A stretch of DNA of 64,000 nt from an uncultured euryarchaeote (GTDB lineage: Archaea; Thermoplasmatota; Poseidoniia; Poseidoniales; Poseidoniaceae): positions 5,512 to 69,511 of the forward strand of contig CALBRH010000055.1 in the NCBI GenBank assembly GCA_937899865.1. The letters are read 5' to 3'. Below are positions 1 to 64,000 of this stretch, piece by piece. Position 1 is the first letter of the stretch; every line of letters begins with the position of its first letter. A model generated the notes under the pieces. It was not told the DNA's origin, searched no databases, and worked only from the letters and a program-made list of their open reading frames with translations. Position numbers and translations under genes: made by a program.

Positions 1-1173
1 TTCGAAAACTATTTCCAACAACTCAAGCATGCAGACAAATTAGGATTTGGTGTTGGGTGGATTGCTCAAGCACACTTGTCTACTGAAACTCAAAAATCAA
101 ATTCAATGCCAGTAGTACCGCATTGGCAAGGGGAAGTTGGCCTCTGTACTGATTTTCCTCAATTGGCTATGGAGAGTTTTCGTCAGACTCAAAACATTGA
201 TATCGGCTCAGCAGTCATTAGTATATTGGCTAGTGGCGGACCTATTGCACAAGCTGAAAGAATCGCAAATACTGTCCAATTTCTTTCGATGTTAAATGAC
301 AACCGAAAGTTGCATGTTGGTTTTAGTGCCGGAAGATTTGAATTCATGGCAAGGCCTTATGGAATTTCACCAAGAAACTCTTGGGAAAGTGCAGCATGGA
401 AAGCACTTAGAGGGCAAATCTTCCTTGAGGCAAGTGAAATCTTTCTTAGATTATTAAAAGGTGAAATAATCTCAAGTAGTCAAATTAGAAAGACCATTTT
501 AACTAGAGAAAATTTTCGAAGTGATGAGGATTGGCAGGCAGTTCAAGAAGCATACCTTGCGGAAAATGATGAACAAAATATAACATCAATTACAATTCCT
601 AACAGATATAATTTCGAAGATATTTCCATCATACCTAAACAGTGGAATCGTTCACAACTACAACTTGTCGCTGGAACACATGACTCCAAAGCACAAGAAT
701 TCGTTAATACAATTTTGCCAGTTAGAGTTTTTAATCTCTCAATAACATCTCCTAAGATCATTGATGAAACCCACGAAAGAATGATGAAAAATTATCATTC
801 CGATGGAGGAGAATGGGAGCGCAGTTATATGCCAAGAACTAGTTTTGTATTCATCAATGATGAAGAAGGTTTGACAAATGAACAACAAAGTCAAGCCGCT
901 AATGTTGAAGCAAAGGAAGCATTACAAGCATATTGGAATGCATTAGAAGGAACTATCGATCCCGAAAAAGTTTCCAAAGCGGCTAATAATGCGCTGATTG
1001 GCAATCCTGCTGAAGTAGCAAAACAAATTGTCGAAAGATTCCATCCCGATGACACGATAATGGCATGGTTTGATTTCTTCAATCATGACTCTGAACGAGT
1101 TTGCCGCAATATGACTGCATACATGACAAAAGTTGTTCCAATGGTAGAAAAGATGCTGGAGGAGTTGATATGA
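1..1173 (+). CDS. Luciferase-like monooxygenase (LLM) family flavin/F420-dependent oxidoreductase; 5' end lies outside the window
   Basis: Frame 1 is open from base 1 (FENYFQQLKHADKLGFGVGWIAQAHL...) into tracked ORF 76..1173. Blocks ADKLGFGVGWIAQAH, IDIGSAVISI..GGPIAQAERIANTVQFLS and HVGFSAGRFEFMARPYG follow the LLM TIM-barrel pattern. Stop TGA 1171-1173 overlaps the next ATG (ATGA). Confidence 0.6.
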   Translation, partial: FENYFQQLKHADKLGFGVGWIAQAHLSTETQKSNSMPVVPHWQGEVGLCTDFPQLAMESFRQTQNIDIGSAVISILASGGPIAQAERIANTVQFLSMLNDNRKLHVGFSAGRFEFMARPYGISPRNSWESAAWKALRGQIFLEASEIFLRLLKGEIISSSQIRKTILTRENFRSDEDWQAVQEAYLAENDEQNITSITIPNRYNFEDISIIPKQWNRSQLQLVAGTHDSKAQEFVNTILPVRVFNLSITSPKIIDETHERMMKNYHSDGGEWERSYMPRTSFVFINDEEGLTNEQQSQAANVEAKEALQAYWNALEGTIDPEKVSKAANNALIGNPAEVAKQIVERFHPDDTIMAWFDFFNHDSERVCRNMTAYMTKVVPMVEKMLEELI

Positions 1174-2282
1174 GTTCAGAAAAAATACCCTCTGCAGTGC
1201 GTGAAGGCAAACCGGGAAGTTCAATGTATCCTGAATCATCGCTTGGAGAAGCGGTTGAAGGTATTCCTACTGGACGAGATGTCGATTGGGAGCCATTAGT
1301 TGATTATCGTCGAAATGGAGTTTCAGAAACTACAATTCATGGTGCAGTTGCCTGGGCGCATGGCGAAGAAGTAATACACTCATTTGGCGGCAATGTTCTT
1401 TGTTATGGAAGGTCCATGATGAAGCCATTTATGCTCAAAGCTTTCACTGAAGAGTTACAAGATGCGACTTGGGAGCAAAAAGCAATTGCAGTTGCATCAC
1501 ACAATGGTGATACTGAACACGTTGCTACTGCTCAATCTTTACTTTCAGAAGAAGAATGGCCTTTGATGTTGACTCCTCTTGATGTACCTTTAATTCAATT
1601 TGGCAGGCAAGTTCGCCGGCCAAGAAGATGGTATCACACATGCTCTGGAGAACACTCTGCCATCCTACATGGCTGTAGAAAAAAGGGCTGGAATCGCGCA
1701 GGTTATACATTGCCTAACCACCAAGTCTTCAAAGCTTATATGGAACAAATACGCACATATCTTGGAGATGACTGGAAGCCACTTCGAGTAGCAAAAGATG
1801 GTTGTGGCTTGCCTACTGTATCCAATACCGTCTCTGAACTTGCTCAAATCTATGCTGGTCTTGTTAGAGACAAAGATGATGATTGGATTTGGGAAGCGAT
1901 GGTTAAACATCCAGATTTGGTAGGTGGGTTCAACCGTCTAGACTCAACTATATTGAAAGCAGGTGAAGGTAAGGTTATCGCTAAAGAAGGGGCTGATGGA
2001 TTGCTTGGATTAGCTATTGAACACCCTGATTATCCAAAAGGATTGGGTGTTGTAATCAAGATTGCACATGGCTGGAATTCTCAAGCAACATGGTATATTG
2101 CAAGAGCTGTACTGGGCGTCCTTGGCATTGATTTGAGGAATCCATATCCTTTACACAGACAAAAGGCATTTATCGTGCCTGGTATTGTTCCACCAAAATA
2201 TGTCAAATCACTAGGGGACATAGATACATGGGATGAATGGGATCCTGACCGTGATAGATGGACTTATGATATCGAGGTGTGA
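1170..2282 (+). CDS. Asparaginase II family protein (PF06089-like)
   Basis: GRSMMKPFMLKAF, HTCSGEHSAILHGC, KDGCGLPT and IAKEGADGLLG match the conserved blocks of the L-asparaginase II family. Start moved from tracked 1101 to ATG 1170, which overlaps the upstream stop as ATGA. Confidence 0.7.
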   Translation: MSSEKIPSAVREGKPGSSMYPESSLGEAVEGIPTGRDVDWEPLVDYRRNGVSETTIHGAVAWAHGEEVIHSFGGNVLCYGRSMMKPFMLKAFTEELQDATWEQKAIAVASHNGDTEHVATAQSLLSEEEWPLMLTPLDVPLIQFGRQVRRPRRWYHTCSGEHSAILHGCRKKGWNRAGYTLPNHQVFKAYMEQIRTYLGDDWKPLRVAKDGCGLPTVSNTVSELAQIYAGLVRDKDDDWIWEAMVKHPDLVGGFNRLDSTILKAGEGKVIAKEGADGLLGLAIEHPDYPKGLGVVIKIAHGWNSQATWYIARAVLGVLGIDLRNPYPLHRQKAFIVPGIVPPKYVKSLGDIDTWDEWDPDRDRWTYDIEV

Positions 2283-3724
2283 GTTTGCAAATTGAAAATT
2301 TCATTGGTGGAGAATTCATAGCACCATTGAAAAAAAACTATCTCGAAAATCTTAATCCAGCTACTGGAAAAATCACATCAAAAATACCAAGTTCTACCAA
2401 AGAAGATGTAGAAATGGCAGTCAAGGCTGCTCAAAACGCCTTACCTAATTGGTCACAACTTTCGATTGACGAGCGAATCATTTGGCTAAGAAAAATTGCT
2501 AACGCCCTGGAATCACGCAAAGAAGATGTTGCCGCTTTAGAAAGCATGGACACAGGCAAACCAATTAGTCTCGCCAAGCGAGTAGATGCTGCACGTAGTG
2601 TAAGTAACTTCGAATTTTTTGCTGAACATGCTGAGAATCTAATTGAACTGAATTACAAAATGTCTGACGCAACTAATTATGTGACCAGAAAACCTGTTGG
2701 CGTTGTAGGTCTAATTACTCCTTGGAACCTTCCGCTATACTTGCTGACATGGAAAATTGCTCCTGCATTGGTAATGGGTAATACAATAGTGGCAAAACCA
2801 AGTGAAATGACTCCACTAACCGCTAACTTACTGTGCGAGATTCTAACATCAATAGAATTCCCAGAAGGAGTGATAAATATTGTTCATGGTCTTGGACCAA
2901 GTGCTGGTCAATCTATTTTAGAACATCCAAACATCAAGGCAATCTCATTTACTGGCGGTACTGCAACTGGAAAGATTGTTGCACAAACAGCTGCACCTAT
3001 GTTCAAAAAATTATCACTTGAACTCGGTGGTAAAAATGCTACCATTATTCTTGATGATGCTGACTTGCCAAATGCAGCAAAAGGTGCTGCTAGAGCAGCA
3101 TTTACGAATTCTGGCCAAGTATGTTTATGTGGTTCAAGAATTCTTGTTGCTGACAACATCTATGATGAATTTGTTACTTTATTGATTAATGAAGTTGAAT
3201 CCATGACAATTGGTAATCCAAGTGATGAAAACACTGACATCGGTTCTGTAATTTCATCTGAACACATGGAAAAGGTCCTCTCATACATTGAACTTGCCAA
3301 ACAAGAAGGTGGGAAAATTTCTGTGGGAGGCTCCAAGTTAACACTACCTCCTCCTAATGCTGATGGCGCATTCATCGAACCTACTCTTATCGAAGGTTTA
3401 GCAATTGATTCCCGATGTGCAACTGAAGAAATTTTTGGACCTGTAGCATCAATTCATCGATTCATTACTGACGATGAAGCAATTGAAATGGCTAACATCA
3501 CTGAATATGGTTTAGCAGGCTCGGTCTGGACTTCAAATCCTACTCGTGGCAAATCTGTCGCTGAGCGAATAGATAGTGGTATTTTGTGGGTAAATACATG
3601 GCTTCACCGTGACCTTAGAACTCCATTTGGTGGTGTCAAAAGTTCAGGAGTAGGTAGAGAAGGTGGCGACTGGTCACTGAATTTCTTCTCTGAACTCAGC
3701 AATATATGTGTAAAAGAAGAATGA
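2279..3724 (+). CDS. NAD(P)+ aldehyde dehydrogenase, 2-hydroxy/2-aminomuconic semialdehyde dehydrogenase-like
   Basis: N-terminus IENFIGGEFIAP, cofactor block FTGGTATGK, catalytic Glu block LELGGKNA and catalytic Cys block SGQVCLCGSRILV are ALDH superfamily hallmarks. GTG start overlaps the upstream TGA (GTGA). Confidence 0.85.
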   Translation: MSLQIENFIGGEFIAPLKKNYLENLNPATGKITSKIPSSTKEDVEMAVKAAQNALPNWSQLSIDERIIWLRKIANALESRKEDVAALESMDTGKPISLAKRVDAARSVSNFEFFAEHAENLIELNYKMSDATNYVTRKPVGVVGLITPWNLPLYLLTWKIAPALVMGNTIVAKPSEMTPLTANLLCEILTSIEFPEGVINIVHGLGPSAGQSILEHPNIKAISFTGGTATGKIVAQTAAPMFKKLSLELGGKNATIILDDADLPNAAKGAARAAFTNSGQVCLCGSRILVADNIYDEFVTLLINEVESMTIGNPSDENTDIGSVISSEHMEKVLSYIELAKQEGGKISVGGSKLTLPPPNADGAFIEPTLIEGLAIDSRCATEEIFGPVASIHRFITDDEAIEMANITEYGLAGSVWTSNPTRGKSVAERIDSGILWVNTWLHRDLRTPFGGVKSSGVGREGGDWSLNFFSELSNICVKEE

Positions 3725-3760
3725 ACATATCTTGATAAGCAAATTCATTGAATTCACGCT

Positions 3761-4486
3761 ATGTCCGAGACTGGAACATTGCCATTGTTTGTTCTTCCAA
3801 TGGTTCTTGTTCCAGGAGAGATACAAAGTCTGCGGATTTTTGAACCGCGATATAGGCAAATGCTCGATGACTGTCTGCTTGATGGCAAACCATTTGGCAT
3901 GATTATGACAGATCCTCTCGCATTCCATAATGGATGGAATGGGCCTCGAGCATTTGGATGTGAAGCAGAAATTATCAGTCATGAAACCAAAGGAAGTAAT
4001 CACTTCATTGAATTTGTTGGCCGAAGACGGTTTAAAATCGACAGAGTAATCGAACCTGCTCTTCCACCTTTTGAGGATGAATCAATGGCTGATTTGATTA
4101 CGGAAATTGGAATTCTTCCCGACTTAGAGACAATTCTTGAGAGAATTCCAGAAGATAGTGAACATTCGAAACTATATCTTTCAGCAGATGTGACTTTCTT
4201 AGATGATGAACAAGAATTAACTGAATTTCAACAAACTGAATTAAGGTCTACACTTAATGGTATATTGGGTAAAATTGGTGGAATTTTGCAAATTGAAAAG
4301 GATACTTTAGAGGATTGGATTGAAGATAGAACTGCGACTGTTATTGATGAAAGTTCATCATCTATGTTTGCAGTTGCTGCATTAACTATTAGTGACCCAG
4401 AAAATAAGTATCAATTATTATCATGTTCTGAACTGAAAGAGGTATTCCTAAAATTGACAAGATTTCTTGCAGAAATGGATGTTTAA
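3761..4486 (+). CDS. Lon N-terminal (LON substrate-binding) domain protein
   Basis: LPLFVLPMVLVPGEIQSLRIFEPRYRQMLDDCL matches the start of the Lon protease N-terminal domain (LPlFPL..vlfPg..lpLhIFEPRYr.mv). No AAA or protease domain follows. Confidence 0.7.
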   Translation: MSETGTLPLFVLPMVLVPGEIQSLRIFEPRYRQMLDDCLLDGKPFGMIMTDPLAFHNGWNGPRAFGCEAEIISHETKGSNHFIEFVGRRRFKIDRVIEPALPPFEDESMADLITEIGILPDLETILERIPEDSEHSKLYLSADVTFLDDEQELTEFQQTELRSTLNGILGKIGGILQIEKDTLEDWIEDRTATVIDESSSSMFAVAALTISDPENKYQLLSCSELKEVFLKLTRFLAEMDV

Positions 4487-4538
4487 CTCAATAGATTGAT
4501 AGCGTGACCTTCAAAACTCCAACGCCTGTGGTTTAACC

Positions 4539-5360
4539 ATGTCCGTTCACGGTCAAGCCAAGAAGGTCACAACTCATACGCTTCAAGAAATGAAGCGTGC
4601 TGGTGAGAAAATCACTATGCTTACCGCATATGATTACTCACTAGCAAAATTGGTTGACAATGGCGGAGTGGATGTAATTCTTGTAGGAGATTCGGCATCA
4701 AATGTAATGGCTGGGCAAGTTACTACAGTGCCGATGACTTTGGATCACATGATATACCACGCTCAATGTGTAAAGCGAGCTGTTGACAGAGCACTTATTG
4801 TAGTGGATATGCCGTTTGGAACCTATCAAGGTAATTCTGCAATTGCTCTTGAATCTGCTATTCGAATTATGAAAGAAGCAGAAGGTCATGCTGTCAAGTT
4901 AGAAGGTGGGGCTGAAATTGTTGAGTCAATTAAGAGAATTCTAACTGCTGGTATTCCAGTAATGGGACATCTTGGACTTACTCCTCAATCAATTTACAAA
5001 TTTGGCACATACAGTGTTAGAGCAAAGGAAGATGATGAAGCGGCTAAGTTAATTGAAGATGCTAAAATCCTTGAAGAAGCTGGTTGTTTTGCAATTGTAT
5101 TAGAAAAGATTCCCCGTGAACTAGCAAAGAAAGTAAGTGAGGCGATTAACATACCAACCATTGGAATCGGCGCTGGCCCTGATTGTGATGGACAAGTATT
5201 GGTATTGCATGATTTGCTTGGCATAACTATGGACTTTTCACCAAGATTCCTTAGGAGATATCTAAATCTTGCAGAATCAATTGATGGTGCAGTAAAGCAA
5301 TACTGCGAAGATGTTAGAACTGGCGATTTCCCTAATGATTCTGAGAGTTATACATCATAG
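4539..5360 (+). CDS. panB: 3-methyl-2-oxobutanoate hydroxymethyltransferase (ketopantoate hydroxymethyltransferase)
   Basis: [34 protein letters not shown]....TLDHMIYH...VVDMPFGTY....AVKLEGG is the PanB signature along the full length. Confidence 0.9.
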
Positions 5361-5855
5361 GCCCATACTGTAAACTAGCAAAGCGCCAGAAAATGAGCCA
5401 ATATCAACAGCAAATGCATGCCATACACCATACCTAAATGGTGGCAAATCATACCTTCCCCAAGAGGTAGAAATCCAAACCCATAGTAGCAAAGCACCAT
5501 AGCCGCCACAAAATAATGCGCCCCATCCTGAGAACCAAACCACAAAGAAAATTACTCCAGGTAAAGCAATACCCATGCTGTACTCATACCATCTTGATGC
5601 TTCTCCCCTTACCAGTATGAAATAAAGTAATGGAGAAAGAAGAATCGAAGTCAAAATTGCTCCTTGGGGTGGTGAAGGCCAACTATATTCGGGAGTGATA
5701 TATTGCTGGAAGATAATTCCTACAATCATACCAAATAATGCTGGTGCGATAATGTGTCTTATTCCAGTATCAAAATCAATACCTCTTACACGGTCTAATT
5801 CTGATTCATTGGACGAGCTTGCATACTGAGATACCTCAATTTCTAACTCGTCCAT
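5355..5855 (-). CDS. Hypothetical polytopic membrane protein
   Basis: 166-aa ORF with an acidic N-terminus followed by about 5 hydrophobic, Trp/Gly-rich helices. It converges on panB with a 6-nt overlap. No family recognised. Confidence 0.5.
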
Positions 5856-5942
5856 AATTCACCCAATCAGCGCTGGTGTTTGAGCCTTAGGGCGAGGATA
5901 TTATCCGTTTATGATATAGGCAACCTACTCATAGCGTGCAAC

Positions 5943-6839
5943 ATGGCGCAGGGCGAGATTGTTGCGGGCTGTTTAGCACCGCACCCACCCCACTTGGTTT
6001 ATGCTGAGAATCCAGAGCAGAATGAACCGGTTGCAGAAGGTGGCTGGGAACAGCTTAGATGGGGTTATGAACGACTTAGAGACTCGCTAAAGGGGATAGA
6101 ATATGATGCGATAGTAATTCTATCGCCACACTGGCAAACCTATGTAGGAACTCATTTCCTTGGACTAGAAAATTTCCAAAGTCTTTCTGTAGATCCTATT
6201 TTTCCCAACCTATTTCGCTATCACTACGACATGAATGTTGATGTTGAACTTGCTCAACAGATTCATGACAAAGCCGACAAAGCAGGTTTGACAGTCAAGA
6301 TGATGACTAATCCTGATTTTAGAGTAGATTATGGAACTATTACCACAGGCCACATGTTTAGACCACAATGGGATAAGCCATTAGTGGTAATTTCCAGTAA
6401 CCGCTCAAGTGCATACTATTCAGTTGAAGTTATGCAAGAAATGATGATAGAACTTGGTAAAGCAACACGTGAAGCGATTTTGGAAAGTGGAAAGAAAGTT
6501 GTTGTATTAGCAAGTAACTCATTATCTCATCGTCATTTCACCACTGAGTCAGATATTCCAGAAGATATGAGCAAAGAGCACATTACTAGTCATGCTATGC
6601 ATTTGTGGGATATGCGAATTATTGACTACATGAAATCAGGTCAATGCCAGAGAATTATTGATGAAATGCCTGAATTTACCGAACAAGCGATTGCTGAAAC
6701 AGATGGTGGAGCATTTACTTGGTTGCTATCTACTCTGGAAGTCCCAAACTATCCAGCAATTCTCCACGGATACGGCACAATTATTGGCACTGGTAATGCA
6801 ATCGTTGAGTGGCCAGTCTACAAACATAAGGAGGCATGA
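5943..6839 (+). CDS. Class III extradiol ring-cleavage dioxygenase, LigB/AmnB-like catalytic subunit
   Basis: IVAGCLAPHPPHLV, AIVILSPHW and VLASNSLSHRH correspond to the LigB-family metal-binding and active-site His blocks. I prefer ATG 5943 (MAQGEIVAGCL..) over the tracked TTG at 5880. Stop overlaps the next ATG (ATGA). Confidence 0.7.
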   Translation: MAQGEIVAGCLAPHPPHLVYAENPEQNEPVAEGGWEQLRWGYERLRDSLKGIEYDAIVILSPHWQTYVGTHFLGLENFQSLSVDPIFPNLFRYHYDMNVDVELAQQIHDKADKAGLTVKMMTNPDFRVDYGTITTGHMFRPQWDKPLVVISSNRSSAYYSVEVMQEMMIELGKATREAILESGKKVVVLASNSLSHRHFTTESDIPEDMSKEHITSHAMHLWDMRIIDYMKSGQCQRIIDEMPEFTEQAIAETDGGAFTWLLSTLEVPNYPAILHGYGTIIGTGNAIVEWPVYKHKEA

Positions 6840-8233
6840 AAATGACTAATGGTGAGATTGTTGAATCATTTGTTGTACCTGTTCATCCACACACTGTGCT
6901 GGCACCTGAACAAAATGAGGGTTGGGGCAGATTAAGAAAAGCATATGATGATGCTGCAAAAATTATCCAAGATAGTGGTGCAGATTTATTGATTATTTAT
7001 TCAACCACTTGGCCAAGTATCATTGGCCATCAAATTATTTCAGACCCTAATCCTGAATGGGTGATGGTAGATCATGACTTCCATGAGTTAGGTTCAATTC
7101 ATTACTCATTCAAGATTGATGTTGAATTTGCCGAGCAATGGAATGCAGAAAACAAATCACGTGGATTACAAAGTCGATGTGTGAACTATCATGGTTTTCC
7201 GATTGATGTAGGTTCAGTAGTTGCACTTACTCTACTAAATCCAGAAAATAAAATACCAGCAATTATCGTTTCGTCTAATGTTTATGCCGACAGGAGTGAA
7301 ACTACAGTCCTAGCTAAAGCATGCCGAGATTTGGTAAAAAGAACTGGACGTAAAGCTGTAGCAATCACTGCAATGTCCCTTTCAAATAGAATGTTCACTG
7401 AACATATCGACCCTAAAGATGACCGTATCCATTCTTTGAAAGATGATGAATGGAATCAAAAGATATTGGAATTTTTATCTGAAGGTAGGCTTGAGGATGT
7501 TGGCCAACTCTCAAGAACTATTCAGCGACAGATACGTGTTCAAAAAGTGGTTAATTTCAAGCCAATGTGGTGGTTATCTGCAATGAATGATAATCGAAAT
7601 AATTTGACTGGTAATGTTCTAGCATATGAGGGAATTCACGGCGCAGGTTGTGCTGTGGTAAATCTCAATCCTACGCCCTCTGGATTTGGTGACAAAGAAT
7701 ATGATGAAGATGATGTTGAAATTTTTGCTGGTGAAAGGGGCGTATTGGACTCTAACACACAACAAGAAAGTAAGATAGAAACAGACGATGGACCTGCTTT
7801 ATGGGAGCCAACTAAGGCTGAAGGTTCAGTTAATACAGATGCTGCTCCAAAACCCGTTGGTGCATATCCGCATGCAAGAAGAGTTGGTGACTTGATTTAC
7901 TTGTCAGGAGTGGGTCCAAGGCAGCCTGGAACTAATGAGATTCCTGGTGGGCCAATTCATGACAATAGCGGTAAACCTCTCAACTATGACATAAAAGAAC
8001 AGACTCATGCTGTTGTCAATAACATCGCTAGAATTCTCGAAGAAGCTGGTTCATCACTTGACAAAGTTCTCGATGTGACTTCTTTTTTAGTAGATATGGA
8101 TCGTGACTTTCAAGGTTACAATGAAGTTTGGGCAGAAACCCTTGGTAAAGTTGGACCTACTAGAACTACCTTAGCAATAAGGGCTTTACCAACACCAATT
8201 GCCGTAGAGATGAAGGTTATCGCCAGTATTTGA
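6836..8233 (+). CDS. Fusion protein: LigB/AmnA-like dioxygenase subunit (N) plus RidA/YjgF/TdcF-family domain (C)
   Basis: N-terminal ~290 aa resemble a second LigB-fold subunit (VVPVHPHTVLAP, LLIIYSTTW). An acidic linker follows. The C-terminal ~130 aa (about 7838..8230), APKPVGAYPHARRVGDLIYLSGVGP...VLDVTSFLVDM...GPTRTTLAIRALPTPIAVEMKVIA, is a typical RidA-family sequence. AAGGAGG lies just upstream of ATG 6836. Confidence 0.7.
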   Translation: MKMTNGEIVESFVVPVHPHTVLAPEQNEGWGRLRKAYDDAAKIIQDSGADLLIIYSTTWPSIIGHQIISDPNPEWVMVDHDFHELGSIHYSFKIDVEFAEQWNAENKSRGLQSRCVNYHGFPIDVGSVVALTLLNPENKIPAIIVSSNVYADRSETTVLAKACRDLVKRTGRKAVAITAMSLSNRMFTEHIDPKDDRIHSLKDDEWNQKILEFLSEGRLEDVGQLSRTIQRQIRVQKVVNFKPMWWLSAMNDNRNNLTGNVLAYEGIHGAGCAVVNLNPTPSGFGDKEYDEDDVEIFAGERGVLDSNTQQESKIETDDGPALWEPTKAEGSVNTDAAPKPVGAYPHARRVGDLIYLSGVGPRQPGTNEIPGGPIHDNSGKPLNYDIKEQTHAVVNNIARILEEAGSSLDKVLDVTSFLVDMDRDFQGYNEVWAETLGKVGPTRTTLAIRALPTPIAVEMKVIASI

Positions 8234-8361
8234 ATTACCGGATTTCGGACATAATCCTTAGATTTCTTTAGTAATCAATAACTACCTTCGGTTGTTACCG
8301 CCCAATATTGATAGGTATTTGGTAGAAATACGGTAATTTACCAAAATGAGGTGAGATTTCA

Positions 8362-9780
8362 ATGGACATAAAATCAACCGCAGACAAATTGCTGAAGGGT
8401 GATGTTTCGGGCGTTGTTGATGATGTTAAATCAACCATCAAAAGATCATTGACATTAGTTGGAGTAATTATTGTCACTGTAGCCGCAAGTATTGGCTCAG
8501 GGTTATTTGTCCTTCCTTCTTTTGCTGCCTCAGTAATGGGTCCAGGAATATGGTTGGCATTTTTACTGGCCGGAATCGTGTTTTTACCTGGTGCTTTGTC
8601 AAAATCAGAACTGGCTTCTGCAATGCCAGTAAATGGTGGTGCATATGTTTACCTCGAACGGTCATTCGGACCAATTATTGGAACCATTAGTGGTTTAGGA
8701 TTATGGGCTTCATTTCTACTGAAATCTGCCTTTGCATTGATTGGTTTTTCCGCTTACATGTATGCGGTAACGAATTATCTTGACATATCTACTAACGCTA
8801 CGTTTGTTATCATGTCTGCACTAGCATTGATTACTATACTCAATATCTTTGGTATTAAGAAAGTCAAAGCATTTCAAACACCAATCTTGGCATTAACTAC
8901 AATATTGATTTTAGTCATATGTTTCATCCAATTATTCGATGCAAGTTTTGATTTTTCCCGCCCCATTGATGGAGCATTTGACGTTTCAAGAGATGACCCA
9001 GTATTGGTCGCAGAGGCTGCTGCGTTAGTCTTTGTCGCTTATGCAGGAATATACAAAGCAGGGGCTTTGGGTGGAGAAATTAAGGAACCAAAAAAGAATC
9101 TACCTGCTGGTATGCTATTATCTCTACTACTGATTACTTTGCTATATGTGGTTGTTACATTCATTATGATGGGGGCTGTAGAAGGCGAATGGTGGGTTAA
9201 TTCAGATGGTAGCCCAAGAGAAGATCCGATCTTTGCCTTCGTAGATGCTGTGGCATCGACTGAAATTGGCATTGCTATGGCGCTATTAGCTTTTCTTACA
9301 ATGATTTCAGGTGCTCTATCAGGATTATTGGCTGCATCAAGATTCTTGTTTGCAATGGCCAAGGATTGTCTTTTACCAGATAATTTAAGTGAAACAAATG
9401 AGAAATTTGGTACTCCTCATTGGTCAATTATTATTACAGGTGTTGCAATGGGAATTTGCATCCTAACATTACCGGTCAAGGATGTTGCTAAATTAGCCTC
9501 AGGATTCCAAATTATGGTCATTGTAGCCTTGAATGCTTGTGTTATTATTCTAAGAAGAGAAAATCAAAAACACGAATGGTACCAACCAGAATTTAAATCT
9601 CCATTGTACCCATTTGTCCAGGTCTTTGGTATAATTGCGGGCGCAATTCTAGTCTACTTGATGGGTTCTAAAGCCATAATTGGAGCATTAGCCGCCATAG
9701 TTCTTGGACTTTCTACCTACAAAATTTATGGTGAAAAGAACTACAAGAATTTGGAAAATACAAGTTTGGAATCTGAATGA
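8362..9780 (+). CDS. APC-superfamily amino acid/polyamine permease
   Basis: About 12 hydrophobic helices. IGSGLFVLPS near the N-terminus and overall length and organisation are typical of amino acid permeases. Confidence 0.75.
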   Translation: MDIKSTADKLLKGDVSGVVDDVKSTIKRSLTLVGVIIVTVAASIGSGLFVLPSFAASVMGPGIWLAFLLAGIVFLPGALSKSELASAMPVNGGAYVYLERSFGPIIGTISGLGLWASFLLKSAFALIGFSAYMYAVTNYLDISTNATFVIMSALALITILNIFGIKKVKAFQTPILALTTILILVICFIQLFDASFDFSRPIDGAFDVSRDDPVLVAEAAALVFVAYAGIYKAGALGGEIKEPKKNLPAGMLLSLLLITLLYVVVTFIMMGAVEGEWWVNSDGSPREDPIFAFVDAVASTEIGIAMALLAFLTMISGALSGLLAASRFLFAMAKDCLLPDNLSETNEKFGTPHWSIIITGVAMGICILTLPVKDVAKLASGFQIMVIVALNACVIILRRENQKHEWYQPEFKSPLYPFVQVFGIIAGAILVYLMGSKAIIGALAAIVLGLSTYKIYGEKNYKNLENTSLESE

Positions 9781-9792
9781 ATTTCGAAAATT

Positions 9793-12423
9793 TCACGAAA
9801 CTCTAGTCCAAGAACCATCTGGACCAACATTCCAATATTGAATTTCACTACTGACATCAACGTACCAGCCGCTAGCACCTTGCTGGCTGGCATCTATTGC
9901 TTGCATAACTCCTAATCTACCAGCTTCAACTGCTAATCGTGTCTTTTCTTGAGGAGATAGTGTTGGCGCCATATTGGTATTCTGATTTGGTGGTGCTGAT
10001 TGAGCAACTGCTGCTTCTTTTGGCTCCTCTTCGGAATAATCGTCTTCATCATCATCATAGTAGTCTTCATCATCATATTCGTCATCGTCAAACCAATCTC
10101 CATCTTCTGGTTCATAATTTGCTCTACGCACCAATACTACCATTGTTGTCAAAATCAAACCAAGCAATACTGCTGCAATTGTCATGGCAGTATTTGTCGA
10201 ACCAATAGCTCCGCCAAGCAGAACAGACTCAACATCAAAGAATGCTTGAGTAACTAAACCATTCCAAGTAATGCTGCAAGATCGGTCTAAGCCAGATTTT
10301 GAAATTTCCAATTCCCAAGTATCAGATGTGATAAATTTGTCAGGACCAGAGGTACAACTAATGGTTGTGTTTTCAGGCTCAACTGGTACTTTGTTATTGT
10401 TAATATCTACTCCATATACACGCAATAAAGCGATATCCCCTTGCTTGTAATCCTTACTCTCTATTTCACCAAACAATTGTATGGCTTGACCTGGATTAAC
10501 TATCAATGGAATAGTATGCTCTGCATTATCTTGAGAAATTGTCAAGCTATACTCTCCTGACACATTTCCGGTAAAAGTCCAGTATCCTCTACCTGCAATC
10601 GATGGAACAAATTCACCAATTGTTGAATTTAGGTTTGTTGATACTGATTCTGCAGGAGCAAGATTATTTCTTGAATCAGAAATTTGAATGAAAATATCTG
10701 ATTCTACTCCTGATTCAACTTCAAAGCCTGACTCTTGATTAGTGATTATTTGTCTAGCTTCGCCTGCAGAAACTGTTAGAGAGACTATAGAAAATACTCC
10801 GGCTGCATTAGCTTGAATCTCATGACTACCAATAGTTGTAGGAATCCAATTATAATCCAGTAAAGACATGCTCAATGTTTGATCTTCGCCATCGATTGTC
10901 CAATTAACAAATATATCACTAAGTTGATTACCATAAGAATCAAAGAACCGAGGATTCAAATCAAATGGGACATCAATAGGAATCTTTTGACCTTGCCCAT
11001 TCAATTCAATTACAGCTAGTTCTCCAAAACCTACTTGCTCGATAGATTGAGATTCGAATAAAATACCAGATGCCTCGTCAAACCAACTTCCTCTAACCGC
11101 AAATGCTCCAACTGAGTCTGGGATTAGAGTGTAGTAATCTTGTTGAGAAACTAATGTTGACTGATTACCAATCAAAACCTCTACCGAACCATTAACGTTC
11201 CAAGTATTACCTGCTAAGTCATAGGCTTGAACTACAACTGTTGACTGTTGCCCAACTGCAAGGTTTTGAGGAGTCATTTTTATTCTTGTATCTATTGCAA
11301 GACCGTGTTCAACTGTTACAGAAGTTGTTGAAATAAAACCTGAGTCATCCATAGAGATTGTTTGAACTCCCATAGTCATAGGAGTCCAATACACTCTGCC
11401 ATTTTCTTGACTTAATGTTCCGGAACTGACAGTGAAATTAGTAATTGGCGGAGTAATTAAGCCAGAGAAGCCAAGATTATCTGTACGGAAGGAAGCAAGT
11501 TCATACATCTCACCAGCATAATACACATCGTCATTAGGAATTATTGCCAATGAAGAGGCTGTAGCATCAGCAGGCACAACCCTAATTGTTCCAGTACCAG
11601 AGACAGGCCCTGCAGAAACTGTAACATTCCACACACCTGGATTTGAAGCATAGTAATAACCTGTATTGTTAATACTTCCATTCTCTACAAACCACAATTG
11701 TGAACCTGCAAGAGTTGTATCCATGGAATAGCCATTAACATCTACCAAATTTGGCTCCAACTGTAATGGTGAGCCGCTTCGAACCAAGATATCATTGGCA
11801 AAAATGAATTCATAAGGCGATCCTGCGACAACTTCAACAGTTGAAGTAGCCTCCATTTGATATAACCTAGCAGTCAGTTGATAGCTTCCAATATCAAGTG
11901 GAATCCACACTGGATTGCCTTGACCAAAGTACTCTCCATCAATACTCCATGCTGCTTGATCAGTTGGATTTGGATTTCCTCTCGCATCTATCAAATTTGC
12001 CGTAAGAATATTGTTTTGTAGAACTTGCCCAGTAGCAATTGAGATTTCAAGAGATTGTCCAATCCCAGGATTAACTGTGATGTTAAACTCATCCGTCAAA
12101 TTAGTGTGCCTGGCTTGTATAGTAATTACTCCAGAGTTCCATGGATAGAAAGTACCTTCATCTGTAATTGTACCATTAGTGGAAGACCATATTATGTTAC
12201 CAGCAACTTCACTATTTACCGAATCATATAATTTAGCTGAAAAAGTAACTACTTCATCAGCGCTCATAATATATGTCGGTGATGTAATTTGAATTCTTAC
12301 TGGGGAACTACTTGGCATAATTGTAGAATTATTTTCAGATAAATGGTCACTATCGAGATCAACTGGCATCGTGCTAAGTAGCATCAATACAATGATAGAA
12401 ATCGGCAGTAGTTTTCTAAACAC
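9793..12423 (-). CDS. Type-I anchored surface protein (876 aa) with tandem Ig-like (Big_2-type) beta modules
   Basis: GTG start 14 nt after the stop of the 3083-aa ORF. N-terminal hydrophobic signal-like segment LLPISIIVLMLLSTMPV. Repeated beta-rich modules follow (e.g. VTFSAKLYDSVNSEVAGNIIWSSTNGTITDEGTFYPWNSGVITIQA). C-terminal TM MTIAAVLLGLILTTMVVLV is followed by RR and a 111-aa acidic tail. Many N-x-S/T sequons. Confidence 0.85.
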   Translation of the reverse strand: MFRKLLPISIIVLMLLSTMPVDLDSDHLSENNSTIMPSSSPVRIQITSPTYIMSADEVVTFSAKLYDSVNSEVAGNIIWSSTNGTITDEGTFYPWNSGVITIQARHTNLTDEFNITVNPGIGQSLEISIATGQVLQNNILTANLIDARGNPNPTDQAAWSIDGEYFGQGNPVWIPLDIGSYQLTARLYQMEATSTVEVVAGSPYEFIFANDILVRSGSPLQLEPNLVDVNGYSMDTTLAGSQLWFVENGSINNTGYYYASNPGVWNVTVSAGPVSGTGTIRVVPADATASSLAIIPNDDVYYAGEMYELASFRTDNLGFSGLITPPITNFTVSSGTLSQENGRVYWTPMTMGVQTISMDDSGFISTTSVTVEHGLAIDTRIKMTPQNLAVGQQSTVVVQAYDLAGNTWNVNGSVEVLIGNQSTLVSQQDYYTLIPDSVGAFAVRGSWFDEASGILFESQSIEQVGFGELAVIELNGQGQKIPIDVPFDLNPRFFDSYGNQLSDIFVNWTIDGEDQTLSMSLLDYNWIPTTIGSHEIQANAAGVFSIVSLTVSAGEARQIITNQESGFEVESGVESDIFIQISDSRNNLAPAESVSTNLNSTIGEFVPSIAGRGYWTFTGNVSGEYSLTISQDNAEHTIPLIVNPGQAIQLFGEIESKDYKQGDIALLRVYGVDINNNKVPVEPENTTISCTSGPDKFITSDTWELEISKSGLDRSCSITWNGLVTQAFFDVESVLLGGAIGSTNTAMTIAAVLLGLILTTMVVLVRRANYEPEDGDWFDDDEYDDEDYYDDDEDDYSEEEPKEAAVAQSAPPNQNTNMAPTLSPQEKTRLAVEAGRLGVMQAIDASQQGASGWYVDVSSEIQYWNVGPDGSWTRVS

Positions 12424-12437
12424 ATTTACACATCCTA

Positions 12438-15400
12438 TTACTCAGTCCATTCTATCCAATCATCGGATTCTACCTCGCGGTAATACCAAACACCATCTTC
12501 GGTTTGACCCCATTCTGTACCATCTTCTTCAACACGATAATCAGCCATCCAACTTGTATCCTCTTCCTCAACTTCTTCCTCAACTTCTTCAACTTCTTGT
12601 TCTGGCTCCGTTTCTGGTGGTTGAGGTGGTGGTGTAGAAACTGTTGGTGCTTGACTAATTCTTGGTTGAGAGAAATCCCTTGAAATTGATTCTTCATCAT
12701 CTCTATAATAGTCTTCATCATCTTCGTCATCGTAGTAATCTTCATCGCCACGCACAAGTCGAATTACGAAAACAAGTAAAGCGACGGCAATTAGACCGAT
12801 TAAGCCTGCTCCAACATAATAAAGTGGGCCACCAGCAGCAAAGAATCCTGCTATATTCCCTTCAACATTGTAAATGAATGTCTCTGTAATTGAACCGATT
12901 ACGATTGTAGCCGAATGTTCTCCTTCATCAAGAGTTTCTAATTCCCAAACTCCGTTACCCAAATACTTCACTTTTCCTCTATCAGTAGAATCAATTCTTG
13001 CGGAATCAGGCACAGCAATTCTATTCCAATACTCATCATAAGCTTCAACTTCAACTGTTATAGATTCTAATTGTTCTAACTCAGTAGTACTAATATTGCT
13101 CTTTATATTCTTAACAACGCTCAATGAGAATACTTCGACATTAACCGATGAAGACAGAGTCAAATACTCTGCAGTCAATGTGTAATTTCCAGCAGATCTG
13201 CCGTTAAATTGGTACAATGCTTCAGTATCTGTTGCATTAATGTTGTATGCAGGACCATTATTTTCAAACCAAACTACAAGTTGAGGGAATTGATTACCAT
13301 CTGAGTCAGTTCCAGTCACTTGTAAATCAACAAAATTACCAGCATCTTGAGTTGTCACTGACTGTTCTAATGTCAAAGATACTGGCACGCCATGACTCAC
13401 TGAAATATCAAAATTAGCAGTCAAATTAAAGCCTCTTTCATTTATCAAAAAGGCACTAATTTTCCAATCCCCAACTTCAGTAGCATGCCAAATAAGTGCA
13501 TTTTGTAACATCTGATCTGAAATATCCTCAGAAGTTCCCGCTTCCAAATCATATAGAATCCATGCTGGTTGCATATTAGTAATCTGATTCAGATTTGTAT
13601 CACTTGTAGAGAAGCTGAATTGAATAAATTCATCAGCAGTTATTTCATATGAGCCAACTGAACTGAATTCAACACCATTGCTATCAATTGAATCTACTAC
13701 AAAATTTTCCAAGTCTCCAACTGACACATATACAACAAAATTATCAGAAATAACTACATCTAACTCTGTATGTTCGACATAAATAGTATATGGTGTAGAA
13801 GAAGACATAGTTGGTGAGAAAGTTATTTCTTGTGAATAATTACTACTCAAAACACTTTCATCTGCGAAATTCGGGTGGAAGAATGACCAATTACCATCTA
13901 TTAGCCATTGATTACCGTTGGAGTCTAAAGCTTTAATCGAAGCAGATATTTGCTCATCTGCAGTTATCATGAATACATCACCGTTGGAGACTTCATCATA
14001 GATCAAAATGTCCATTTGGTTTATTTTACCCCTGGTTACGAATACTTGAATTGTTTCAGTAGAACCTTGATAAAATGCTGAAATCGATTTGGTACCTTGT
14101 AGAGTTGGCACCCATGATGCTGGAAGACCTGTTACAACTTGACCATCGGCAACCGAAGTCCAGTTTTCAATCGGTAAAATCACCGCTAATCTATTACCTC
14201 TAACATCTATTCTTGTTGTGTTCAAATACAGAATTTCATCAGCTGATATTGAAGTTGAAGACGCTTCAAGTTCGAATGAAGCAAAAGCCCCATGAGTCAC
14301 ATCTACAAGAATACTATCCACCAAACTATTTTCTGATACAAAACTAATAGTTGATTGACCTACTAAATTCCCAGTATATTCACCGATTAATACTTCTGTA
14401 GTAGGAGGTGATGTGTGTGGAGTTGGTGTACTGTATTCTATGATTTCACCGTCAGAGACACTTAATGTATAATCTCCTACATCATCAAACCAAACTATAT
14501 TTGAATATTGATCAAAAGCTGTGCCAAAAATATCACAACTAGTATCTGCGTGAATTATGTCGCCACATCCGGACAATTCTACAAGCACTGGCGCCCCTGG
14601 TAATACCTCAACTTGAAGAGTCTCTTGTAATGTGTTTGACGAACCAACCCATTCAGCAGTAACTGTATGAATACCCGCAGAATAGGGTGAAAATAGTCCG
14701 CTAGAATCTATTGAACCATTGCTTGAGAAAAAGGAAATTACTTCATTGGTGACTAAGTTTCCAAACTGATCTATTGCATATGCAGATACTTGTAATGTAT
14801 CATCTGCCGTTATTGTTGCAAAGTTAACATCCGAAGTTTGATTGAGAGATGCAAAAATTTGCATTGGCATTCCTGGTTCAATCATGATTGCATAGTCAGT
14901 ACAGATTATTCCATAACAGGCTGAAACTACTTGCATTCCAGAAATAGTAGGAGAAAGTACAGCACTTTGAGTGGTCTGATTAGGTGTAATTGACCCTGAT
15001 GTAGTGCTCCATTCAATTTCTGCCATATTTGGGATACCTCCTGTTATAGCTTGACCATTTGAATCAAAGGCTTGAACGTCAAATGAATATGAACCATCTG
15101 CATTGTAATTGACCGTTTGTGAAGTAATATTCAAAATTGAAACATTAGTATGTAAAATCTCTAATTTTGGTCTGAGATTAATATCAGAATAATCGCTCGA
15201 GTAAACTGATACATAACCATCAAAATTACCGCCAGTACTTATTGGGGTACCCCGAATTAAGAATGTCAGTACATCACCAATTGATTGGCCGTACTCTCCT
15301 ACATCAAAAGAAAACACAGTATCTAGAGAGTTATACGTTTTGACATCTAATGGTTGGGAAACAAAATCAACACCTGGCTGAGGCCCAGGGTTAATTCCAG

Positions 15401-18400
15401 TATTATTCCAAGTCAGCGTCATCTCATCCCAATTTGTGTACAAGAATTCATGGATCGAAAATTCAACTTGGTAAGCACCTCCAGTTAAATCCCAAGATTC
15501 AACAAATAAATTAAGCACAATTGAATGAATAGATTGTGAATTACTGTCGAGGGGTATTTGGCTCGTATCTACTGATATAATTGCATCACAAATTGAATTG
15601 ATGGTATTTTGACACCCTCCACCAATTTCAAGATTATCTCCCACTCCATAATTAACATCAAGATTACTGTCAGTAATCCATGTGTCGTAAAAATTGATGT
15701 GGTTGAAGTCTAATATTTCGCTTGAATCTGAAAAGGCATAAGTTAGTGTTCCATCTTTATTGTCGAAGTTATCAGGATTTCCTAAGCCAAATATCCACTT
15801 TGGTGAGGGAGGCCCTGGTATTGATTGATTATAGCACTGAACCCACCACTCATAAGATTCACCGGGTGAAAATATCGAACTGGTGAATGTGTTGCCACTA
15901 AATCCACTATCTATTAATGAGTCAAAGACTAATAATCCAGATTCAGTATTAATGAATAATTTATACGATGTAGCAGAAGAAACCTGTGTCCATTCTAGTT
16001 GTACTGACTGGACTGAATTAATTGGTAAATTACTAACATCATACAAAATTTCACCGTCACTTGGAGATATTGGTAGCGGTTGACTCGGTGGCAAATATTG
16101 ATTGATATTCTCAATATAGGTTAAATTAATTGTTGGCTTCATTCCATTTATTGATTCTGATGAATGGAATTCAATGAAATTATTTTGTCCAGAAACCGCA
16201 GTTAATTTAAACGACAATGTATCATTATTTGTGAAAAAGTTTGTCTGCCCAAGATATGTTAAATCCCAGGAAACTAAGTTACCACTAGTCCCAGTAATAC
16301 TTGTTCTTGTAATTTCAGAAGTTGAACAAGTAGGAGTTGATTGATAACTAATCAATGATTCTTCGAAACCATCACAAGCATAAACAGATACTGCTATTGG
16401 TGATTGAGTTATCATATTTGAGATTACTTCCAATTCTAAAGTCATAGATATAGGTGTAGCAGTTGGAACGAAATACAATTCCGATAAATTATATTCGAAA
16501 TATGCTTCAAACACTCCTCCTGACGATGGATTTGTACCAACGCTAATTGTAGGGGATTGTCCCAAATTTAGGTTGTTAGATGAATCAGTAGAAGCATCAG
16601 ATACCATCGGGTTATCTCCTGTAAGAGTAAAAACAGAACCTCGTGAAAGTTCAACTGTATAATTTTCGTAGCCGTCAAAAATAGCTTGGTTCTCTGGGAT
16701 TCGATAATGATAAATTGGAGAGTAATGTCCAATTCTATGCTCTTGATCTACTCTAAATCTCCAATATTGCCATTGATCACCGGCATTTGACTCAATTTCA
16801 TCAATATCAGTATAATTGAATAAATTCAAGATTGAATCCCAGGAATAATTTTCGACATTACTAGTACTTTGAACACAATCTAGCCAGCGAATCTGAGTAC
16901 CATGGCATAGATTTATTGTTGTATGATTTGAAACTGGTTGAGAAACTTCGAAAGAAATATTATCAGCACCAACTAATGATGGTGATGATTCGTTCCATAA
17001 AGTTGAGCCGTTGGCCGGGCTAATTAGAGATACAGTTGGCGGCAACCATGATTCAACAGTTCGGTATTGGATAGATAATTTTGGTCGAAGTGAAATATTT
17101 GTATTTTCACTATCAGCAAAAATGTAACTGCCCTCAACAATCCCTGTTGGAGAATTAAACACCTCAGGTTGCAATAAAATCGATGCTACATCTTGATTAG
17201 ATTCTACTGTTAACTGTAATATGCGGGTGACATTCCAAGAGAAAGTCCCAATTGAGTCAACATATACCATAGAGTCTGGTAAATCAGAATCTGCGCCTCT
17301 TAATGCCCCACTATTTATCCACTGAACTCCTGAAGAGGAATTATCCCAAGTGGAATTTTCATCCCAGTTGGCTAAAATCCTAGATGCTGAGATATCAACT
17401 GCTCCAGAACCGTTGACTGCTGTTAATTCTAAATCTGCACTAATTATCTCATACACACTCGGTAGAGTAAGTGTGGACAAATTAAAACTAACAATAGATG
17501 TTATTGAGGATAAATTGCTATTCAAAATTGTGCTATTTCCAACTCTTATTCCTCCGGTATCATTGCTCTGATATGGATTTCCTTCATCAAGATAAATGTC
17601 TGAGGTAGCAGAAGGATAATTTGTTGGTGGGAATAAACTTCCATCTTGAATGTAAATAGTTGCGTCTGTCTGATTTATTTCTTGACCAATTGAATTAGGT
17701 ATAAAATACATTGATTGGTTACTACGTTGGCCTAACATTTCTTGTTCAATTGGTTGTACAGACCAATTTATTGAATTTCCAAAATTAATATCCTGATCCG
17801 GTGTAAAAGATAGTGTAACTAAATCGAACAACTCGGGATTCACTCTCGAATCAAACATTAAATCTCCTTCCATATCGTTGTTAGGGTCTAATTGGAAGAA
17901 AATCCGCCATGCATCTGGAGTTGATACACTACTTTGAGGCAAAGACCAGGTAAAGGTAGGCCTCAATTCAGGTAATATTGCATGGGAGGTTTGATTAAAG
18001 TAAATTTGTCCATCGAGCGGTAGAATAGTCTCAATGATATCAGAAGGAATTGTTCTCTGACCTTCGACCCATGTCATGTTTATTGTTGGTTTCGTGTTGG
18101 AGAAATCTGATGAATAGAAATACACCAACTGACCAGGCAAATCTGTATCTGAGTAAATCATCAAAGACAAACTTGTCCTACCTTCGGCCAGCGCTCTTTG
18201 AGCTATTTGTGTTATATTCCACACATTCTTCCCTACTTGAGACATTACTATGTCAAGAGGTTCAGAAACATCAGAACCTATTCCTCGCCCACCTAATTCA
18301 CTCCAATTATTTGTTGAATTATATCTAAAGTTATTAGCGTTTAAATCCCAAGGAGTTAGAACTTCTCTAACAGCTAATCTAACATTAGCAGATGAAAGTG

Positions 18401-21400
18401 GAGTTGCCTCAAGAGAGAACATTGCCGAAGTTAGAGATGCATTTTCTGGATGCATTGCTAGTGGTATTGGTACAGAAATTAACATTGAATTATTAGCACC
18501 ATCAGCCAATCTTCCTACACTCAAAATTGATTCGGTTTCTCCATTGACAATATCTAATGTACTTCTGTCATTGATATGTAAATCTGCAAAATTTATCATT
18601 TGTTGATTGGAAAAAGCACTACCATGAGAATATTCAGTAGTAAATGAATTGTGTGTGAGTGGGTGGTAATTTAAATCCGGTAGGAAAAATGTGAAACTTT
18701 GTGACCACTCGCCAAGTTGGAAGGTATTCGATAAACCTCTAACCCTCCAGTACCAGACCTTACCAATATCTAAGGAACTTTGCAACTCATATTCGCATCC
18801 AGCAATATCAAATCCTGGGTCATTCCAAGAAGTAATTGAACGCTTGTCAATGGAATCAAAATTGCTGGATGAATCAATTTCAATCGCCCAGCCAACAATT
18901 GGCATCGGACTATTATTATTCCATGACAAATCTAAGTCTATGTCAGTTTCTAGGGTGGAATTATTTTTGAAAACCCATTCGCCATCAGCAGGACTTTGCG
19001 CAGTTGGAGGTGTAGGCTTTTGATTAGAACCTAAAGTAAAGATTATCTCTAGTTGGGGCTGATCTTGTGAGTCTTGGCTCAAAGGTGAATTGAATATTGC
19101 AGTAGAACCGTAATAACCCGGCATAATTTCTAACATAAAATTAAGATTTTTTCCATCTCTCATCGAATTTTGGACTGAACTTGTCACATTCCAAACAGTA
19201 CAACAATTAGAGGCTACAGAGGAATTACTCAACAGATTAACTCGGTCTAAGGTTCCCGTTGCCCCAGGCGAATCCCATTGAATTCCACTAGATGATTCAA
19301 TCCAAGTCACTTCTTGTTCGTTCCAATCATCTGACACTAATTCCCATACACCTACATTAGGAGAATTAGTTGATGAAACTGTAGTCATAGTTAGGTTAGA
19401 TGAAATTACTGCATAACCCTGAGGTAGAAGATAACTTTGTAAATTAAGGCCTAACAGAGCATTATACTTTCCAAGTGACATTGTATCTGCGATAAATATG
19501 TTAGAATAACCGTAACTATTGGTGGTTGGAGAGTTACTGGCAATAGAACTAAACTTAAATCCAGGAATTGAATTTACATTTGAATCTACTGAGTTATTTA
19601 GAATAAATCTAAACATATTGCCACCTAGCCATTCAGATTCAAGGGTAGAAATAAACAGTGAAGAAGCATTCCAATCCCCTATTCTACCATCTCCGTCAAC
19701 CTGCTTTATCCTCCAATGATAAATGTCTCCTTTAGACAATTGATTTGATGAAGTAAATGTGTAATTTTGTAAAGCTGTAAGAGATGTTAATGATAGATCT
19801 CTACTATCTAAGTCTAAAATAACGTCTCTAAATAATGGATCGTTCGATACTTGCAAAAAGTAATCCATAAATACTCCATCTGAAGATTGCCATTCTAACT
19901 CAGGCGTTGTATCGCCGCTTAAATTGTCATTTTCAATTTCCCAAACAGGTTCTGTGTTTATTGGAGAAATTAGTTCTACATCTGGAATTGATTGATTCGC
20001 AGTCCATGAATATGTCAAACTCACACTTGGTGTATTTCCAGAAACTCCTTGAAATTCGGACGAAGCAAATTTAATTTCTTCCAGTTGAGATGGTGGCGAA
20101 TCATCTGGTAAAAATCCAGTTAATACATAACTCAAAGGAACATTAGAAGATTCATCTAGATGTTTTTGAAGTGAATTTTGGATATCAAAATCAAATGTAT
20201 TTGAGGCTGAATTAGAATCAATATTTGATTGTTCAGATGACCCAATTTGATTTAGCCCCCCATTAGCCCATTGTTGACCAATTTTACCATAGTTCCAAGT
20301 AGCCTCAGACTCACTCCACAAGGAATGCTCAATTGGGTGTAAAGAAAGAGTTGGCCCTTGAGAAGTAACTGTTTGTCTGTCCAATTCCAGTGATGCAGAA
20401 ACTATAGTCGCATTGCTATGAATGCCTAGCATATTAAAATTGATTTTCAACAAACTTATTTTATTATCATTCACATCGTTAGACACATACAAATATTGTT
20501 CCTCACCGTGTCCTTGAATTGCCGAAGTATCAATGTACGTATCTTCAATAAAATCAGTGCCCATCAAATTAAAATCGTTTTGCCCCAAGGTTATTGTTGC
20601 TGTACCATCTGAATTGTTTACGGTATTGTAATCTGGCAACAAAAAGTATCCTTCAGACCAATCCGATATTTTTGAGGTGTTATCAATGGACCTAATTCTA
20701 TGGTGAATTATTGACCCTAGTGGAAATGATTCAGAATTAGGAATATTGTAATATCCAGCAGCACCAGAAGTTGTAAACTGGTTGCTTAATGTTGAATAAA
20801 TCCAAGTCAAGTCTGTGATGTTTCTAAAATCACTTGATAATGAAAATTGGAACTCTACATCGGTTCCTACAAGGTTATCAAAACTAATCCTAGGATTTAT
20901 GTCAGCAGCCATAATAAAATCGTTTTTCATTAACGGAACACCGTCAACAGCAAAATTTTGTTCAACTGAACCACCGTCGCTATGAAAACCAGATGAATGT
21001 GAAATAATTAGTTCAGGATGATAAGATGTAGTAACATTGTTGCCTTTAGCACAGGCAATATTACCTCCGAGGCCAGAAATAATGATATCAAATGTACTCC
21101 TTCCCAAGTGTAAACTGGTTTGAACTAATTTAGTAACATTAAGATTGTACTCATAAATATTTGAAGTAATAGAGGCACTTGAAGATGGTACATCCCAATC
21201 TTTTCTATCAAATTCTCCATCAACACCAGGTTTCTGCCATGCTATTGAATTGGCAATACTATTCCAAGTAACTTCAGAAGGTGCAAAGTTCCCATATATT
21301 GTTGCAGGGTAGAGAACGGGTAATTGACTAGGAGTTTGCTGATACAAGACCTCGCATGTAAGTCTAAGTTCAGCATCTAAAATAAGATCAGAGGATTTGC

Positions 21401-21689
21401 TCAGATTGTTTGAAAATTTGTATAGAGCCCGCTCTTCACCACCTAATTGATTAATACCAACATTATTCTCTGAATTGCTGTTATAGTTAAAATCTGGAAA
21501 CTCAGACGAAATATGCACTTCTGAATTTGGTGAGTAAGAATAGATGGAGTATGAAGGATTATGATCATTCAATTCTAAATTGTAGTCATTTTCAGCAACC
21601 AAAATTTCGCTAAAAATAAACAAAAAAACAATGAAAATCGCAGTTAATGCTTGACGTTTTTCGGACGCGTAAGGCATGGGACTCATCAC
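12438..21689 (-). CDS. Giant type-I anchored surface protein (3083 aa): seven TWN/RP-L-I-Y modules, FN3-like modules, then tandem Ig-like modules
   Basis: Uninterrupted 9.25-kb ORF in an AT-rich sequence. Signal-like N-terminus ALTAIFIVFLFIFSEILVA. The C-terminal third (about 12880..15150) consists of Ig-like repeats similar to those of the 876-aa neighbour. TM LYYVGAGLIGLIAVALLVFVI is followed by R and a 107-aa acidic tail. Very many N-x-S/T sequons. Confidence 0.9.
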   Translation of the reverse strand: MMSPMPYASEKRQALTAIFIVFLFIFSEILVAENDYNLELNDHNPSYSIYSYSPNSEVHISSEFPDFNYNSNSENNVGINQLGGEERALYKFSNNLSKSSDLILDAELRLTCEVLYQQTPSQLPVLYPATIYGNFAPSEVTWNSIANSIAWQKPGVDGEFDRKDWDVPSSSASITSNIYEYNLNVTKLVQTSLHLGRSTFDIIISGLGGNIACAKGNNVTTSYHPELIISHSSGFHSDGGSVEQNFAVDGVPLMKNDFIMAADINPRISFDNLVGTDVEFQFSLSSDFRNITDLTWIYSTLSNQFTTSGAAGYYNIPNSESFPLGSIIHHRIRSIDNTSKISDWSEGYFLLPDYNTVNNSDGTATITLGQNDFNLMGTDFIEDTYIDTSAIQGHGEEQYLYVSNDVNDNKISLLKINFNMLGIHSNATIVSASLELDRQTVTSQGPTLSLHPIEHSLWSESEATWNYGKIGQQWANGGLNQIGSSEQSNIDSNSASNTFDFDIQNSLQKHLDESSNVPLSYVLTGFLPDDSPPSQLEEIKFASSEFQGVSGNTPSVSLTYSWTANQSIPDVELISPINTEPVWEIENDNLSGDTTPELEWQSSDGVFMDYFLQVSNDPLFRDVILDLDSRDLSLTSLTALQNYTFTSSNQLSKGDIYHWRIKQVDGDGRIGDWNASSLFISTLESEWLGGNMFRFILNNSVDSNVNSIPGFKFSSIASNSPTTNSYGYSNIFIADTMSLGKYNALLGLNLQSYLLPQGYAVISSNLTMTTVSSTNSPNVGVWELVSDDWNEQEVTWIESSSGIQWDSPGATGTLDRVNLLSNSSVASNCCTVWNVTSSVQNSMRDGKNLNFMLEIMPGYYGSTAIFNSPLSQDSQDQPQLEIIFTLGSNQKPTPPTAQSPADGEWVFKNNSTLETDIDLDLSWNNNSPMPIVGWAIEIDSSSNFDSIDKRSITSWNDPGFDIAGCEYELQSSLDIGKVWYWRVRGLSNTFQLGEWSQSFTFFLPDLNYHPLTHNSFTTEYSHGSAFSNQQMINFADLHINDRSTLDIVNGETESILSVGRLADGANNSMLISVPIPLAMHPENASLTSAMFSLEATPLSSANVRLAVREVLTPWDLNANNFRYNSTNNWSELGGRGIGSDVSEPLDIVMSQVGKNVWNITQIAQRALAEGRTSLSLMIYSDTDLPGQLVYFYSSDFSNTKPTINMTWVEGQRTIPSDIIETILPLDGQIYFNQTSHAILPELRPTFTWSLPQSSVSTPDAWRIFFQLDPNNDMEGDLMFDSRVNPELFDLVTLSFTPDQDINFGNSINWSVQPIEQEMLGQRSNQSMYFIPNSIGQEINQTDATIYIQDGSLFPPTNYPSATSDIYLDEGNPYQSNDTGGIRVGNSTILNSNLSSITSIVSFNLSTLTLPSVYEIISADLELTAVNGSGAVDISASRILANWDENSTWDNSSSGVQWINSGALRGADSDLPDSMVYVDSIGTFSWNVTRILQLTVESNQDVASILLQPEVFNSPTGIVEGSYIFADSENTNISLRPKLSIQYRTVESWLPPTVSLISPANGSTLWNESSPSLVGADNISFEVSQPVSNHTTINLCHGTQIRWLDCVQSTSNVENYSWDSILNLFNYTDIDEIESNAGDQWQYWRFRVDQEHRIGHYSPIYHYRIPENQAIFDGYENYTVELSRGSVFTLTGDNPMVSDASTDSSNNLNLGQSPTISVGTNPSSGGVFEAYFEYNLSELYFVPTATPISMTLELEVISNMITQSPIAVSVYACDGFEESLISYQSTPTCSTSEITRTSITGTSGNLVSWDLTYLGQTNFFTNNDTLSFKLTAVSGQNNFIEFHSSESINGMKPTINLTYIENINQYLPPSQPLPISPSDGEILYDVSNLPINSVQSVQLEWTQVSSATSYKLFINTESGLLVFDSLIDSGFSGNTFTSSIFSPGESYEWWVQCYNQSIPGPPSPKWIFGLGNPDNFDNKDGTLTYAFSDSSEILDFNHINFYDTWITDSNLDVNYGVGDNLEIGGGCQNTINSICDAIISVDTSQIPLDSNSQSIHSIVLNLFVESWDLTGGAYQVEFSIHEFLYTNWDEMTLTWNNTGINPGPQPGVDFVSQPLDVKTYNSLDTVFSFDVGEYGQSIGDVLTFLIRGTPISTGGNFDGYVSVYSSDYSDINLRPKLEILHTNVSILNITSQTVNYNADGSYSFDVQAFDSNGQAITGGIPNMAEIEWSTTSGSITPNQTTQSAVLSPTISGMQVVSACYGIICTDYAIMIEPGMPMQIFASLNQTSDVNFATITADDTLQVSAYAIDQFGNLVTNEVISFFSSNGSIDSSGLFSPYSAGIHTVTAEWVGSSNTLQETLQVEVLPGAPVLVELSGCGDIIHADTSCDIFGTAFDQYSNIVWFDDVGDYTLSVSDGEIIEYSTPTPHTSPPTTEVLIGEYTGNLVGQSTISFVSENSLVDSILVDVTHGAFASFELEASSTSISADEILYLNTTRIDVRGNRLAVILPIENWTSVADGQVVTGLPASWVPTLQGTKSISAFYQGSTETIQVFVTRGKINQMDILIYDEVSNGDVFMITADEQISASIKALDSNGNQWLIDGNWSFFHPNFADESVLSSNYSQEITFSPTMSSSTPYTIYVEHTELDVVISDNFVVYVSVGDLENFVVDSIDSNGVEFSSVGSYEITADEFIQFSFSTSDTNLNQITNMQPAWILYDLEAGTSEDISDQMLQNALIWHATEVGDWKISAFLINERGFNLTANFDISVSHGVPVSLTLEQSVTTQDAGNFVDLQVTGTDSDGNQFPQLVVWFENNGPAYNINATDTEALYQFNGRSAGNYTLTAEYLTLSSSVNVEVFSLSVVKNIKSNISTTELEQLESITVEVEAYDEYWNRIAVPDSARIDSTDRGKVKYLGNGVWELETLDEGEHSATIVIGSITETFIYNVEGNIAGFFAAGGPLYYVGAGLIGLIAVALLVFVIRLVRGDEDYYDDEDDEDYYRDDEESISRDFSQPRISQAPTVSTPPPQPPETEPEQEVEEVEEEVEEEDTSWMADYRVEEDGTEWGQTEDGVWYYREVESDDWIEWTE

Positions 21690-21820
21690 TGAGACATAGT
21701 CTCCTTTTACTGTCTTTTCCCTTGATTGTATTTGTATATTAAGAGAAGTGAGAATTTAGCCGATAAAATATAGCGCTTTTTATCATAATGTTGAAGGGCG
21801 TTCGCCATCTTCATCAACCC

Positions 21821-22777
21821 ATGAGCGAGTTATGGGTTGAGAAACACAGACCTCGCTCTGTCAGTGAGATTAGAGGACAACCAGCAGTAGTCCAACGTTT
21901 GACTATTTATGCAGAAAAAAAACAGTTTCCTCACTTACTTTTTGCTGGCCCTCCTGGTACTGGAAAAACCACTGCCGCCATGGCATTAACCAAGGATGTT
22001 TTCGGAGAAAATTATAGAGAAAATTTGTTAGAAATGAACGCATCTGACGAAAGAAAACTTGAGAGTATTAGAACAAAAGTCAAGCAATTTGCTCGCACTA
22101 GTCCTTATGGAGGCGCTGCCTTCAAGATTATCTTCCTTGACGAGGCTGATGCATTAACTAACGATGCACAAGGTGCGCTTAGAAGAATAATGGAGCAATA
22201 TGCCGAAACTTGTCGATTCATTCTTTCCTGCAATTATTCCTCGAAAATAATTGAACCAATTCAATCTCGATGTGCTGTGTTTAGATTTAGACCTCTTGCT
22301 GATTCAGATGTCAATCAGCAAGTTCACCATGTTGCTAAAATTGAGAAAGTGAATCTTGACGATGATGCCGCTGAAGCTCTAACAAGAATTAGTCAAGGCG
22401 ATTTGAGAAAGGCATTAACTGCTCTGCAAGTATCAGCGGCTCTAAGTAGCGATGTGACGCGTGAATTGATCTATGAAACTTCAGCAACAGCACCTCCAGA
22501 AAGTCTACATCAATATCTCAAAGCATGCCGTGATGATGGTTTCCATTCTGCTAGAAGAAGGCTTAGAGAATTACTTGACAAATATGGACTTGCAGGAACA
22601 GATTTTGTCAACCAACTTCACCGTGAATTGTACTCTGCTGATTTCCTGAGTGAAGAATCCAAACTTGATTTGACAGAATGGATGGCGGAAGTTGACTACA
22701 GATTAGTAGAAGGTGGAGGGGAACAAATCCAGTTAGATGCACTAACTGCAAGATTAGTAACTCATCTCAAACAATAA
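21821..22777 (+). CDS. rfcS: Replication factor C small subunit
   Basis: MSELWVEKHRPRSVSEIRGQ, Walker A GPPGTGKTT, FLDEADALT and IQSRCAVFRF are RFC small-subunit boxes. I prefer ATG 21821 over the tracked 21788 because RFC proteins normally start a few residues before WVEKYRP. Length is normal, with no intein. Confidence 0.9.
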   Translation: MSELWVEKHRPRSVSEIRGQPAVVQRLTIYAEKKQFPHLLFAGPPGTGKTTAAMALTKDVFGENYRENLLEMNASDERKLESIRTKVKQFARTSPYGGAAFKIIFLDEADALTNDAQGALRRIMEQYAETCRFILSCNYSSKIIEPIQSRCAVFRFRPLADSDVNQQVHHVAKIEKVNLDDDAAEALTRISQGDLRKALTALQVSAALSSDVTRELIYETSATAPPESLHQYLKACRDDGFHSARRRLRELLDKYGLAGTDFVNQLHRELYSADFLSEESKLDLTEWMAEVDYRLVEGGGEQIQLDALTARLVTHLKQ

Positions 22778-23008
22778 TCACTTTCACTTTCACCTTACCC
22801 GTTAGAAAAAGTGACTACTACCTCAAACCTTTCAATTGATTTGATGAGAACTGATGGGTTACTTAATGCACTATGCTGGACACCGCTTGCTGGGCCAATA
22901 AGAGCTATTCGTAAGCAAAGAATAAACAGAATTTCAAGAGAGAATTATGACAAAAGGAAAATTGATTCAATTATCAACCAAATTGTCTCAAATCACGGCG
23001 ATTTATTA

Positions 23009-23926
23009 TCATGAATCACTTGATTCAACCGCTTCTACGACTACGAGTTTCCAATTATACTCTCTCTCGTTTTCCCAAGGATCGCCATCCTCTTTGATAG
23101 TGACTAGAATGTCATGAGTACCAACAGCTAAATCATTACCGAGATTAATAGCAAATGGTTGATCTTTTTCGTGAGGTACTAAATTAGGTGCAGAAGAATT
23201 ATCTGTTTTGGTTCCATTAGCAATTCTATCTGAATTATTTGCCCAAAAATATTCATCGCTATTCAATTCTGTTACAACTGACTGGTGAGTTAATTCAACG
23301 ATCACCTCTGCACCATCAGAATTGACGTTATCTGCTAATGCGAACAATAGCCACACTTCACCATCTAGTCTGCCATCGTTTTCAACTACCCATTCAATGA
23401 CTCCATCTTTGCTCGAATCTTCATTGAACAACAACACTTCACCATCATCAGTAGCAATGGCCCAATGGCTGGCAAGTTTGGGTGCAACGATATCTCCCAT
23501 TGGCGGATTGACCAACAAAAATGACATCGCTAAGAAAGTAAATGTGTGCAAGAATCCAGCCTTAAACCATGTTCCTTTGCCATAAAACTCTTGGAATGAT
23601 TTTGGCATAACCATTCGATGAATTTGAGGAATCAATATTATTGCACTAAGTGGCATCAGATATAGAATATCTGACTTTTCTGGCGAAGTATTTGGCATCA
23701 AAACATAACGCATCATCAATGTGACAATGATAGAAAAACTGATCACTAGCCACATTGAAGCAGTATCAGCTTTTTCTTTTTTCACGTGTTTTACTGGGTC
23801 GAACGGTTCGATTCCTAAATTCGGTCCGCTTCTTCGGACCCTCCTTTCCTCGCTAGCAGCACCAGCACGCTGTTTGCGCTCCGCAGCAGCAGCAGCCATC
23901 GCTGTTTGAAGGTCGACCATGACCAC
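23009..23926 (-). CDS. Hypothetical membrane protein with C-terminal extracytoplasmic acidic domain
   Basis: 305-aa ORF. It has an Ala/Arg-rich N-terminus, about 3 hydrophobic helices (MWLVISFSIIVTLMM, LMPLSAIILIP, FLHTFTFLAMSFLLV) and then a ~170-aa acidic beta-rich domain. No family recognised. Confidence 0.55.
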   Translation of the reverse strand: MVMVDLQTAMAAAAAERKQRAGAASEERRVRRSGPNLGIEPFDPVKHVKKEKADTASMWLVISFSIIVTLMMRYVLMPNTSPEKSDILYLMPLSAIILIPQIHRMVMPKSFQEFYGKGTWFKAGFLHTFTFLAMSFLLVNPPMGDIVAPKLASHWAIATDDGEVLLFNEDSSKDGVIEWVVENDGRLDGEVWLLFALADNVNSDGAEVIVELTHQSVVTELNSDEYFWANNSDRIANGTKTDNSSAPNLVPHEKDQPFAINLGNDLAVGTHDILVTIKEDGDPWENEREYNWKLVVVEAVESSDS

Positions 23927-24040
23927 TGGGAAAACTGAGAGTGCATGAATGCTACGGATGAATTATACCATTGATTTCAATATTTTACTAACATATTTCA
24001 TCCGCATTATTCAAAGAGTCTATCCTTCACGACCGAATAA

Positions 24041-24168
24041 GCCGGGGTGGCGTAGTTGGTGGCGCGTCGGACTCATAGGGCAGCCTACAAGGCAATCGTA
24101 TGACGTGCAACCCTTGCGGTGTCTGAGACATCCGAAGGTCGCGGGTTCAAGCCCCGCTCCCGGCACCA
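24041..24168 (+). tRNA. tRNA-Met(CAU), elongator-type (or Ile2-type CAU), with a 52-nt intron at the canonical 37/38 position; CCA encoded
   Basis: Acceptor GCCGGGG/TCCCGGC (G7-U66). D stem GCGT/GCGC with GG in the loop. Anticodon stem TCGGA/TCCGA with loop CT-CAT-A..A. T arm GCGGG-TTCAAGC-CCCGC, discriminator A, CCA. Exons 24041..24077 and 24130..24165. It is not an initiator (G1-C72, no 3xGC anticodon stem). Confidence 0.9.
24078..24129 (+). other. tRNA intron with canonical helix-bulge-helix-bulge-helix splice motif
   Basis: Anticodon-loop CTCA pairs with intron TGAG (24124..24127) to form the central 4-bp helix. It is flanked by 3-nt bulges TA|G and AC|A. Intron GGCA pairs with TGTC to form the inner helix. 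Confidence 0.8.
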
Positions 24169-24179
24169 TTGTTATTCGA

Positions 24180-24185
24180 TTTTTT
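24180..24185 (+). terminator. Oligo-T tract downstream of tRNA-Met
   Basis: TTTTTT followed by GTTGTT, 12 nt after the encoded CCA. Archaeal RNA polymerase terminates at oligo-T. Confidence 0.45.
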
Positions 24186-24275
24186 GTTGTTAGACTATTT
24201 TCATACCATGAACTTATATTCAACCTCCATTAGGTTCAATTAACCATCGACTGAGTTACATCGGATTGTGAGACT

Positions 24276-24956
24276 ATGGCTAAATTATTGAAAATGGAAA
24301 ATATTCAACGCTACTATGAAACTCCTGCTGGAGTAGTTAAAGCGCTTGACGGAATTGATATTGAAATTCATGAAGGAGAAAGAGTGATCTTACTTGGCCC
24401 CTCTGGTTCAGGAAAAACTACTCTTTTGAATTGCTTATCGGCTCTCGATAGCCCAACTGACGGCGATTATATTTTCTTAGATGAACATGTACCGAGAGAT
24501 AATTCAGAAAAAATGACATCCTTTAGAAGATTAAACATTGGATATGTATTTCAATTCTTCAATCTTTTACAAGATTTAACTGTTCTTGAAAACATACTGC
24601 TTATTCAAGAATTGTCTGGTAAAAAAGACCCAGACAGAGCAAAACAATTACTAAAGTTGGTTGGCCTAGAAAAGGAAGTTGACCGATTTCCTGGAGAAAT
24701 TAGTGGAGGGCAACAGCAAAGGGTAGCCATTGCAAGAAGTATTGCCAAGAAACCAACCCTATTACTAGGGGATGAATTAACAGGAAATTTGGATACTGAA
24801 ACTTCACAAAAAGTAATGACTGTGCTGGTAAAAGCTTGTGAGCAAGAAAATATTACTGCAGTTTTTGTTACCCATGATGAGGGATTAGTACAGTATGCAA
24901 CTAGAGTTATTCGAATCGATAGCGGCAAGATAATTTCGGATGAACAAGTCAATTAG
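24276..24956 (+). CDS. ABC transporter ATP-binding protein, MacB/LolD-like
   Basis: Walker A GPSGSGKTTLLN, signature ISGGQQQRVAIARS and Walker B LLLGDELTGNLD. Confidence 0.9.
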   Translation: MAKLLKMENIQRYYETPAGVVKALDGIDIEIHEGERVILLGPSGSGKTTLLNCLSALDSPTDGDYIFLDEHVPRDNSEKMTSFRRLNIGYVFQFFNLLQDLTVLENILLIQELSGKKDPDRAKQLLKLVGLEKEVDRFPGEISGGQQQRVAIARSIAKKPTLLLGDELTGNLDTETSQKVMTVLVKACEQENITAVFVTHDEGLVQYATRVIRIDSGKIISDEQVN

Positions 24957-24981
24957 GATGAAAAAAAACTGAGGCCAAGAT

Positions 24982-27423
24982 ATGTCTAGTCTACTAAACA
25001 AACGACTTGCGCGTAGTCTATGGCGCACGAAATTGCGGCTATTTGCTGTTATTTTCATGGTCTCAGTCGGTGTTTTTGCCGGATTAACCTTCGGTGGCTA
25101 TTCTCACAACCTAAGTGGTATGTATGATACTATGCATGATGATAATGATACGGGTGCCAATCTAGCAGATTTATGGATTGATAATCGCAGTACAACTTGG
25201 AGTTCTGAGGAAGTAACAGAATTCTGCACCAATTTAGCCTCTAATTGGGACTATGATGACTTTGGCTTGGATTCATGTGAGGGAAGAAATATTGTCCCAG
25301 GTGCCATGTTTTACAACAATAGTGGCGATGAAAAAATTATCAATTCTCTTTGGCATGGAATCTCACCAGATGCAAATACAAACCGAATTTGGATGCCAGA
25401 AGGTCATTCAGACGGTCGCTTAGCAGCATCTGCCGATGAGATTGTAATCGATGCTCACGTTGTCGAACCACTAGATTTAGAGCTTGGTGATGTCATCACA
25501 ATCGGTGCTGGTGCATCAAGTGCAGACTTTACCATCGTCGGCTATGGTTATCATCCAGTACACATTTTCATGGCGCCAGAAGGTTCAGTATTTCCGCCTG
25601 AAGCAGGAGAATATGTAGTAGGCTACCTCAGTGAACTTGGGATGGCTAGGCTAACTGGTAACGAAATCGGTGCAAGCAATACAATTTTGCTCGATGTAGA
25701 AGGCACTCCCTCATTTGATTATCCTGATACCAAAGAATTCGAAGGGGAAGAGATTGATTTGGTAAAATCAATGGTTGATGATTCCTTGAACGCCAGCCAA
25801 CTTGACGCTAGAGTGAGAGACAGGGGCCAAAGCGAACAGGTCGAAATAATGCGGCAAGATTTAGAGGCATCAAAAAGGATGTCAACCCCCTTCACTGTAA
25901 TGATCGCTGCTATTGCATCAATTACAATTATTCTCAGTTTACAGAGATTGGTACAAAGCCAAGCAAAGGAAATTGCGGTCTTGAGAACATTAGGGGTAAA
26001 GCGAAAATCTTTGTTGACTGGCTACCTTTACTCACCGGCAATAATAGGTTCAATTGGTTGTTTGGTAGGTTGCCTGATTGGACCATACGGCATGAATGCA
26101 ATGTTGGATTTCTATCAAAGTATAATTGGTGTACCAATCATCGAAAGAGAAATTCCTTTTTCGCTGTACGCAGCGGTTGTAACTCCGACAATGATAGTAG
26201 TATTTCTATCCGGTATTTTACCTGCTCTAAAGGCTAGTAGACTAGACCCCCTAAGTATTCTGAGTGGTCAAAACAAAATTAGAGTTGGTTCTAACCTACT
26301 CAGAAAATTGACTTCATGGATGCCAACAACTCTTGGGCTATCAGTACGTTCTAGTGTTAGAAGACCAATTCGTTTGACTATGACATTCTTCGCAGTAGGG
26401 ATTTCCTTGATGTTATTTGGTTCAATCCAAATGATGTCTGCTGGCATAGAGGACACATTAGTCGGTGGAATTGAAGATGACCAAAGTTGGGATGCTCAAG
26501 TTTATGTTGGTACTGATGGAGAGTTTGCAGTATTAGATTGGGCGGAAAACTACAGTGCAGAAGCAGAATTGTTAATCGAGATGCCTGTCGGTTCAGTAAC
26601 TGATCCTGATGAAATAGAGAGACTCTTTACTGTTATAGGACTCGACACATATACCCAAGGAATGCGTTCAGTGAACCTGTTAGATGGAAATAAACCAACA
26701 TTAGAAGGAGGTATTCCACAAGTTATGATGGACGAAGGGTCATTGATTTTCCTAAATTGGGAAGTCAACGATATTCAAACTGTTGCAATTAACGGCGTTT
26801 CACAAGAGGTTGAGATTGTCGGTTCTACTAGAGGAGACTTTATCCGAACCATGTATTTTTTACGATCTGACTTAAGTCAGATTACTGGCGTAAATGCTAC
26901 TTCAGTATATCTTAGCCTACCCGAGGGAGTAGAAGTAAATACAGAATTAGGGGAGATTTCTGTTGGCATAGTTGAGAGACAGAGTTTAATTGATGGCATT
27001 GAAAGCCTGATTGAACAACAAACTCAAATTTTCCAGGCAATAATGTATCTTGGACTATTATTCACAATAGCAGTCATGCTTAATACCATGATAATGAATG
27101 TAGCAGAACGGGACTTTGAATTGGCAACACTGCGAGTTTTAGGTGCATCAACCAAACGCTTGGGAGGAATGCTTCTATTTGAGAGTTTATTGATAGGTAT
27201 AATCGGTGGAATTGTTGGGGTCGCATTTGCTTATGGTGGCGCAATAGGACTTGCAGCATCATTCTCATCTTGGCAATTCTATGTTCCTATTGTCGTTGTG
27301 CCAAGTGTTGCTTACCAGTTGATGGGTGGAGTAATCATAATTGCTATTGCAATGACTCCGATTGGCATCTGGCGACTCCGTCGTATGGACCTGGTTGAAA
27401 AAGTCAAAGACCTCTCTCAGTGA
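24982..27423 (+). CDS. ABC transporter permease with two FtsX-type domains and large extracytoplasmic loops
   Basis: 813 aa. Two copies of the FtsX cytoplasmic motif (KEIAVLRTLGVKRKSLL and RDFELATLRVLGASTKRLGG), each followed by hydrophobic helices, and large soluble segments after TM1 of each half. Confidence 0.85.
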   Translation: MSSLLNKRLARSLWRTKLRLFAVIFMVSVGVFAGLTFGGYSHNLSGMYDTMHDDNDTGANLADLWIDNRSTTWSSEEVTEFCTNLASNWDYDDFGLDSCEGRNIVPGAMFYNNSGDEKIINSLWHGISPDANTNRIWMPEGHSDGRLAASADEIVIDAHVVEPLDLELGDVITIGAGASSADFTIVGYGYHPVHIFMAPEGSVFPPEAGEYVVGYLSELGMARLTGNEIGASNTILLDVEGTPSFDYPDTKEFEGEEIDLVKSMVDDSLNASQLDARVRDRGQSEQVEIMRQDLEASKRMSTPFTVMIAAIASITIILSLQRLVQSQAKEIAVLRTLGVKRKSLLTGYLYSPAIIGSIGCLVGCLIGPYGMNAMLDFYQSIIGVPIIEREIPFSLYAAVVTPTMIVVFLSGILPALKASRLDPLSILSGQNKIRVGSNLLRKLTSWMPTTLGLSVRSSVRRPIRLTMTFFAVGISLMLFGSIQMMSAGIEDTLVGGIEDDQSWDAQVYVGTDGEFAVLDWAENYSAEAELLIEMPVGSVTDPDEIERLFTVIGLDTYTQGMRSVNLLDGNKPTLEGGIPQVMMDEGSLIFLNWEVNDIQTVAINGVSQEVEIVGSTRGDFIRTMYFLRSDLSQITGVNATSVYLSLPEGVEVNTELGEISVGIVERQSLIDGIESLIEQQTQIFQAIMYLGLLFTIAVMLNTMIMNVAERDFELATLRVLGASTKRLGGMLLFESLLIGIIGGIVGVAFAYGGAIGLAASFSSWQFYVPIVVVPSVAYQLMGGVIIIAIAMTPIGIWRLRRMDLVEKVKDLSQ

Positions 27424-27461
27424 AGCGAACTCTTGATGAGCCGTCAATTCTTGGCAACATC

Positions 27462-28814
27462 ATGGTCGATATACCTGATATTGGACAAAAAGTCCAAATT
27501 GAAGTTGATGGCCATAATGGAAAAGCCATTCACCAAGGTGTTATTCTTCATCCTGCCGCCTCAAATCATGTGACAATAAAACTTGATAATGGATATAATG
27601 CAAGTTACACTATTGATGAAATAGTTTCAATTCAAGTGATTGGGAAAATCGAAGAAGAATCTGTAGGAACATACAGTGAATTAGAATTTAATGATCAATT
27701 GCCACGTGTTAGAATAATTCACACTGGTGGGACCATTGCTTCAAAGGTTGATTACAAGACTGGTGCAGTGATTGCAAAATTTGAACCTGAAGAGTTAGTA
27801 AATACAATCCCTGAATTAGCTCAAATTGCTAATATTGATGCAGTAAAACTTGGCAATATGTTCAGTGATGACATAAGATGCCAACACTGGAACAAGATGA
27901 TCGATGCCACTAAACAAGCCTTTGATGATGGATGTAATGGCGTAGTAATCACCCATGGAACAGACACATTACACATAACTTCAGCAGCAATGTGCTTTGC
28001 TTGGTCTGGTGAAGGTAAAGCACCACCTGGTAGAATCGCTTTAGTCGGTTCACAACGGTCTTCTGATAGAGGTTCTTCTGACGCTTCCGAGAACTTGATT
28101 TCAGCAGTCTATTGGGCTGCTAATGGACCAAACCCTGGAGCTGTAAGGGGTGATTCAGCTGTTGTAGTAATGCACACATCAAGTCATGATGGTACATGTT
28201 CAATCCAGCCGGGAACTGGGGTAAGAAAATTACATTCAACTAGAAGAGATGCTTTTAGAAATGTCAATAGTCAACCTTTAGCATATGTCAACATAGTTGG
28301 TGGAAAACCGAGTATTGTGATGGACAGTGTATATCAATATGAACTGGAAAAAAGTAATACTGAAGTGACAAAATCTCCAAGAAAATACTCTGAATCTGTT
28401 CGAATTGCGCAGTTTGTCGCCGGACCATATCTGCATGAAGAAGAAATTGAAGCAATTGTAGCAACTGGTCCACAAGCAATCGTCATCCATGGAACTGGTC
28501 TTGGTCATTTACCAATCGATGACCCCGGTAAAGATGCTCCAGAGAATACTAAAGTTTGGCGTGCACTAACACGTTGCATAAATCGTAATATCCCAGTTGT
28601 TGTAACTTCACAATGTTTGCATGGGCCAATCGATATGAATGTATATTCCAAGGGTAGAAAGCAACAAGAGATGGGTTTGCTAGGCCATGGAAGCGTTACT
28701 TCACCTGATTCAACAATAGTCAAAATTCACTATGCTCTATCAAATAACAAAAAGATCGAAGACATACTTGCAAAGAACCTATGTGGAGAAAATCATAATG
28801 TTCTAAGAGAGTGA
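27462..28814 (+). CDS. gatD: Glutamyl-tRNA(Gln) amidotransferase subunit D
   Basis: N-terminal IKLDNGYNASY block, then asparaginase-like RVRIIHTGGTIASKVDYKTGAV and VVITHGTDTL. The architecture is archaea-specific. An alternative GTG start at 27420 overlaps the permease stop (GTGA). Confidence 0.85.
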   Translation: MVDIPDIGQKVQIEVDGHNGKAIHQGVILHPAASNHVTIKLDNGYNASYTIDEIVSIQVIGKIEEESVGTYSELEFNDQLPRVRIIHTGGTIASKVDYKTGAVIAKFEPEELVNTIPELAQIANIDAVKLGNMFSDDIRCQHWNKMIDATKQAFDDGCNGVVITHGTDTLHITSAAMCFAWSGEGKAPPGRIALVGSQRSSDRGSSDASENLISAVYWAANGPNPGAVRGDSAVVVMHTSSHDGTCSIQPGTGVRKLHSTRRDAFRNVNSQPLAYVNIVGGKPSIVMDSVYQYELEKSNTEVTKSPRKYSESVRIAQFVAGPYLHEEEIEAIVATGPQAIVIHGTGLGHLPIDDPGKDAPENTKVWRALTRCINRNIPVVVTSQCLHGPIDMNVYSKGRKQQEMGLLGHGSVTSPDSTIVKIHYALSNNKKIEDILAKNLCGENHNVLRE

Positions 28815-28819
28815 TAATC

Positions 28820-30382
28820 ATGAAAAGTAAATCCAATCAAAAACTCGATGAGTTACGCCAAAAGCGAGATGAGGCGAGATTGGGTGGGGGTTTGAAAAAA
28901 CAAGAAGCGATTAGAAAAACTGGTCGCGCAACTGCTCGTGAGCGAATAAATATGTTACTTGATGAGGATTCATTTATTGAAATTGACTCATTTGTTACGC
29001 ACAGAACTGTTGACCACAACATGTTTCTTCATCAGACTTTAGGCGATGGTGTTGTTGCAGGGCATGGCACAATAGATGGACGTCGAGTTTACTGCTTCGC
29101 ACAAGATTTCAGCGTACATGGCGGCAGCATGGGTGAAACGCATGCAAAGAAAATCTCTAAAATTGTTGAAATGGCTGAACGAGCAAAAGTTCCCATTATA
29201 GGAATGTGGGATGGAGGTGGACAAAGAGCACATGATGGAATATCTGGGCTTGCTGGAACCGGCGAGTTGCTTGATAGACTAGTTCAATGTAGTGGACGAG
29301 TACCAATAATCAGTCTTGTTTTGGGACCAGTGGTTGGTGTTTCTTCATTGGCAGCAAGTCTTGCTGATTTCACAATTCTTGGAGAAGATCATGGCCAGTT
29401 ATTCCTATCATCACCATTAGAAACTCCTGAAGTAATTGAAGGAGAGATAGATGCTTCCGGACTTGGCGGTGCTAACTTACATGCCTCTCGCTCAGGTATT
29501 GCTTGTTTAATTGCCGATGATGATGAAGACGCATGCGAAATGGCAACCGAGATTCTTGGCTTTTTACCTGACCATAATGGCGCAATAGCACCATTTGTAG
29601 AGAGTGCAGACCCTATCGACAGACTTAATCCAGACTTAGAATCGTTAGTCCCAGACAATCCAAACAGACCATATGATATGGTCAAAGTTGTAGAGGAAAT
29701 TGTTGATGACGGACATTTCATGGAACTTTTCGAAGCATATGCTGATAATATCATCATTGGTTTTGCTCGTCTTGGTGGAAGAACTGTTGGAGTTATTGGA
29801 AATCAACCAAAGGTTTTAGCTGGTTGTTTAGATATTGATGCATCAATAAAAGCAGCTCGATTTATTAGAACATGTGATGCGTTTAATGTCCCTCTACTGA
29901 CTATGGAAGATGTTCCTGGTTTCCTTCCTGGAGTAGTTCAAGAATGGGGTGGAATCATTAGGCATGGTGCAAAACTATTGTTTGCCTATGCTGAAGCAAC
30001 AGTGCCAAAATTAACATTAGTAACAAGAAAAGCCTACGGCGGTGCATATCTTGCAATGTCCTGCAAACATTTGCGCAGCGATTACAACATTGCATGGCCA
30101 ACCGCAGAACTTGCTGTAATGGGTGCTGAAGGTGCCGTTAACATTATTCATCGAAGAGAGATTAACGCAGCAGAAGATGGTGAAAAGGAAAATGTTAGAG
30201 CCAAGTTAGTCGATGAATACAAGGCCAAATTTGGCGACCCATATGTTGCTGCTAGAAACGGTTGGCTTGATGATGTAATCGAGCCAAGTGAGTCGAGAAT
30301 TCGATTGATTCGTGCCCTCAATATTCTACGGTCTAAACGTGAATGGAGCCCACCTAAGAAGCATGGAAATATTCCATTATGA
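28820..30382 (+). CDS. Acyl-CoA carboxylase carboxyltransferase (beta) subunit, propionyl-CoA carboxylase / methylmalonyl-CoA carboxyltransferase type
   Basis: LDELRQKRDEARLGGG, RERINMLLDEDSFIEID, GHGTIDGRRVYCFAQDFSVHGGSMGE and VTRKAYGGAYLAMS are the conserved carboxyltransferase blocks. An alternative GTG at 28811 overlaps the gatD stop. Confidence 0.9.
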   Translation: MKSKSNQKLDELRQKRDEARLGGGLKKQEAIRKTGRATARERINMLLDEDSFIEIDSFVTHRTVDHNMFLHQTLGDGVVAGHGTIDGRRVYCFAQDFSVHGGSMGETHAKKISKIVEMAERAKVPIIGMWDGGGQRAHDGISGLAGTGELLDRLVQCSGRVPIISLVLGPVVGVSSLAASLADFTILGEDHGQLFLSSPLETPEVIEGEIDASGLGGANLHASRSGIACLIADDDEDACEMATEILGFLPDHNGAIAPFVESADPIDRLNPDLESLVPDNPNRPYDMVKVVEEIVDDGHFMELFEAYADNIIIGFARLGGRTVGVIGNQPKVLAGCLDIDASIKAARFIRTCDAFNVPLLTMEDVPGFLPGVVQEWGGIIRHGAKLLFAYAEATVPKLTLVTRKAYGGAYLAMSCKHLRSDYNIAWPTAELAVMGAEGAVNIIHRREINAAEDGEKENVRAKLVDEYKAKFGDPYVAARNGWLDDVIEPSESRIRLIRALNILRSKREWSPPKKHGNIPL

Positions 30383-33175
30383 TTACTTATTTTTATTAAT
30401 TCTAGAAAGTAATCCTGTCTCTGACAAACTAACTCCAAGTTCTTCTTCGACAACATCTACTTCAGTCTCAATCATTAATGGATTAGTATTGATCGGCTCA
30501 CTACGCATTGTTCTAAGAACAATAATCAATACAAGAACCATGATAATTAGTCCTAAAACACCTGAAACTATCAATGTATTAGATACTTTAAATCCGTCAT
30601 CTTCATCTGTTTTATCTTCAGCAATTGGAACTGTTGAATTGAAATCTATAATGGTATATTCTACTACTTCTGATGTGAATTCTGAGTCAAAAATAGCCAC
30701 TCTAACCTCTACTGTTTCACTGCGGTTCACCGGAACTTCAAGCATTGTAACACATTCTTTTGAGTTCCCTGAATCATCAATAATACATGATGGTTGAAGA
30801 TTATCTTGCGGTACTCCATCAAGAGAAATTTCCAAACCATGTTCACTCGCCCCATCATTATCAAAAACTGACCAAGCAAGTGTCGCTGCTGTATCATCAA
30901 TAATATTGACATTCATCAATGTCAGAATTGGAATATCTGGTACACTTGTAACTTCAATGCTCAATAACTGAGAATAATTTGTAGTTCCATCTGTCACATT
31001 GAGCCATTCGTTATTGATTGTTCCAAAATAGTCATTTTGTGGTGAAATAATCAATTGTGAACCAGAAATTATTGCTACATTGGCGCTAGAAGAATCAGAC
31101 TCGATGGTCCAAGAAAGCGTATCACCATCGATATCATAGGCAAAATCAGACAAACTCAATGATATTGATTCGTCCTCTTGCATTGAAATCTGCCACATCG
31201 AATTATTAGCAATTACTGGGTCATCAACTGGAGCAACCTGTATTGGAATATCCAAATCAACAGGTTCGGTAACACCATCCGTAACTCTAACATGTAAAAC
31301 AGTAGCACCATTTGCATTTGGAACAGGATTCAAAGTTAATACTCCATTATAGTAAGAAAACTCAACAGGTCCTGCGATTCCTTGAGTCTCATCATTGATT
31401 GAAGCAAGTAATGGTTCGCCCTCTGGGTCATAAGCATACTCAGTAATATTTACTGAAACTGATGGACCGTCTTCAATTAGAGTTTGCATTACAATGTCAT
31501 CTGTTTTTACTACTGGGTCATTGTATGGTATAACCACAATTTCCAACATAGTTAATGCTTCATCAATCACTCCCAAGCCATCAGATCTAAGCAAAATGTC
31601 AACTTCAGCACCTAAGATATATTCTTCAGTAACGATGTGAGTTACCGTTAATCCCCGATAATCATTATCGATTTGTATAGAGAAATTACTGATTTGACCT
31701 CCACTTAATGTTGCTTCAACAATAAACAATTCTTGGCCATCTGGGTCAATACCAATGTCGCTTGCTAAAATATACCCTTCACCGCGTTCAGGAACTTGGA
31801 TTACTGGTGCTGGTACTGTTAATGAGATGGGAGAATCTGTTCGTAAAAATTGGTGCTCAATAGTTGAGGGAGCACCTTCAACCATCACAGTCAAGAATGC
31901 GGTGTGGTTTCCAGGCGCTAAATCTTCGACTGCATAATCACATTGTACCGTTCCGTTATCGTGTACCAAGCCAATAACTGTCACTATTTTGTTAAATCCG
32001 CATTCTACATCAATTTGCCAATTAGAATCGATTTCTCCATAGCGGTCTCCATTTCTAAGTGTCCAATTACTAGATAGTGAAAATGTATCATATCTACCAA
32101 ACTCATTGACCTGACTTGGAGACTTAGTTATATTTTCAATCAGCAAAAATTCTGATTCAAACAAATTCTCCTCGGTATATGAGTCGCTATCACTGGCGGA
32201 ATTTGGCGATGCCTCACGATTGAATGCTGGTCTAAATTCATCATGAACTCCTCTAAGTGTTAAATCTAAATACGGCACAATATGGGATATTGCGTAATCT
32301 ATTTGCTCGGTTTGAGAAATTGATGCATCGCCATCGCCACGGTCATCGCCGAAAAAGATTCCATCATCTATTTCATCTTGGAATTGATAATGATCAGCGC
32401 CAAGAACATGCATCCACTGCCAAGCTAGAGCATCGGTAGCGCTAATTATTGGTAAATTATCTTGACCTTTGGCAATTTCATCAACGGTTCCAGTCATGAA
32501 TAGCCCAGTACCCGGGCTAGCAGGGTCAATTTGCCATTCGCTAGGTTTGATATTTTGCCAACCATCCCCGCTATTCCAACCGGAAAAATCAATTCCTAAG
32601 CCGAAGATAGACCTGGGTGGTTGAATTTCAACTGACAGATTTGATTCTGGCCAAAATGGATAAACTGAGTAGGCAATTGCAGCTCCAGTACCATGGCCTG
32701 AAACACCCCAATGATGCAAATCAATATTACCAAATGCAGCAGGAATTAGACTATTAGTAGCATTGGTTTGATTCATCAAATCAATTATCGATTCTAATAA
32801 CAACAATGAAGATTCAACATTTGTAGTATCATCGCTATCAAAACCATTGGTTAGAACAACTATAGTTCCACGTTTAACTATTTCACTTGAAAAAATTCCG
32901 TAGTCAGAAGTATCCTCTCCTTCATCACAAAAGAACACCGTGAACGGAAACGGGCCATTTCCAGCCATTGCTTCGTCTTCACCGTCATTCATTGCTGGAT
33001 AAATTACTCTCACTGATTTACCATTTGCAGTCAAATCAGCAAAGCCAACTGGAAAATCAACACCAGTGTGTTGGTTTTTGAATTCTTTTGATTCAGGAGG
33101 GTGAGCAACTGATGGTGCGATAGCAAAGATACTGGCACACAAAAGGCCAATCAATATCCAAGCGTTACCCTTCAA
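30383..33175 (-). CDS. Type-I anchored surface protein (930 aa): alpha/beta-hydrolase-like head plus cadherin-like repeats
   Basis: TTG start preceded by GGGGTGGTC (SD-like). Signal peptide AWILIGLLCASIFAIAPSVA. Hydrolase-like head with elbow GVSGHGTGAA. Repeats are bounded by PYNDPVV and APVDDPVI (cadherin-like 'NDxPV' linkers, e.g. FAYDIDGDTLSWTI). C-terminal TM LIVSGVLGLIIMVLVLIIVL is followed by a charged tail. Confidence 0.85.
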   Translation of the reverse strand: MKGNAWILIGLLCASIFAIAPSVAHPPESKEFKNQHTGVDFPVGFADLTANGKSVRVIYPAMNDGEDEAMAGNGPFPFTVFFCDEGEDTSDYGIFSSEIVKRGTIVVLTNGFDSDDTTNVESSLLLLESIIDLMNQTNATNSLIPAAFGNIDLHHWGVSGHGTGAAIAYSVYPFWPESNLSVEIQPPRSIFGLGIDFSGWNSGDGWQNIKPSEWQIDPASPGTGLFMTGTVDEIAKGQDNLPIISATDALAWQWMHVLGADHYQFQDEIDDGIFFGDDRGDGDASISQTEQIDYAISHIVPYLDLTLRGVHDEFRPAFNREASPNSASDSDSYTEENLFESEFLLIENITKSPSQVNEFGRYDTFSLSSNWTLRNGDRYGEIDSNWQIDVECGFNKIVTVIGLVHDNGTVQCDYAVEDLAPGNHTAFLTVMVEGAPSTIEHQFLRTDSPISLTVPAPVIQVPERGEGYILASDIGIDPDGQELFIVEATLSGGQISNFSIQIDNDYRGLTVTHIVTEEYILGAEVDILLRSDGLGVIDEALTMLEIVVIPYNDPVVKTDDIVMQTLIEDGPSVSVNITEYAYDPEGEPLLASINDETQGIAGPVEFSYYNGVLTLNPVPNANGATVLHVRVTDGVTEPVDLDIPIQVAPVDDPVIANNSMWQISMQEDESISLSLSDFAYDIDGDTLSWTIESDSSSANVAIISGSQLIISPQNDYFGTINNEWLNVTDGTTNYSQLLSIEVTSVPDIPILTLMNVNIIDDTAATLAWSVFDNDGASEHGLEISLDGVPQDNLQPSCIIDDSGNSKECVTMLEVPVNRSETVEVRVAIFDSEFTSEVVEYTIIDFNSTVPIAEDKTDEDDGFKVSNTLIVSGVLGLIIMVLVLIIVLRTMRSEPINTNPLMIETEVDVVEEELGVSLSETGLLSRINKNK

Positions 33176-33230
33176 TTAGACCACCCCAATAAGTCGAATG
33201 ACAACTACGTTCTATTTTGTAATTAGTATC

Positions 33231-34247
33231 TTATGAGTATGACGCAAGTACTGATTCTGCAGTAATTAGCATTGAGACTAACAAATCAAGTGTCGGTAAC
33301 TGGTCGGTAATTTGTGGCGCCCACAATTGAGACCAGCATTCAAGATGTTGAGCCGCAAGTAGCCATCTACCATCGACAACTTCGTTAGTGATTGCTGCAA
33401 TTCTATCTTCATGTTCGCCATCGATTCCATGATATTGTGACCGAATTACTAAACTTGAGACTTGAACATCATCTGGAAGTGTATCATCATCGAAATTAAT
33501 GAAAACATCACATGTTCTAGATTCTGCAACCTCGCCACTAAACCAATCATATTCATCCATGTCTCGTTTGCCGCCCAAAATCATAACTTTACCACCCAAT
33601 TTCTGCCAAGTATGAGCGGTTGAACGTGCTGCACCACCACCACCAATTATTCCAATGGTCGAACCTTTGGAGATATCTATGCCAAAATATTCGGCAACTC
33701 TTGCAACACCTGAACCATCCACATTCGATGACCACCAGCCGAAACCATCCCAACGAAGAGCATTAACAGATTCGATCAGTGATGAATCATTAAAATCAAC
33801 AACTGCTTGTGACTTTAATTGATGCTTCAAAGGAGATGTTAAATTCAACCAAACCTCTTCGCGAAATGATTTTGTTGGTAAATCAATTTTGACGTTAAAC
33901 GGAAGACTAGCGGAATTCTTACTGAACTTCTCTCGGCTTAATCCATCGATAGAATCGGTAATTTCAGCAGTTGCTTCAAGCACTTTTTGCATCAACGCCT
34001 TGTTACGGAATTTTCCAAATGGAGCTCCAGTCAAATTCCAATTAACCACATCTGGAATAAATTTTACATGCCCCCATGCCAGTGCATCTTGAATAAATTT
34101 AACATCAACTAAATCTGTTTGTAGTAGATTAAATCTTAGTGAAGGTTTAACCTGATTAGAAACATGTTGAGCGACGATATTAATCAATACAGGAGACAGA
34201 GAATGATTGACAGGATGGCCTGCAACTGCATAGTAGACATCCGCCAT
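33231..34247 (-). CDS. Shikimate dehydrogenase (AroE) family protein, divergent, with an internal insertion
   Basis: YYAVAGHPVNHSLSPV (GnPi.HS.SP), LNLTSPLKHQ (NVT.P.K), SVNALRW (avNTl), SSNVDGSG (yNTDg.G) and IIGGGGAARS (GaGGAar) occur in AroE order. About 70 extra residues sit between the first two blocks. Confidence 0.6.
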   Translation of the reverse strand: MADVYYAVAGHPVNHSLSPVLINIVAQHVSNQVKPSLRFNLLQTDLVDVKFIQDALAWGHVKFIPDVVNWNLTGAPFGKFRNKALMQKVLEATAEITDSIDGLSREKFSKNSASLPFNVKIDLPTKSFREEVWLNLTSPLKHQLKSQAVVDFNDSSLIESVNALRWDGFGWWSSNVDGSGVARVAEYFGIDISKGSTIGIIGGGGAARSTAHTWQKLGGKVMILGGKRDMDEYDWFSGEVAESRTCDVFINFDDDTLPDDVQVSSLVIRSQYHGIDGEHEDRIAAITNEVVDGRWLLAAQHLECWSQLWAPQITDQLPTLDLLVSMLITAESVLASYS

Positions 34248-34338
34248 GAAAAACCGTCTTTTTCATTGTTTTTGAATTAAACCTTTTATCCAAACTCGTA
34301 GGAAAAACCTTTGAAAACCATAACCCTGTGGTACATCC

Positions 34339-34725
34339 ATGGCAGGAGTTGGGTTCATCAGCAATCAAACAGCAGGCAAGGGAGCAATTGCTGCGTTAAC
34401 AGGTTTATTGGGGCTGTATATGACTGCGGCTATGTGGGTTGAATTCAATGAAGCACTCGGAGCATTCTTTGGACCGAGTCTTGGCGTAATTGTTGGAACT
34501 CTAATTTTCCTAATTTACCAAGATAGAAAGAATGTTAAAGAATTCTCAGCAAATAAGAATTATAGTACATCTGAAAGAACAACTTTAGTAAAGGGTGCTG
34601 ATGGAAGATATACTCAAATTGACTCAAACATAGAAAGTGGTCGAAACCCAGTATTATTTATTGCAATGCTGTATTTCACTATAGTGCTAATTAGTGAAAT
34701 CTCATGGTCTGATTTAATTCTTTGA
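34339..34725 (+). CDS. Hypothetical small membrane protein
   Basis: 128 aa with three hydrophobic segments. It is the first gene of a same-strand run ending in NfeD and flotillin. Confidence 0.45.
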   Translation: MAGVGFISNQTAGKGAIAALTGLLGLYMTAAMWVEFNEALGAFFGPSLGVIVGTLIFLIYQDRKNVKEFSANKNYSTSERTTLVKGADGRYTQIDSNIESGRNPVLFIAMLYFTIVLISEISWSDLIL

Positions 34726-34734
34726 GGTATTTTT

Positions 34735-34992
34735 TTGTCAACATTGATGGATATCTTTCTAATGAAAGATAACCTAAACAAAATAGACCAAGATGCTAGA
34801 ACTGTTTATTGGATTATTCTAGAAAAGTTATCTATTGTTCTTTGCTTAGTTATCGTTTTTGCTGGCGCCTTAGCATTAAATCTACCTTGGTGGGCCGTTG
34901 GAACAATTCTTGGATTCTCATTAGGACCTATCGTCTATGGTCATTATTATTTCATTTACATACGCCCAATACTGAAAAGACGGGAAGATTGA
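34735..34992 (+). CDS. Hypothetical small membrane protein
   Basis: 85 aa with two hydrophobic helices. The tracked start is TTG, and an in-frame ATG (MDIFLMKD) lies 4 codons in. The call rests on position and hydropathy only. Confidence 0.35.
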   Translation: MSTLMDIFLMKDNLNKIDQDARTVYWIILEKLSIVLCLVIVFAGALALNLPWWAVGTILGFSLGPIVYGHYYFIYIRPILKRRED

Positions 34993-35027
34993 TGTGGGAA
35001 AGGTTGCTGTGAGTGTTAGGTGAAGAC

Positions 35028-35624
35028 ATGGGTTTGTTCGGAGATTTTCTTGATTTAATTGGCTTAGGAGGAATTACTGGAGTTGATGTTCTATTTGCTG
35101 CAATGGCGATTGTAGGAACATTTTTGTTCATAATTTACTTTCTACTAATCTTGATCGGTGATTTCACAGGTGGGATGTTTGACTTCGAAATGGATGCAGA
35201 TGGAATTTTCCATCTATTTACAATCCAAGGTTTACTTAGTTTCATAATGATGTTTGGTATTTTTGGACTATCCGTTTCACAGGCTGATCAAAATGCCTTC
35301 ATAGCAATCATTGCTGGAACGATTGCTGGAACCTTTTCTATGTATATAGTTGGCAAGGTATTCCAAATGATGGCGAGTTTGGAGAAGGACAATACTGTTG
35401 AGCATGCACAAGCAATTGGCGCAAGAGGCACAGTATACCGAACCATACATCCAGGAAAGATGGGAGAAGTACAGGTTGAATACCAAGGTGCACTCCGAAC
35501 AGAGTCAGCTGTAGCAAAAGATGAAACTTTGAAACTTGAAACTGGTAAATTCGTTGAAGTTGTTGATGTAATAACTGAAAGATTGATTGTTATCCCACTA
35601 GATATCAATGGAAATGACGAATGA
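35028..35624 (+). CDS. NfeD-family membrane protein
   Basis: Hydrophobic N-terminal helices are followed by a C-terminal OB-like block, GARGTVYRTIHPGKMGEVQVEYQGALRTESAVA...GKFVEVVDV, typical of NfeD. It sits immediately upstream of a flotillin gene. ATG 35028 is preceded by GGTGA, whereas the tracked start 35013 is GTG. Confidence 0.7.
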   Translation: MGLFGDFLDLIGLGGITGVDVLFAAMAIVGTFLFIIYFLLILIGDFTGGMFDFEMDADGIFHLFTIQGLLSFIMMFGIFGLSVSQADQNAFIAIIAGTIAGTFSMYIVGKVFQMMASLEKDNTVEHAQAIGARGTVYRTIHPGKMGEVQVEYQGALRTESAVAKDETLKLETGKFVEVVDVITERLIVIPLDINGNDE

Positions 35625-35690
35625 TTTGGCTAAATTTCGCGCAAATAATGTGGGGTGAATCCTCTTATAGGGGTTTGATTTGGTAATGCC

Positions 35691-37076
35691 ATGGTCGCAG
35701 AAGCGTTAGCATTGATTGGAATTGCATTATTGGTATTTGTACTGTTAGTAACTATTTATGTTGCAACATCTAGATATAAATTAGCCCCATCAGATCAAAT
35801 CCTTGTAGTATATGGTAATGTCAAGGACAAAGGTTCAGCCGCTTGTTATCACGGTGGTGGTAAAATTGTTTGGCCTTTGATACAACATTTTGCCTATCTT
35901 GATTTGAAACCAATGACCATTTCAATTGACTTGGAACACGCTCTATCTCAACAAAACATCAGAATTAATGTACCATCTACCTTTACCATCGGTATCTCAA
36001 CTCAACCATCTGTAATGCAAAATGCAGCAGAGCGTCTTCTTGGATTAGGACAAGCCCAAATTGAAGACATGGCAAAAGAAATCATCTTTGGTCAACTACG
36101 TTTGACTGTTGCATCTTTGACCATTGAGCAAATCAACCAAGACAGAGAAGCGTTCTTGGAAAGAGTTTCAACCAACGTGGATACTGAATTGCACAAGATT
36201 GGTCTTTACCTAATCAACGTTAACATCACTGATATTACTGATGAAGCCGACTATATCGCATCTATCGGTGCTAAGGCTGCTGCAGTTGCTATTGCAGATG
36301 CTACCGTCGACAGAGCAGAGGCTGCTCGTGATGGTGCTGTAGGTAAGGCTGCTGCTGACAGAGATCGAGAGATTGAAGTCGCTAAGGCAGAAGCTGAAGC
36401 ATCCAAGGGTCAAAAAGCTGCAGAAGCAGATAAGCGTGTTTTCGTACAACAACAAGAAGCATTAGCGGTTGAGGGTGAAAACGTATCACGTGCTGACATT
36501 GCAGCATACAATGCTGATTTAGCAGAGAAAGAAGCAGAAGCACTACAACGTTCTGAAGTTGCTAAGCGTAAGGCTCAATCGGAAATTGAAAGAGCCCAGT
36601 ATGAACTTGAGGGTGAAAGACTCCGTGCTGAAGAAATTGCTCGTGAAGAAGTATCTAAGCAACAAATCGAGATTGCTGCAGAAGCAGAGGCTGAGCGCCA
36701 ACGCAGAATTGCTAAGGGTCAAGCAGACGCTATCCTTGCTCGCTATAACGCTGAAGCGGAAGGTACCAAAGCAGTTCTTGAAGCAAAGGCTGCTGGTTAT
36801 CAATCACTGGTCAAGAGTGCAGGTGGCGATGCAAAGGCAGCTGCTACACTACTAATGGTTGAGAAGATTGAAGAAATCGTTGCTCGCCAAACTGAGGCTA
36901 TCTCCAACCTAAAGATAGACAAGATTACCGTTTGGGATTCAGGCAATGGTGGCGAAGGTGGCAGTACTGCAAACTTCGTCTCTTCCCTAATCAAGTCTCT
37001 ACCGCCAGTGCACGATGTTGCTAAGATGGCTGGTGTTGACTTGCCTGACTACCTTGGTAGCATGAAAGAAGAGTGA
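35691..37076 (+). CDS. Flotillin-like SPFH/Band 7 protein
   Basis: An N-terminal membrane hairpin, an SPFH core (YKLAPSDQILVVYG ... TIEQINQDREAF) and a long Ala/Glu/Lys coiled-coil (AKAEAEASKGQKAAEADK...). The NfeD partner lies upstream. Confidence 0.85.
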   Translation: MVAEALALIGIALLVFVLLVTIYVATSRYKLAPSDQILVVYGNVKDKGSAACYHGGGKIVWPLIQHFAYLDLKPMTISIDLEHALSQQNIRINVPSTFTIGISTQPSVMQNAAERLLGLGQAQIEDMAKEIIFGQLRLTVASLTIEQINQDREAFLERVSTNVDTELHKIGLYLINVNITDITDEADYIASIGAKAAAVAIADATVDRAEAARDGAVGKAAADRDREIEVAKAEAEASKGQKAAEADKRVFVQQQEALAVEGENVSRADIAAYNADLAEKEAEALQRSEVAKRKAQSEIERAQYELEGERLRAEEIAREEVSKQQIEIAAEAEAERQRRIAKGQADAILARYNAEAEGTKAVLEAKAAGYQSLVKSAGGDAKAAATLLMVEKIEEIVARQTEAISNLKIDKITVWDSGNGGEGGSTANFVSSLIKSLPPVHDVAKMAGVDLPDYLGSMKEE

Positions 37077-37165
37077 ATCGGGTATTGGCCAAAGGTGGGC
37101 TAATTGCCCAACATAGTGTCGAATAGACCGTATGCTTCAAAGACTAAAGCACATGCACTTCGGAT

Positions 37166-38881
37166 ATGCCTACCGATCTCGAGATTGCTAATGCAGCTAC
37201 TCTTGAACCAATTGAAGCGATAGCCTGGAAATTAGGAATCTCTTCAACTGAGATTATGCCGATGGGTCGCAATGTAGCAAAAATCACTTGGGATGCTTTG
37301 AAATCAAGAATGAATAAGCCCCAAGGTAGTCTTGTACTGGTAACCTCTGTTAACCCTACACCATTTGGTGAAGGAAAAACTGTTACAACAATCGGGCTGA
37401 CTCAGGCATTATGCCGTATTGGTCAATCTGCAACTTGTGTAATTAGAGAACCATCAATGGGCCCAGTATTTGGGATTAAAGGCGGTGCTGCTGGCGGAGG
37501 ATATTCTCAGGTTCTACCAATGGAAGATATCAATTTACACTTTACAGGAGATTTACATGCAGTAACTTCAGCACACAATCTACTATCTGCATTGATAGAT
37601 AACCACATTAAACATGGTAATGAGTGCAGATTAGATTCTACAAAAATTAGTTGGCCAAGAGTCATTGATATGAATGATAGAGCACTTCGAGATGTCGTCA
37701 TTGGAATGGGTGGACCAGCAAATGGCCACCTAAGACAAGACCGTTTTGATATTACAGCTGCTAGTGAAGTTATGGCAATACTAGTTCTGGCTGCTGATTA
37801 TGCTGATCTAAAGAAGCGCCTTGGCGAGATTGTAATCGGTCAATCACTTGATGGAAATCCTGTCAAAGTTTCAGAGATTGACGCACAGGGTGCAATGTCA
37901 TTGCTTTTGAGAAATGCATTCTTACCAAACCTAGTCCAAACTTTGGAAGGCAATCCTGCTTTCATTCATGGCGGACCATTTGCTAATATTGCTCACGGCA
38001 ATTCAAGTATTATTGCTGATAAATTAGCGCTTAGTGCAGCGGATATCGTAGTTACTGAAGCCGGATTTGGCTCTGACATGGGTGCAGAGAAATTTATGCA
38101 TATCAAAGCAGCAACTTCTGGTAAAGGTCCCGACTGTGTGGTAATGAATGTCACTATTCGTTCAATGAAGTTGCACGGTGGCGCTTTCGGTAGCCGAGGT
38201 GGATACCGTCCAAGCAAAGAAGAACTTGAAACGGAAAATGTTGATGCTGTTGCTACTGGTGCTGCTACAAACCTTGACCGTCATATCCGTAATATGGCAG
38301 GTTTTGGAGTTCCAGTTATTGTCTCAATAAACAAATTCACTTCTGATACCGACGCTGAAATAAAGGTTCTTTCTGATGCTGCTCATGCCAGTGGAGCAAT
38401 AGCAGTAACTATCACTGAAGTTCACGCTAAAGGCGGTGAAGGTGGTGAAGATTTGGCTAAGGCAGTTGTAAAAGCAGTACAAGACCATGTGGCTGCAGGT
38501 AGACCATTCACTCCATTATTTGTCAACGATGCTCCTGTCATGGATAAAATCACAGCTATCGCTACAAGAATGTACAAAGCAAAAGATGTTTATTTGGAAA
38601 CTACTGCTAAAAAACAACTGGAGAAGATTGTCTCTTGGGGCTATGGAAACCTACCAGTTTGTATGGCCAAAACACAGTATTCATTCTCACATGATGCAAG
38701 TAAATTAGGCGCTCCAAGTGATTTCACATTACCAATTAGAGAATTTAGATTAAATTCTGGTGCTGGATTTATTGTTGCAGTACTTGGCAACATGATGACA
38801 ATGCCTGGCTTACCCAAGCGCCCTGCAGCAATCGACATGGATATGGACGATGACGGACACCAGACTGGTGTCTTCGGGTGA
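37166..38881 (+). CDS. fhs: Formate--tetrahydrofolate ligase
   Basis: PTDLEIANAA..., NPTPFGEGKTVTTIGL (P-loop block), FDITAASEVMAIL and GAGFIVAVLGNMMTMPGLPKRPAA match along the full length. Confidence 0.9.
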   Translation: MPTDLEIANAATLEPIEAIAWKLGISSTEIMPMGRNVAKITWDALKSRMNKPQGSLVLVTSVNPTPFGEGKTVTTIGLTQALCRIGQSATCVIREPSMGPVFGIKGGAAGGGYSQVLPMEDINLHFTGDLHAVTSAHNLLSALIDNHIKHGNECRLDSTKISWPRVIDMNDRALRDVVIGMGGPANGHLRQDRFDITAASEVMAILVLAADYADLKKRLGEIVIGQSLDGNPVKVSEIDAQGAMSLLLRNAFLPNLVQTLEGNPAFIHGGPFANIAHGNSSIIADKLALSAADIVVTEAGFGSDMGAEKFMHIKAATSGKGPDCVVMNVTIRSMKLHGGAFGSRGGYRPSKEELETENVDAVATGAATNLDRHIRNMAGFGVPVIVSINKFTSDTDAEIKVLSDAAHASGAIAVTITEVHAKGGEGGEDLAKAVVKAVQDHVAAGRPFTPLFVNDAPVMDKITAIATRMYKAKDVYLETTAKKQLEKIVSWGYGNLPVCMAKTQYSFSHDASKLGAPSDFTLPIREFRLNSGAGFIVAVLGNMMTMPGLPKRPAAIDMDMDDDGHQTGVFG

Positions 38882-38885
38882 GTTA

Positions 38886-39950
38886 ATGCAGATTTTGAAA
38901 CGCGAATCGATGCTTTGGCGATTGCGTATAAACACAGATGATGACCTATGGTCACTAGCAAGATTAGCACGTAAAGGCATGTCACTTGCTATGCTCGGTG
39001 AACGTCGAGACCAAACTACTGGAGGCGAAGAAGGTGGAAGAGCAAAGTCTGCTGAACGGAAAAGAATGTGGATCAAATTGCGCATTGAAACTACTGAATA
39101 TCAATCATTTAGTGAATTTCTTCGTGTTCATGGAATAATTGAAGAAGCAAAATTTGACATTGGGAGCCATCACACTCACAATATTACTACTGGTGACGAG
39201 ATAGAATTAACTTGTCTAACACCCTTTTTAGAAACCGATAATCAATTACTTAAGCAAGCCATTGAGGCTGCAAAACAAGTACAAATCGCACTCATTGTAG
39301 TGGAGAATGATGAAGTAATACTATTCCATATAACGCCTCGAGGTCTTAGAGAATCGACTACTTGGACAATGCGAGGTGGTGGAAAACGAGTTGATATTAG
39401 AGAATCAACTGGTGTTGCTAAGGGTTTTCGTGAAAAGGTAATCAGCGAATTAACTGCATCACTGGATGATGAAACACCACTGATTTTGTGTGGTCCTGGC
39501 CATGCTAGAGAGATCTTGTTGAACGAATTAAAAGCATCTGGCCAAACTAGATTTATGTCATCTTTGGCTACTTCGATGTCAGGAAGAGCTGGTGCTAACG
39601 AAGTTTTGCGAGAAGGATTAGCTGGAAACTTGCTAGAAGATTATGCAATTTCCAAAGAGATTGCCCTTCTTGAAGAAGCATGGAAACGAATCTCAACTAA
39701 TGGAAATATTGCTTATGGCAAGCAAGAACTAAACAGAGCACTCAATGAAGGAGCAATAGAAACATTGCTGATTTCTGCTGACTTATTACGCGATGAAGAG
39801 TCTACTATCAATGGGCTTAGTTGGCAAAACTGGTGCCAAAAATTAACTGAATTTGGTGGAGAAATGGTTCAATGCTCAACCGACCATGATTCCGGACAGC
39901 AATTGCTTGGTATTGGTGGAGCAATTGCCTTATTACGGTTCAAAATTTAG
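38886..39950 (+). CDS. Pelota (Dom34-type mRNA surveillance / ribosome rescue factor)
   Basis: MQILKRES..LWRLRINTDDDLWSLARLARKGMSL matches the Pelota N-domain, followed by eRF1-like central and C-terminal domains (..LLISADLLRDE...). I prefer ATG 38886 over the tracked 38850, which overlaps the fhs 3' end. Confidence 0.8.
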   Translation: MQILKRESMLWRLRINTDDDLWSLARLARKGMSLAMLGERRDQTTGGEEGGRAKSAERKRMWIKLRIETTEYQSFSEFLRVHGIIEEAKFDIGSHHTHNITTGDEIELTCLTPFLETDNQLLKQAIEAAKQVQIALIVVENDEVILFHITPRGLRESTTWTMRGGGKRVDIRESTGVAKGFREKVISELTASLDDETPLILCGPGHAREILLNELKASGQTRFMSSLATSMSGRAGANEVLREGLAGNLLEDYAISKEIALLEEAWKRISTNGNIAYGKQELNRALNEGAIETLLISADLLRDEESTINGLSWQNWCQKLTEFGGEMVQCSTDHDSGQQLLGIGGAIALLRFKI

Positions 39951-39958
39951 GTGTTAAT

Positions 39959-40276
39959 GTGAAGATTGTACACTTTTCTGAATTTCAAAAGGTTGAGGAT
40001 TTAGCAATCCTTGATGGTGCCAGGTGGTTATTGATTAATCATCAAGACTTAGATGACGCTGCTGCTGTAATATTTCACAGTGAGTTACTCGATATCTTAG
40101 TAGGTGTAGATCACAGAGGTGCCAAAATTAGCGATGGCTTGTGGCAAAGAGCGGTCCATCTTATCCTAGTTGATGGTAACTTTGAACAGGCTACTGAAGA
40201 GGAATTGTGCCAAAGAACCGGGATAACAAAAGTTATTGTTGATGCTTTAGATGATATTGAATCATATTGCTATTAG
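39959..40276 (+). CDS. Hypothetical acidic protein (105 aa)
   Basis: GTG start 5 nt after AGGTG (SD-like), 8 nt after the pelota stop. No family recognised. Confidence 0.45.
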   Translation: MKIVHFSEFQKVEDLAILDGARWLLINHQDLDDAAAVIFHSELLDILVGVDHRGAKISDGLWQRAVHLILVDGNFEQATEEELCQRTGITKVIVDALDDIESYCY

Positions 40277-40278
40277 TA

Positions 40279-40355
40279 TGGTGGGTCCGGAGGGAATTGA
40301 ACCCTCGATCTTCGCCTTGTAAGGGCGACGTCATAAACCCCTAGACCACAGACCC
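40279..40355 (-). tRNA. tRNA-Val(UAC), no intron; CCA encoded
   Basis: The reverse complement reads GGGTCTG-TG-GTCT-AGGGGTTTA-TGAC-G-TCGCC-CTTACAA-GGCGA-AGATC-GAGGG-TTCAATT-CCCTC-CGGACCC-A-CCA. All four arms pair, and the anticodon is TAC. Confidence 0.9.
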
Positions 40356-40433
40356 AGCCTTCCGTGTGGACTCTCATTATTGAATGCAACGCATGCGTTA
40401 ACCTCAAAACCAAGTGACTCGACGGGGTATTGA

Positions 40434-41120
40434 ATGGATGAAGATATCCAAGCAGCGGCAGCCAGGCTGGTTAGACGGCTGAAAGAAGGTGGTCACACTA
40501 TTACTGTGGCGGAATCATGCACTGGTGGCTTACTTGCCAGTGCGTTTACCGATATTGCAGGTGCAAGTAATTGGTTTAACCAGTCTTGGGTAACATATTC
40601 CAATGATGCAAAAGTGTCTGAACTAAATGTGGAACAAGAGACTTTGGAAAAGCATGGTGCTGTTTCGGCTAAAGTAGCTATTGAAATGGCTAAAGGTGCT
40701 CTTGAACAATCTAATGCAGATATGGCTATCTCAATTACTGGTATCGCTGGACCTGGTAACGATAGTACAACCAAGAAAGTCGGTACGGTTTATGTCGGAA
40801 TCGCTTCAAATACTTGGGCAAATGCGGTATCTACTCAAATTGGAGGTAATCGTTCAGAAAACAAAATTGGTTTTGTTCACTTCGCGTTATTGTCTGCAAT
40901 CGAACTTTGGGATGATGCAATGGAAAAGGCAGAGGCAAATCGTAAGAAATTAGCCGAAATTGAAGCGGAAAAGGAACAGGCAAGAGCCGCTTTTGAAGTT
41001 GAACGTGCTAAGCGAGAAGCTGCAGCAAAGCAATCTGCACCTTGGCAAGATGAATCATGGAGTGGAGATTTACCAGAAGGTGAGGATGAATCAATTGGTG
41101 AAGAAGTAGAGTGGAATTAA
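40434..41120 (+). CDS. CinA C-terminal domain / nicotinamide-nucleotide amidohydrolase (PncC-like) protein with extra charged C-terminal tail
   Basis: TVAESCTGGLLASAFTDIAGAS, TYSNDAKVSELNV...LEKHGAVS and ISITGIAGPG are the CinA_C blocks. The last ~75 aa are a Lys/Glu/Ala helix plus an acidic Trp-containing end (..GEEVEWN). Confidence 0.8.
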   Translation: MDEDIQAAAARLVRRLKEGGHTITVAESCTGGLLASAFTDIAGASNWFNQSWVTYSNDAKVSELNVEQETLEKHGAVSAKVAIEMAKGALEQSNADMAISITGIAGPGNDSTTKKVGTVYVGIASNTWANAVSTQIGGNRSENKIGFVHFALLSAIELWDDAMEKAEANRKKLAEIEAEKEQARAAFEVERAKREAAAKQSAPWQDESWSGDLPEGEDESIGEEVEWN

Positions 41121-41169
41121 ACACAATTTCAACCGATTTGCTTTTGGAGTGACGACTTTACCAAAATCT

Positions 41170-42777
41170 ATGGCAGCGACATCTGAAGATATTGTCAATC
41201 TGTTGCGCCAAAGAAGAATCATCGCTTCCAGTCAAATTGTCGATAGTTTACGTGAACATTCAGATCCTACTAAGTTATTGGACTTGGGTTCTCAAATCGA
41301 TTTTCATAGAGGTGTTCTAACCCAAGAAATATTTGAAAAATTAACCGCATTATTCCCACAAGATAATCAAAAGACTAATTTGACCTCAACACCAAAACTA
41401 AGCTCCAGTGAATCTCCAACTGATTTAGGTAGAATAATTGCACCAATTGCAGCACCTGAACCATTGGATATTGAATTTAGAAATAATCTACCAGATTGGG
41501 ACGAATCCGACTATAGTTGTCTAGCAGTAGATGCTCCTACAGATATCACTGTTCACTATGACATTACTGGAAAGAGTACAACTGAAGGAAAAATGAACGA
41601 TATTACTGCATGTTTCTCAGATAGATTGAACAAGATTAGGGAAATGATTGTCAAAAACTCAAAATTACCACGCCGACCTACTGAAGTATCTCGTCTATTA
41701 AGAGAGAAACATAGGTACCAAGGTTATGATAACAAAGCCGTAGCAATTGGTTTAGTTAACGAACCAAGATATACCAAAAACGGACATCTAATGTGGAGTT
41801 TAGAGGATGAAACCGGTGAATTACGGTGCATGTTATACAAACCTAATAGTGAAAATCGTGATAAACATCAAGAGCAAATAATAGAGGCTGGATTAATGCC
41901 AGATGACGTAATTGGGGTATCTGGAAACTTCAATCAATCTGGAGAAATATTTGTCGTTGATGACTTGCATTTCCCAATGAAGGAGAGACATCAAAAAGCG
42001 TCCTCACCATTTGGCATTAGTGTCGCATTTTTATCTGATGTACATGTTGGTTCGAAGACCTTCTTAGAGGCTCAATGGCACAAAATGGTTAGATGGTTCC
42101 ATAGTGATCCTTTAGCCAAGACCATCAAGTATCTGGTTTTATCAGGTGATTGCGTTGATGGAGTAGGAATATATCCAGGTCAAGATAAGGAATTATCAAT
42201 TCCAGATTTGTTTGCCCAATACTCTGAATTTGCTCGATTGCTGGAGTTACTACCTGATTGGGTAGAGTGCATAATGTTGCCAGGCAATCACGATGCAGTA
42301 AGACCTGCTGAACCTCAGCCAACCTTTGAAAAAGATATTCAGCAAGATTACAATACAACCACATTTGTTGGTAATCCTTGTGATTTTTCCTTACATGGTG
42401 TAAGATTATTATCCTATCATGGTAAATCGATTGATGACTTTGTTGCCGGTCTCAAAACTGTAACTTATTCAGACCCTGTTGAAGCTATGCGACAAATGCT
42501 GAGAAGAAGACATCTTGCTCCTCAATGGGGGGGTAAAACCCCATTATCTCCAGAACCTGAAGACGGTTTGGTAATCAATGAAGTACCAGACATATTTGTT
42601 ACTGGTCACGTTCACGGTCACGCTTGTGTTGATTACAAAGGTACAACACTTGTTTGTTCAAGCACTTGGCAAGATCAAACATCATACCAAAGAATGCTAG
42701 GTTTCCAACCAAAGCCATGTATGTTGACTATTGTAAATCTACAGAGCCATGCCACAACTTCAATTCCGTTTGTGTGA
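41170..42777 (+). CDS. DNA polymerase D (Pol II) small subunit DP1
   Basis: OB-fold region, then calcineurin-like phosphoesterase motifs: VAFLSDVHVGSKTF, LSGDCVDGVGIYPGQ, MLPGNHDA and FVTGHVHGH. Length and order are typical of DP1. An alternative GTG start lies at 41149. Confidence 0.85.
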   Translation: MAATSEDIVNLLRQRRIIASSQIVDSLREHSDPTKLLDLGSQIDFHRGVLTQEIFEKLTALFPQDNQKTNLTSTPKLSSSESPTDLGRIIAPIAAPEPLDIEFRNNLPDWDESDYSCLAVDAPTDITVHYDITGKSTTEGKMNDITACFSDRLNKIREMIVKNSKLPRRPTEVSRLLREKHRYQGYDNKAVAIGLVNEPRYTKNGHLMWSLEDETGELRCMLYKPNSENRDKHQEQIIEAGLMPDDVIGVSGNFNQSGEIFVVDDLHFPMKERHQKASSPFGISVAFLSDVHVGSKTFLEAQWHKMVRWFHSDPLAKTIKYLVLSGDCVDGVGIYPGQDKELSIPDLFAQYSEFARLLELLPDWVECIMLPGNHDAVRPAEPQPTFEKDIQQDYNTTTFVGNPCDFSLHGVRLLSYHGKSIDDFVAGLKTVTYSDPVEAMRQMLRRRHLAPQWGGKTPLSPEPEDGLVINEVPDIFVTGHVHGHACVDYKGTTLVCSSTWQDQTSYQRMLGFQPKPCMLTIVNLQSHATTSIPFV

Positions 42778-42778
42778 T

Positions 42779-43444
42779 TTAGTTTAGCCCTAAATGTGGC
42801 TTAAGTTTGAGTAAATTCTTTTCAAAAACAATAGGAACGCCAGCATCTTGGAATGCCGATAAAGATGATTCCCTTGATGGGTTAAAACCGATGAATCGAC
42901 TTCCTTCGACCTGCATAGAGAGGTCCATTTCAGAGTCTCCAACAGAAACACAGTCTTTGGCATCAAAACCTTGCATATTGAGTATTTTGTCAATGATTAC
43001 GTCTTTTTTACTGGCATGTAGGCGACAAATTCCTTCATCAGAAAGTGTATCATCGTCATTGAACTTGAAACCGTTTGCAATCCAGTCATCGACCTTCAGC
43101 ATTGCTGCTATTGATGAAACAAATAAATCAACACCTGCACTAACTATGGCAACGAATATTCCTGCTTCTTTCAACTCTTGAATCAATTCTTTAGCACCTG
43201 GCATTATCTTGACACCAGAATATGAACGAAATAATTCATCTCGAAAAATCGGATCTTTGATTTCCTTCCACATTTGTATATCTGAACGCATGAATTCAAC
43301 GTCTGTCAATTCACCATTAATGAAACGCTGCAGATTGAGAGAATTATCTGTACCAAAATAATCGTGTAATGTTTTCCAAGAGCTAACTGAGTCAACAAGA
43401 ACTCCATCACAATCGAACACTACCACTTTTGGTACATCAACCAT
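42779..43444 (-). CDS. HAD-superfamily hydrolase, subfamily IB (phosphoserine phosphatase-like)
   Basis: Motif I VVVFDCDGVLVD, motif II IVSAG, and motif III/IV K(x)n..VGDSEMDLSM. Confidence 0.7.
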   Translation of the reverse strand: MVDVPKVVVFDCDGVLVDSVSSWKTLHDYFGTDNSLNLQRFINGELTDVEFMRSDIQMWKEIKDPIFRDELFRSYSGVKIMPGAKELIQELKEAGIFVAIVSAGVDLFVSSIAAMLKVDDWIANGFKFNDDDTLSDEGICRLHASKKDVIIDKILNMQGFDAKDCVSVGDSEMDLSMQVEGSRFIGFNPSRESSLSAFQDAGVPIVFEKNLLKLKPHLGLN

Positions 43445-43527
43445 GTACGCTACCAGAAGTTACAATACAAAAACACTCGTCATATACCGCAATAGTTGGC
43501 ACTGAATAAACGTCAGGTCAAGTACGC

Positions 43528-43553
43528 AGTGAGAGGGCCGAAACCCTCCCACT
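43528..43553 (-). terminator. GC-rich hairpin 30 nt 3' of the 5514-aa ORF (possible terminator or RNA element)
   Basis: The sense (minus) strand reads AGTGGGAGGG-TTTCGG-CCCTCTCACT, a 10-bp stem with one G-U and a UUUCGG loop. The G-U becomes an A-C mismatch on the other strand. No T-tract follows directly. Confidence 0.35.
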
Positions 43554-43583
43554 GTCGTCTTGTCTTTATCTCTATTAGTCAAT

Positions 43584-46500
43584 TCAGACTGGTTGGTTCC
43601 AAGTTAGACCAGTGTAGGTCTTCAAGACAGCACCTTGTGTATCTCCACTTGGTGAGTAGACGATCCTAACAGTTGCATCAACTAGTTTGTGACCATCAGC
43701 AGTTTGAGTCTTGACGTAGATGTCATCTCCTGTACTAAAGGAAGAGATTGTCTCATCTTCATCAATTGTAACTACATCACCAAAGGTTACCAAAGAATCG
43801 CTGTTGAACGGAGAGAATCCGTAAACATGGTCTGTGGAAGCAAGGTTAGTTGTTTCTGAAACTATCTGACCACTTGCATCTTCATAGATTACTGTTACTT
43901 CAACAGCTTGTGTTGCCAATACAGTTTGTGCTTGACCAACGGTAATCTTCCAGTGATCTGTTGCAGCACTACCTGTATCAACATTCTCAGCTGAGAAAGT
44001 CACTCTTGGTACACCCTTAGTATCTGTGTCAGCAAGTTGAGCTGCCCAAACATATACAACACCGGATAGAACAACAGTGATCGCAACCATCAAGATAGTT
44101 GCAATAACTGGGCTCACAGCAGCATCATCATCTGAAATTTGCTTCTCAACAAATTCTTCTTCATCATCATCTCTGCGTCCAGCAAGGACAAGAGCGCTAA
44201 CAAACAAGCCAGTTAGAGCAACTGCAATGATACTTGGTGCGAATGAAGCAACTGATAGAGCACCGATTGTTGTCACCGTAACTGGTAGAGCAACATCAGC
44301 AGTTTGCCAGTCTTCAGCAAATGCGCCATTGTATCCTTGTTCTGTGTGTTGACATGCGGAAGATTCACTCCATGCAACTTCATTACCGCCGTTAGTAGAC
44401 ATCATGTTGTTACACCAGTTCTTATCTTCAAATGCTGGTCTTCTGTTAGATTGTTGACCATTAGCATCTTCACCGATTCTACCAGGTTCAGACCACTTTC
44501 CGAATACTTGATTGCTTGAAACAGCATTGTGTGATTCAGGGTTGTCAGTTTGAACTTCGTTAACAGTACAGAGATCAGCTGCATTTGGAGTACAGGTAAC
44601 TACATCAACTTCTACCCAAACCTCAGTGGTCATGTCAGTGATGTAAACTTCCCAGTTCTCAATATCCAGTGATTCACCGAATGCAGGTGGTGTGAAGTAT
44701 TGTGGTAGTTCAATCTCAGTGTGTCCGTCAGAATGCAGAGATACAACCAATAGATGATCGTATGTGTAGTCACCGTTGTCGCCACCAGCATAGATGCTGA
44801 AGTCAACAGGTACATATGTTCCAGGCATTACATTATTGACGCCGTTGAAGTCAAATCCTTCATTCTCGTCAAGGTAGTAATCTGGTACATTCTCAGCAAC
44901 GTTGTCAACTTCTACAGACAGAGTTACTGATACAGACTCTTGTTGGTAGTTGTTTGGCGCATAGCCTTGTTGTTCTAACAATTCGTAGTTAGGCATGTAG
45001 CTTGGTGGATTCTCAGAATCTAATAGTGTCAATGTCATCTCACAACGTCCGTTAGCTGTTCTTGTTTGATGAATACCGTTGTTGTTCAGCATATCAACTT
45101 CCCAAGGTTCAGCATTTGTTGTAGCGTCCTTAATCAGAGTGAATTCTAGAATATCACCATTGATTTGAGTTGTGTAGTAGTTAGATGAATCACAGGTATT
45201 AGTATCTTCTAGAGTCCATGACAGGTCTGCATCTAGATGGTCGATATCGGACTTAATGCTAGATAGATCGAAAGTCAATGCATTTGCATCTATTGTATCC
45301 TCTACAAGGTCTAATCTGTAGTCGCTAGTTCCTGGAACACCCTGGAAAGAGTTGCTACCATCTGCGGAGTCAACAACTCCTTCAGAAGCGATTACTGGCA
45401 CATCATTAACTGGTGCAACAGCGAACTGTACTACTACAGGTGTTGCATCGGTATTTTCAGCACCATCATCAGATAGTGTTAGTGTAATGTCACAAACACC
45501 ACCATATTCCCAATTGGTGTTCTCAGTAATGACAATCTCATCGACTCCATTGACATTGGTCTGTAGAGCAACACTGATTTGATCACAAGTAGCAGTAGCG
45601 CCCCATGTGTAAACTTGGTTTACAGGGTATTGCTCATTTGCCATATCTCTGATAAACGAATTCATTGTATCGTTAGCAAGTTTACCTAGAGGCTTACTGT
45701 AACTTGCGAATCCTTCGTCTCTAGAGTTGTATCTTTCACCAGCAGCATCAACGTATAGATATAAATCGCCGTTGTCACAATCTGGGTCTACAGAAGTTCT
45801 AGCATCACAGATTACAGGTGCATCGTTGATATTCTTTACAGTGTAAGTAATTGTCTTTGCTGCAGTCTGTCCGTGAGTGTCGACAACTTCGAAAGTCAAA
45901 TCAAATGTACCGAATTGGTCATTGATCGGAGTTAACGATAGTGTTCCTGTTGTACCAGATACGTCGCTAAAGTCTGTCAGTATGTTTGCAAATGCATCCA
46001 TATTGCTTTCAGTGACTTCCCATTCCATGTCTTCTTCAACATCTTGCTCATCATCAACAAATGTCGACAAGTCAAGGTCAAGTTGTGCAGAGTCTTCGCT
46101 AACCAATATGTCATCAAGCGCAGAGGTAATCTCTGGACATGCTCTGAGGATGTTAAAGGATAGAGAAGTGGTTGAATCCATTACAACATTTGCTTCAGTA
46201 TGCCAATCATAGTCACATGTATGTCTGATTTCAGCAGGTGTCTTAGCCATGATATTATAGTTGTGAGGTGTAGTAGGTGGGTTGCCAAACTCGAATGAAC
46301 GATGAAGTAGAACTTCATTAGTCATTGTACCGTCAGATAGATCTAACTTGTTAAGAGCTAATTCGTATGCACTATCAAAGGTTTCAGCACCGGTTCCAAC
46401 AATTGTACCTTGGTCTGGGCTTGCTGAGTTAACATTATCAGTTCCAGCATCTTGAATCGATGCTACGATATTCATTGCATCAACAGAACCACCAATTGAA

Positions 46501-49500
46501 GCGAGTGGTACACTAACTTCTAGATATTGTCCTTGAGCAGATACTGCACTTGCACCTGGGTCTAATACCCAATTAGGAGCATTGTAGTAGTAGACATCCA
46601 CGCCAGCAGAAGTCACGACAATTGCGAAGTCTGCATCATATGGTAGAGTGTGTACATTATTGTATCCGGTTGAACTACCAGCCATATCATTGCTGTCTAC
46701 ATAAACGTAGACATCGCTTGCAGATGTGTCAACACTGTCAAATCCTAAGACAAGTGAACCCGAATCTGTTGTCACATACATTGGTCCACCAACAAGACCT
46801 GGCATAGCATAGCCAGATGGATTTAGAGCATTGCCACCAACCCAATCATCACTATTACCATCTACAACCATTGTTGTAGTGAAAGTTGGTGATGAATAAG
46901 CCGAGTAATCTTCATCCGAGACGATTGATAAACCAACTTGTGCAGTTGGTTCGCCGCCAAGGTGATCTGCATCGATATTCAACCAGTTTGCCTCATCAAC
47001 AATTGATGTTGCATCTGTTGAAACCTTAGCCGCATCAAGAGCCCAATCAATAACTGTCAATCGAGTATTGTCACGCGCATCAATCCAAGTGGTTGAACTT
47101 GCTGATTTTGCTGCAGATGCAGGACTGCTTGAACCGCCGGCAGGATCTGTTAATGATTGTACAGTTCCCTTGACATTTTCAGCAATCATGATAGTATCAG
47201 CGTCAGCCTGACCAGCATCCCATAGAACTTCTGAATTCTTGGCATGGAAACCAACATTGCCAGTTACATCCATTGGATATAGCCAAGCATAGTTGCTGTC
47301 CTCAACCATCAAACCAGTTCCAGTAGAGCCACCATCGAAAGTAGCACCGATTACTGAAACTTCAATGTCTTCGGTGTGAACACCAATTCCATTGTCACCA
47401 GCAGTGAAGGAAGCATCGCCAGTAATTGTCAAAATACCGCCACCTGTCTTGTGGATACCAGTCTCGAATCCAGACATAGTTGTACCATCAAGGTTTATGT
47501 CGAAGCCGAATGTATTATCATCATCAAATCCAACTGAACCAGACTGATCGCTACCAGTAATGACTGAGTTTTTATCATTCCAAATACATCCATCATTAAC
47601 AATTGCATTCTGTCCGATGTTGATTGTGTTCGCTTCGGTAAGAACCGCATACGACGAAACATCACAATTGGACAGTTGTATTCCAACTCCAAGCGGATTA
47701 TTGTTTACGCTATCAAAGGTAATGGTATTATCCTTAATTGTTGGACCAACCCATGAGTTATCCTCTGGCATGGCTTCTTGCCATTGTAGAGCAGCTTCTC
47801 CACAGTAAGAACCACAGAATAGTCTAAATCTCATTTCATATCCTGGATCAAGAGTGACCTTGAGTACATCACTCTCTTGTCCAGAAGTAAATGGTATAGA
47901 TGGATAAGCAGAGCTTATACAGTTGATTCTACCAGCCCATGTACCAAATGGTCCACCATAGTTGGTACTACTTGGCGCAGGTGCACCAGTAGTTGTTACC
48001 GCCCATGTACCTGCTGGTGCTACTTGCATACCTATGTTGGTATTACAGTTAGAACCAAATCCGTCACCATATTGGTCAATTCCAACAAAGTCATATGTTA
48101 CTGGATCGTTACCTAGATTCTGTAGTAGTACTCCGTCCATAGTGTTAGAGTACGCTGTTGGGTAGTATGGGTTAGACGAATATCCGAGGTAAGGACCACG
48201 GTATCCTGGTCGAGTGTTCTGTATTCCAGCAACTCCAGGATCCCAGTAGTACATTGGGTTTGTATTAGGTCCAGAAGAAGTAGAAGCCCATGTTCCAGTT
48301 TCACCTTGAACAATTTCGAATCCTCCACCGTTTGGACCATCACCATATGTGTCTAACAGATAGAACACGTATGTTCCTACTTGGTCCAAAACAATGTTTG
48401 GATTTCCGCTGTTCCAAGATTCTTCACCATCTTGTCCGAAGTTACCTGTTGCAGGATCCCAAACAGTCACAGTATTATCAGGTGCTGTGATGTAAACTCT
48501 CAATTCAGAGGCCCATGTACCTGCGATTAAGCGAATAATCATTTCTTGTCCTACATCGTTTGTTGCATAAACGTCAGGAGAGACACAGGATCTCCACCAT
48601 GTAGGGAATGGACATGGATCACCAAATCCACCCCACTGTACGAATTGACCTGGAACGTTAGGGAAATCAGTGTTCACACCAGCAACAACTTCAGTCACGA
48701 ATTCAGTAGGTTTGGTTAACGAATCAGCAAGGATAGCATATTGACCTGGGTCAGTAATATCGTTACCTTCAACATTGAAATCACCGCCAACAGCACTTAT
48801 TGCAAAGTCTGATTGGTAATTGAAGTCATTATCGTTGATGTTCACTCTTTGAACTCCATCAGTACTTACACCATATGCTCCACCATTGAATACGTTGGAG
48901 TCAATTAGAGCATTGAAAGATGTGTCGTCTTGGAATCTAACGTGTGAACAAGTTGAACATGTCATTACGTTGTTAGATAATACCATACCATTGGTATCAG
49001 AATCAGCCCATCCCATGACATTTAGTCCTACAGTATCTACGAAAGTATTGCCATCGATAACAACATTGTTAGAACCAACAACTGTGTGAGCTGTTGATGA
49101 TGTTCCATCATAGTATGAATCAATGAATGCTACACTCAGTACACAATTTGCGAATGTATTACCAGAAATTGTCGCTGAATCTATACCACCAAGTCTCAAA
49201 CAGTAGTCAGCATCTGAGAATAATGTAGGAGTAATTCCTAGATCTCTGTAGTAATAGATGAAGCTGTTCTTAACCTCGACAGTTGAAGGCACGTAAGTAT
49301 TGAATGAACCGAAACTGGAGGAGTCTCTGTCACCAGTACCAGTTGCAAGACCGATGATGTTGTTGAAAGTTACACCATCAATGTCAAGATTCAACGGGTT
49401 CTCATTGGTTCCTTGTAGACCACCAATTACCAGACCAACAACATCACCATTTGCAGTCTTAGGGTAAAGTCCGTTGACTTCACCACCATGCATCTTTAGT

Positions 49501-52500
49501 GTTGTTCCGTATGGGTAATCAGAAATCCATTGTGCGATTCCAGTTCCATATTCAGTAGTATAACCAGTATCGAAAACAATTGCGTTATCCAATGTGTATG
49601 TTACACCATCTCTTAGTTCTAGAGTACCTGAGTCGATCATAATGGCTTTTCCAGACAAGTCCATGGAGGAAGTTCCATCCCACAAACCTTCGTCATCGCC
49701 ATATTCTACCATTCCTGTATCATAGGTTCTCGATCCGGATGCTGAGAAAGATGTTCCTGCACACGGTGAAACCATGACATAGTTTGAATCTGTACCACAT
49801 ACTCTCACATCAATTTGATCAGTTAAACTGTATTGATCGAAATTTGTCGCAGTAGCCGAATCATATGGTGCGTCTGCCAAGTTAGGCGTTGCTTGTAAGT
49901 AACGGAAATCTCCAGAGTTAGTAGTCGAGTCAGTCCATGAATAATCAACTTCTGCTACGCTTGAAATTTTGTATGTGCTGAAGTAGGCAGAGTAATCTGT
50001 CACTCCGCTTGCATCAACATCATAGATCGAGAATGACAATCCGGATGTTAATCCGTTTGCATCTGTAGATCCTGTTGAAGTTGTAGCAGCAGCTTGGCTA
50101 GACATCACAACATTGGCATCAGCTAGAGGTGTTCCGTCAGCATCAAGTTCGGCGAAATAACTTCTATCTCTGTTGAACTTTCCTGTTGAACTTGAACCTA
50201 TAGTAACTTTACTTTGGTCAACTATACCATCTAAGAACGAGACAGCGCTTGAATCAGCAATTTCAACATCTACTGTATTACTTCCAACAATGTCTACATC
50301 GTTCATGGATATATCTCCAACTCCCTCAAAGGACATTGCGGTATTGACGTTAGAAATTGACATTGTGTCAACCATGTGGTTAGCGCTACTTTGAGATCCA
50401 ACTCTAAATCCAACATTACCGTTGGAAATAGTTGCGTCAGCTACAAGAGTTTCAACATCATTGTTTAGATATATGGCAGTACCCAATCCATTAAAGTTAG
50501 AATTGGTTATTTCTTGAATTCCTGCACTTGTAGATGGTGCATAGAATCCATAGTTGTTGTTTGCTCCTAATCCAGAGTCATCTACATCCATATTATCCAA
50601 ATAAACGCTGTTTGTACCAGATGTTCTAACACCGTATTGAACAGGGTCATCGATATCTAGACCGTTGATGTTGGCTAAAGTTCCACCTTGTAGATCAATT
50701 CCTACGTTTGCATCAGTAATTTGTGCGTTATTCAAGATAACACCCTTTCCAATTACTGCTTCGGAATAATCTCCAAATGCTGCTGGGTTGGAACCAGATC
50801 TTGTAAGCAGTTCTACACTATCTCTGTTCATGTTTGCCCAGTGACCAAGCGAACTACCGAGGTATCTGTGCATCATGTCGAATTTCAACTCGACCTTCGC
50901 AATCGAGGAATCTGTCAAATCAATAGTTGGCCAACTCAAAAGCATGTTCGAACCAATGGTTGTTCTGAAGGTAGGAGACCTTGCATTACATGCTTCATAG
51001 TTTGGTGAACCCCATGTTCCAGCCAAACTAGAGCGTGTTTCACCAATTGTTGTGTCATGCCAGTTTCCAAGGTTGGAAATAATGGTTGAATAACCGAATG
51101 CACCACCTGTTCCCATTCCGTAGCGTCCAGTAATTGGGTCATCGAATCCCCAGTTAAATTCTGGGTAAGAAGATACACTGATTGGTTCAGGAACGGTTCC
51201 TTCAGAAATTCTAAATCCGAATTGTTCAGGATATAATGGAGATGTAGTTACTCCATACAAGTCTCCAATGTTAGGAGTACTAGAGTACCAATAGTAGTTG
51301 TCTAGGCGCTCTCCCCATCTCCATGGATTTGGTGATTCTCCACCATAGTTACAATCCCAGAATGGCGCACCACCGGCTCCTCCAAGGTAGCTTAATCCAC
51401 CGTTAGTTACGGCAGGATCATTTTGGCTGTATGGATAATATCCTACATCGTTTTCGTCTTGAATTAGGTATGATGCTCCAGAGTTATCAGTTACTTCAAT
51501 TACTAAGTTGTCCATTGTCACATATGGTACGGACCAAGATGTTACACCATAGCCACCTACAGTATATCTGTATGTGTATGTACCACCGTAATTAATCATC
51601 ATTGCAGGTTGTAGATAATCTGCTTGCCCAACCCAACTGGTTAGATCAACTGTGTATTCTTCCCACTCGAAACAGCCGAATCTGTGGAAGAACCAACAGT
51701 TATCCATGTTTGGAAGTTCTCTTGCATTAAAACCAGTTCCAATGTTGGATGGGTAATTTTGTGCAAGGCCTTGTAATACCGCACTTGAATACATAGTTGG
51801 TAGTTTAGGACCATCTTTTGCGACAATTCCATTAGTATTTCCGTTTGATGTGTAGCCATCTAGATTCATTGAACCGCCGTCGGAGTTAATTCCTACAGCC
51901 ATGTTGGATATAGTTAAACCGTCACCAACAACTTCACCACCATTGGTAAGTTCAATACCTACACCTAGGTTTGATGAACCTGCTAAAGTGGCAGCAGAGG
52001 AAACTGTTACCAATCCACCATCGACATCAATCATTGGGTAAGAGTTTGAAGCAACTGCAGTAGCAGTCAAATATGCTCCTCCACCGAGTTTTAGTTCTGC
52101 GCCGCTTGGAACTTCCAATTGTCCGCTCTTTGAAGAATCGAACAATAGGTTACTAATGGTACCAGATTGCATATCCAAAACACCGCCGGATTCAATCGCA
52201 AGGTCAACTGCATTTAGTAAACCTTCACCGTAAATCTTTGGTATGTCACCAGTTCCTGTATCGGTCATCATAATCAATTTACCACCATTACCAATAGTCA
52301 AAGTTGGATTGTCTAGTGCATCCTCTCTAAATGTAATTTGTGAACCTTCAAGTACAACAGTACATCCATCGATTAGCAAGTCATCTGCGAGCACCATTGT
52401 AGCACCCTTGAACTCGTAAGTACCATCACCATCTGGATCTGTATTGAGGAAGGTTTCGTTAGTTGCCATCCACGCACAGTCCATGAAACTGACATTGTCA

Positions 52501-55500
52501 AGTGTCACAGGAGGTGAAACAAGTCTAATGTCAGCATAACTTCCGATTGTGTAAGTACCAAAGTCAGCCAATGGAACTCCAGTTTGTAGAACTCCATCTT
52601 CGAATAGAACTTCAGTAGCAGGGGTACCATCAACCAATGCTGGATTAGCCTGGCCTGCTCCAGCAGACCCACTAGCTCGTACGACATGAGTGTTGTAAGT
52701 TGTTGGCGTGTGATCTCCAGTAATTACTGCAACATCGCTCGCTCTTCCATCGTTTCCAGTTGTTGCTCTGTGAATTACCTTGTTCGGGAACAATTCAGCG
52801 CCGGTTGAGTCAAGAACAGATGCAGTAATAGTAACTCCTGCCTCTGGTATTTGTTCTGGAAGGCCTGTATTAGCGTCAACTCCCAATCTGTAGGCAAGTG
52901 AATTGGCAAATCCACCATAATAGACTTCTGGGATTGCAGTAGGTTGAACATTGGTATTGCCGTCAATTGATGTGTGACAATCTGTAGTCTTTCCATTGGA
53001 ATCTGCACAATCATTACCATTCAAAGTAACATCGATTAAGAATCCATCAGAAGATAGACCGCCAAAATACAGATATGGACCAAATTCAGATACTGTTGTA
53101 CTGGTCACATCTACATCAACAAAGATACCTTCTGTTGCATGCATGTAAATTGCTGAGTCAGAACTACTGTGAGACATTGTAGATGATACCATCTGAATAG
53201 TACTCGTACCTCCAGGTGTGTTACATTCTGAACTGAGTTGTCCAAGTGCTGAGTTAACAATCTTAATGTTTGCACCACAGCCGAATGATCTGTACAGCCC
53301 AACATCCATGTTAGTGAACTCTAACATATCATTTGAACCACCAGTAACACCAAGTTCTTGAATTGAGAATTCATTAGCGACGGTGATTTGATCAGCTGTT
53401 CCAGGGAAAGTCCTGTACATTGTCATATCAGGTGCTGTAACTCCGTCAAATACTGAGTTAGCACCCATTGAACCTGGTACGTTGGTTGTAGCACCACAAT
53501 ATGGATTGATATCGAATCGATGTTGTCCGGTAGGCATGAAACCTGTACCAAGGTCGACATTGGTCAATGAAACCTTACTTGCTGCGCAAATCCAACCTTG
53601 TGCATAGTTTGGTGCGTTGAAGTTAGTTACTGTAACCTCGGAATTAGCGCCATGACTCAAACCAAGGCTTACACCAGTGTTTTCCCAAGTCCAACCATTG
53701 TTATTCCATCTCCATTGGTCGTTAATGGTAGGCGTAGTTGCAGTTACATCACTAATAGTAATGGTTTGAAGATCTGTTCGAATTAGCGTAACCTTAGAGT
53801 CTACAATGTTTACATACTCCATGGTCAAAGAACCAGAATTACTTCCTGAAACATCAGATGCGATAGCACCTGCCCAATCGTAATTGTTGGTGTTACATCG
53901 AGTCATAGTAGATGGGTTGCCTGCTGTACCTGTTAGTGTAGCAACTGTGTTTTGAGCAAAGTTGAAACAAGAACTTCTTGAGTCAGTAATTGCGAAGTTA
54001 GACATTGTAACAACTGTTCCTTGTCCGCTACCATGAGCGAATGCAGAATCTACATTTGAGTAAGATACATCAGATAGAGTAAATTCTCCTACGTCACAAT
54101 CTTGGGTAGCAGTTCCACATCCTTGGAAACTTGAATCAGCTGGTCTACTACCTGCAGTTATTGCCGCATGGTTAGTATTGCTGATAGAAACATGTTGCAT
54201 TACATGTCTGTCTTCAACAGTTGTACCTGCACAGTCACTAGTAAATGCCAATCCATGCCATAGAGCATTTGAATTGACACTTCTGTCTGCGTTAAAGGTG
54301 ATTGGGTCAGTCGAAGTTCCCATTGCTGTGAACTTTGAACATGTACCGTCAGCCTTGACGCCACCATCGAATGAGATACCTTTGTTCTCTCCGATAATAA
54401 CTTCAACGCCTGGTTCAATTGTCAAGTCAGCATCAATACTTAGGTAACCGCTTGGATCTGATGGGTTAACCTTAATCGGGCTATCGATTAGATACCATGT
54501 AGTATCATCTGTAATATCTGCAGTAACTGTCTTACCTTGGCCATCGAATGGAAGTGTTCTGAACCATACACCTTGACAGGATGTAGTGCCAGTTGAGCCA
54601 CAATAGTCAACTGTTTCACGTGACCAATATGGTGCCATCATGTGCAATTTACCGCTTAGGACGTTGTTTGCGCCGCCACAGGTAGTCCAGAAGTTTGCAC
54701 GGAATGCACCTGATGTTGGCCAGCATCCTGTAGAGGAAGATGAACTTTCGATTCTAATGGTGTTTGTACTACCATCATCAACAAAGTGCAAGAATCCGCT
54801 TCCAGTTGCTTGGATTCTGTTAAGAGGATCGCTACCGTCATAAGACTGGCCATAGAACTCAAAGTTAAAGTCGTCTGGTATGTCAAAGTTTCCTGCACAG
54901 TATACGCCATATTGACTCCAATCAGAGTTTGAGTCACATCTGTCGTCATTACTGAATGTGAATGAACTTACAGGCACGGTCTGAGTCGATGATACAAGAG
55001 GTAGTGGAGTCATTCCAAGTTCGAATGTTTCTACAAGATAGTCTCCAGTATCAGACAGAGTAAATCTCAAGTTGTTAGTATGAGGGTTTCCGTAAACAAA
55101 GTAGTCCCAATTGCCAACTTCCATGAAGTTGCTTCGGTCTTCTCTGATAGCAGTGACGCCTACCTTCTCATTGTTGTAACAGTCCTCGTCATAATGGAAC
55201 TCAAACTCATTGGTAACATCATACATGATAACTTGCATGCTACATCCGTCATTGTTAGATGTGTAAGAATTCTCTTTGTACTCAACCCATTCAACAATCA
55301 ATGTGTTGGTAGGATTAGCAACTTCAAAGGTGTAAGTGTCGCCTTGCATAGAGTTAGCAGGAGGCGCTTGTGGGCTTGGTTGAATGTCTCTTGTTGTCAT
55401 GTGATAGGAAACGGTATCTCCTCTGGTTAATCCAGTGAATTGATAAGTCCATTCACACTCTGAGTAAGTACAGATATTTCTCTTATCCGCATCAGTCTCA

Positions 55501-58500
55501 TAGATGAAAGATGTTGTACCATCTGAGGTTGGAACCAAAGCAGCATCACCAGTTGAGGTTACGACGCCCTGGTCGGAGGTAATTGTATAGTGAATAGTCG
55601 GTCCAACATTTGGTACAGGACTGGTATCTACACCTTGATCTGCATATCGGTTATCGGAAATTGTATAGGTCACAGTTCTATCAAGAGCATGTGAATCGCC
55701 AATTTGTCCACCAGTAACCAATGGTGCGGAACTATCTGGATCTGGTTCTACATTTCTAATCTGCCAAAGCAGACCGTCGTCACGTATGTCTTCTCCAGTC
55801 TTGGTAGCACCTATTGCAAATCCTTGCCAGCTACCGCCTGCACTTGTTTCAGTTGCATCAGGTGTACAATCTGATGAAGTTTCCATGAACATAACGTGCC
55901 CTGCTGTTGTTAAACAGATCTTACTGAATTCCCCAGTTCCGGTACCGAATGGCACTCCACCAAATCCTGTGTTTGTTCCAAGTGATGGTGTATTTGAATC
56001 TGCTAGGTCAATCACGAATGATTCAGCAGTGTAGCCATCAGTGTACAAAGAGTTGATGTCGTAAGGAGTGACAGCGCCAGATGGCCATGCATTTCCAGTG
56101 TATGACTCTACTGTCAACTTTGTGTCAGTATAATCTCCATATCCTGGATCGGTAGTAATGAAGTCCCAAGTACCTGCACCCAAGATTCCACCGTTAGGAA
56201 TGTCGTGTAAGTTTTGGTTCATCGTGTTGGAAACGTGAATCGAGTTCGATGATAAGGAACCAAATGTGTAACCCATATTGTAGGAATCAGTACCTCCATG
56301 AGGTACATTGGTTATTTCCATGTTTTGTTCGTAACACCAACTGTAACATTGGTAGATAACTCTCGCAACATCTCCTTGAGGAACTGTGACTGTTGCCATT
56401 GTTGTTGGCAAGCTATAGTCCCTATTTCGGCCCGAGTCAGCGTATAGAGTGTTGATTGTAATCTGCGGTGTAAACATGTTAGGTGTGTAGGCTTCTGCAA
56501 CTACATCCGGCAAACTGGCATCAAGTCTGTTATCGATGTTATCGGAGCGTAAGACAATCGAAGAACCTGTTGCTGCAATAGCCCATTCATTGCTATTAGA
56601 ATCGTAAACCATCATGAAATTTTGAGTTCCGTATCGACTGATATCGAGAATTCCTCCAAATGCAGAGTCGAGTTCAAGGGTGTTAGTTGGTGCGCCGGTA
56701 CATCCAGTCGCTCCTGGGTTACAGTCGGTAGCGACTCCTTCCCAGTTGATATCCCAGTGACCCAAAGAATGATCGCCAGATGAATGGACATCGTCGTCCC
56801 AGAAACACGTATCGTCGATATTCCAAGATGATGTGTAGAATGAACCACAGTCAGTAAAGTCAAATTCAAAGTAGAATTCTCCACTACCTGCATAGTAAGT
56901 TATCTGTCTATCAAATACATCTTGTGTCTCTTGGTATGAACCGCCTGGTTGATAATCTGGCCCTTTAACATCCTCGAATAAGGCTGTGAGTTTTTTGCTT
57001 GTAGCTTGGTAGACATCTTCAACGGTGAACGTCAAATCAGCAGCACCAACTGCAGGGAAACGACCTGCATTTGGTGACTGTGGTGGAACCTTAGAGTTGT
57101 CTACTGCTGCAGCATCACTGAAAGTCCAATAATAATCTACAGTTGTTCCAGCATTTATGTCCCCGGTTGTTGCGGAGAAGGTACAAACTTGATTCTTGGT
57201 AGCACATGTAGTTAGCAATGTTGAGTCAACATCAGTATATGAGTTGCCGCCATCAGTGCTGTACCACAATTTTGGACCACCAACAGCAGTTGTATCTACT
57301 GGGTTTCTAGCATCCATGATTGATAGGAATAGAGTTCTTGAGCCTTCAACATATGATGTAACACCAGTGTAGTGTCCATCGTATTCAACTGTTGGTGCAA
57401 CGTCATCTGGTGTGTTATCTTCAAGTTCTACAATTAGGTAGAAGTTGGAGAAATCTGCACCACCGTCCCAATTATTGGTGTTTGCACCGCCAATTGAGTT
57501 AAGGGCATTAGGGAATCCGACACCAAATTCGATGTAGCCGCCGTTTGCAGCATTATTGTATACGTCTGCAAACATTGCCATAGTTCCAGAAGAACATGCT
57601 GTAACACTGCCACAAATCGAAACTGTTTGAGGTGTGTTAAGACTTATGTCAATTGGCATTCTAGCTATCTGTTCAGAACTAATCAATGAGTTTAGTCTCT
57701 GAAGAGATGGTGATGCTAGAACAACACCTGATGAGCCACCGGCTGTATCGAATCTTACTTCTCCTCCGGAGCCTGGCCCAGAGCCATCTCCTGCAGTATC
57801 CCAAACCAATGCCTCATAGTTTCCAGGAGTTTGGATGAACACACTGTCTTCAGAGGTATAATCGGTTGCAGCGGTACAAGGTGGTGTTGAAGCAGGGTTG
57901 AAACTGCATAAATCCCAGTAGTTAGTCCATCCAGTTGTACCAGCTTGGCGGTAGTAAATCTCTGTGTGATCTGCATCACCAGGATTAGAACCTGTCCTGT
58001 ACATGAAATATGCTTCTTGTCCGGTCAGTACTGTGAAAGTTGTATCTGCAGGTTCGCTACCTGTCGGTGAACCTCCTGCACCAGGACCTATTGCTGGAAG
58101 TACTGGAGGAGCAGGTGCTTGCTTTACAGTTGCGGAGTTTTCACTTGGCCAGCAACCTGAGGTTGGACAGTTGTAAGCAATTCTCATCTCATCTCCAGCA
58201 TTTACTGTGAAGTATCTTGGAACCTCATATCCGTCATCTTCAGCATCGTGAGCAGCACCGGTAAAATCTCCAACGGTAACTAAGTCTGTCCATGCTGCAT
58301 TAGATGCACCAATTGTTCTTGTTTGGAAATAAACTGCTGCGTTAGAGTTAAGTCCATCACCGTAAGAATCGGTTACGATGTATTCATAACTACCAGCATC
58401 AAAAATTCCATTGCTCTCAAACGATGATGATCCGCTAACGAAATCAACTGAGCTTCCATCGCATGTAGTCATATCAGAGGTCATTGAATACTGATATTGA

Positions 58501-60128
58501 TTGGTTCCGTAAATGTCGTTATCTGTTTGACAATCGGTATAGTCGCTGAAGCCACTAAACACGTGTTGTGCAGTAGATGGAGGTGTTGGTGGCATTTGAT
58601 AATCTGGAAGTGGGTTTCCTGTACAATCACCTGGATTATACATGCCATTCAAGTCTGGATCTCCTGAACTACCAAGAGTAAGTGCATAGCCGCCACATTC
58701 TTCCATAATAATTAGACCACCATAGTCTCCGAAACCTGTGTAACTGTACTTCCAATCTAGTTCATAGACTGCAGATACACTTCCAATTGGCAAGGTATTG
58801 ACACCATGGTTGAAGGTAAAATCAAATGTTGGTGAAGACTGATGGTCTCCACCCCAACTTGGATAATCGTACAAAAATCGTGAATTCCTCGAAGAATGAC
58901 AATCCTCTGCTCCAATATCACAGGTTTGGTAATTACCACCTGCAGAGTCAGTGTTGAGAGTGTTGGTACCAACTGATGGGTCGATAACTACTGGGAATGA
59001 TGTGTAGTCATCTAGCAACCAATCGATGTTAACTGCGGTTGTGATTGTTAATGTGTTAGCATCAAGAGTCATGAAATACTGAGTTGATGCTTCTAATTGT
59101 GCAAGTTTGTCTTCCTTATTGAGTTCTTCCTTAACGTTATTACTCTCTAGAGAACTATCATAGGCAAAAGGTGCCGCAATATAACCGATGACTAGTCCAG
59201 TATCGGCTTTGACGATATCGATTGCTGAATCGGTTACAAATACCTCGCCATCAGCAATAATTTGCTCACCATTGGACCATAGTTCAACATCATCAGGAAG
59301 GCCAACGGTCTCTTGCATTCCAAAGTAACCTTGGACTGAGTTACCGTCAATCTCTCGGTAGGTCTCAAGTTCATTGACTAGGGTCGTTCTAACATCGTTT
59401 GATAGTTTGTTGATAACAAAATCTTGCTTGAGTTCATTTACGCTAACATGGTATTCCATGTCAATGTTAGCGCTCATTGGATAGTTGATGCTATTACCGC
59501 CGACCTTAACATGGTCGGTAGGAGGCATGAATACGCCATCTCTAACTGGATTGATATTGGTATAAGGAACCATTATTCCATCAAGGAATGGGTCTGTACC
59601 AGTTCCCTGGAAGACTGTAACTGGAACAGGATTTAGACCTGTTACAAGAACATCTTCACCAATTAGAATTTGTGCACCATCCATAGGATTGTGACTAAAT
59701 TGTACTGGAGTGAAAATATCTTCAACGTAGTATCCATTTTCATTTGACAAAATGGTTGTATCTAAATCAATTAGTTCACCATATTGGTTTTCATAGTGTA
59801 ATGGGTTGTACGAGTGAACCGATTGCAGGTTACCGTCATCATTGATGAAGGTCTTACTGTGTGTCGTCCTCATTCCAATCATTTCTAGATCTTCATCAAA
59901 GCCAATTGATTCGGCTTCAAATGAAGTTTTTTCTATTTCAGCATCGAAATCTCCGGTGCTGTCTGTGTTAACTTCTTGCGAATCAGCTGAATCTGAATCG
60001 ATACTGTTGATATCTGAGTTGTTAACCATTGCCGCCCACGACATTAGCACCATCAAAACACACAACAGCGAAGCAATTCCTATTCCGCCAAACACGCTTT
60101 TTACATTTCTATTTCTTAGTTCTTTCAT
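43584..60128 (-). CDS. Giant mosaic surface protein (5514 aa) with C-terminal TM plus fused archaeal type IV pilin-like domain
   Basis: Uninterrupted 16.5-kb ORF. N-terminal signal anchor [20 protein letters not shown]. The ectodomain has D-x-YGDG modules, several parallel beta-helix (PbH1-like) blocks and cadherin-like repeats ([17 protein letters not shown]). These are followed by a TM helix, an acidic loop and a [17 protein letters not shown] pilin-like segment. Confidence 0.9.
   Translation of the reverse strand: [5514 protein letters not shown]
43587..44117 (-). other. Archaeal type IV pilin-like module (class III signal-type H-domain plus ~150-aa beta domain) encoded in frame at the C-terminus of the 5514-aa ORF
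   Basis: [28 protein letters not shown] is followed by ..[14 protein letters not shown]...KITVGQAQ.... This is the pattern seen at the N-terminus of DUF1628/Pilin_N archaeal pilin-like proteins (..(R/K)(G/A)[20 protein letters not shown].. then P.v.F...). It is preceded by TM 44178..44243 and acidic loop 44118..44177. Confidence 0.7.
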
Positions 60129-60252
60129 TTGTCATTCCCCCATGCGGTACCGCATGTAATGCTACCCACGCTTTAAGCCCCTTATAGGCGTTGGGGTACA
60201 TAATTTTTGAATCACTAATTCTAACCAGAGATTCTAGTAGAAATAGAATGTT

Positions 60253-60301
60253 AAAAAAAAATAAAAAAAGCCGGGAAGAGAGCCGAAACTCCCTCCCCGG
60301 C
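60253..60301 (-). terminator. Hairpin plus long oligo-T tract 3' of the 1026-aa ORF
   Basis: The sense strand reads GCCGGGGAGGGAG-TTTCGG-CTCTCTTCCCGGC, a 13-bp stem with two G-U pairs and a UUUCGG loop. It is immediately followed by TTTTTTTATTTTTTTTT. It begins 55 nt after the stop codon. Confidence 0.6.
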
Positions 60302-60356
60302 AATTATGCTAAATCCGCAGATTTAACGTGCTAATACTTTCAGTTGTTGATCAACT

Positions 60357-63300
60357 TCAGTAGTCCCATTCCTTGTCGTCGTCTTCTTCACCTTCTCCAC
60401 GAGATAGGATGAATGCTCCAACTACAAATGCAACTACTACTACTGCACCGATTACTCCCCATGTCCAGGTTGGGACACCAGAGGATGCTTCAGAATCAGT
60501 TGTTGTAGATCCATCATCAGGATTGGTATTGTCTTGAGCTCTATCATACAGAATAGAATCTGTTGAAGGACCATATGCAATGTTCATTACAGCATCGTGT
60601 GGCACGACACCAAAGTGAACCTCAGTTGTCTCAACTGTAGTATACTTTGCAATCGTTGCTTCTGTACCTTGCATTACCATAGCACATGCGTCTGCATCAA
60701 TCATAACCTTCATTTCTGTAGCAGTAAACTCACCACGGTTGTAACATACAATCCATCCAGCAACATCTTCATCGACTGCTGAAGGCTCCCAAGTAACTAC
60801 CCAGTTTTCTCCAGATTCACTAATTGTAACATCATTTGCTGTAACTGCTGCAACTGATGCATCAGATGTAACTGTTGCTGATACCGAATCTCCACAAGCA
60901 TATTGGTTGCAAAGTTGTGCTGTAACAGAATATGCTTGTCCATCAGTTCCTGATGCCCATGTAACAGAACGTGTATCGGATTCGACTCTATCATAGGTGA
61001 CATCTGGCGTTGAACCATCAGCCATTGTAACTTCGATTCTAACATTCTCATTGCTTAGAAGAGCATCGTAATTGTATGCGATTACTATGTCTCCACCCTT
61101 AGCAGCGGATGCTGTAAGTTGAGTAATTGTACCAGCAGGCGGGTTTGGAGTTTCACAATCCTCAGCAATTAGATAGAAGTTTGTTCCAGCAGGAATCAAG
61201 TCTGAACCTGCAGGGAACGAGTAAGTGTAACCTGAAGTTGATGCATCAACCTCTTCACCTGCGCCAGAAGCAACAGAAATTACAACATTACCAGCTTCCA
61301 TCCACATGTGTTGAACTCCCAAGTCGTTAGGGAAATGGACGTGCATGGTTTGCTCAACAACTGTTGAAGAATCGTAAGTTGTTGATGGATTTACAGTAAC
61401 AGATCCAACTGGAGTTGGACTGTTTGCACAGGAATCAATTTCAACTTGGTCAACAGGTCCGTCAGCAAATGTCACATCAAGTCCGCTTGCTCTAAGTTTA
61501 GCCGTGTAAACTGCATTGAAGCCATCAGCCAAACCTGTAGCCTGGAATGTCAAGTCCACCATAACATCAATAGAAATTGAAGCGTCTACGGTATTGTAGC
61601 TGTCGGTAACTTCCATTCTAACCTGGAAAGATGGAACCATTGTATCGGTTGTAGTTACAGTACAGCTGCCATCTCCACCTGTATCAGCACATAATTCAGC
61701 GCCTGAACCATCATACCATGTGAATTCTAATTTGTCGCCTTCTACATCAAATGCTTCACCAACAAATGTTACTGAATCGCCAACAACTACATCATTTCCT
61801 GTTGATTTTAGAGACAGAATATTAGGTGCGAAGTTATCAACGGTAACTCTGTAATCCCAATCGTTGTTAGATGGAACCATATCTGAAATCTTTGTATCTA
61901 GTGTAGATGAACCCTCATCATATTGTCCAACCATGTTAACTGTTGCTTCCACAACGTATTCGCCGACATCAAAATTGTGCGATGCACAAACAAAACCTAC
62001 AGGATCTGCATCAGGTGTTTTGTCAGTAGCTACACCCAAATACTGATGGGTAGCATATTCCAAATCTTCACACTCTGTTGCTTCATAGGTTGTTGAGGTA
62101 CCGGCGTCCAAATCTGTGACTGTGAATGTAACATTCCATTCATAGATAGGTGTTGATGATGAGGACGAGTGCATTACTACTGCGAACATATCATAATCGC
62201 CTGTTGAAAGAGTTTGAGAAATATCTTCTCCAATGTTTCCATATCTGTCATCCAGAGTTTCTTCAGATTCTTCCTCATCTTCACCACCTTCTCCACCAAC
62301 TACATGTGGTGCAAGATAGTAATCAAACAATGTAATGTCATGAACTGTAGTTGCAGAACCGTAGATGGATCCCAGATTGTTACCCGAATACTCATCTTCA
62401 GCATCTGTACCTGCAATTGTTCTTTCACACATTACATCTCCGCCAGCACAAGAATCGCTTACCTCATACACAGTGTATGAAAGAATAGACACTGATACTG
62501 TGTAAGTACCATCTGAAGGCGGTGTTAAAGTCATAATTGACTCTCCTGTCAGCCTATTAGTTGAATTCAATACATCATCTGCACCTATAATCATTCTTGT
62601 ACCTGTTGTTGTGACTCCATCTCCGTCATCGGTGATATCTACTGTCTTTTGGACACCTAAAATATCTGTAGCAGCATTACTGTTGAATACTAAACCACCT
62701 GTCACATCAACCTTGATTGTGGTGTTTCTAATTGTCATACCAGCCATTGAGCCTTCTAGGCTTACTGATACTTTGAAATCTACTGGGTCAGTTCCTTCAA
62801 CGGAACCAAACACATCTTCACCATCAGAGTCTAACCAAGTCAAGCCAACCTGAATATCATGGTAGTCCTTAACTGATACTCTAAAAGAAATTTCATCGTT
62901 GCCAGGATCTCCAAGTACTTGAGAGGTTACTTTAACCTCAACGAAATACTTGCCTGCGAATGGAATCCACTCTATTACATTACCAGAAGATGTTACAAGG
63001 GTTGATTCTCCGTTTGAGTCTAAGTAATCGCCTGGTGCGATAACTGAAGATTGACAAGAGTTAGGACAAACAGCGTTATCATTAGCCCATGACAAGTCAT
63101 TGCCGTTAAGATCTTGGGCAACATCTCCTCGCTGTCCTTGATCATCAATGTATACAGTAACTTGATATTGCATGTTGGTCAAATCAGCATCACCACTATT
63201 TCTCAAGTATGCCTTGAAATTTACTGGCTCTCCTGCTAACAATTCGTTAGTTGTGCCGCCACCTGTGGCGTAAATTGTCTCTCTAGGTGAAGTAACATAT

Positions 63301-63437
63301 ACAACTTCTGGGTCTGCGCCAGCCCTTGCACCTGTTTCTTCAAATTCATTTTGCTCTTGTAACTCGTACACATCGATACTGGATAAAACACTAGCCAGCA
63401 TCAAGATGACGAGAATCATTGGGGTCATTTTTCTCAT
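60357..63437 (-). CDS. Type-I anchored surface protein (1026 aa) with CARDB-like and PKD-like beta modules
   Basis: ATG preceded by GGAGGT (7-nt spacer). Signal peptide MILVILMLASVLSSIDV. Modules include GEPVNFKAYLRNSGDADLTNMQYQVTVYID (CARDB-like) and VVGDSVTFVGEAFDVEGDKLEFTWYDGSG (PKD-like). C-terminal TM WGVIGAVVVVAFVVGAFIL is followed by SRGEGEEDDDKEWDY. Confidence 0.85.
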   Translation of the reverse strand: MRKMTPMILVILMLASVLSSIDVYELQEQNEFEETGARAGADPEVVYVTSPRETIYATGGGTTNELLAGEPVNFKAYLRNSGDADLTNMQYQVTVYIDDQGQRGDVAQDLNGNDLSWANDNAVCPNSCQSSVIAPGDYLDSNGESTLVTSSGNVIEWIPFAGKYFVEVKVTSQVLGDPGNDEISFRVSVKDYHDIQVGLTWLDSDGEDVFGSVEGTDPVDFKVSVSLEGSMAGMTIRNTTIKVDVTGGLVFNSNAATDILGVQKTVDITDDGDGVTTTGTRMIIGADDVLNSTNRLTGESIMTLTPPSDGTYTVSVSILSYTVYEVSDSCAGGDVMCERTIAGTDAEDEYSGNNLGSIYGSATTVHDITLFDYYLAPHVVGGEGGEDEEESEETLDDRYGNIGEDISQTLSTGDYDMFAVVMHSSSSSTPIYEWNVTFTVTDLDAGTSTTYEATECEDLEYATHQYLGVATDKTPDADPVGFVCASHNFDVGEYVVEATVNMVGQYDEGSSTLDTKISDMVPSNNDWDYRVTVDNFAPNILSLKSTGNDVVVGDSVTFVGEAFDVEGDKLEFTWYDGSGAELCADTGGDGSCTVTTTDTMVPSFQVRMEVTDSYNTVDASISIDVMVDLTFQATGLADGFNAVYTAKLRASGLDVTFADGPVDQVEIDSCANSPTPVGSVTVNPSTTYDSSTVVEQTMHVHFPNDLGVQHMWMEAGNVVISVASGAGEEVDASTSGYTYSFPAGSDLIPAGTNFYLIAEDCETPNPPAGTITQLTASAAKGGDIVIAYNYDALLSNENVRIEVTMADGSTPDVTYDRVESDTRSVTWASGTDGQAYSVTAQLCNQYACGDSVSATVTSDASVAAVTANDVTISESGENWVVTWEPSAVDEDVAGWIVCYNRGEFTATEMKVMIDADACAMVMQGTEATIAKYTTVETTEVHFGVVPHDAVMNIAYGPSTDSILYDRAQDNTNPDDGSTTTDSEASSGVPTWTWGVIGAVVVVAFVVGAFILSRGEGEEDDDKEWDY

Positions 63438-63444
63438 AAGTATA

Positions 63445-63498
63445 CCTCCGACGGTTCGGTATCCTCACCCACGCCAAAGGTCGTATTTATACTATAGG
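63445..63498 (-). promoter_or_regulatory. Putative promoter and RBS of the 1026-aa gene
   Basis: On the sense strand, CCTATAGTATAAATA (TATA-like, plus-strand 63484..63498) lies about 50 nt upstream of the ATG. GGAGGT (63445..63450) is complementary to the archaeal 16S 3' end. Both are positional inference only. Confidence 0.4.
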
Positions 63499-63695
63499 AA
63501 GGATTTTTTCCCCCCTTAGCAACCTATTTCATACTTAAAATGCCACTATGTGAAGCATTTAGTAACCTAATTGGAGTATAGTTTTTGTATGAATGGCAAA
63601 ATTAAACCTCACAGATTTTTTAGATAGAATATTTATCAAATATCCCCTAATTTCTTGTAAAAAAGCAATTTGATTAAATTATAATCAATAATGCA

Positions 63696-64000
63696 TCATG
63701 ATTCTCTTAAAGCAGCGGATGGTGGTACTTTTGTCGCCCTTCTAATAGGTGCTGCAGTAGCTAACATTACCAGTAGCCATCCTCCTAAGACTATCATCAA
63801 AATAGTATTCCAAGGTAAGGTAAATGCAGCCCCTTGTTCTTGCCAAAAAGCAACATAGAGAGCACGATGGAAACCAATTGCGATTAGAACACCATTGATT
63901 ATTCCAAGAACTGCAACCCATGAAACCTCGATCAAGAATGATAGCATTACCATGCTCTTACGATAACCAAGCGCTCGTAATATACCGATTGTTTTACGGC
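63696..64000 (-). CDS. ABC transporter permease, FtsX family; only the C-terminal part is in the window
   Basis: The reading frame stays open upstream of the tracked Met to the window edge (..RKTIGILRALGYRKSMVMLSFLIE..). That is the FtsX cytoplasmic motif followed by helices and the typical C-terminal ..PIRRATKVPPSAALRES. Confidence 0.75.
   Translation of the reverse strand, partial: RKTIGILRALGYRKSMVMLSFLIEVSWVAVLGIINGVLIAIGFHRALYVAFWQEQGAAFTLPWNTILMIVLGGWLLVMLATAAPIRRATKVPPSAALRES

What the first reader, a model, noticed from the sequence alone, without database searches (positions are those of the whole stretch)
43587..44243. Giant 5514-aa adhesin-like protein fused in frame to an archaeal type IV pilin-like module
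The last ~240 codons of ORF 43584..60128(-) read: [22 protein letters not shown] (TM), [20 protein letters not shown] (20-aa acidic loop), [47 protein letters not shown]..., then ~150 beta-rich aa and the stop. [17 protein letters not shown] is a near-consensus copy of the hydrophobic H-domain of archaeal pilin-like proteins (usual context M..(K/R)(G/A)[20 protein letters not shown]). That domain normally sits at the extreme N-terminus and is processed on the cytoplasmic face by a prepilin peptidase (PibD/FlaK/EppA type). Here it is internal, 5337 residues into a protein that already has its own N-terminal signal anchor. The topology is self-consistent: ectodomain outside, TM1, short acidic cytoplasmic loop, H-domain running in to out, pilin globular domain outside. 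Cleavage at AA|VSPVI would give two products. One is a type-I anchored giant protein with a short acidic tail, like its four neighbours. The other is a mature pilin subunit. Without cleavage the giant ectodomain would be covalently tethered to a pilin-like module by a helical hairpin. The V of VSPVI is a GTG codon, so internal initiation giving a leaderless, pre-matured pilin is a formal alternative, although I see no SD-like sequence upstream. I know of no described adhesin-pilin fusion of this kind.
Basis: partly seen in the sequence, partly recalled or inferred. Interest (0 to 1): 0.9.

Follow-up and report, generated by a model that had tools for sequence, protein, structure and literature searches.

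The report
Giant surface protein ending in pilin
In the abundant ocean archaea called Marine Group II, a giant cell-surface protein ends in a complete pilus-subunit module joined to it by a membrane hairpin; this conserved arrangement appears undescribed and may show how these cells couple huge surface proteins to pili.

Summary
ORF 43584..60128(-) encodes 5514 aa with exactly three hydrophobic segments: an N-terminal signal anchor, TM1 (5296-5317) and a pilin helix (5338-5367). A 20-aa acidic loop lies between TM1 and the helix.

The last 177 aa score above the curated cut-offs of Pfam Pilin_N and TIGR02537. They fold as helix plus beta-sandwich, and the best structural matches are archaeal type IV pilins and archaellins.

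It is not an assembly artefact. 80 species-level Poseidoniales MAGs and independent full-length proteins (2785-5559 aa) have the same in-frame architecture. Apparent stand-alone homologues are broken gene calls.

Ala(-1) and the helix are invariant, although all four Ala codons are used and position -2 is variable. Stand-alone pilins attributed to marine Euryarchaeota MAGs carry the same acidic site ([13 protein letters not shown]...). A second, unrelated family repeats the architecture, and its fused pilin is 85% identical to a stand-alone paralogue.

Internal GTG initiation is rejected, because V(+1) is GTC/GTA/GTT in 31 of 79 sequences.

Most likely (about 0.5) a class III signal peptidase cuts at A5337|V5338, giving a TM-anchored giant protein and a mature pilin. 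The main rival is an uncleaved hairpin anchor. Cleavage is inferred, not shown. No published description was found.

The parts
43584..60128 (-). Whole gene: a 5514-aa precursor made of signal anchor, giant ectodomain, TM1, acidic loop and pilin module.
   Evidence: ORF list and translation. Full-length relatives of 2785-5559 aa have the same N-terminus and C-terminus.
60018..60107 (-). N-terminal signal anchor or signal peptide (residues about 8-37, SVFGGIGIASLLCVLMVLM).
   Evidence: Hydropathy peak of 2.36. The segment is conserved in the full-length homologues P0122, P0123, P0125 and P0134.
44247..60017 (-). Giant extracytoplasmic region (residues 38-5294). It is acidic and rich in T/G/S/D, with no recognisable domain family.
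   Evidence: Pfam gives only a sub-threshold CBM_56 match. There is no PDB sequence match.
44265..44903 (-). Membrane-proximal ecto-domain 'X' (residues about 5076-5288). In paralogues elsewhere it is joined directly to the pilin beta-domain.
   Evidence: Alignment A3 with P0143, P0148, P0150 and P0152. The AF2 model shows a beta-rich fold with pLDDT about 80.
44232..44246 (-). Conserved SFAPS motif (S5295-S5299) at the outer end of TM1.
   Evidence: (S/G/T)F(A/L/V)P(S/G/A) is present in both fused families, although their TM1 sequences differ. No known C-terminal sorting-signal HMM reaches its cut-off.
44178..44243 (-). TM1 (residues 5296-5317, [22 protein letters not shown]), a stop-transfer helix running from outside to inside.
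   Evidence: Hydropathy peak of 2.30 and AF2 helix 43-73 of the 260-aa fragment. It is followed by RR in nearly all homologues.
44118..44177 (-). Cytoplasmic acidic loop (residues 5318-5337, [20 protein letters not shown]). It is equivalent to a class III leader peptide. The predicted cleavage is after A5337, between bases 44118 and 44117.
   Evidence: The loop is 16-23 aa in family 1 (mode 19-20, one outlier of 31), with on average 9.8 acidic and 2.5 basic residues. Position -1 is Ala in 79 of 79 sequences with all four codons used, -3 is E/D, -4 is D and -2 is variable. Stand-alone pilins carry the same NEEA|VSPVI site.
44028..44117 (-). Pilin N-terminal hydrophobic helix (residues 5338-5367, [30 protein letters not shown]).
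   Evidence: Pilin_N and TIGR02537 score above their cut-offs. The segment is invariant across 27 aligned homologues of 38-77% identity and across unbiased HMMER representatives. Synonymous codons vary freely.
43587..44027 (-). Pilin globular beta-sandwich domain (residues 5368-5514).
   Evidence: AF2 pLDDT is above 90. The Foldseek top hits are the H. volcanii type IV pilus 8fj5 (E=2.7e-5), the Cuniculiplasma filament 8rey, the archaellins 9eq7 and 5z1l, and FlaF 4p94.

Best explanation
This is a real, conserved gene of Marine Group II archaea (Poseidoniales). Its product is a precursor with two functional parts. The giant N-terminal region is exported and held in the membrane by TM1. The chain then makes a short acidic cytoplasmic loop and re-enters the membrane as the hydrophobic helix of a complete archaeal type IV pilin, whose beta-sandwich domain lies outside the cell.

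The loop ends in the same site ([D/E][D/E]x[10 protein letters not shown]...) as the leader of stand-alone prepilins of this kind, which are attributed to marine Euryarchaeota MAGs. I infer that the cell's class III signal peptidase (PibD/ArlK type) cuts after A5337 on the cytoplasmic face. That would give (i) a type-I anchored giant protein with a 20-residue acidic tail and (ii) a mature 177-aa pilin.

The pilin helix is nearly identical to that of the stand-alone pilins, so the released pilin probably co-assembles with them as a minor or adaptor subunit. It probably stays non-covalently bound, through its beta-domain, to the membrane-proximal domain of the giant protein. One adhesin would then be coupled to one pilin.

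Shown: the architecture, the topology logic, the pilin identity and fold, the conservation, and the match of the site to N-terminal prepilins. Inferred: the cleavage, the filament incorporation and the domain-domain association.
For: Pilin identity:
- Pilin_N and TIGR02537 score above their curated cut-offs.
- The fold matches solved archaeal pilins and archaellins.

The fusion is real:
- The frame is open upstream of A|VSPVI in all 80 species-representative MAG loci. In most it stays open to the locus edge, up to about 3400 codons.
- Independent full-length proteins of 2785-5559 aa carry the module at the extreme C-terminus.
- Apparent stand-alone copies are artefacts of N-gaps or internal-start calls.

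Signature of a cleavage site:
- Ala(-1) is invariant with all four codons used, while -2 has entropy 2.6 bits. Positions -3 and -4 are acidic.
- Stand-alone pilins carry [40 protein letters not shown].
- Loop length (16-23 aa) is in the range of class III leaders.

The helix is constrained as in true pilins:
- It is invariant across homologues that are only 38-77% identical overall.
- Helix variants track lineage in both fused and stand-alone forms. Family 1 has [11 protein letters not shown]..YVWAS and family 2 has IILMVAITIVL..WLWVS.

Recurrence: a second family (P0212, P0192, P0261) has the same SFAP-TM-loop-pilin layout. Its fused pilin is 85% identical to the stand-alone pilin P0264, including the last leader residues.

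Domain pairing: hairpin-less paralogues join domain X directly to the beta-domain.

Lineage context: all Poseidoniaceae genera are reported to have an archaellum-type operon with flaJ (PMC6461757). By established knowledge such an operon requires a class III signal peptidase.
Against: - No experimental or proteomic evidence of cleavage is available.
- I know of no precedent for a class III signal peptidase cutting a site preceded by another TM helix.
- The canonical K/R at -2 is missing.
- No peptidase, assembly ATPase, platform protein or other pilin lies in the 64-kb window. I could not check the rest of the genome.
- One pilin per giant protein is an odd stoichiometry for a filament subunit.
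- Hairpin-less paralogues show that the beta-domain can work without any pilin helix.
- Unprocessed pilin-like proteins exist (ArlF/ArlG), and FlaF is among the fold hits.
- Part of the invariance in the 80 loci comes from ascertainment, because the scan used the patterns AVSPVIATI and LMVAITVVL. The pattern-free HMMER set agrees, however.
Confidence: 0.5

Rival explanations
1. Uncleaved helical-hairpin anchor. The pilin-derived helix serves only as a second TM segment, and the beta-sandwich is a membrane-proximal extracellular domain of the giant protein. This would resemble the unprocessed pilin-like stator proteins ArlF/ArlG. At most, the module would dock on or terminate a filament at its base, with the polypeptide staying in one piece.
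For: - Hairpin-less paralogues (P0143, P0148, P0150, P0152) keep domain X and the beta-domain in one extracellular chain. The beta-domain therefore has a filament-independent role.
- The beta-domain of the stand-alone pilin P0115 also occurs without a helix, in lipoprotein-like proteins.
- The FlaF soluble domain is among the fold matches.
- No processing machinery lies in the window.
Against: - A plain anchor does not explain the invariance of Ala(-1) and the acidic -3/-4 positions in an otherwise variable cytoplasmic loop.
- It does not explain the residue-for-residue identity of the helix with stand-alone prepilins.
- TM1, a true anchor in the same proteins, is much less conserved.
- In family 2 the fused and stand-alone pilins are 85% identical.
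Confidence: 0.3
2. Double processing. The SFAPS motif, TM1 and the RR cluster form a C-terminal-type sorting signal that is cut on the outer face by an archaeosortase-like enzyme. This would free or lipid-anchor the ectodomain. The remaining TM1-loop-pilin would be a prepilin with an unusually long, membrane-embedded leader, which is then cut by the class III peptidase.
For: - The (S/G/T)F(A/L/V)P(S/G/A) motif is conserved in both fused families even though their TM1 sequences differ. Divergent members read PGFVPS and PGFLPS, followed by TM and RRR.
- The tripartite shape resembles PGF-CTERM-type signals (own knowledge).
- Several sorting-signal HMMs give weak sub-threshold matches.
Against: - No sorting-signal model reaches its cut-off. 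The best scores are 14-16 bits against cut-offs of 24-29.
- Such signals are by definition at the extreme C-terminus.
- I did not test for an archaeosortase in these genomes.
- The motif could simply be a structural cap of TM1.
Confidence: 0.1
3. Two translation products from one ORF. The pilin would be made separately by internal initiation, at the GTG of V5338 or at a codon just upstream. The in-frame continuity would be incidental.
For: V5338 is GTG in the window. In 21 of 79 homologues the -2 residue is ATG. Gene callers do pick these starts in fragments, as in P0082 and P0088.
Against: - V(+1) is GTC, GTA or GTT, which are not start codons, in 31 of 79 sequences. Position -2 is A/Q/T/S/L/R in most.
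- No nucleotide-level conservation is seen in the 40 nt upstream.
- A two-residue MA leader is shorter than the shortest leaders processed by ArlK (5 aa) or PibD (3 aa) (PMC10117864).
- Preservation of the frame over about 5300 codons in 80 species argues that the fusion itself is selected.
Confidence: 0.03
4. Assembly or sequencing artefact: a missed stop or frameshift has merged an adhesin gene with a downstream pilin gene.
For: None beyond prior plausibility. Some database entries do show the pilin as a separate short protein (P0019, P0084).
Against: - Those entries are themselves artefacts. In L001 the frame is open upstream but the sequence contains ambiguous bases. L002 has a scaffold N-gap with a duplicated VPSFAPS.
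- 80 independent MAGs and many metagenome contigs from different projects and sequencing technologies share the continuous frame.
Confidence: 0.01

Closest known systems
Archaeal adhesion pilins with the Pilin_N/DUF1628 H-domain (for example Haloferax volcanii PilA1-6, structure 8fj5) and the Cuniculiplasma filament subunit (8rey)
   Same: They share the conserved G/A|VSPVI... hydrophobic helix. The HMM scores are above cut-off. They share the helix plus beta-sandwich fold and are the top Foldseek hits.
   Different: The known pilins are stand-alone proteins of about 130-180 aa. Their site is 3-30 residues from the N-terminus and usually has K/R at -2. Here the site is at residue 5338 of 5514, behind a TM helix, with an acidic 'leader'.
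Modular type IV pilins of bacteria (Streptococcus sanguinis PilB and PilC; own knowledge, not checked here)
   Same: A pilin module is covalently combined with a large adhesive module, so that a filament can display it.
   Different: In the bacterial proteins the pilin module is N-terminal, the extra module is grafted on its C-terminal side, and one leader cleavage suffices. Here the order is reversed, a TM hairpin intervenes, and cleavage would separate the two parts.
PilY1/PilC-type non-pilin tip adhesins docked on minor pilins (bacterial T4P; own knowledge)
   Same: This is a possible functional analogy: a very large adhesin held on a filament by non-covalent contact with a minor pilin's globular domain.
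   Different: Those are separate genes with no shared precursor, and the adhesin has no membrane anchor.
Class III signal-peptide substrate-binding proteins of Sulfolobales (the 'bindosome')
   Same: A pilin-type N-terminal helix is used to mount a non-pilin functional domain at the cell surface (bioRxiv 10.64898/2026.04.22.720090).
   Different: The signal peptide is N-terminal and the cargo is C-terminal of the helix. There is no second TM helix and no giant protein.
ArlF/ArlG (FlaF/FlaG) archaellum stator proteins
   Same: They combine a pilin-like hydrophobic helix with a beta-sandwich. They remain in the membrane unprocessed (own knowledge). FlaF 4p94 is a fold hit at E about 2e-3.
   Different: They are encoded in archaellum operons and lack a conserved cleavage motif. 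They are small, stand-alone proteins.
PGF-CTERM and related archaeosortase sorting signals
   Same: The layout of motif, TM helix and Arg cluster before the loop has the same tripartite form.
   Different: No model reaches its cut-off, and the element is not at the C-terminus.

Membership tests
Archaeal type IV pilin / class III signal-peptide protein (Pfam PF07790 Pilin_N; TIGR02537) | Profile match above the curated cut-off. | tested here: met
   Pilin_N scores 34.6 bits against 25.2. TIGR02537 scores 38.6 bits against 20.
Archaeal type IV pilin / class III signal-peptide protein | A small residue (G/A/S) at -1, followed directly by a hydrophobic helix of about 20-30 residues. | tested here: met
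   The site reads A5337|[25 protein letters not shown]. Position -1 is Ala in 79 of 79 homologues.
Archaeal type IV pilin / class III signal-peptide protein | A basic residue (K/R) at -2. | tested here: not met
   Position -2 is Ala here and is variable in homologues. Stand-alone pilins of this kind also have E at -2 (NEEA|VSPVI).
Archaeal type IV pilin / class III signal-peptide protein | The signal lies at the extreme N-terminus, behind a short cytoplasmic leader. | tested here: not met
   The site is at residue 5338 of 5514. It is preceded by a signal anchor, a 5250-aa ectodomain, TM1 and a 20-aa loop.
Archaeal type IV pilin / class III signal-peptide protein | A globular beta-sandwich domain like those of solved pilins and archaellins. 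| tested here: met
   AF2 pLDDT is above 90. Foldseek finds 8fj5 at E=2.7e-5 (TM-score by target 0.53), and also 8rey, 9eq7 and 5z1l.
Archaeal type IV pilin / class III signal-peptide protein | Cleavage by a PibD/ArlK/EppA-type aspartic peptidase. | not testable with these tools
   No peptidase lies in the window. The rest of the genome is not available. No proteomic data are available.
Archaeal type IV pilin / class III signal-peptide protein | Assembly into a filament by an ArlI/PilB-type ATPase and an ArlJ/TadC-type platform protein. | not testable with these tools
   None is encoded in the window. Rinke et al. report a fla operon in all Poseidoniaceae genera.
ArlF/ArlG unprocessed pilin-like stator proteins | Encoded within an archaellum operon, with no conserved peptidase site. 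| tested here: not met
   The neighbours are HAD, CinA, the PolD small subunit, Pelota, FTHFS and flotillin. The cleavage-type site is conserved.
PGF-CTERM / other -CTERM sorting domains (NCBIfam) | HMM match above cut-off, at the extreme C-terminus. | tested here: not met
   The best scores are 14-16 bits against cut-offs of 24-29. The element is followed by about 200 further residues.
Known adhesin domain families (cadherin-like, Big, PKD, TSP3 and others) | A Pfam domain match in the ectodomain. | tested here: not met
   The only match is a sub-threshold CBM_56 hit. There is no PDB sequence match.

The most novel reading that the evidence does not exclude
The gene encodes the first known 'polyprotein' substrate of a class III signal peptidase. 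One translation product is inserted as a hairpin and cut on the cytoplasmic face. It yields a giant surface protein and its own dedicated pilin. The two remain paired outside the cell through domain X and the pilin beta-domain, so that the pilin carries or positions the giant protein on a type IV filament. A second cut at the conserved SFAPS motif might release TM1. This would be a built-in one-to-one loading mechanism for giant adhesins on archaeal pili in the most abundant surface-ocean archaea.
Probability: 0.3. Interest if true: 0.9.

Novelty: new variant of a known kind. Interest (0 to 1): 0.72.

Why it matters
Marine Group II archaea are uncultured and are among the most abundant heterotrophs of the surface ocean. 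Their attachment to particles and algae has been inferred only from 'flagellar' operons and large surface proteins.

A conserved gene that physically links a 5000-residue surface protein to a pilin gives a concrete and testable connection between those two features.

For the type IV filament field, it would extend the substrate rules of class III signal peptidases to an internal site preceded by a TM helix and an acidic leader. It would also add a new way of making modular pilins.

For annotation, it shows that many database 'type IV pilin' or 'flagellin-like' entries from marine metagenomes are C-terminal fragments of giant genes.

Tried and rejected
- **Stand-alone homologues.** P0019, P0084, P0062, P0082 and P0088 looked like separate pilin genes. 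The DNA shows an open upstream frame with ambiguous bases, a scaffold N-gap or an internal-start call, so these are artefacts.
- **Internal initiation at GTG(V+1) or ATG(-2).** Neither codon is conserved, and the resulting leader would be too short. Rejected.
- **Known C-terminal sorting signals for SFAPS+TM1+RR.** No NCBIfam model reaches its cut-off.
- **Function of the ectodomain.** Pfam and PDB sequence searches gave nothing.
- **Pilus machinery, peptidase or another pilin in the window.** None was found.
- **Paralogues of the C-terminal 464 aa, or of the giant protein, among the other window ORFs.** None was found.
- **Contact between domain X and the pilin beta-domain.** A 450-aa AF2 model was made, but the tool returns no coordinates. 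It gave only secondary structure and the same fold hits.
- **Literature on this fusion or on an MGII prepilin peptidase.** Nine searches and six papers read gave no description.
- **Pfam on the Trp/Tyr-rich cytoplasmic tails of neighbouring giant proteins.** No hit.
Full report
**1. The observation**

The minus-strand ORF 43584..60128 encodes 5514 residues.
- an SFAPS motif;
- a 22-residue hydrophobic segment, TM1 (F5296-G5317);
- the loop [20 protein letters not shown] (5318-5337);
- [30 protein letters not shown] (5338-5367);
- about 147 beta-rich residues and the stop.

A hydropathy scan of the whole protein finds only three hydrophobic segments: 8-37, 5285-5319 and 5334-5366. The proposed topology therefore holds together: N-terminal signal anchor, ectodomain outside, TM1 crossing inward, acidic loop inside, pilin helix crossing outward, beta-domain outside.

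The last 260 residues match Pfam Pilin_N (34.6 bits, cut-off 25.2) and TIGR02537 (38.6 bits, cut-off 20).

An AlphaFold2 model built on 27 homologues gives two long helices and a beta-sandwich with pLDDT above 90. Its best PDB matches are the Haloferax volcanii type IV pilus (8fj5, E=2.7e-5), the Cuniculiplasma filament (8rey), archaellins (9eq7, 5z1l) and the FlaF soluble domain. A 450-residue model gave the same hits. The pilin identity of the module is therefore established by both sequence and fold.

The ectodomain has no Pfam or PDB sequence match. 'Adhesin-like' rests only on size, export signal, acidic T/G/S/D-rich composition and analogy.

**2. Is the fusion real?**

A search of the clustered protein database with the last 260 aa returned 1562 hits. 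Many cover 98-100% of the query, that is TM1, loop and pilin, and come from Poseidoniales, Thalassarchaeaceae or 'Euryarchaeota' MAGs and marine metagenomes.

Some hits looked like stand-alone pilins of 170-185 aa. I checked the DNA.
- In L001 (P0019) the frame is open for at least 1200 codons upstream.
- In L002 (P0084) a scaffold gap of Ns with a duplicated VPSFAPS separates the two calls.
- P0082 and P0088 start at an internal Met that is residue -2 in longer members.

These are artefacts.

An exhaustive HMMER search of 1.8 billion representatives found full-length proteins of 5559, 4640, 4595, 4572, 4539, 4372, 3639 and 2785 aa. In each the module occupies the last 170-190 residues, and the N-terminal signal anchor resembles that of the window protein.

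A scan of one genome per species (GTDB) returned 539 relatives. The best 80 are 80 different MAGs, almost all named Poseidoniales, Poseidoniaceae or Poseidonia. The closest is UBA8725, at 87% identity. In every one the frame is open upstream of A|VSPVI. In most it stays open to the edge of the 10-kb flank, about 3400 codons.

Synteny downstream is conserved: HAD hydrolase, CinA, PolD small subunit, Pelota, FTHFS, flotillin. A missed stop or frameshift is excluded for practical purposes.

**3. Conservation pattern**

In an alignment of 27 C-termini that are 38-77% identical overall, A(-1) through L(+17) are invariant apart from a single conservative M/L change at +10. TM1 is only moderately conserved and the loop is variable.

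Across 79 distinct nucleotide sequences:
- Ala(-1) is invariant and uses all four codons (GCA 40, GCT 19, GCC 14, GCG 6).
- Position -2 is highly variable (A 22, M 21, Q 10, T 10, S 8 and others).
- Position -3 is E/D and -4 is D.
- Every helix position shows synonymous variation.

This is purifying selection on the protein, not lack of divergence and not a nucleotide element. Those loci were found with the patterns AVSPVIATI and LMVAITVVL, which is an ascertainment bias. The pattern-free HMMER representatives show the same site, however. That includes the most divergent one, P0137, which is 39% identical and reads DEDDEA|VSPVVATILLVAVTLVLAAIVYLW.

The loop is 16-23 residues in this family (mode 19-20), with one outlier of 31. 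It carries on average 9.8 acidic and 2.5 basic residues.

**4. Comparison with N-terminal prepilins**

Stand-alone Pilin_N proteins of about 165-175 aa are abundant (1430 hits). Named members are attributed to marine Euryarchaeota MAGs. A helix-less relative of their beta-domain is named Poseidoniaceae.

These proteins read M(K/Q)[44 protein letters not shown]. The acidic -2/-3 positions are therefore normal for stand-alone pilins of this kind, and they explain the missing K/R at -2. The mature helix is about 30/35 identical to the fused one.

The stand-alone gene I examined lies beside a glycosyltransferase cluster, not beside an assembly system.

**5. A second family with the same layout**

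P0212 (816 aa), P0192 and P0261 end in ...PSFAP(G/S/A)-TM-(basic/acidic loop of 10-15 aa)-DED(G/A)|VSPVIAIILMVAITIVLAGVLWLWVS..., followed by a different beta-domain.

Most relatives of that pilin are ordinary stand-alone prepilins with basic leaders (...KDRGG|VSPVIAI...NRKA|VSPVIAI). Some sit in tandem arrays.

The fused P0261 and the stand-alone P0264 are 85% identical from the last leader residues to the C-terminus. One contig carries two near-identical pilin copies in tandem.

The architecture has therefore arisen or spread more than once. The fused pilin is interchangeable in sequence with a bona fide prepilin, and helix variants co-vary between fused and stand-alone forms within each lineage.

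**6. Hairpin-less paralogues**

P0143, P0148, P0150 and P0152 (416-707 aa) are homologous to the window protein on both sides of the hairpin. The shared parts are the membrane-proximal domain X (VPDYYFD..GFDFNGV.NVM.GTYVP...MDVLTC..CD) and the pilin beta-domain (PRFTFE...VYGF.P.NS.S.VTF.D...TF..GD.IF).

In these proteins the roughly 75-residue SFAPS-TM1-loop-helix segment is replaced by a short acidic linker. The proteins have their own C-terminal anchor (alignment A3).

This shows two things. Domain X and the beta-domain act as neighbours outside the cell. The beta-domain can also work without a filament-forming helix.

**7. Mechanism**

The evidence favours a precursor cut by a class III signal peptidase at A5337|V5338. 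The arguments are:
- the site is identical to N-terminal prepilin sites;
- Ala(-1) is invariant next to a variable -2;
- the loop has the length of a leader peptide;
- the helix is constrained as in true pilins;
- fused and stand-alone pilins are near-identical in family 2.

The products would be a type-I anchored giant protein with a short acidic tail, like its neighbours in the window, and a mature 177-aa pilin.

The hairpin-less paralogues suggest that the two products stay associated through domain X and the beta-domain. The near-identical helix suggests co-assembly with stand-alone pilins. All Poseidoniaceae genera are reported to carry an archaellum-type operon thought to serve adhesion (PMC6461757).

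Cleavage, assembly and association are inferences. I put the cleaved-precursor model at about 0.5.

The main rival, at 0.3, is an uncleaved hairpin anchor, with ArlF/ArlG as precedent. It is supported by the hairpin-less forms but does not explain the conservation at -1, -3 and -4 or the conservation of the helix.

A double-processing variant using the conserved SFAPS motif as an outer-face sorting signal is possible (0.1). No known sorting-signal model reaches its cut-off.

Internal initiation is rejected for two reasons. V(+1) is GTC, GTA or GTT in 31 of 79 sequences and -2 is Met in only 21. A two-residue leader is also below the minimum processed by ArlK (5 aa) or PibD (3 aa) (PMC10117864).

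**8. Comparison with what is known, and novelty**

The module is a member of the Pilin_N/TIGR02537 family by profile and by fold. It fails two defining features of class III signal-peptide proteins: N-terminal position and K/R at -2.

The closest functional analogies are bacterial modular pilins (which have the reverse domain order), PilY1-type tip adhesins, and the Sulfolobus bindosome proteins.

I found no description of a C-terminal or internal pilin module in any of the following:
- the census of archaeal type IV pili (PMC4858521);
- a 2026 preprint on archaeal TFF systems;
- the MGII genomics paper;
- a review of archaellation.

NCBI annotates fragments simply as 'type IV pilin'.

I rate it a new variant of a known kind, with interest 0.72. 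It is conserved in a globally dominant archaeal order, is surprising for the type IV filament field and is directly testable.

Noticed in passing
window 44232..44246 (-), residues S5295-S5299; also P0212, P0192, P0261, P0135 and P0137: A short motif, (S/G/T)F(A/L/V)P(S/G/A), sits directly at the outer end of TM1. It is conserved in both fused families even though the TM1 sequences differ, and divergent members read PGFVPS or PGFLPS. With the TM helix and the RR cluster it has the shape of a C-terminal sorting signal, but no NCBIfam model reaches its cut-off.
   Followed up: partly
P0143, P0148, P0150, P0152, P0147 (alignment A3): These short paralogues (416-707 aa) join the membrane-proximal ecto-domain directly to the pilin beta-domain. 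The whole TM1-loop-helix hairpin is replaced by an acidic linker. Some also carry thrombospondin-type-3-like repeats, and each has its own C-terminal anchor (LPSIG-TM-RRE).
   Followed up: partly
P0362, P0373, P0399, P0390: The beta-domain of the stand-alone pilin P0115 also occurs, at 65-84% identity, as the C-terminal domain of lipoprotein-like proteins of about 284 aa that lack the pilin helix. P0390 keeps a remnant of the helix end (YIWATSLAG). Pilin beta-domains appear to be shuffled repeatedly in this lineage.
   Followed up: no
P0111-P0120, P0298-P0359: Stand-alone Pilin_N prepilins of this kind, attributed to marine Euryarchaeota MAGs, have net-acidic leaders ([15 protein letters not shown]) with E at -2 and -3 instead of the canonical K/R at -2. 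This implies an unusual substrate preference of the class III signal peptidase.
   Followed up: partly
window 9793..10130 (-) and 12438..12760 (-), the C-terminal tails of the 876-aa and 3083-aa proteins; also the P0143 tail: The cytoplasmic tails of neighbouring giant surface proteins are Asp/Glu/Tyr-rich. They end in a shared Trp/Tyr-rich motif (GWYVD..YWNVGPDGSW, DGVWYYREVESDDWIEW, THWYLANNGEHWYSTDDGY). There is no Pfam match. This may be an undescribed cytoplasmic docking domain.
   Followed up: partly
L001 3612-4160 (P0019), L002 4345-4470 (P0084), L006: Public annotations split the giant gene at ambiguous bases, at scaffold gaps (with a duplicated VPSFAPS either side of the Ns) or at long-read frameshifts. 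This creates spurious 'stand-alone' pilin or 'flagellin-like protein' entries. One locus (L053) is binned as Verrucomicrobiales.
   Followed up: yes
L090 1158-2624 and 2678-3535: In family 2, a Peptidase_C25 (gingipain-like) ORF ends 54 nt before the fused fragment P0261, which has no signal peptide of its own. It is probably one gene broken by a frameshift. If so, a protease ectodomain would be fused to TM-loop-pilin.
   Followed up: partly
window 12438..21689 (-), 30383..33175 (-), 60357..63437 (-): The window holds five large type-I anchored surface proteins. The 3083-aa one has CBM96 and disaggregatase-related repeats, the 930-aa one has cadherin-like/Big_9 domains, and the 1026-aa and 876-aa ones have no Pfam hit. 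They are interspersed with housekeeping genes, and only one of the five carries the pilin module.
   Followed up: partly
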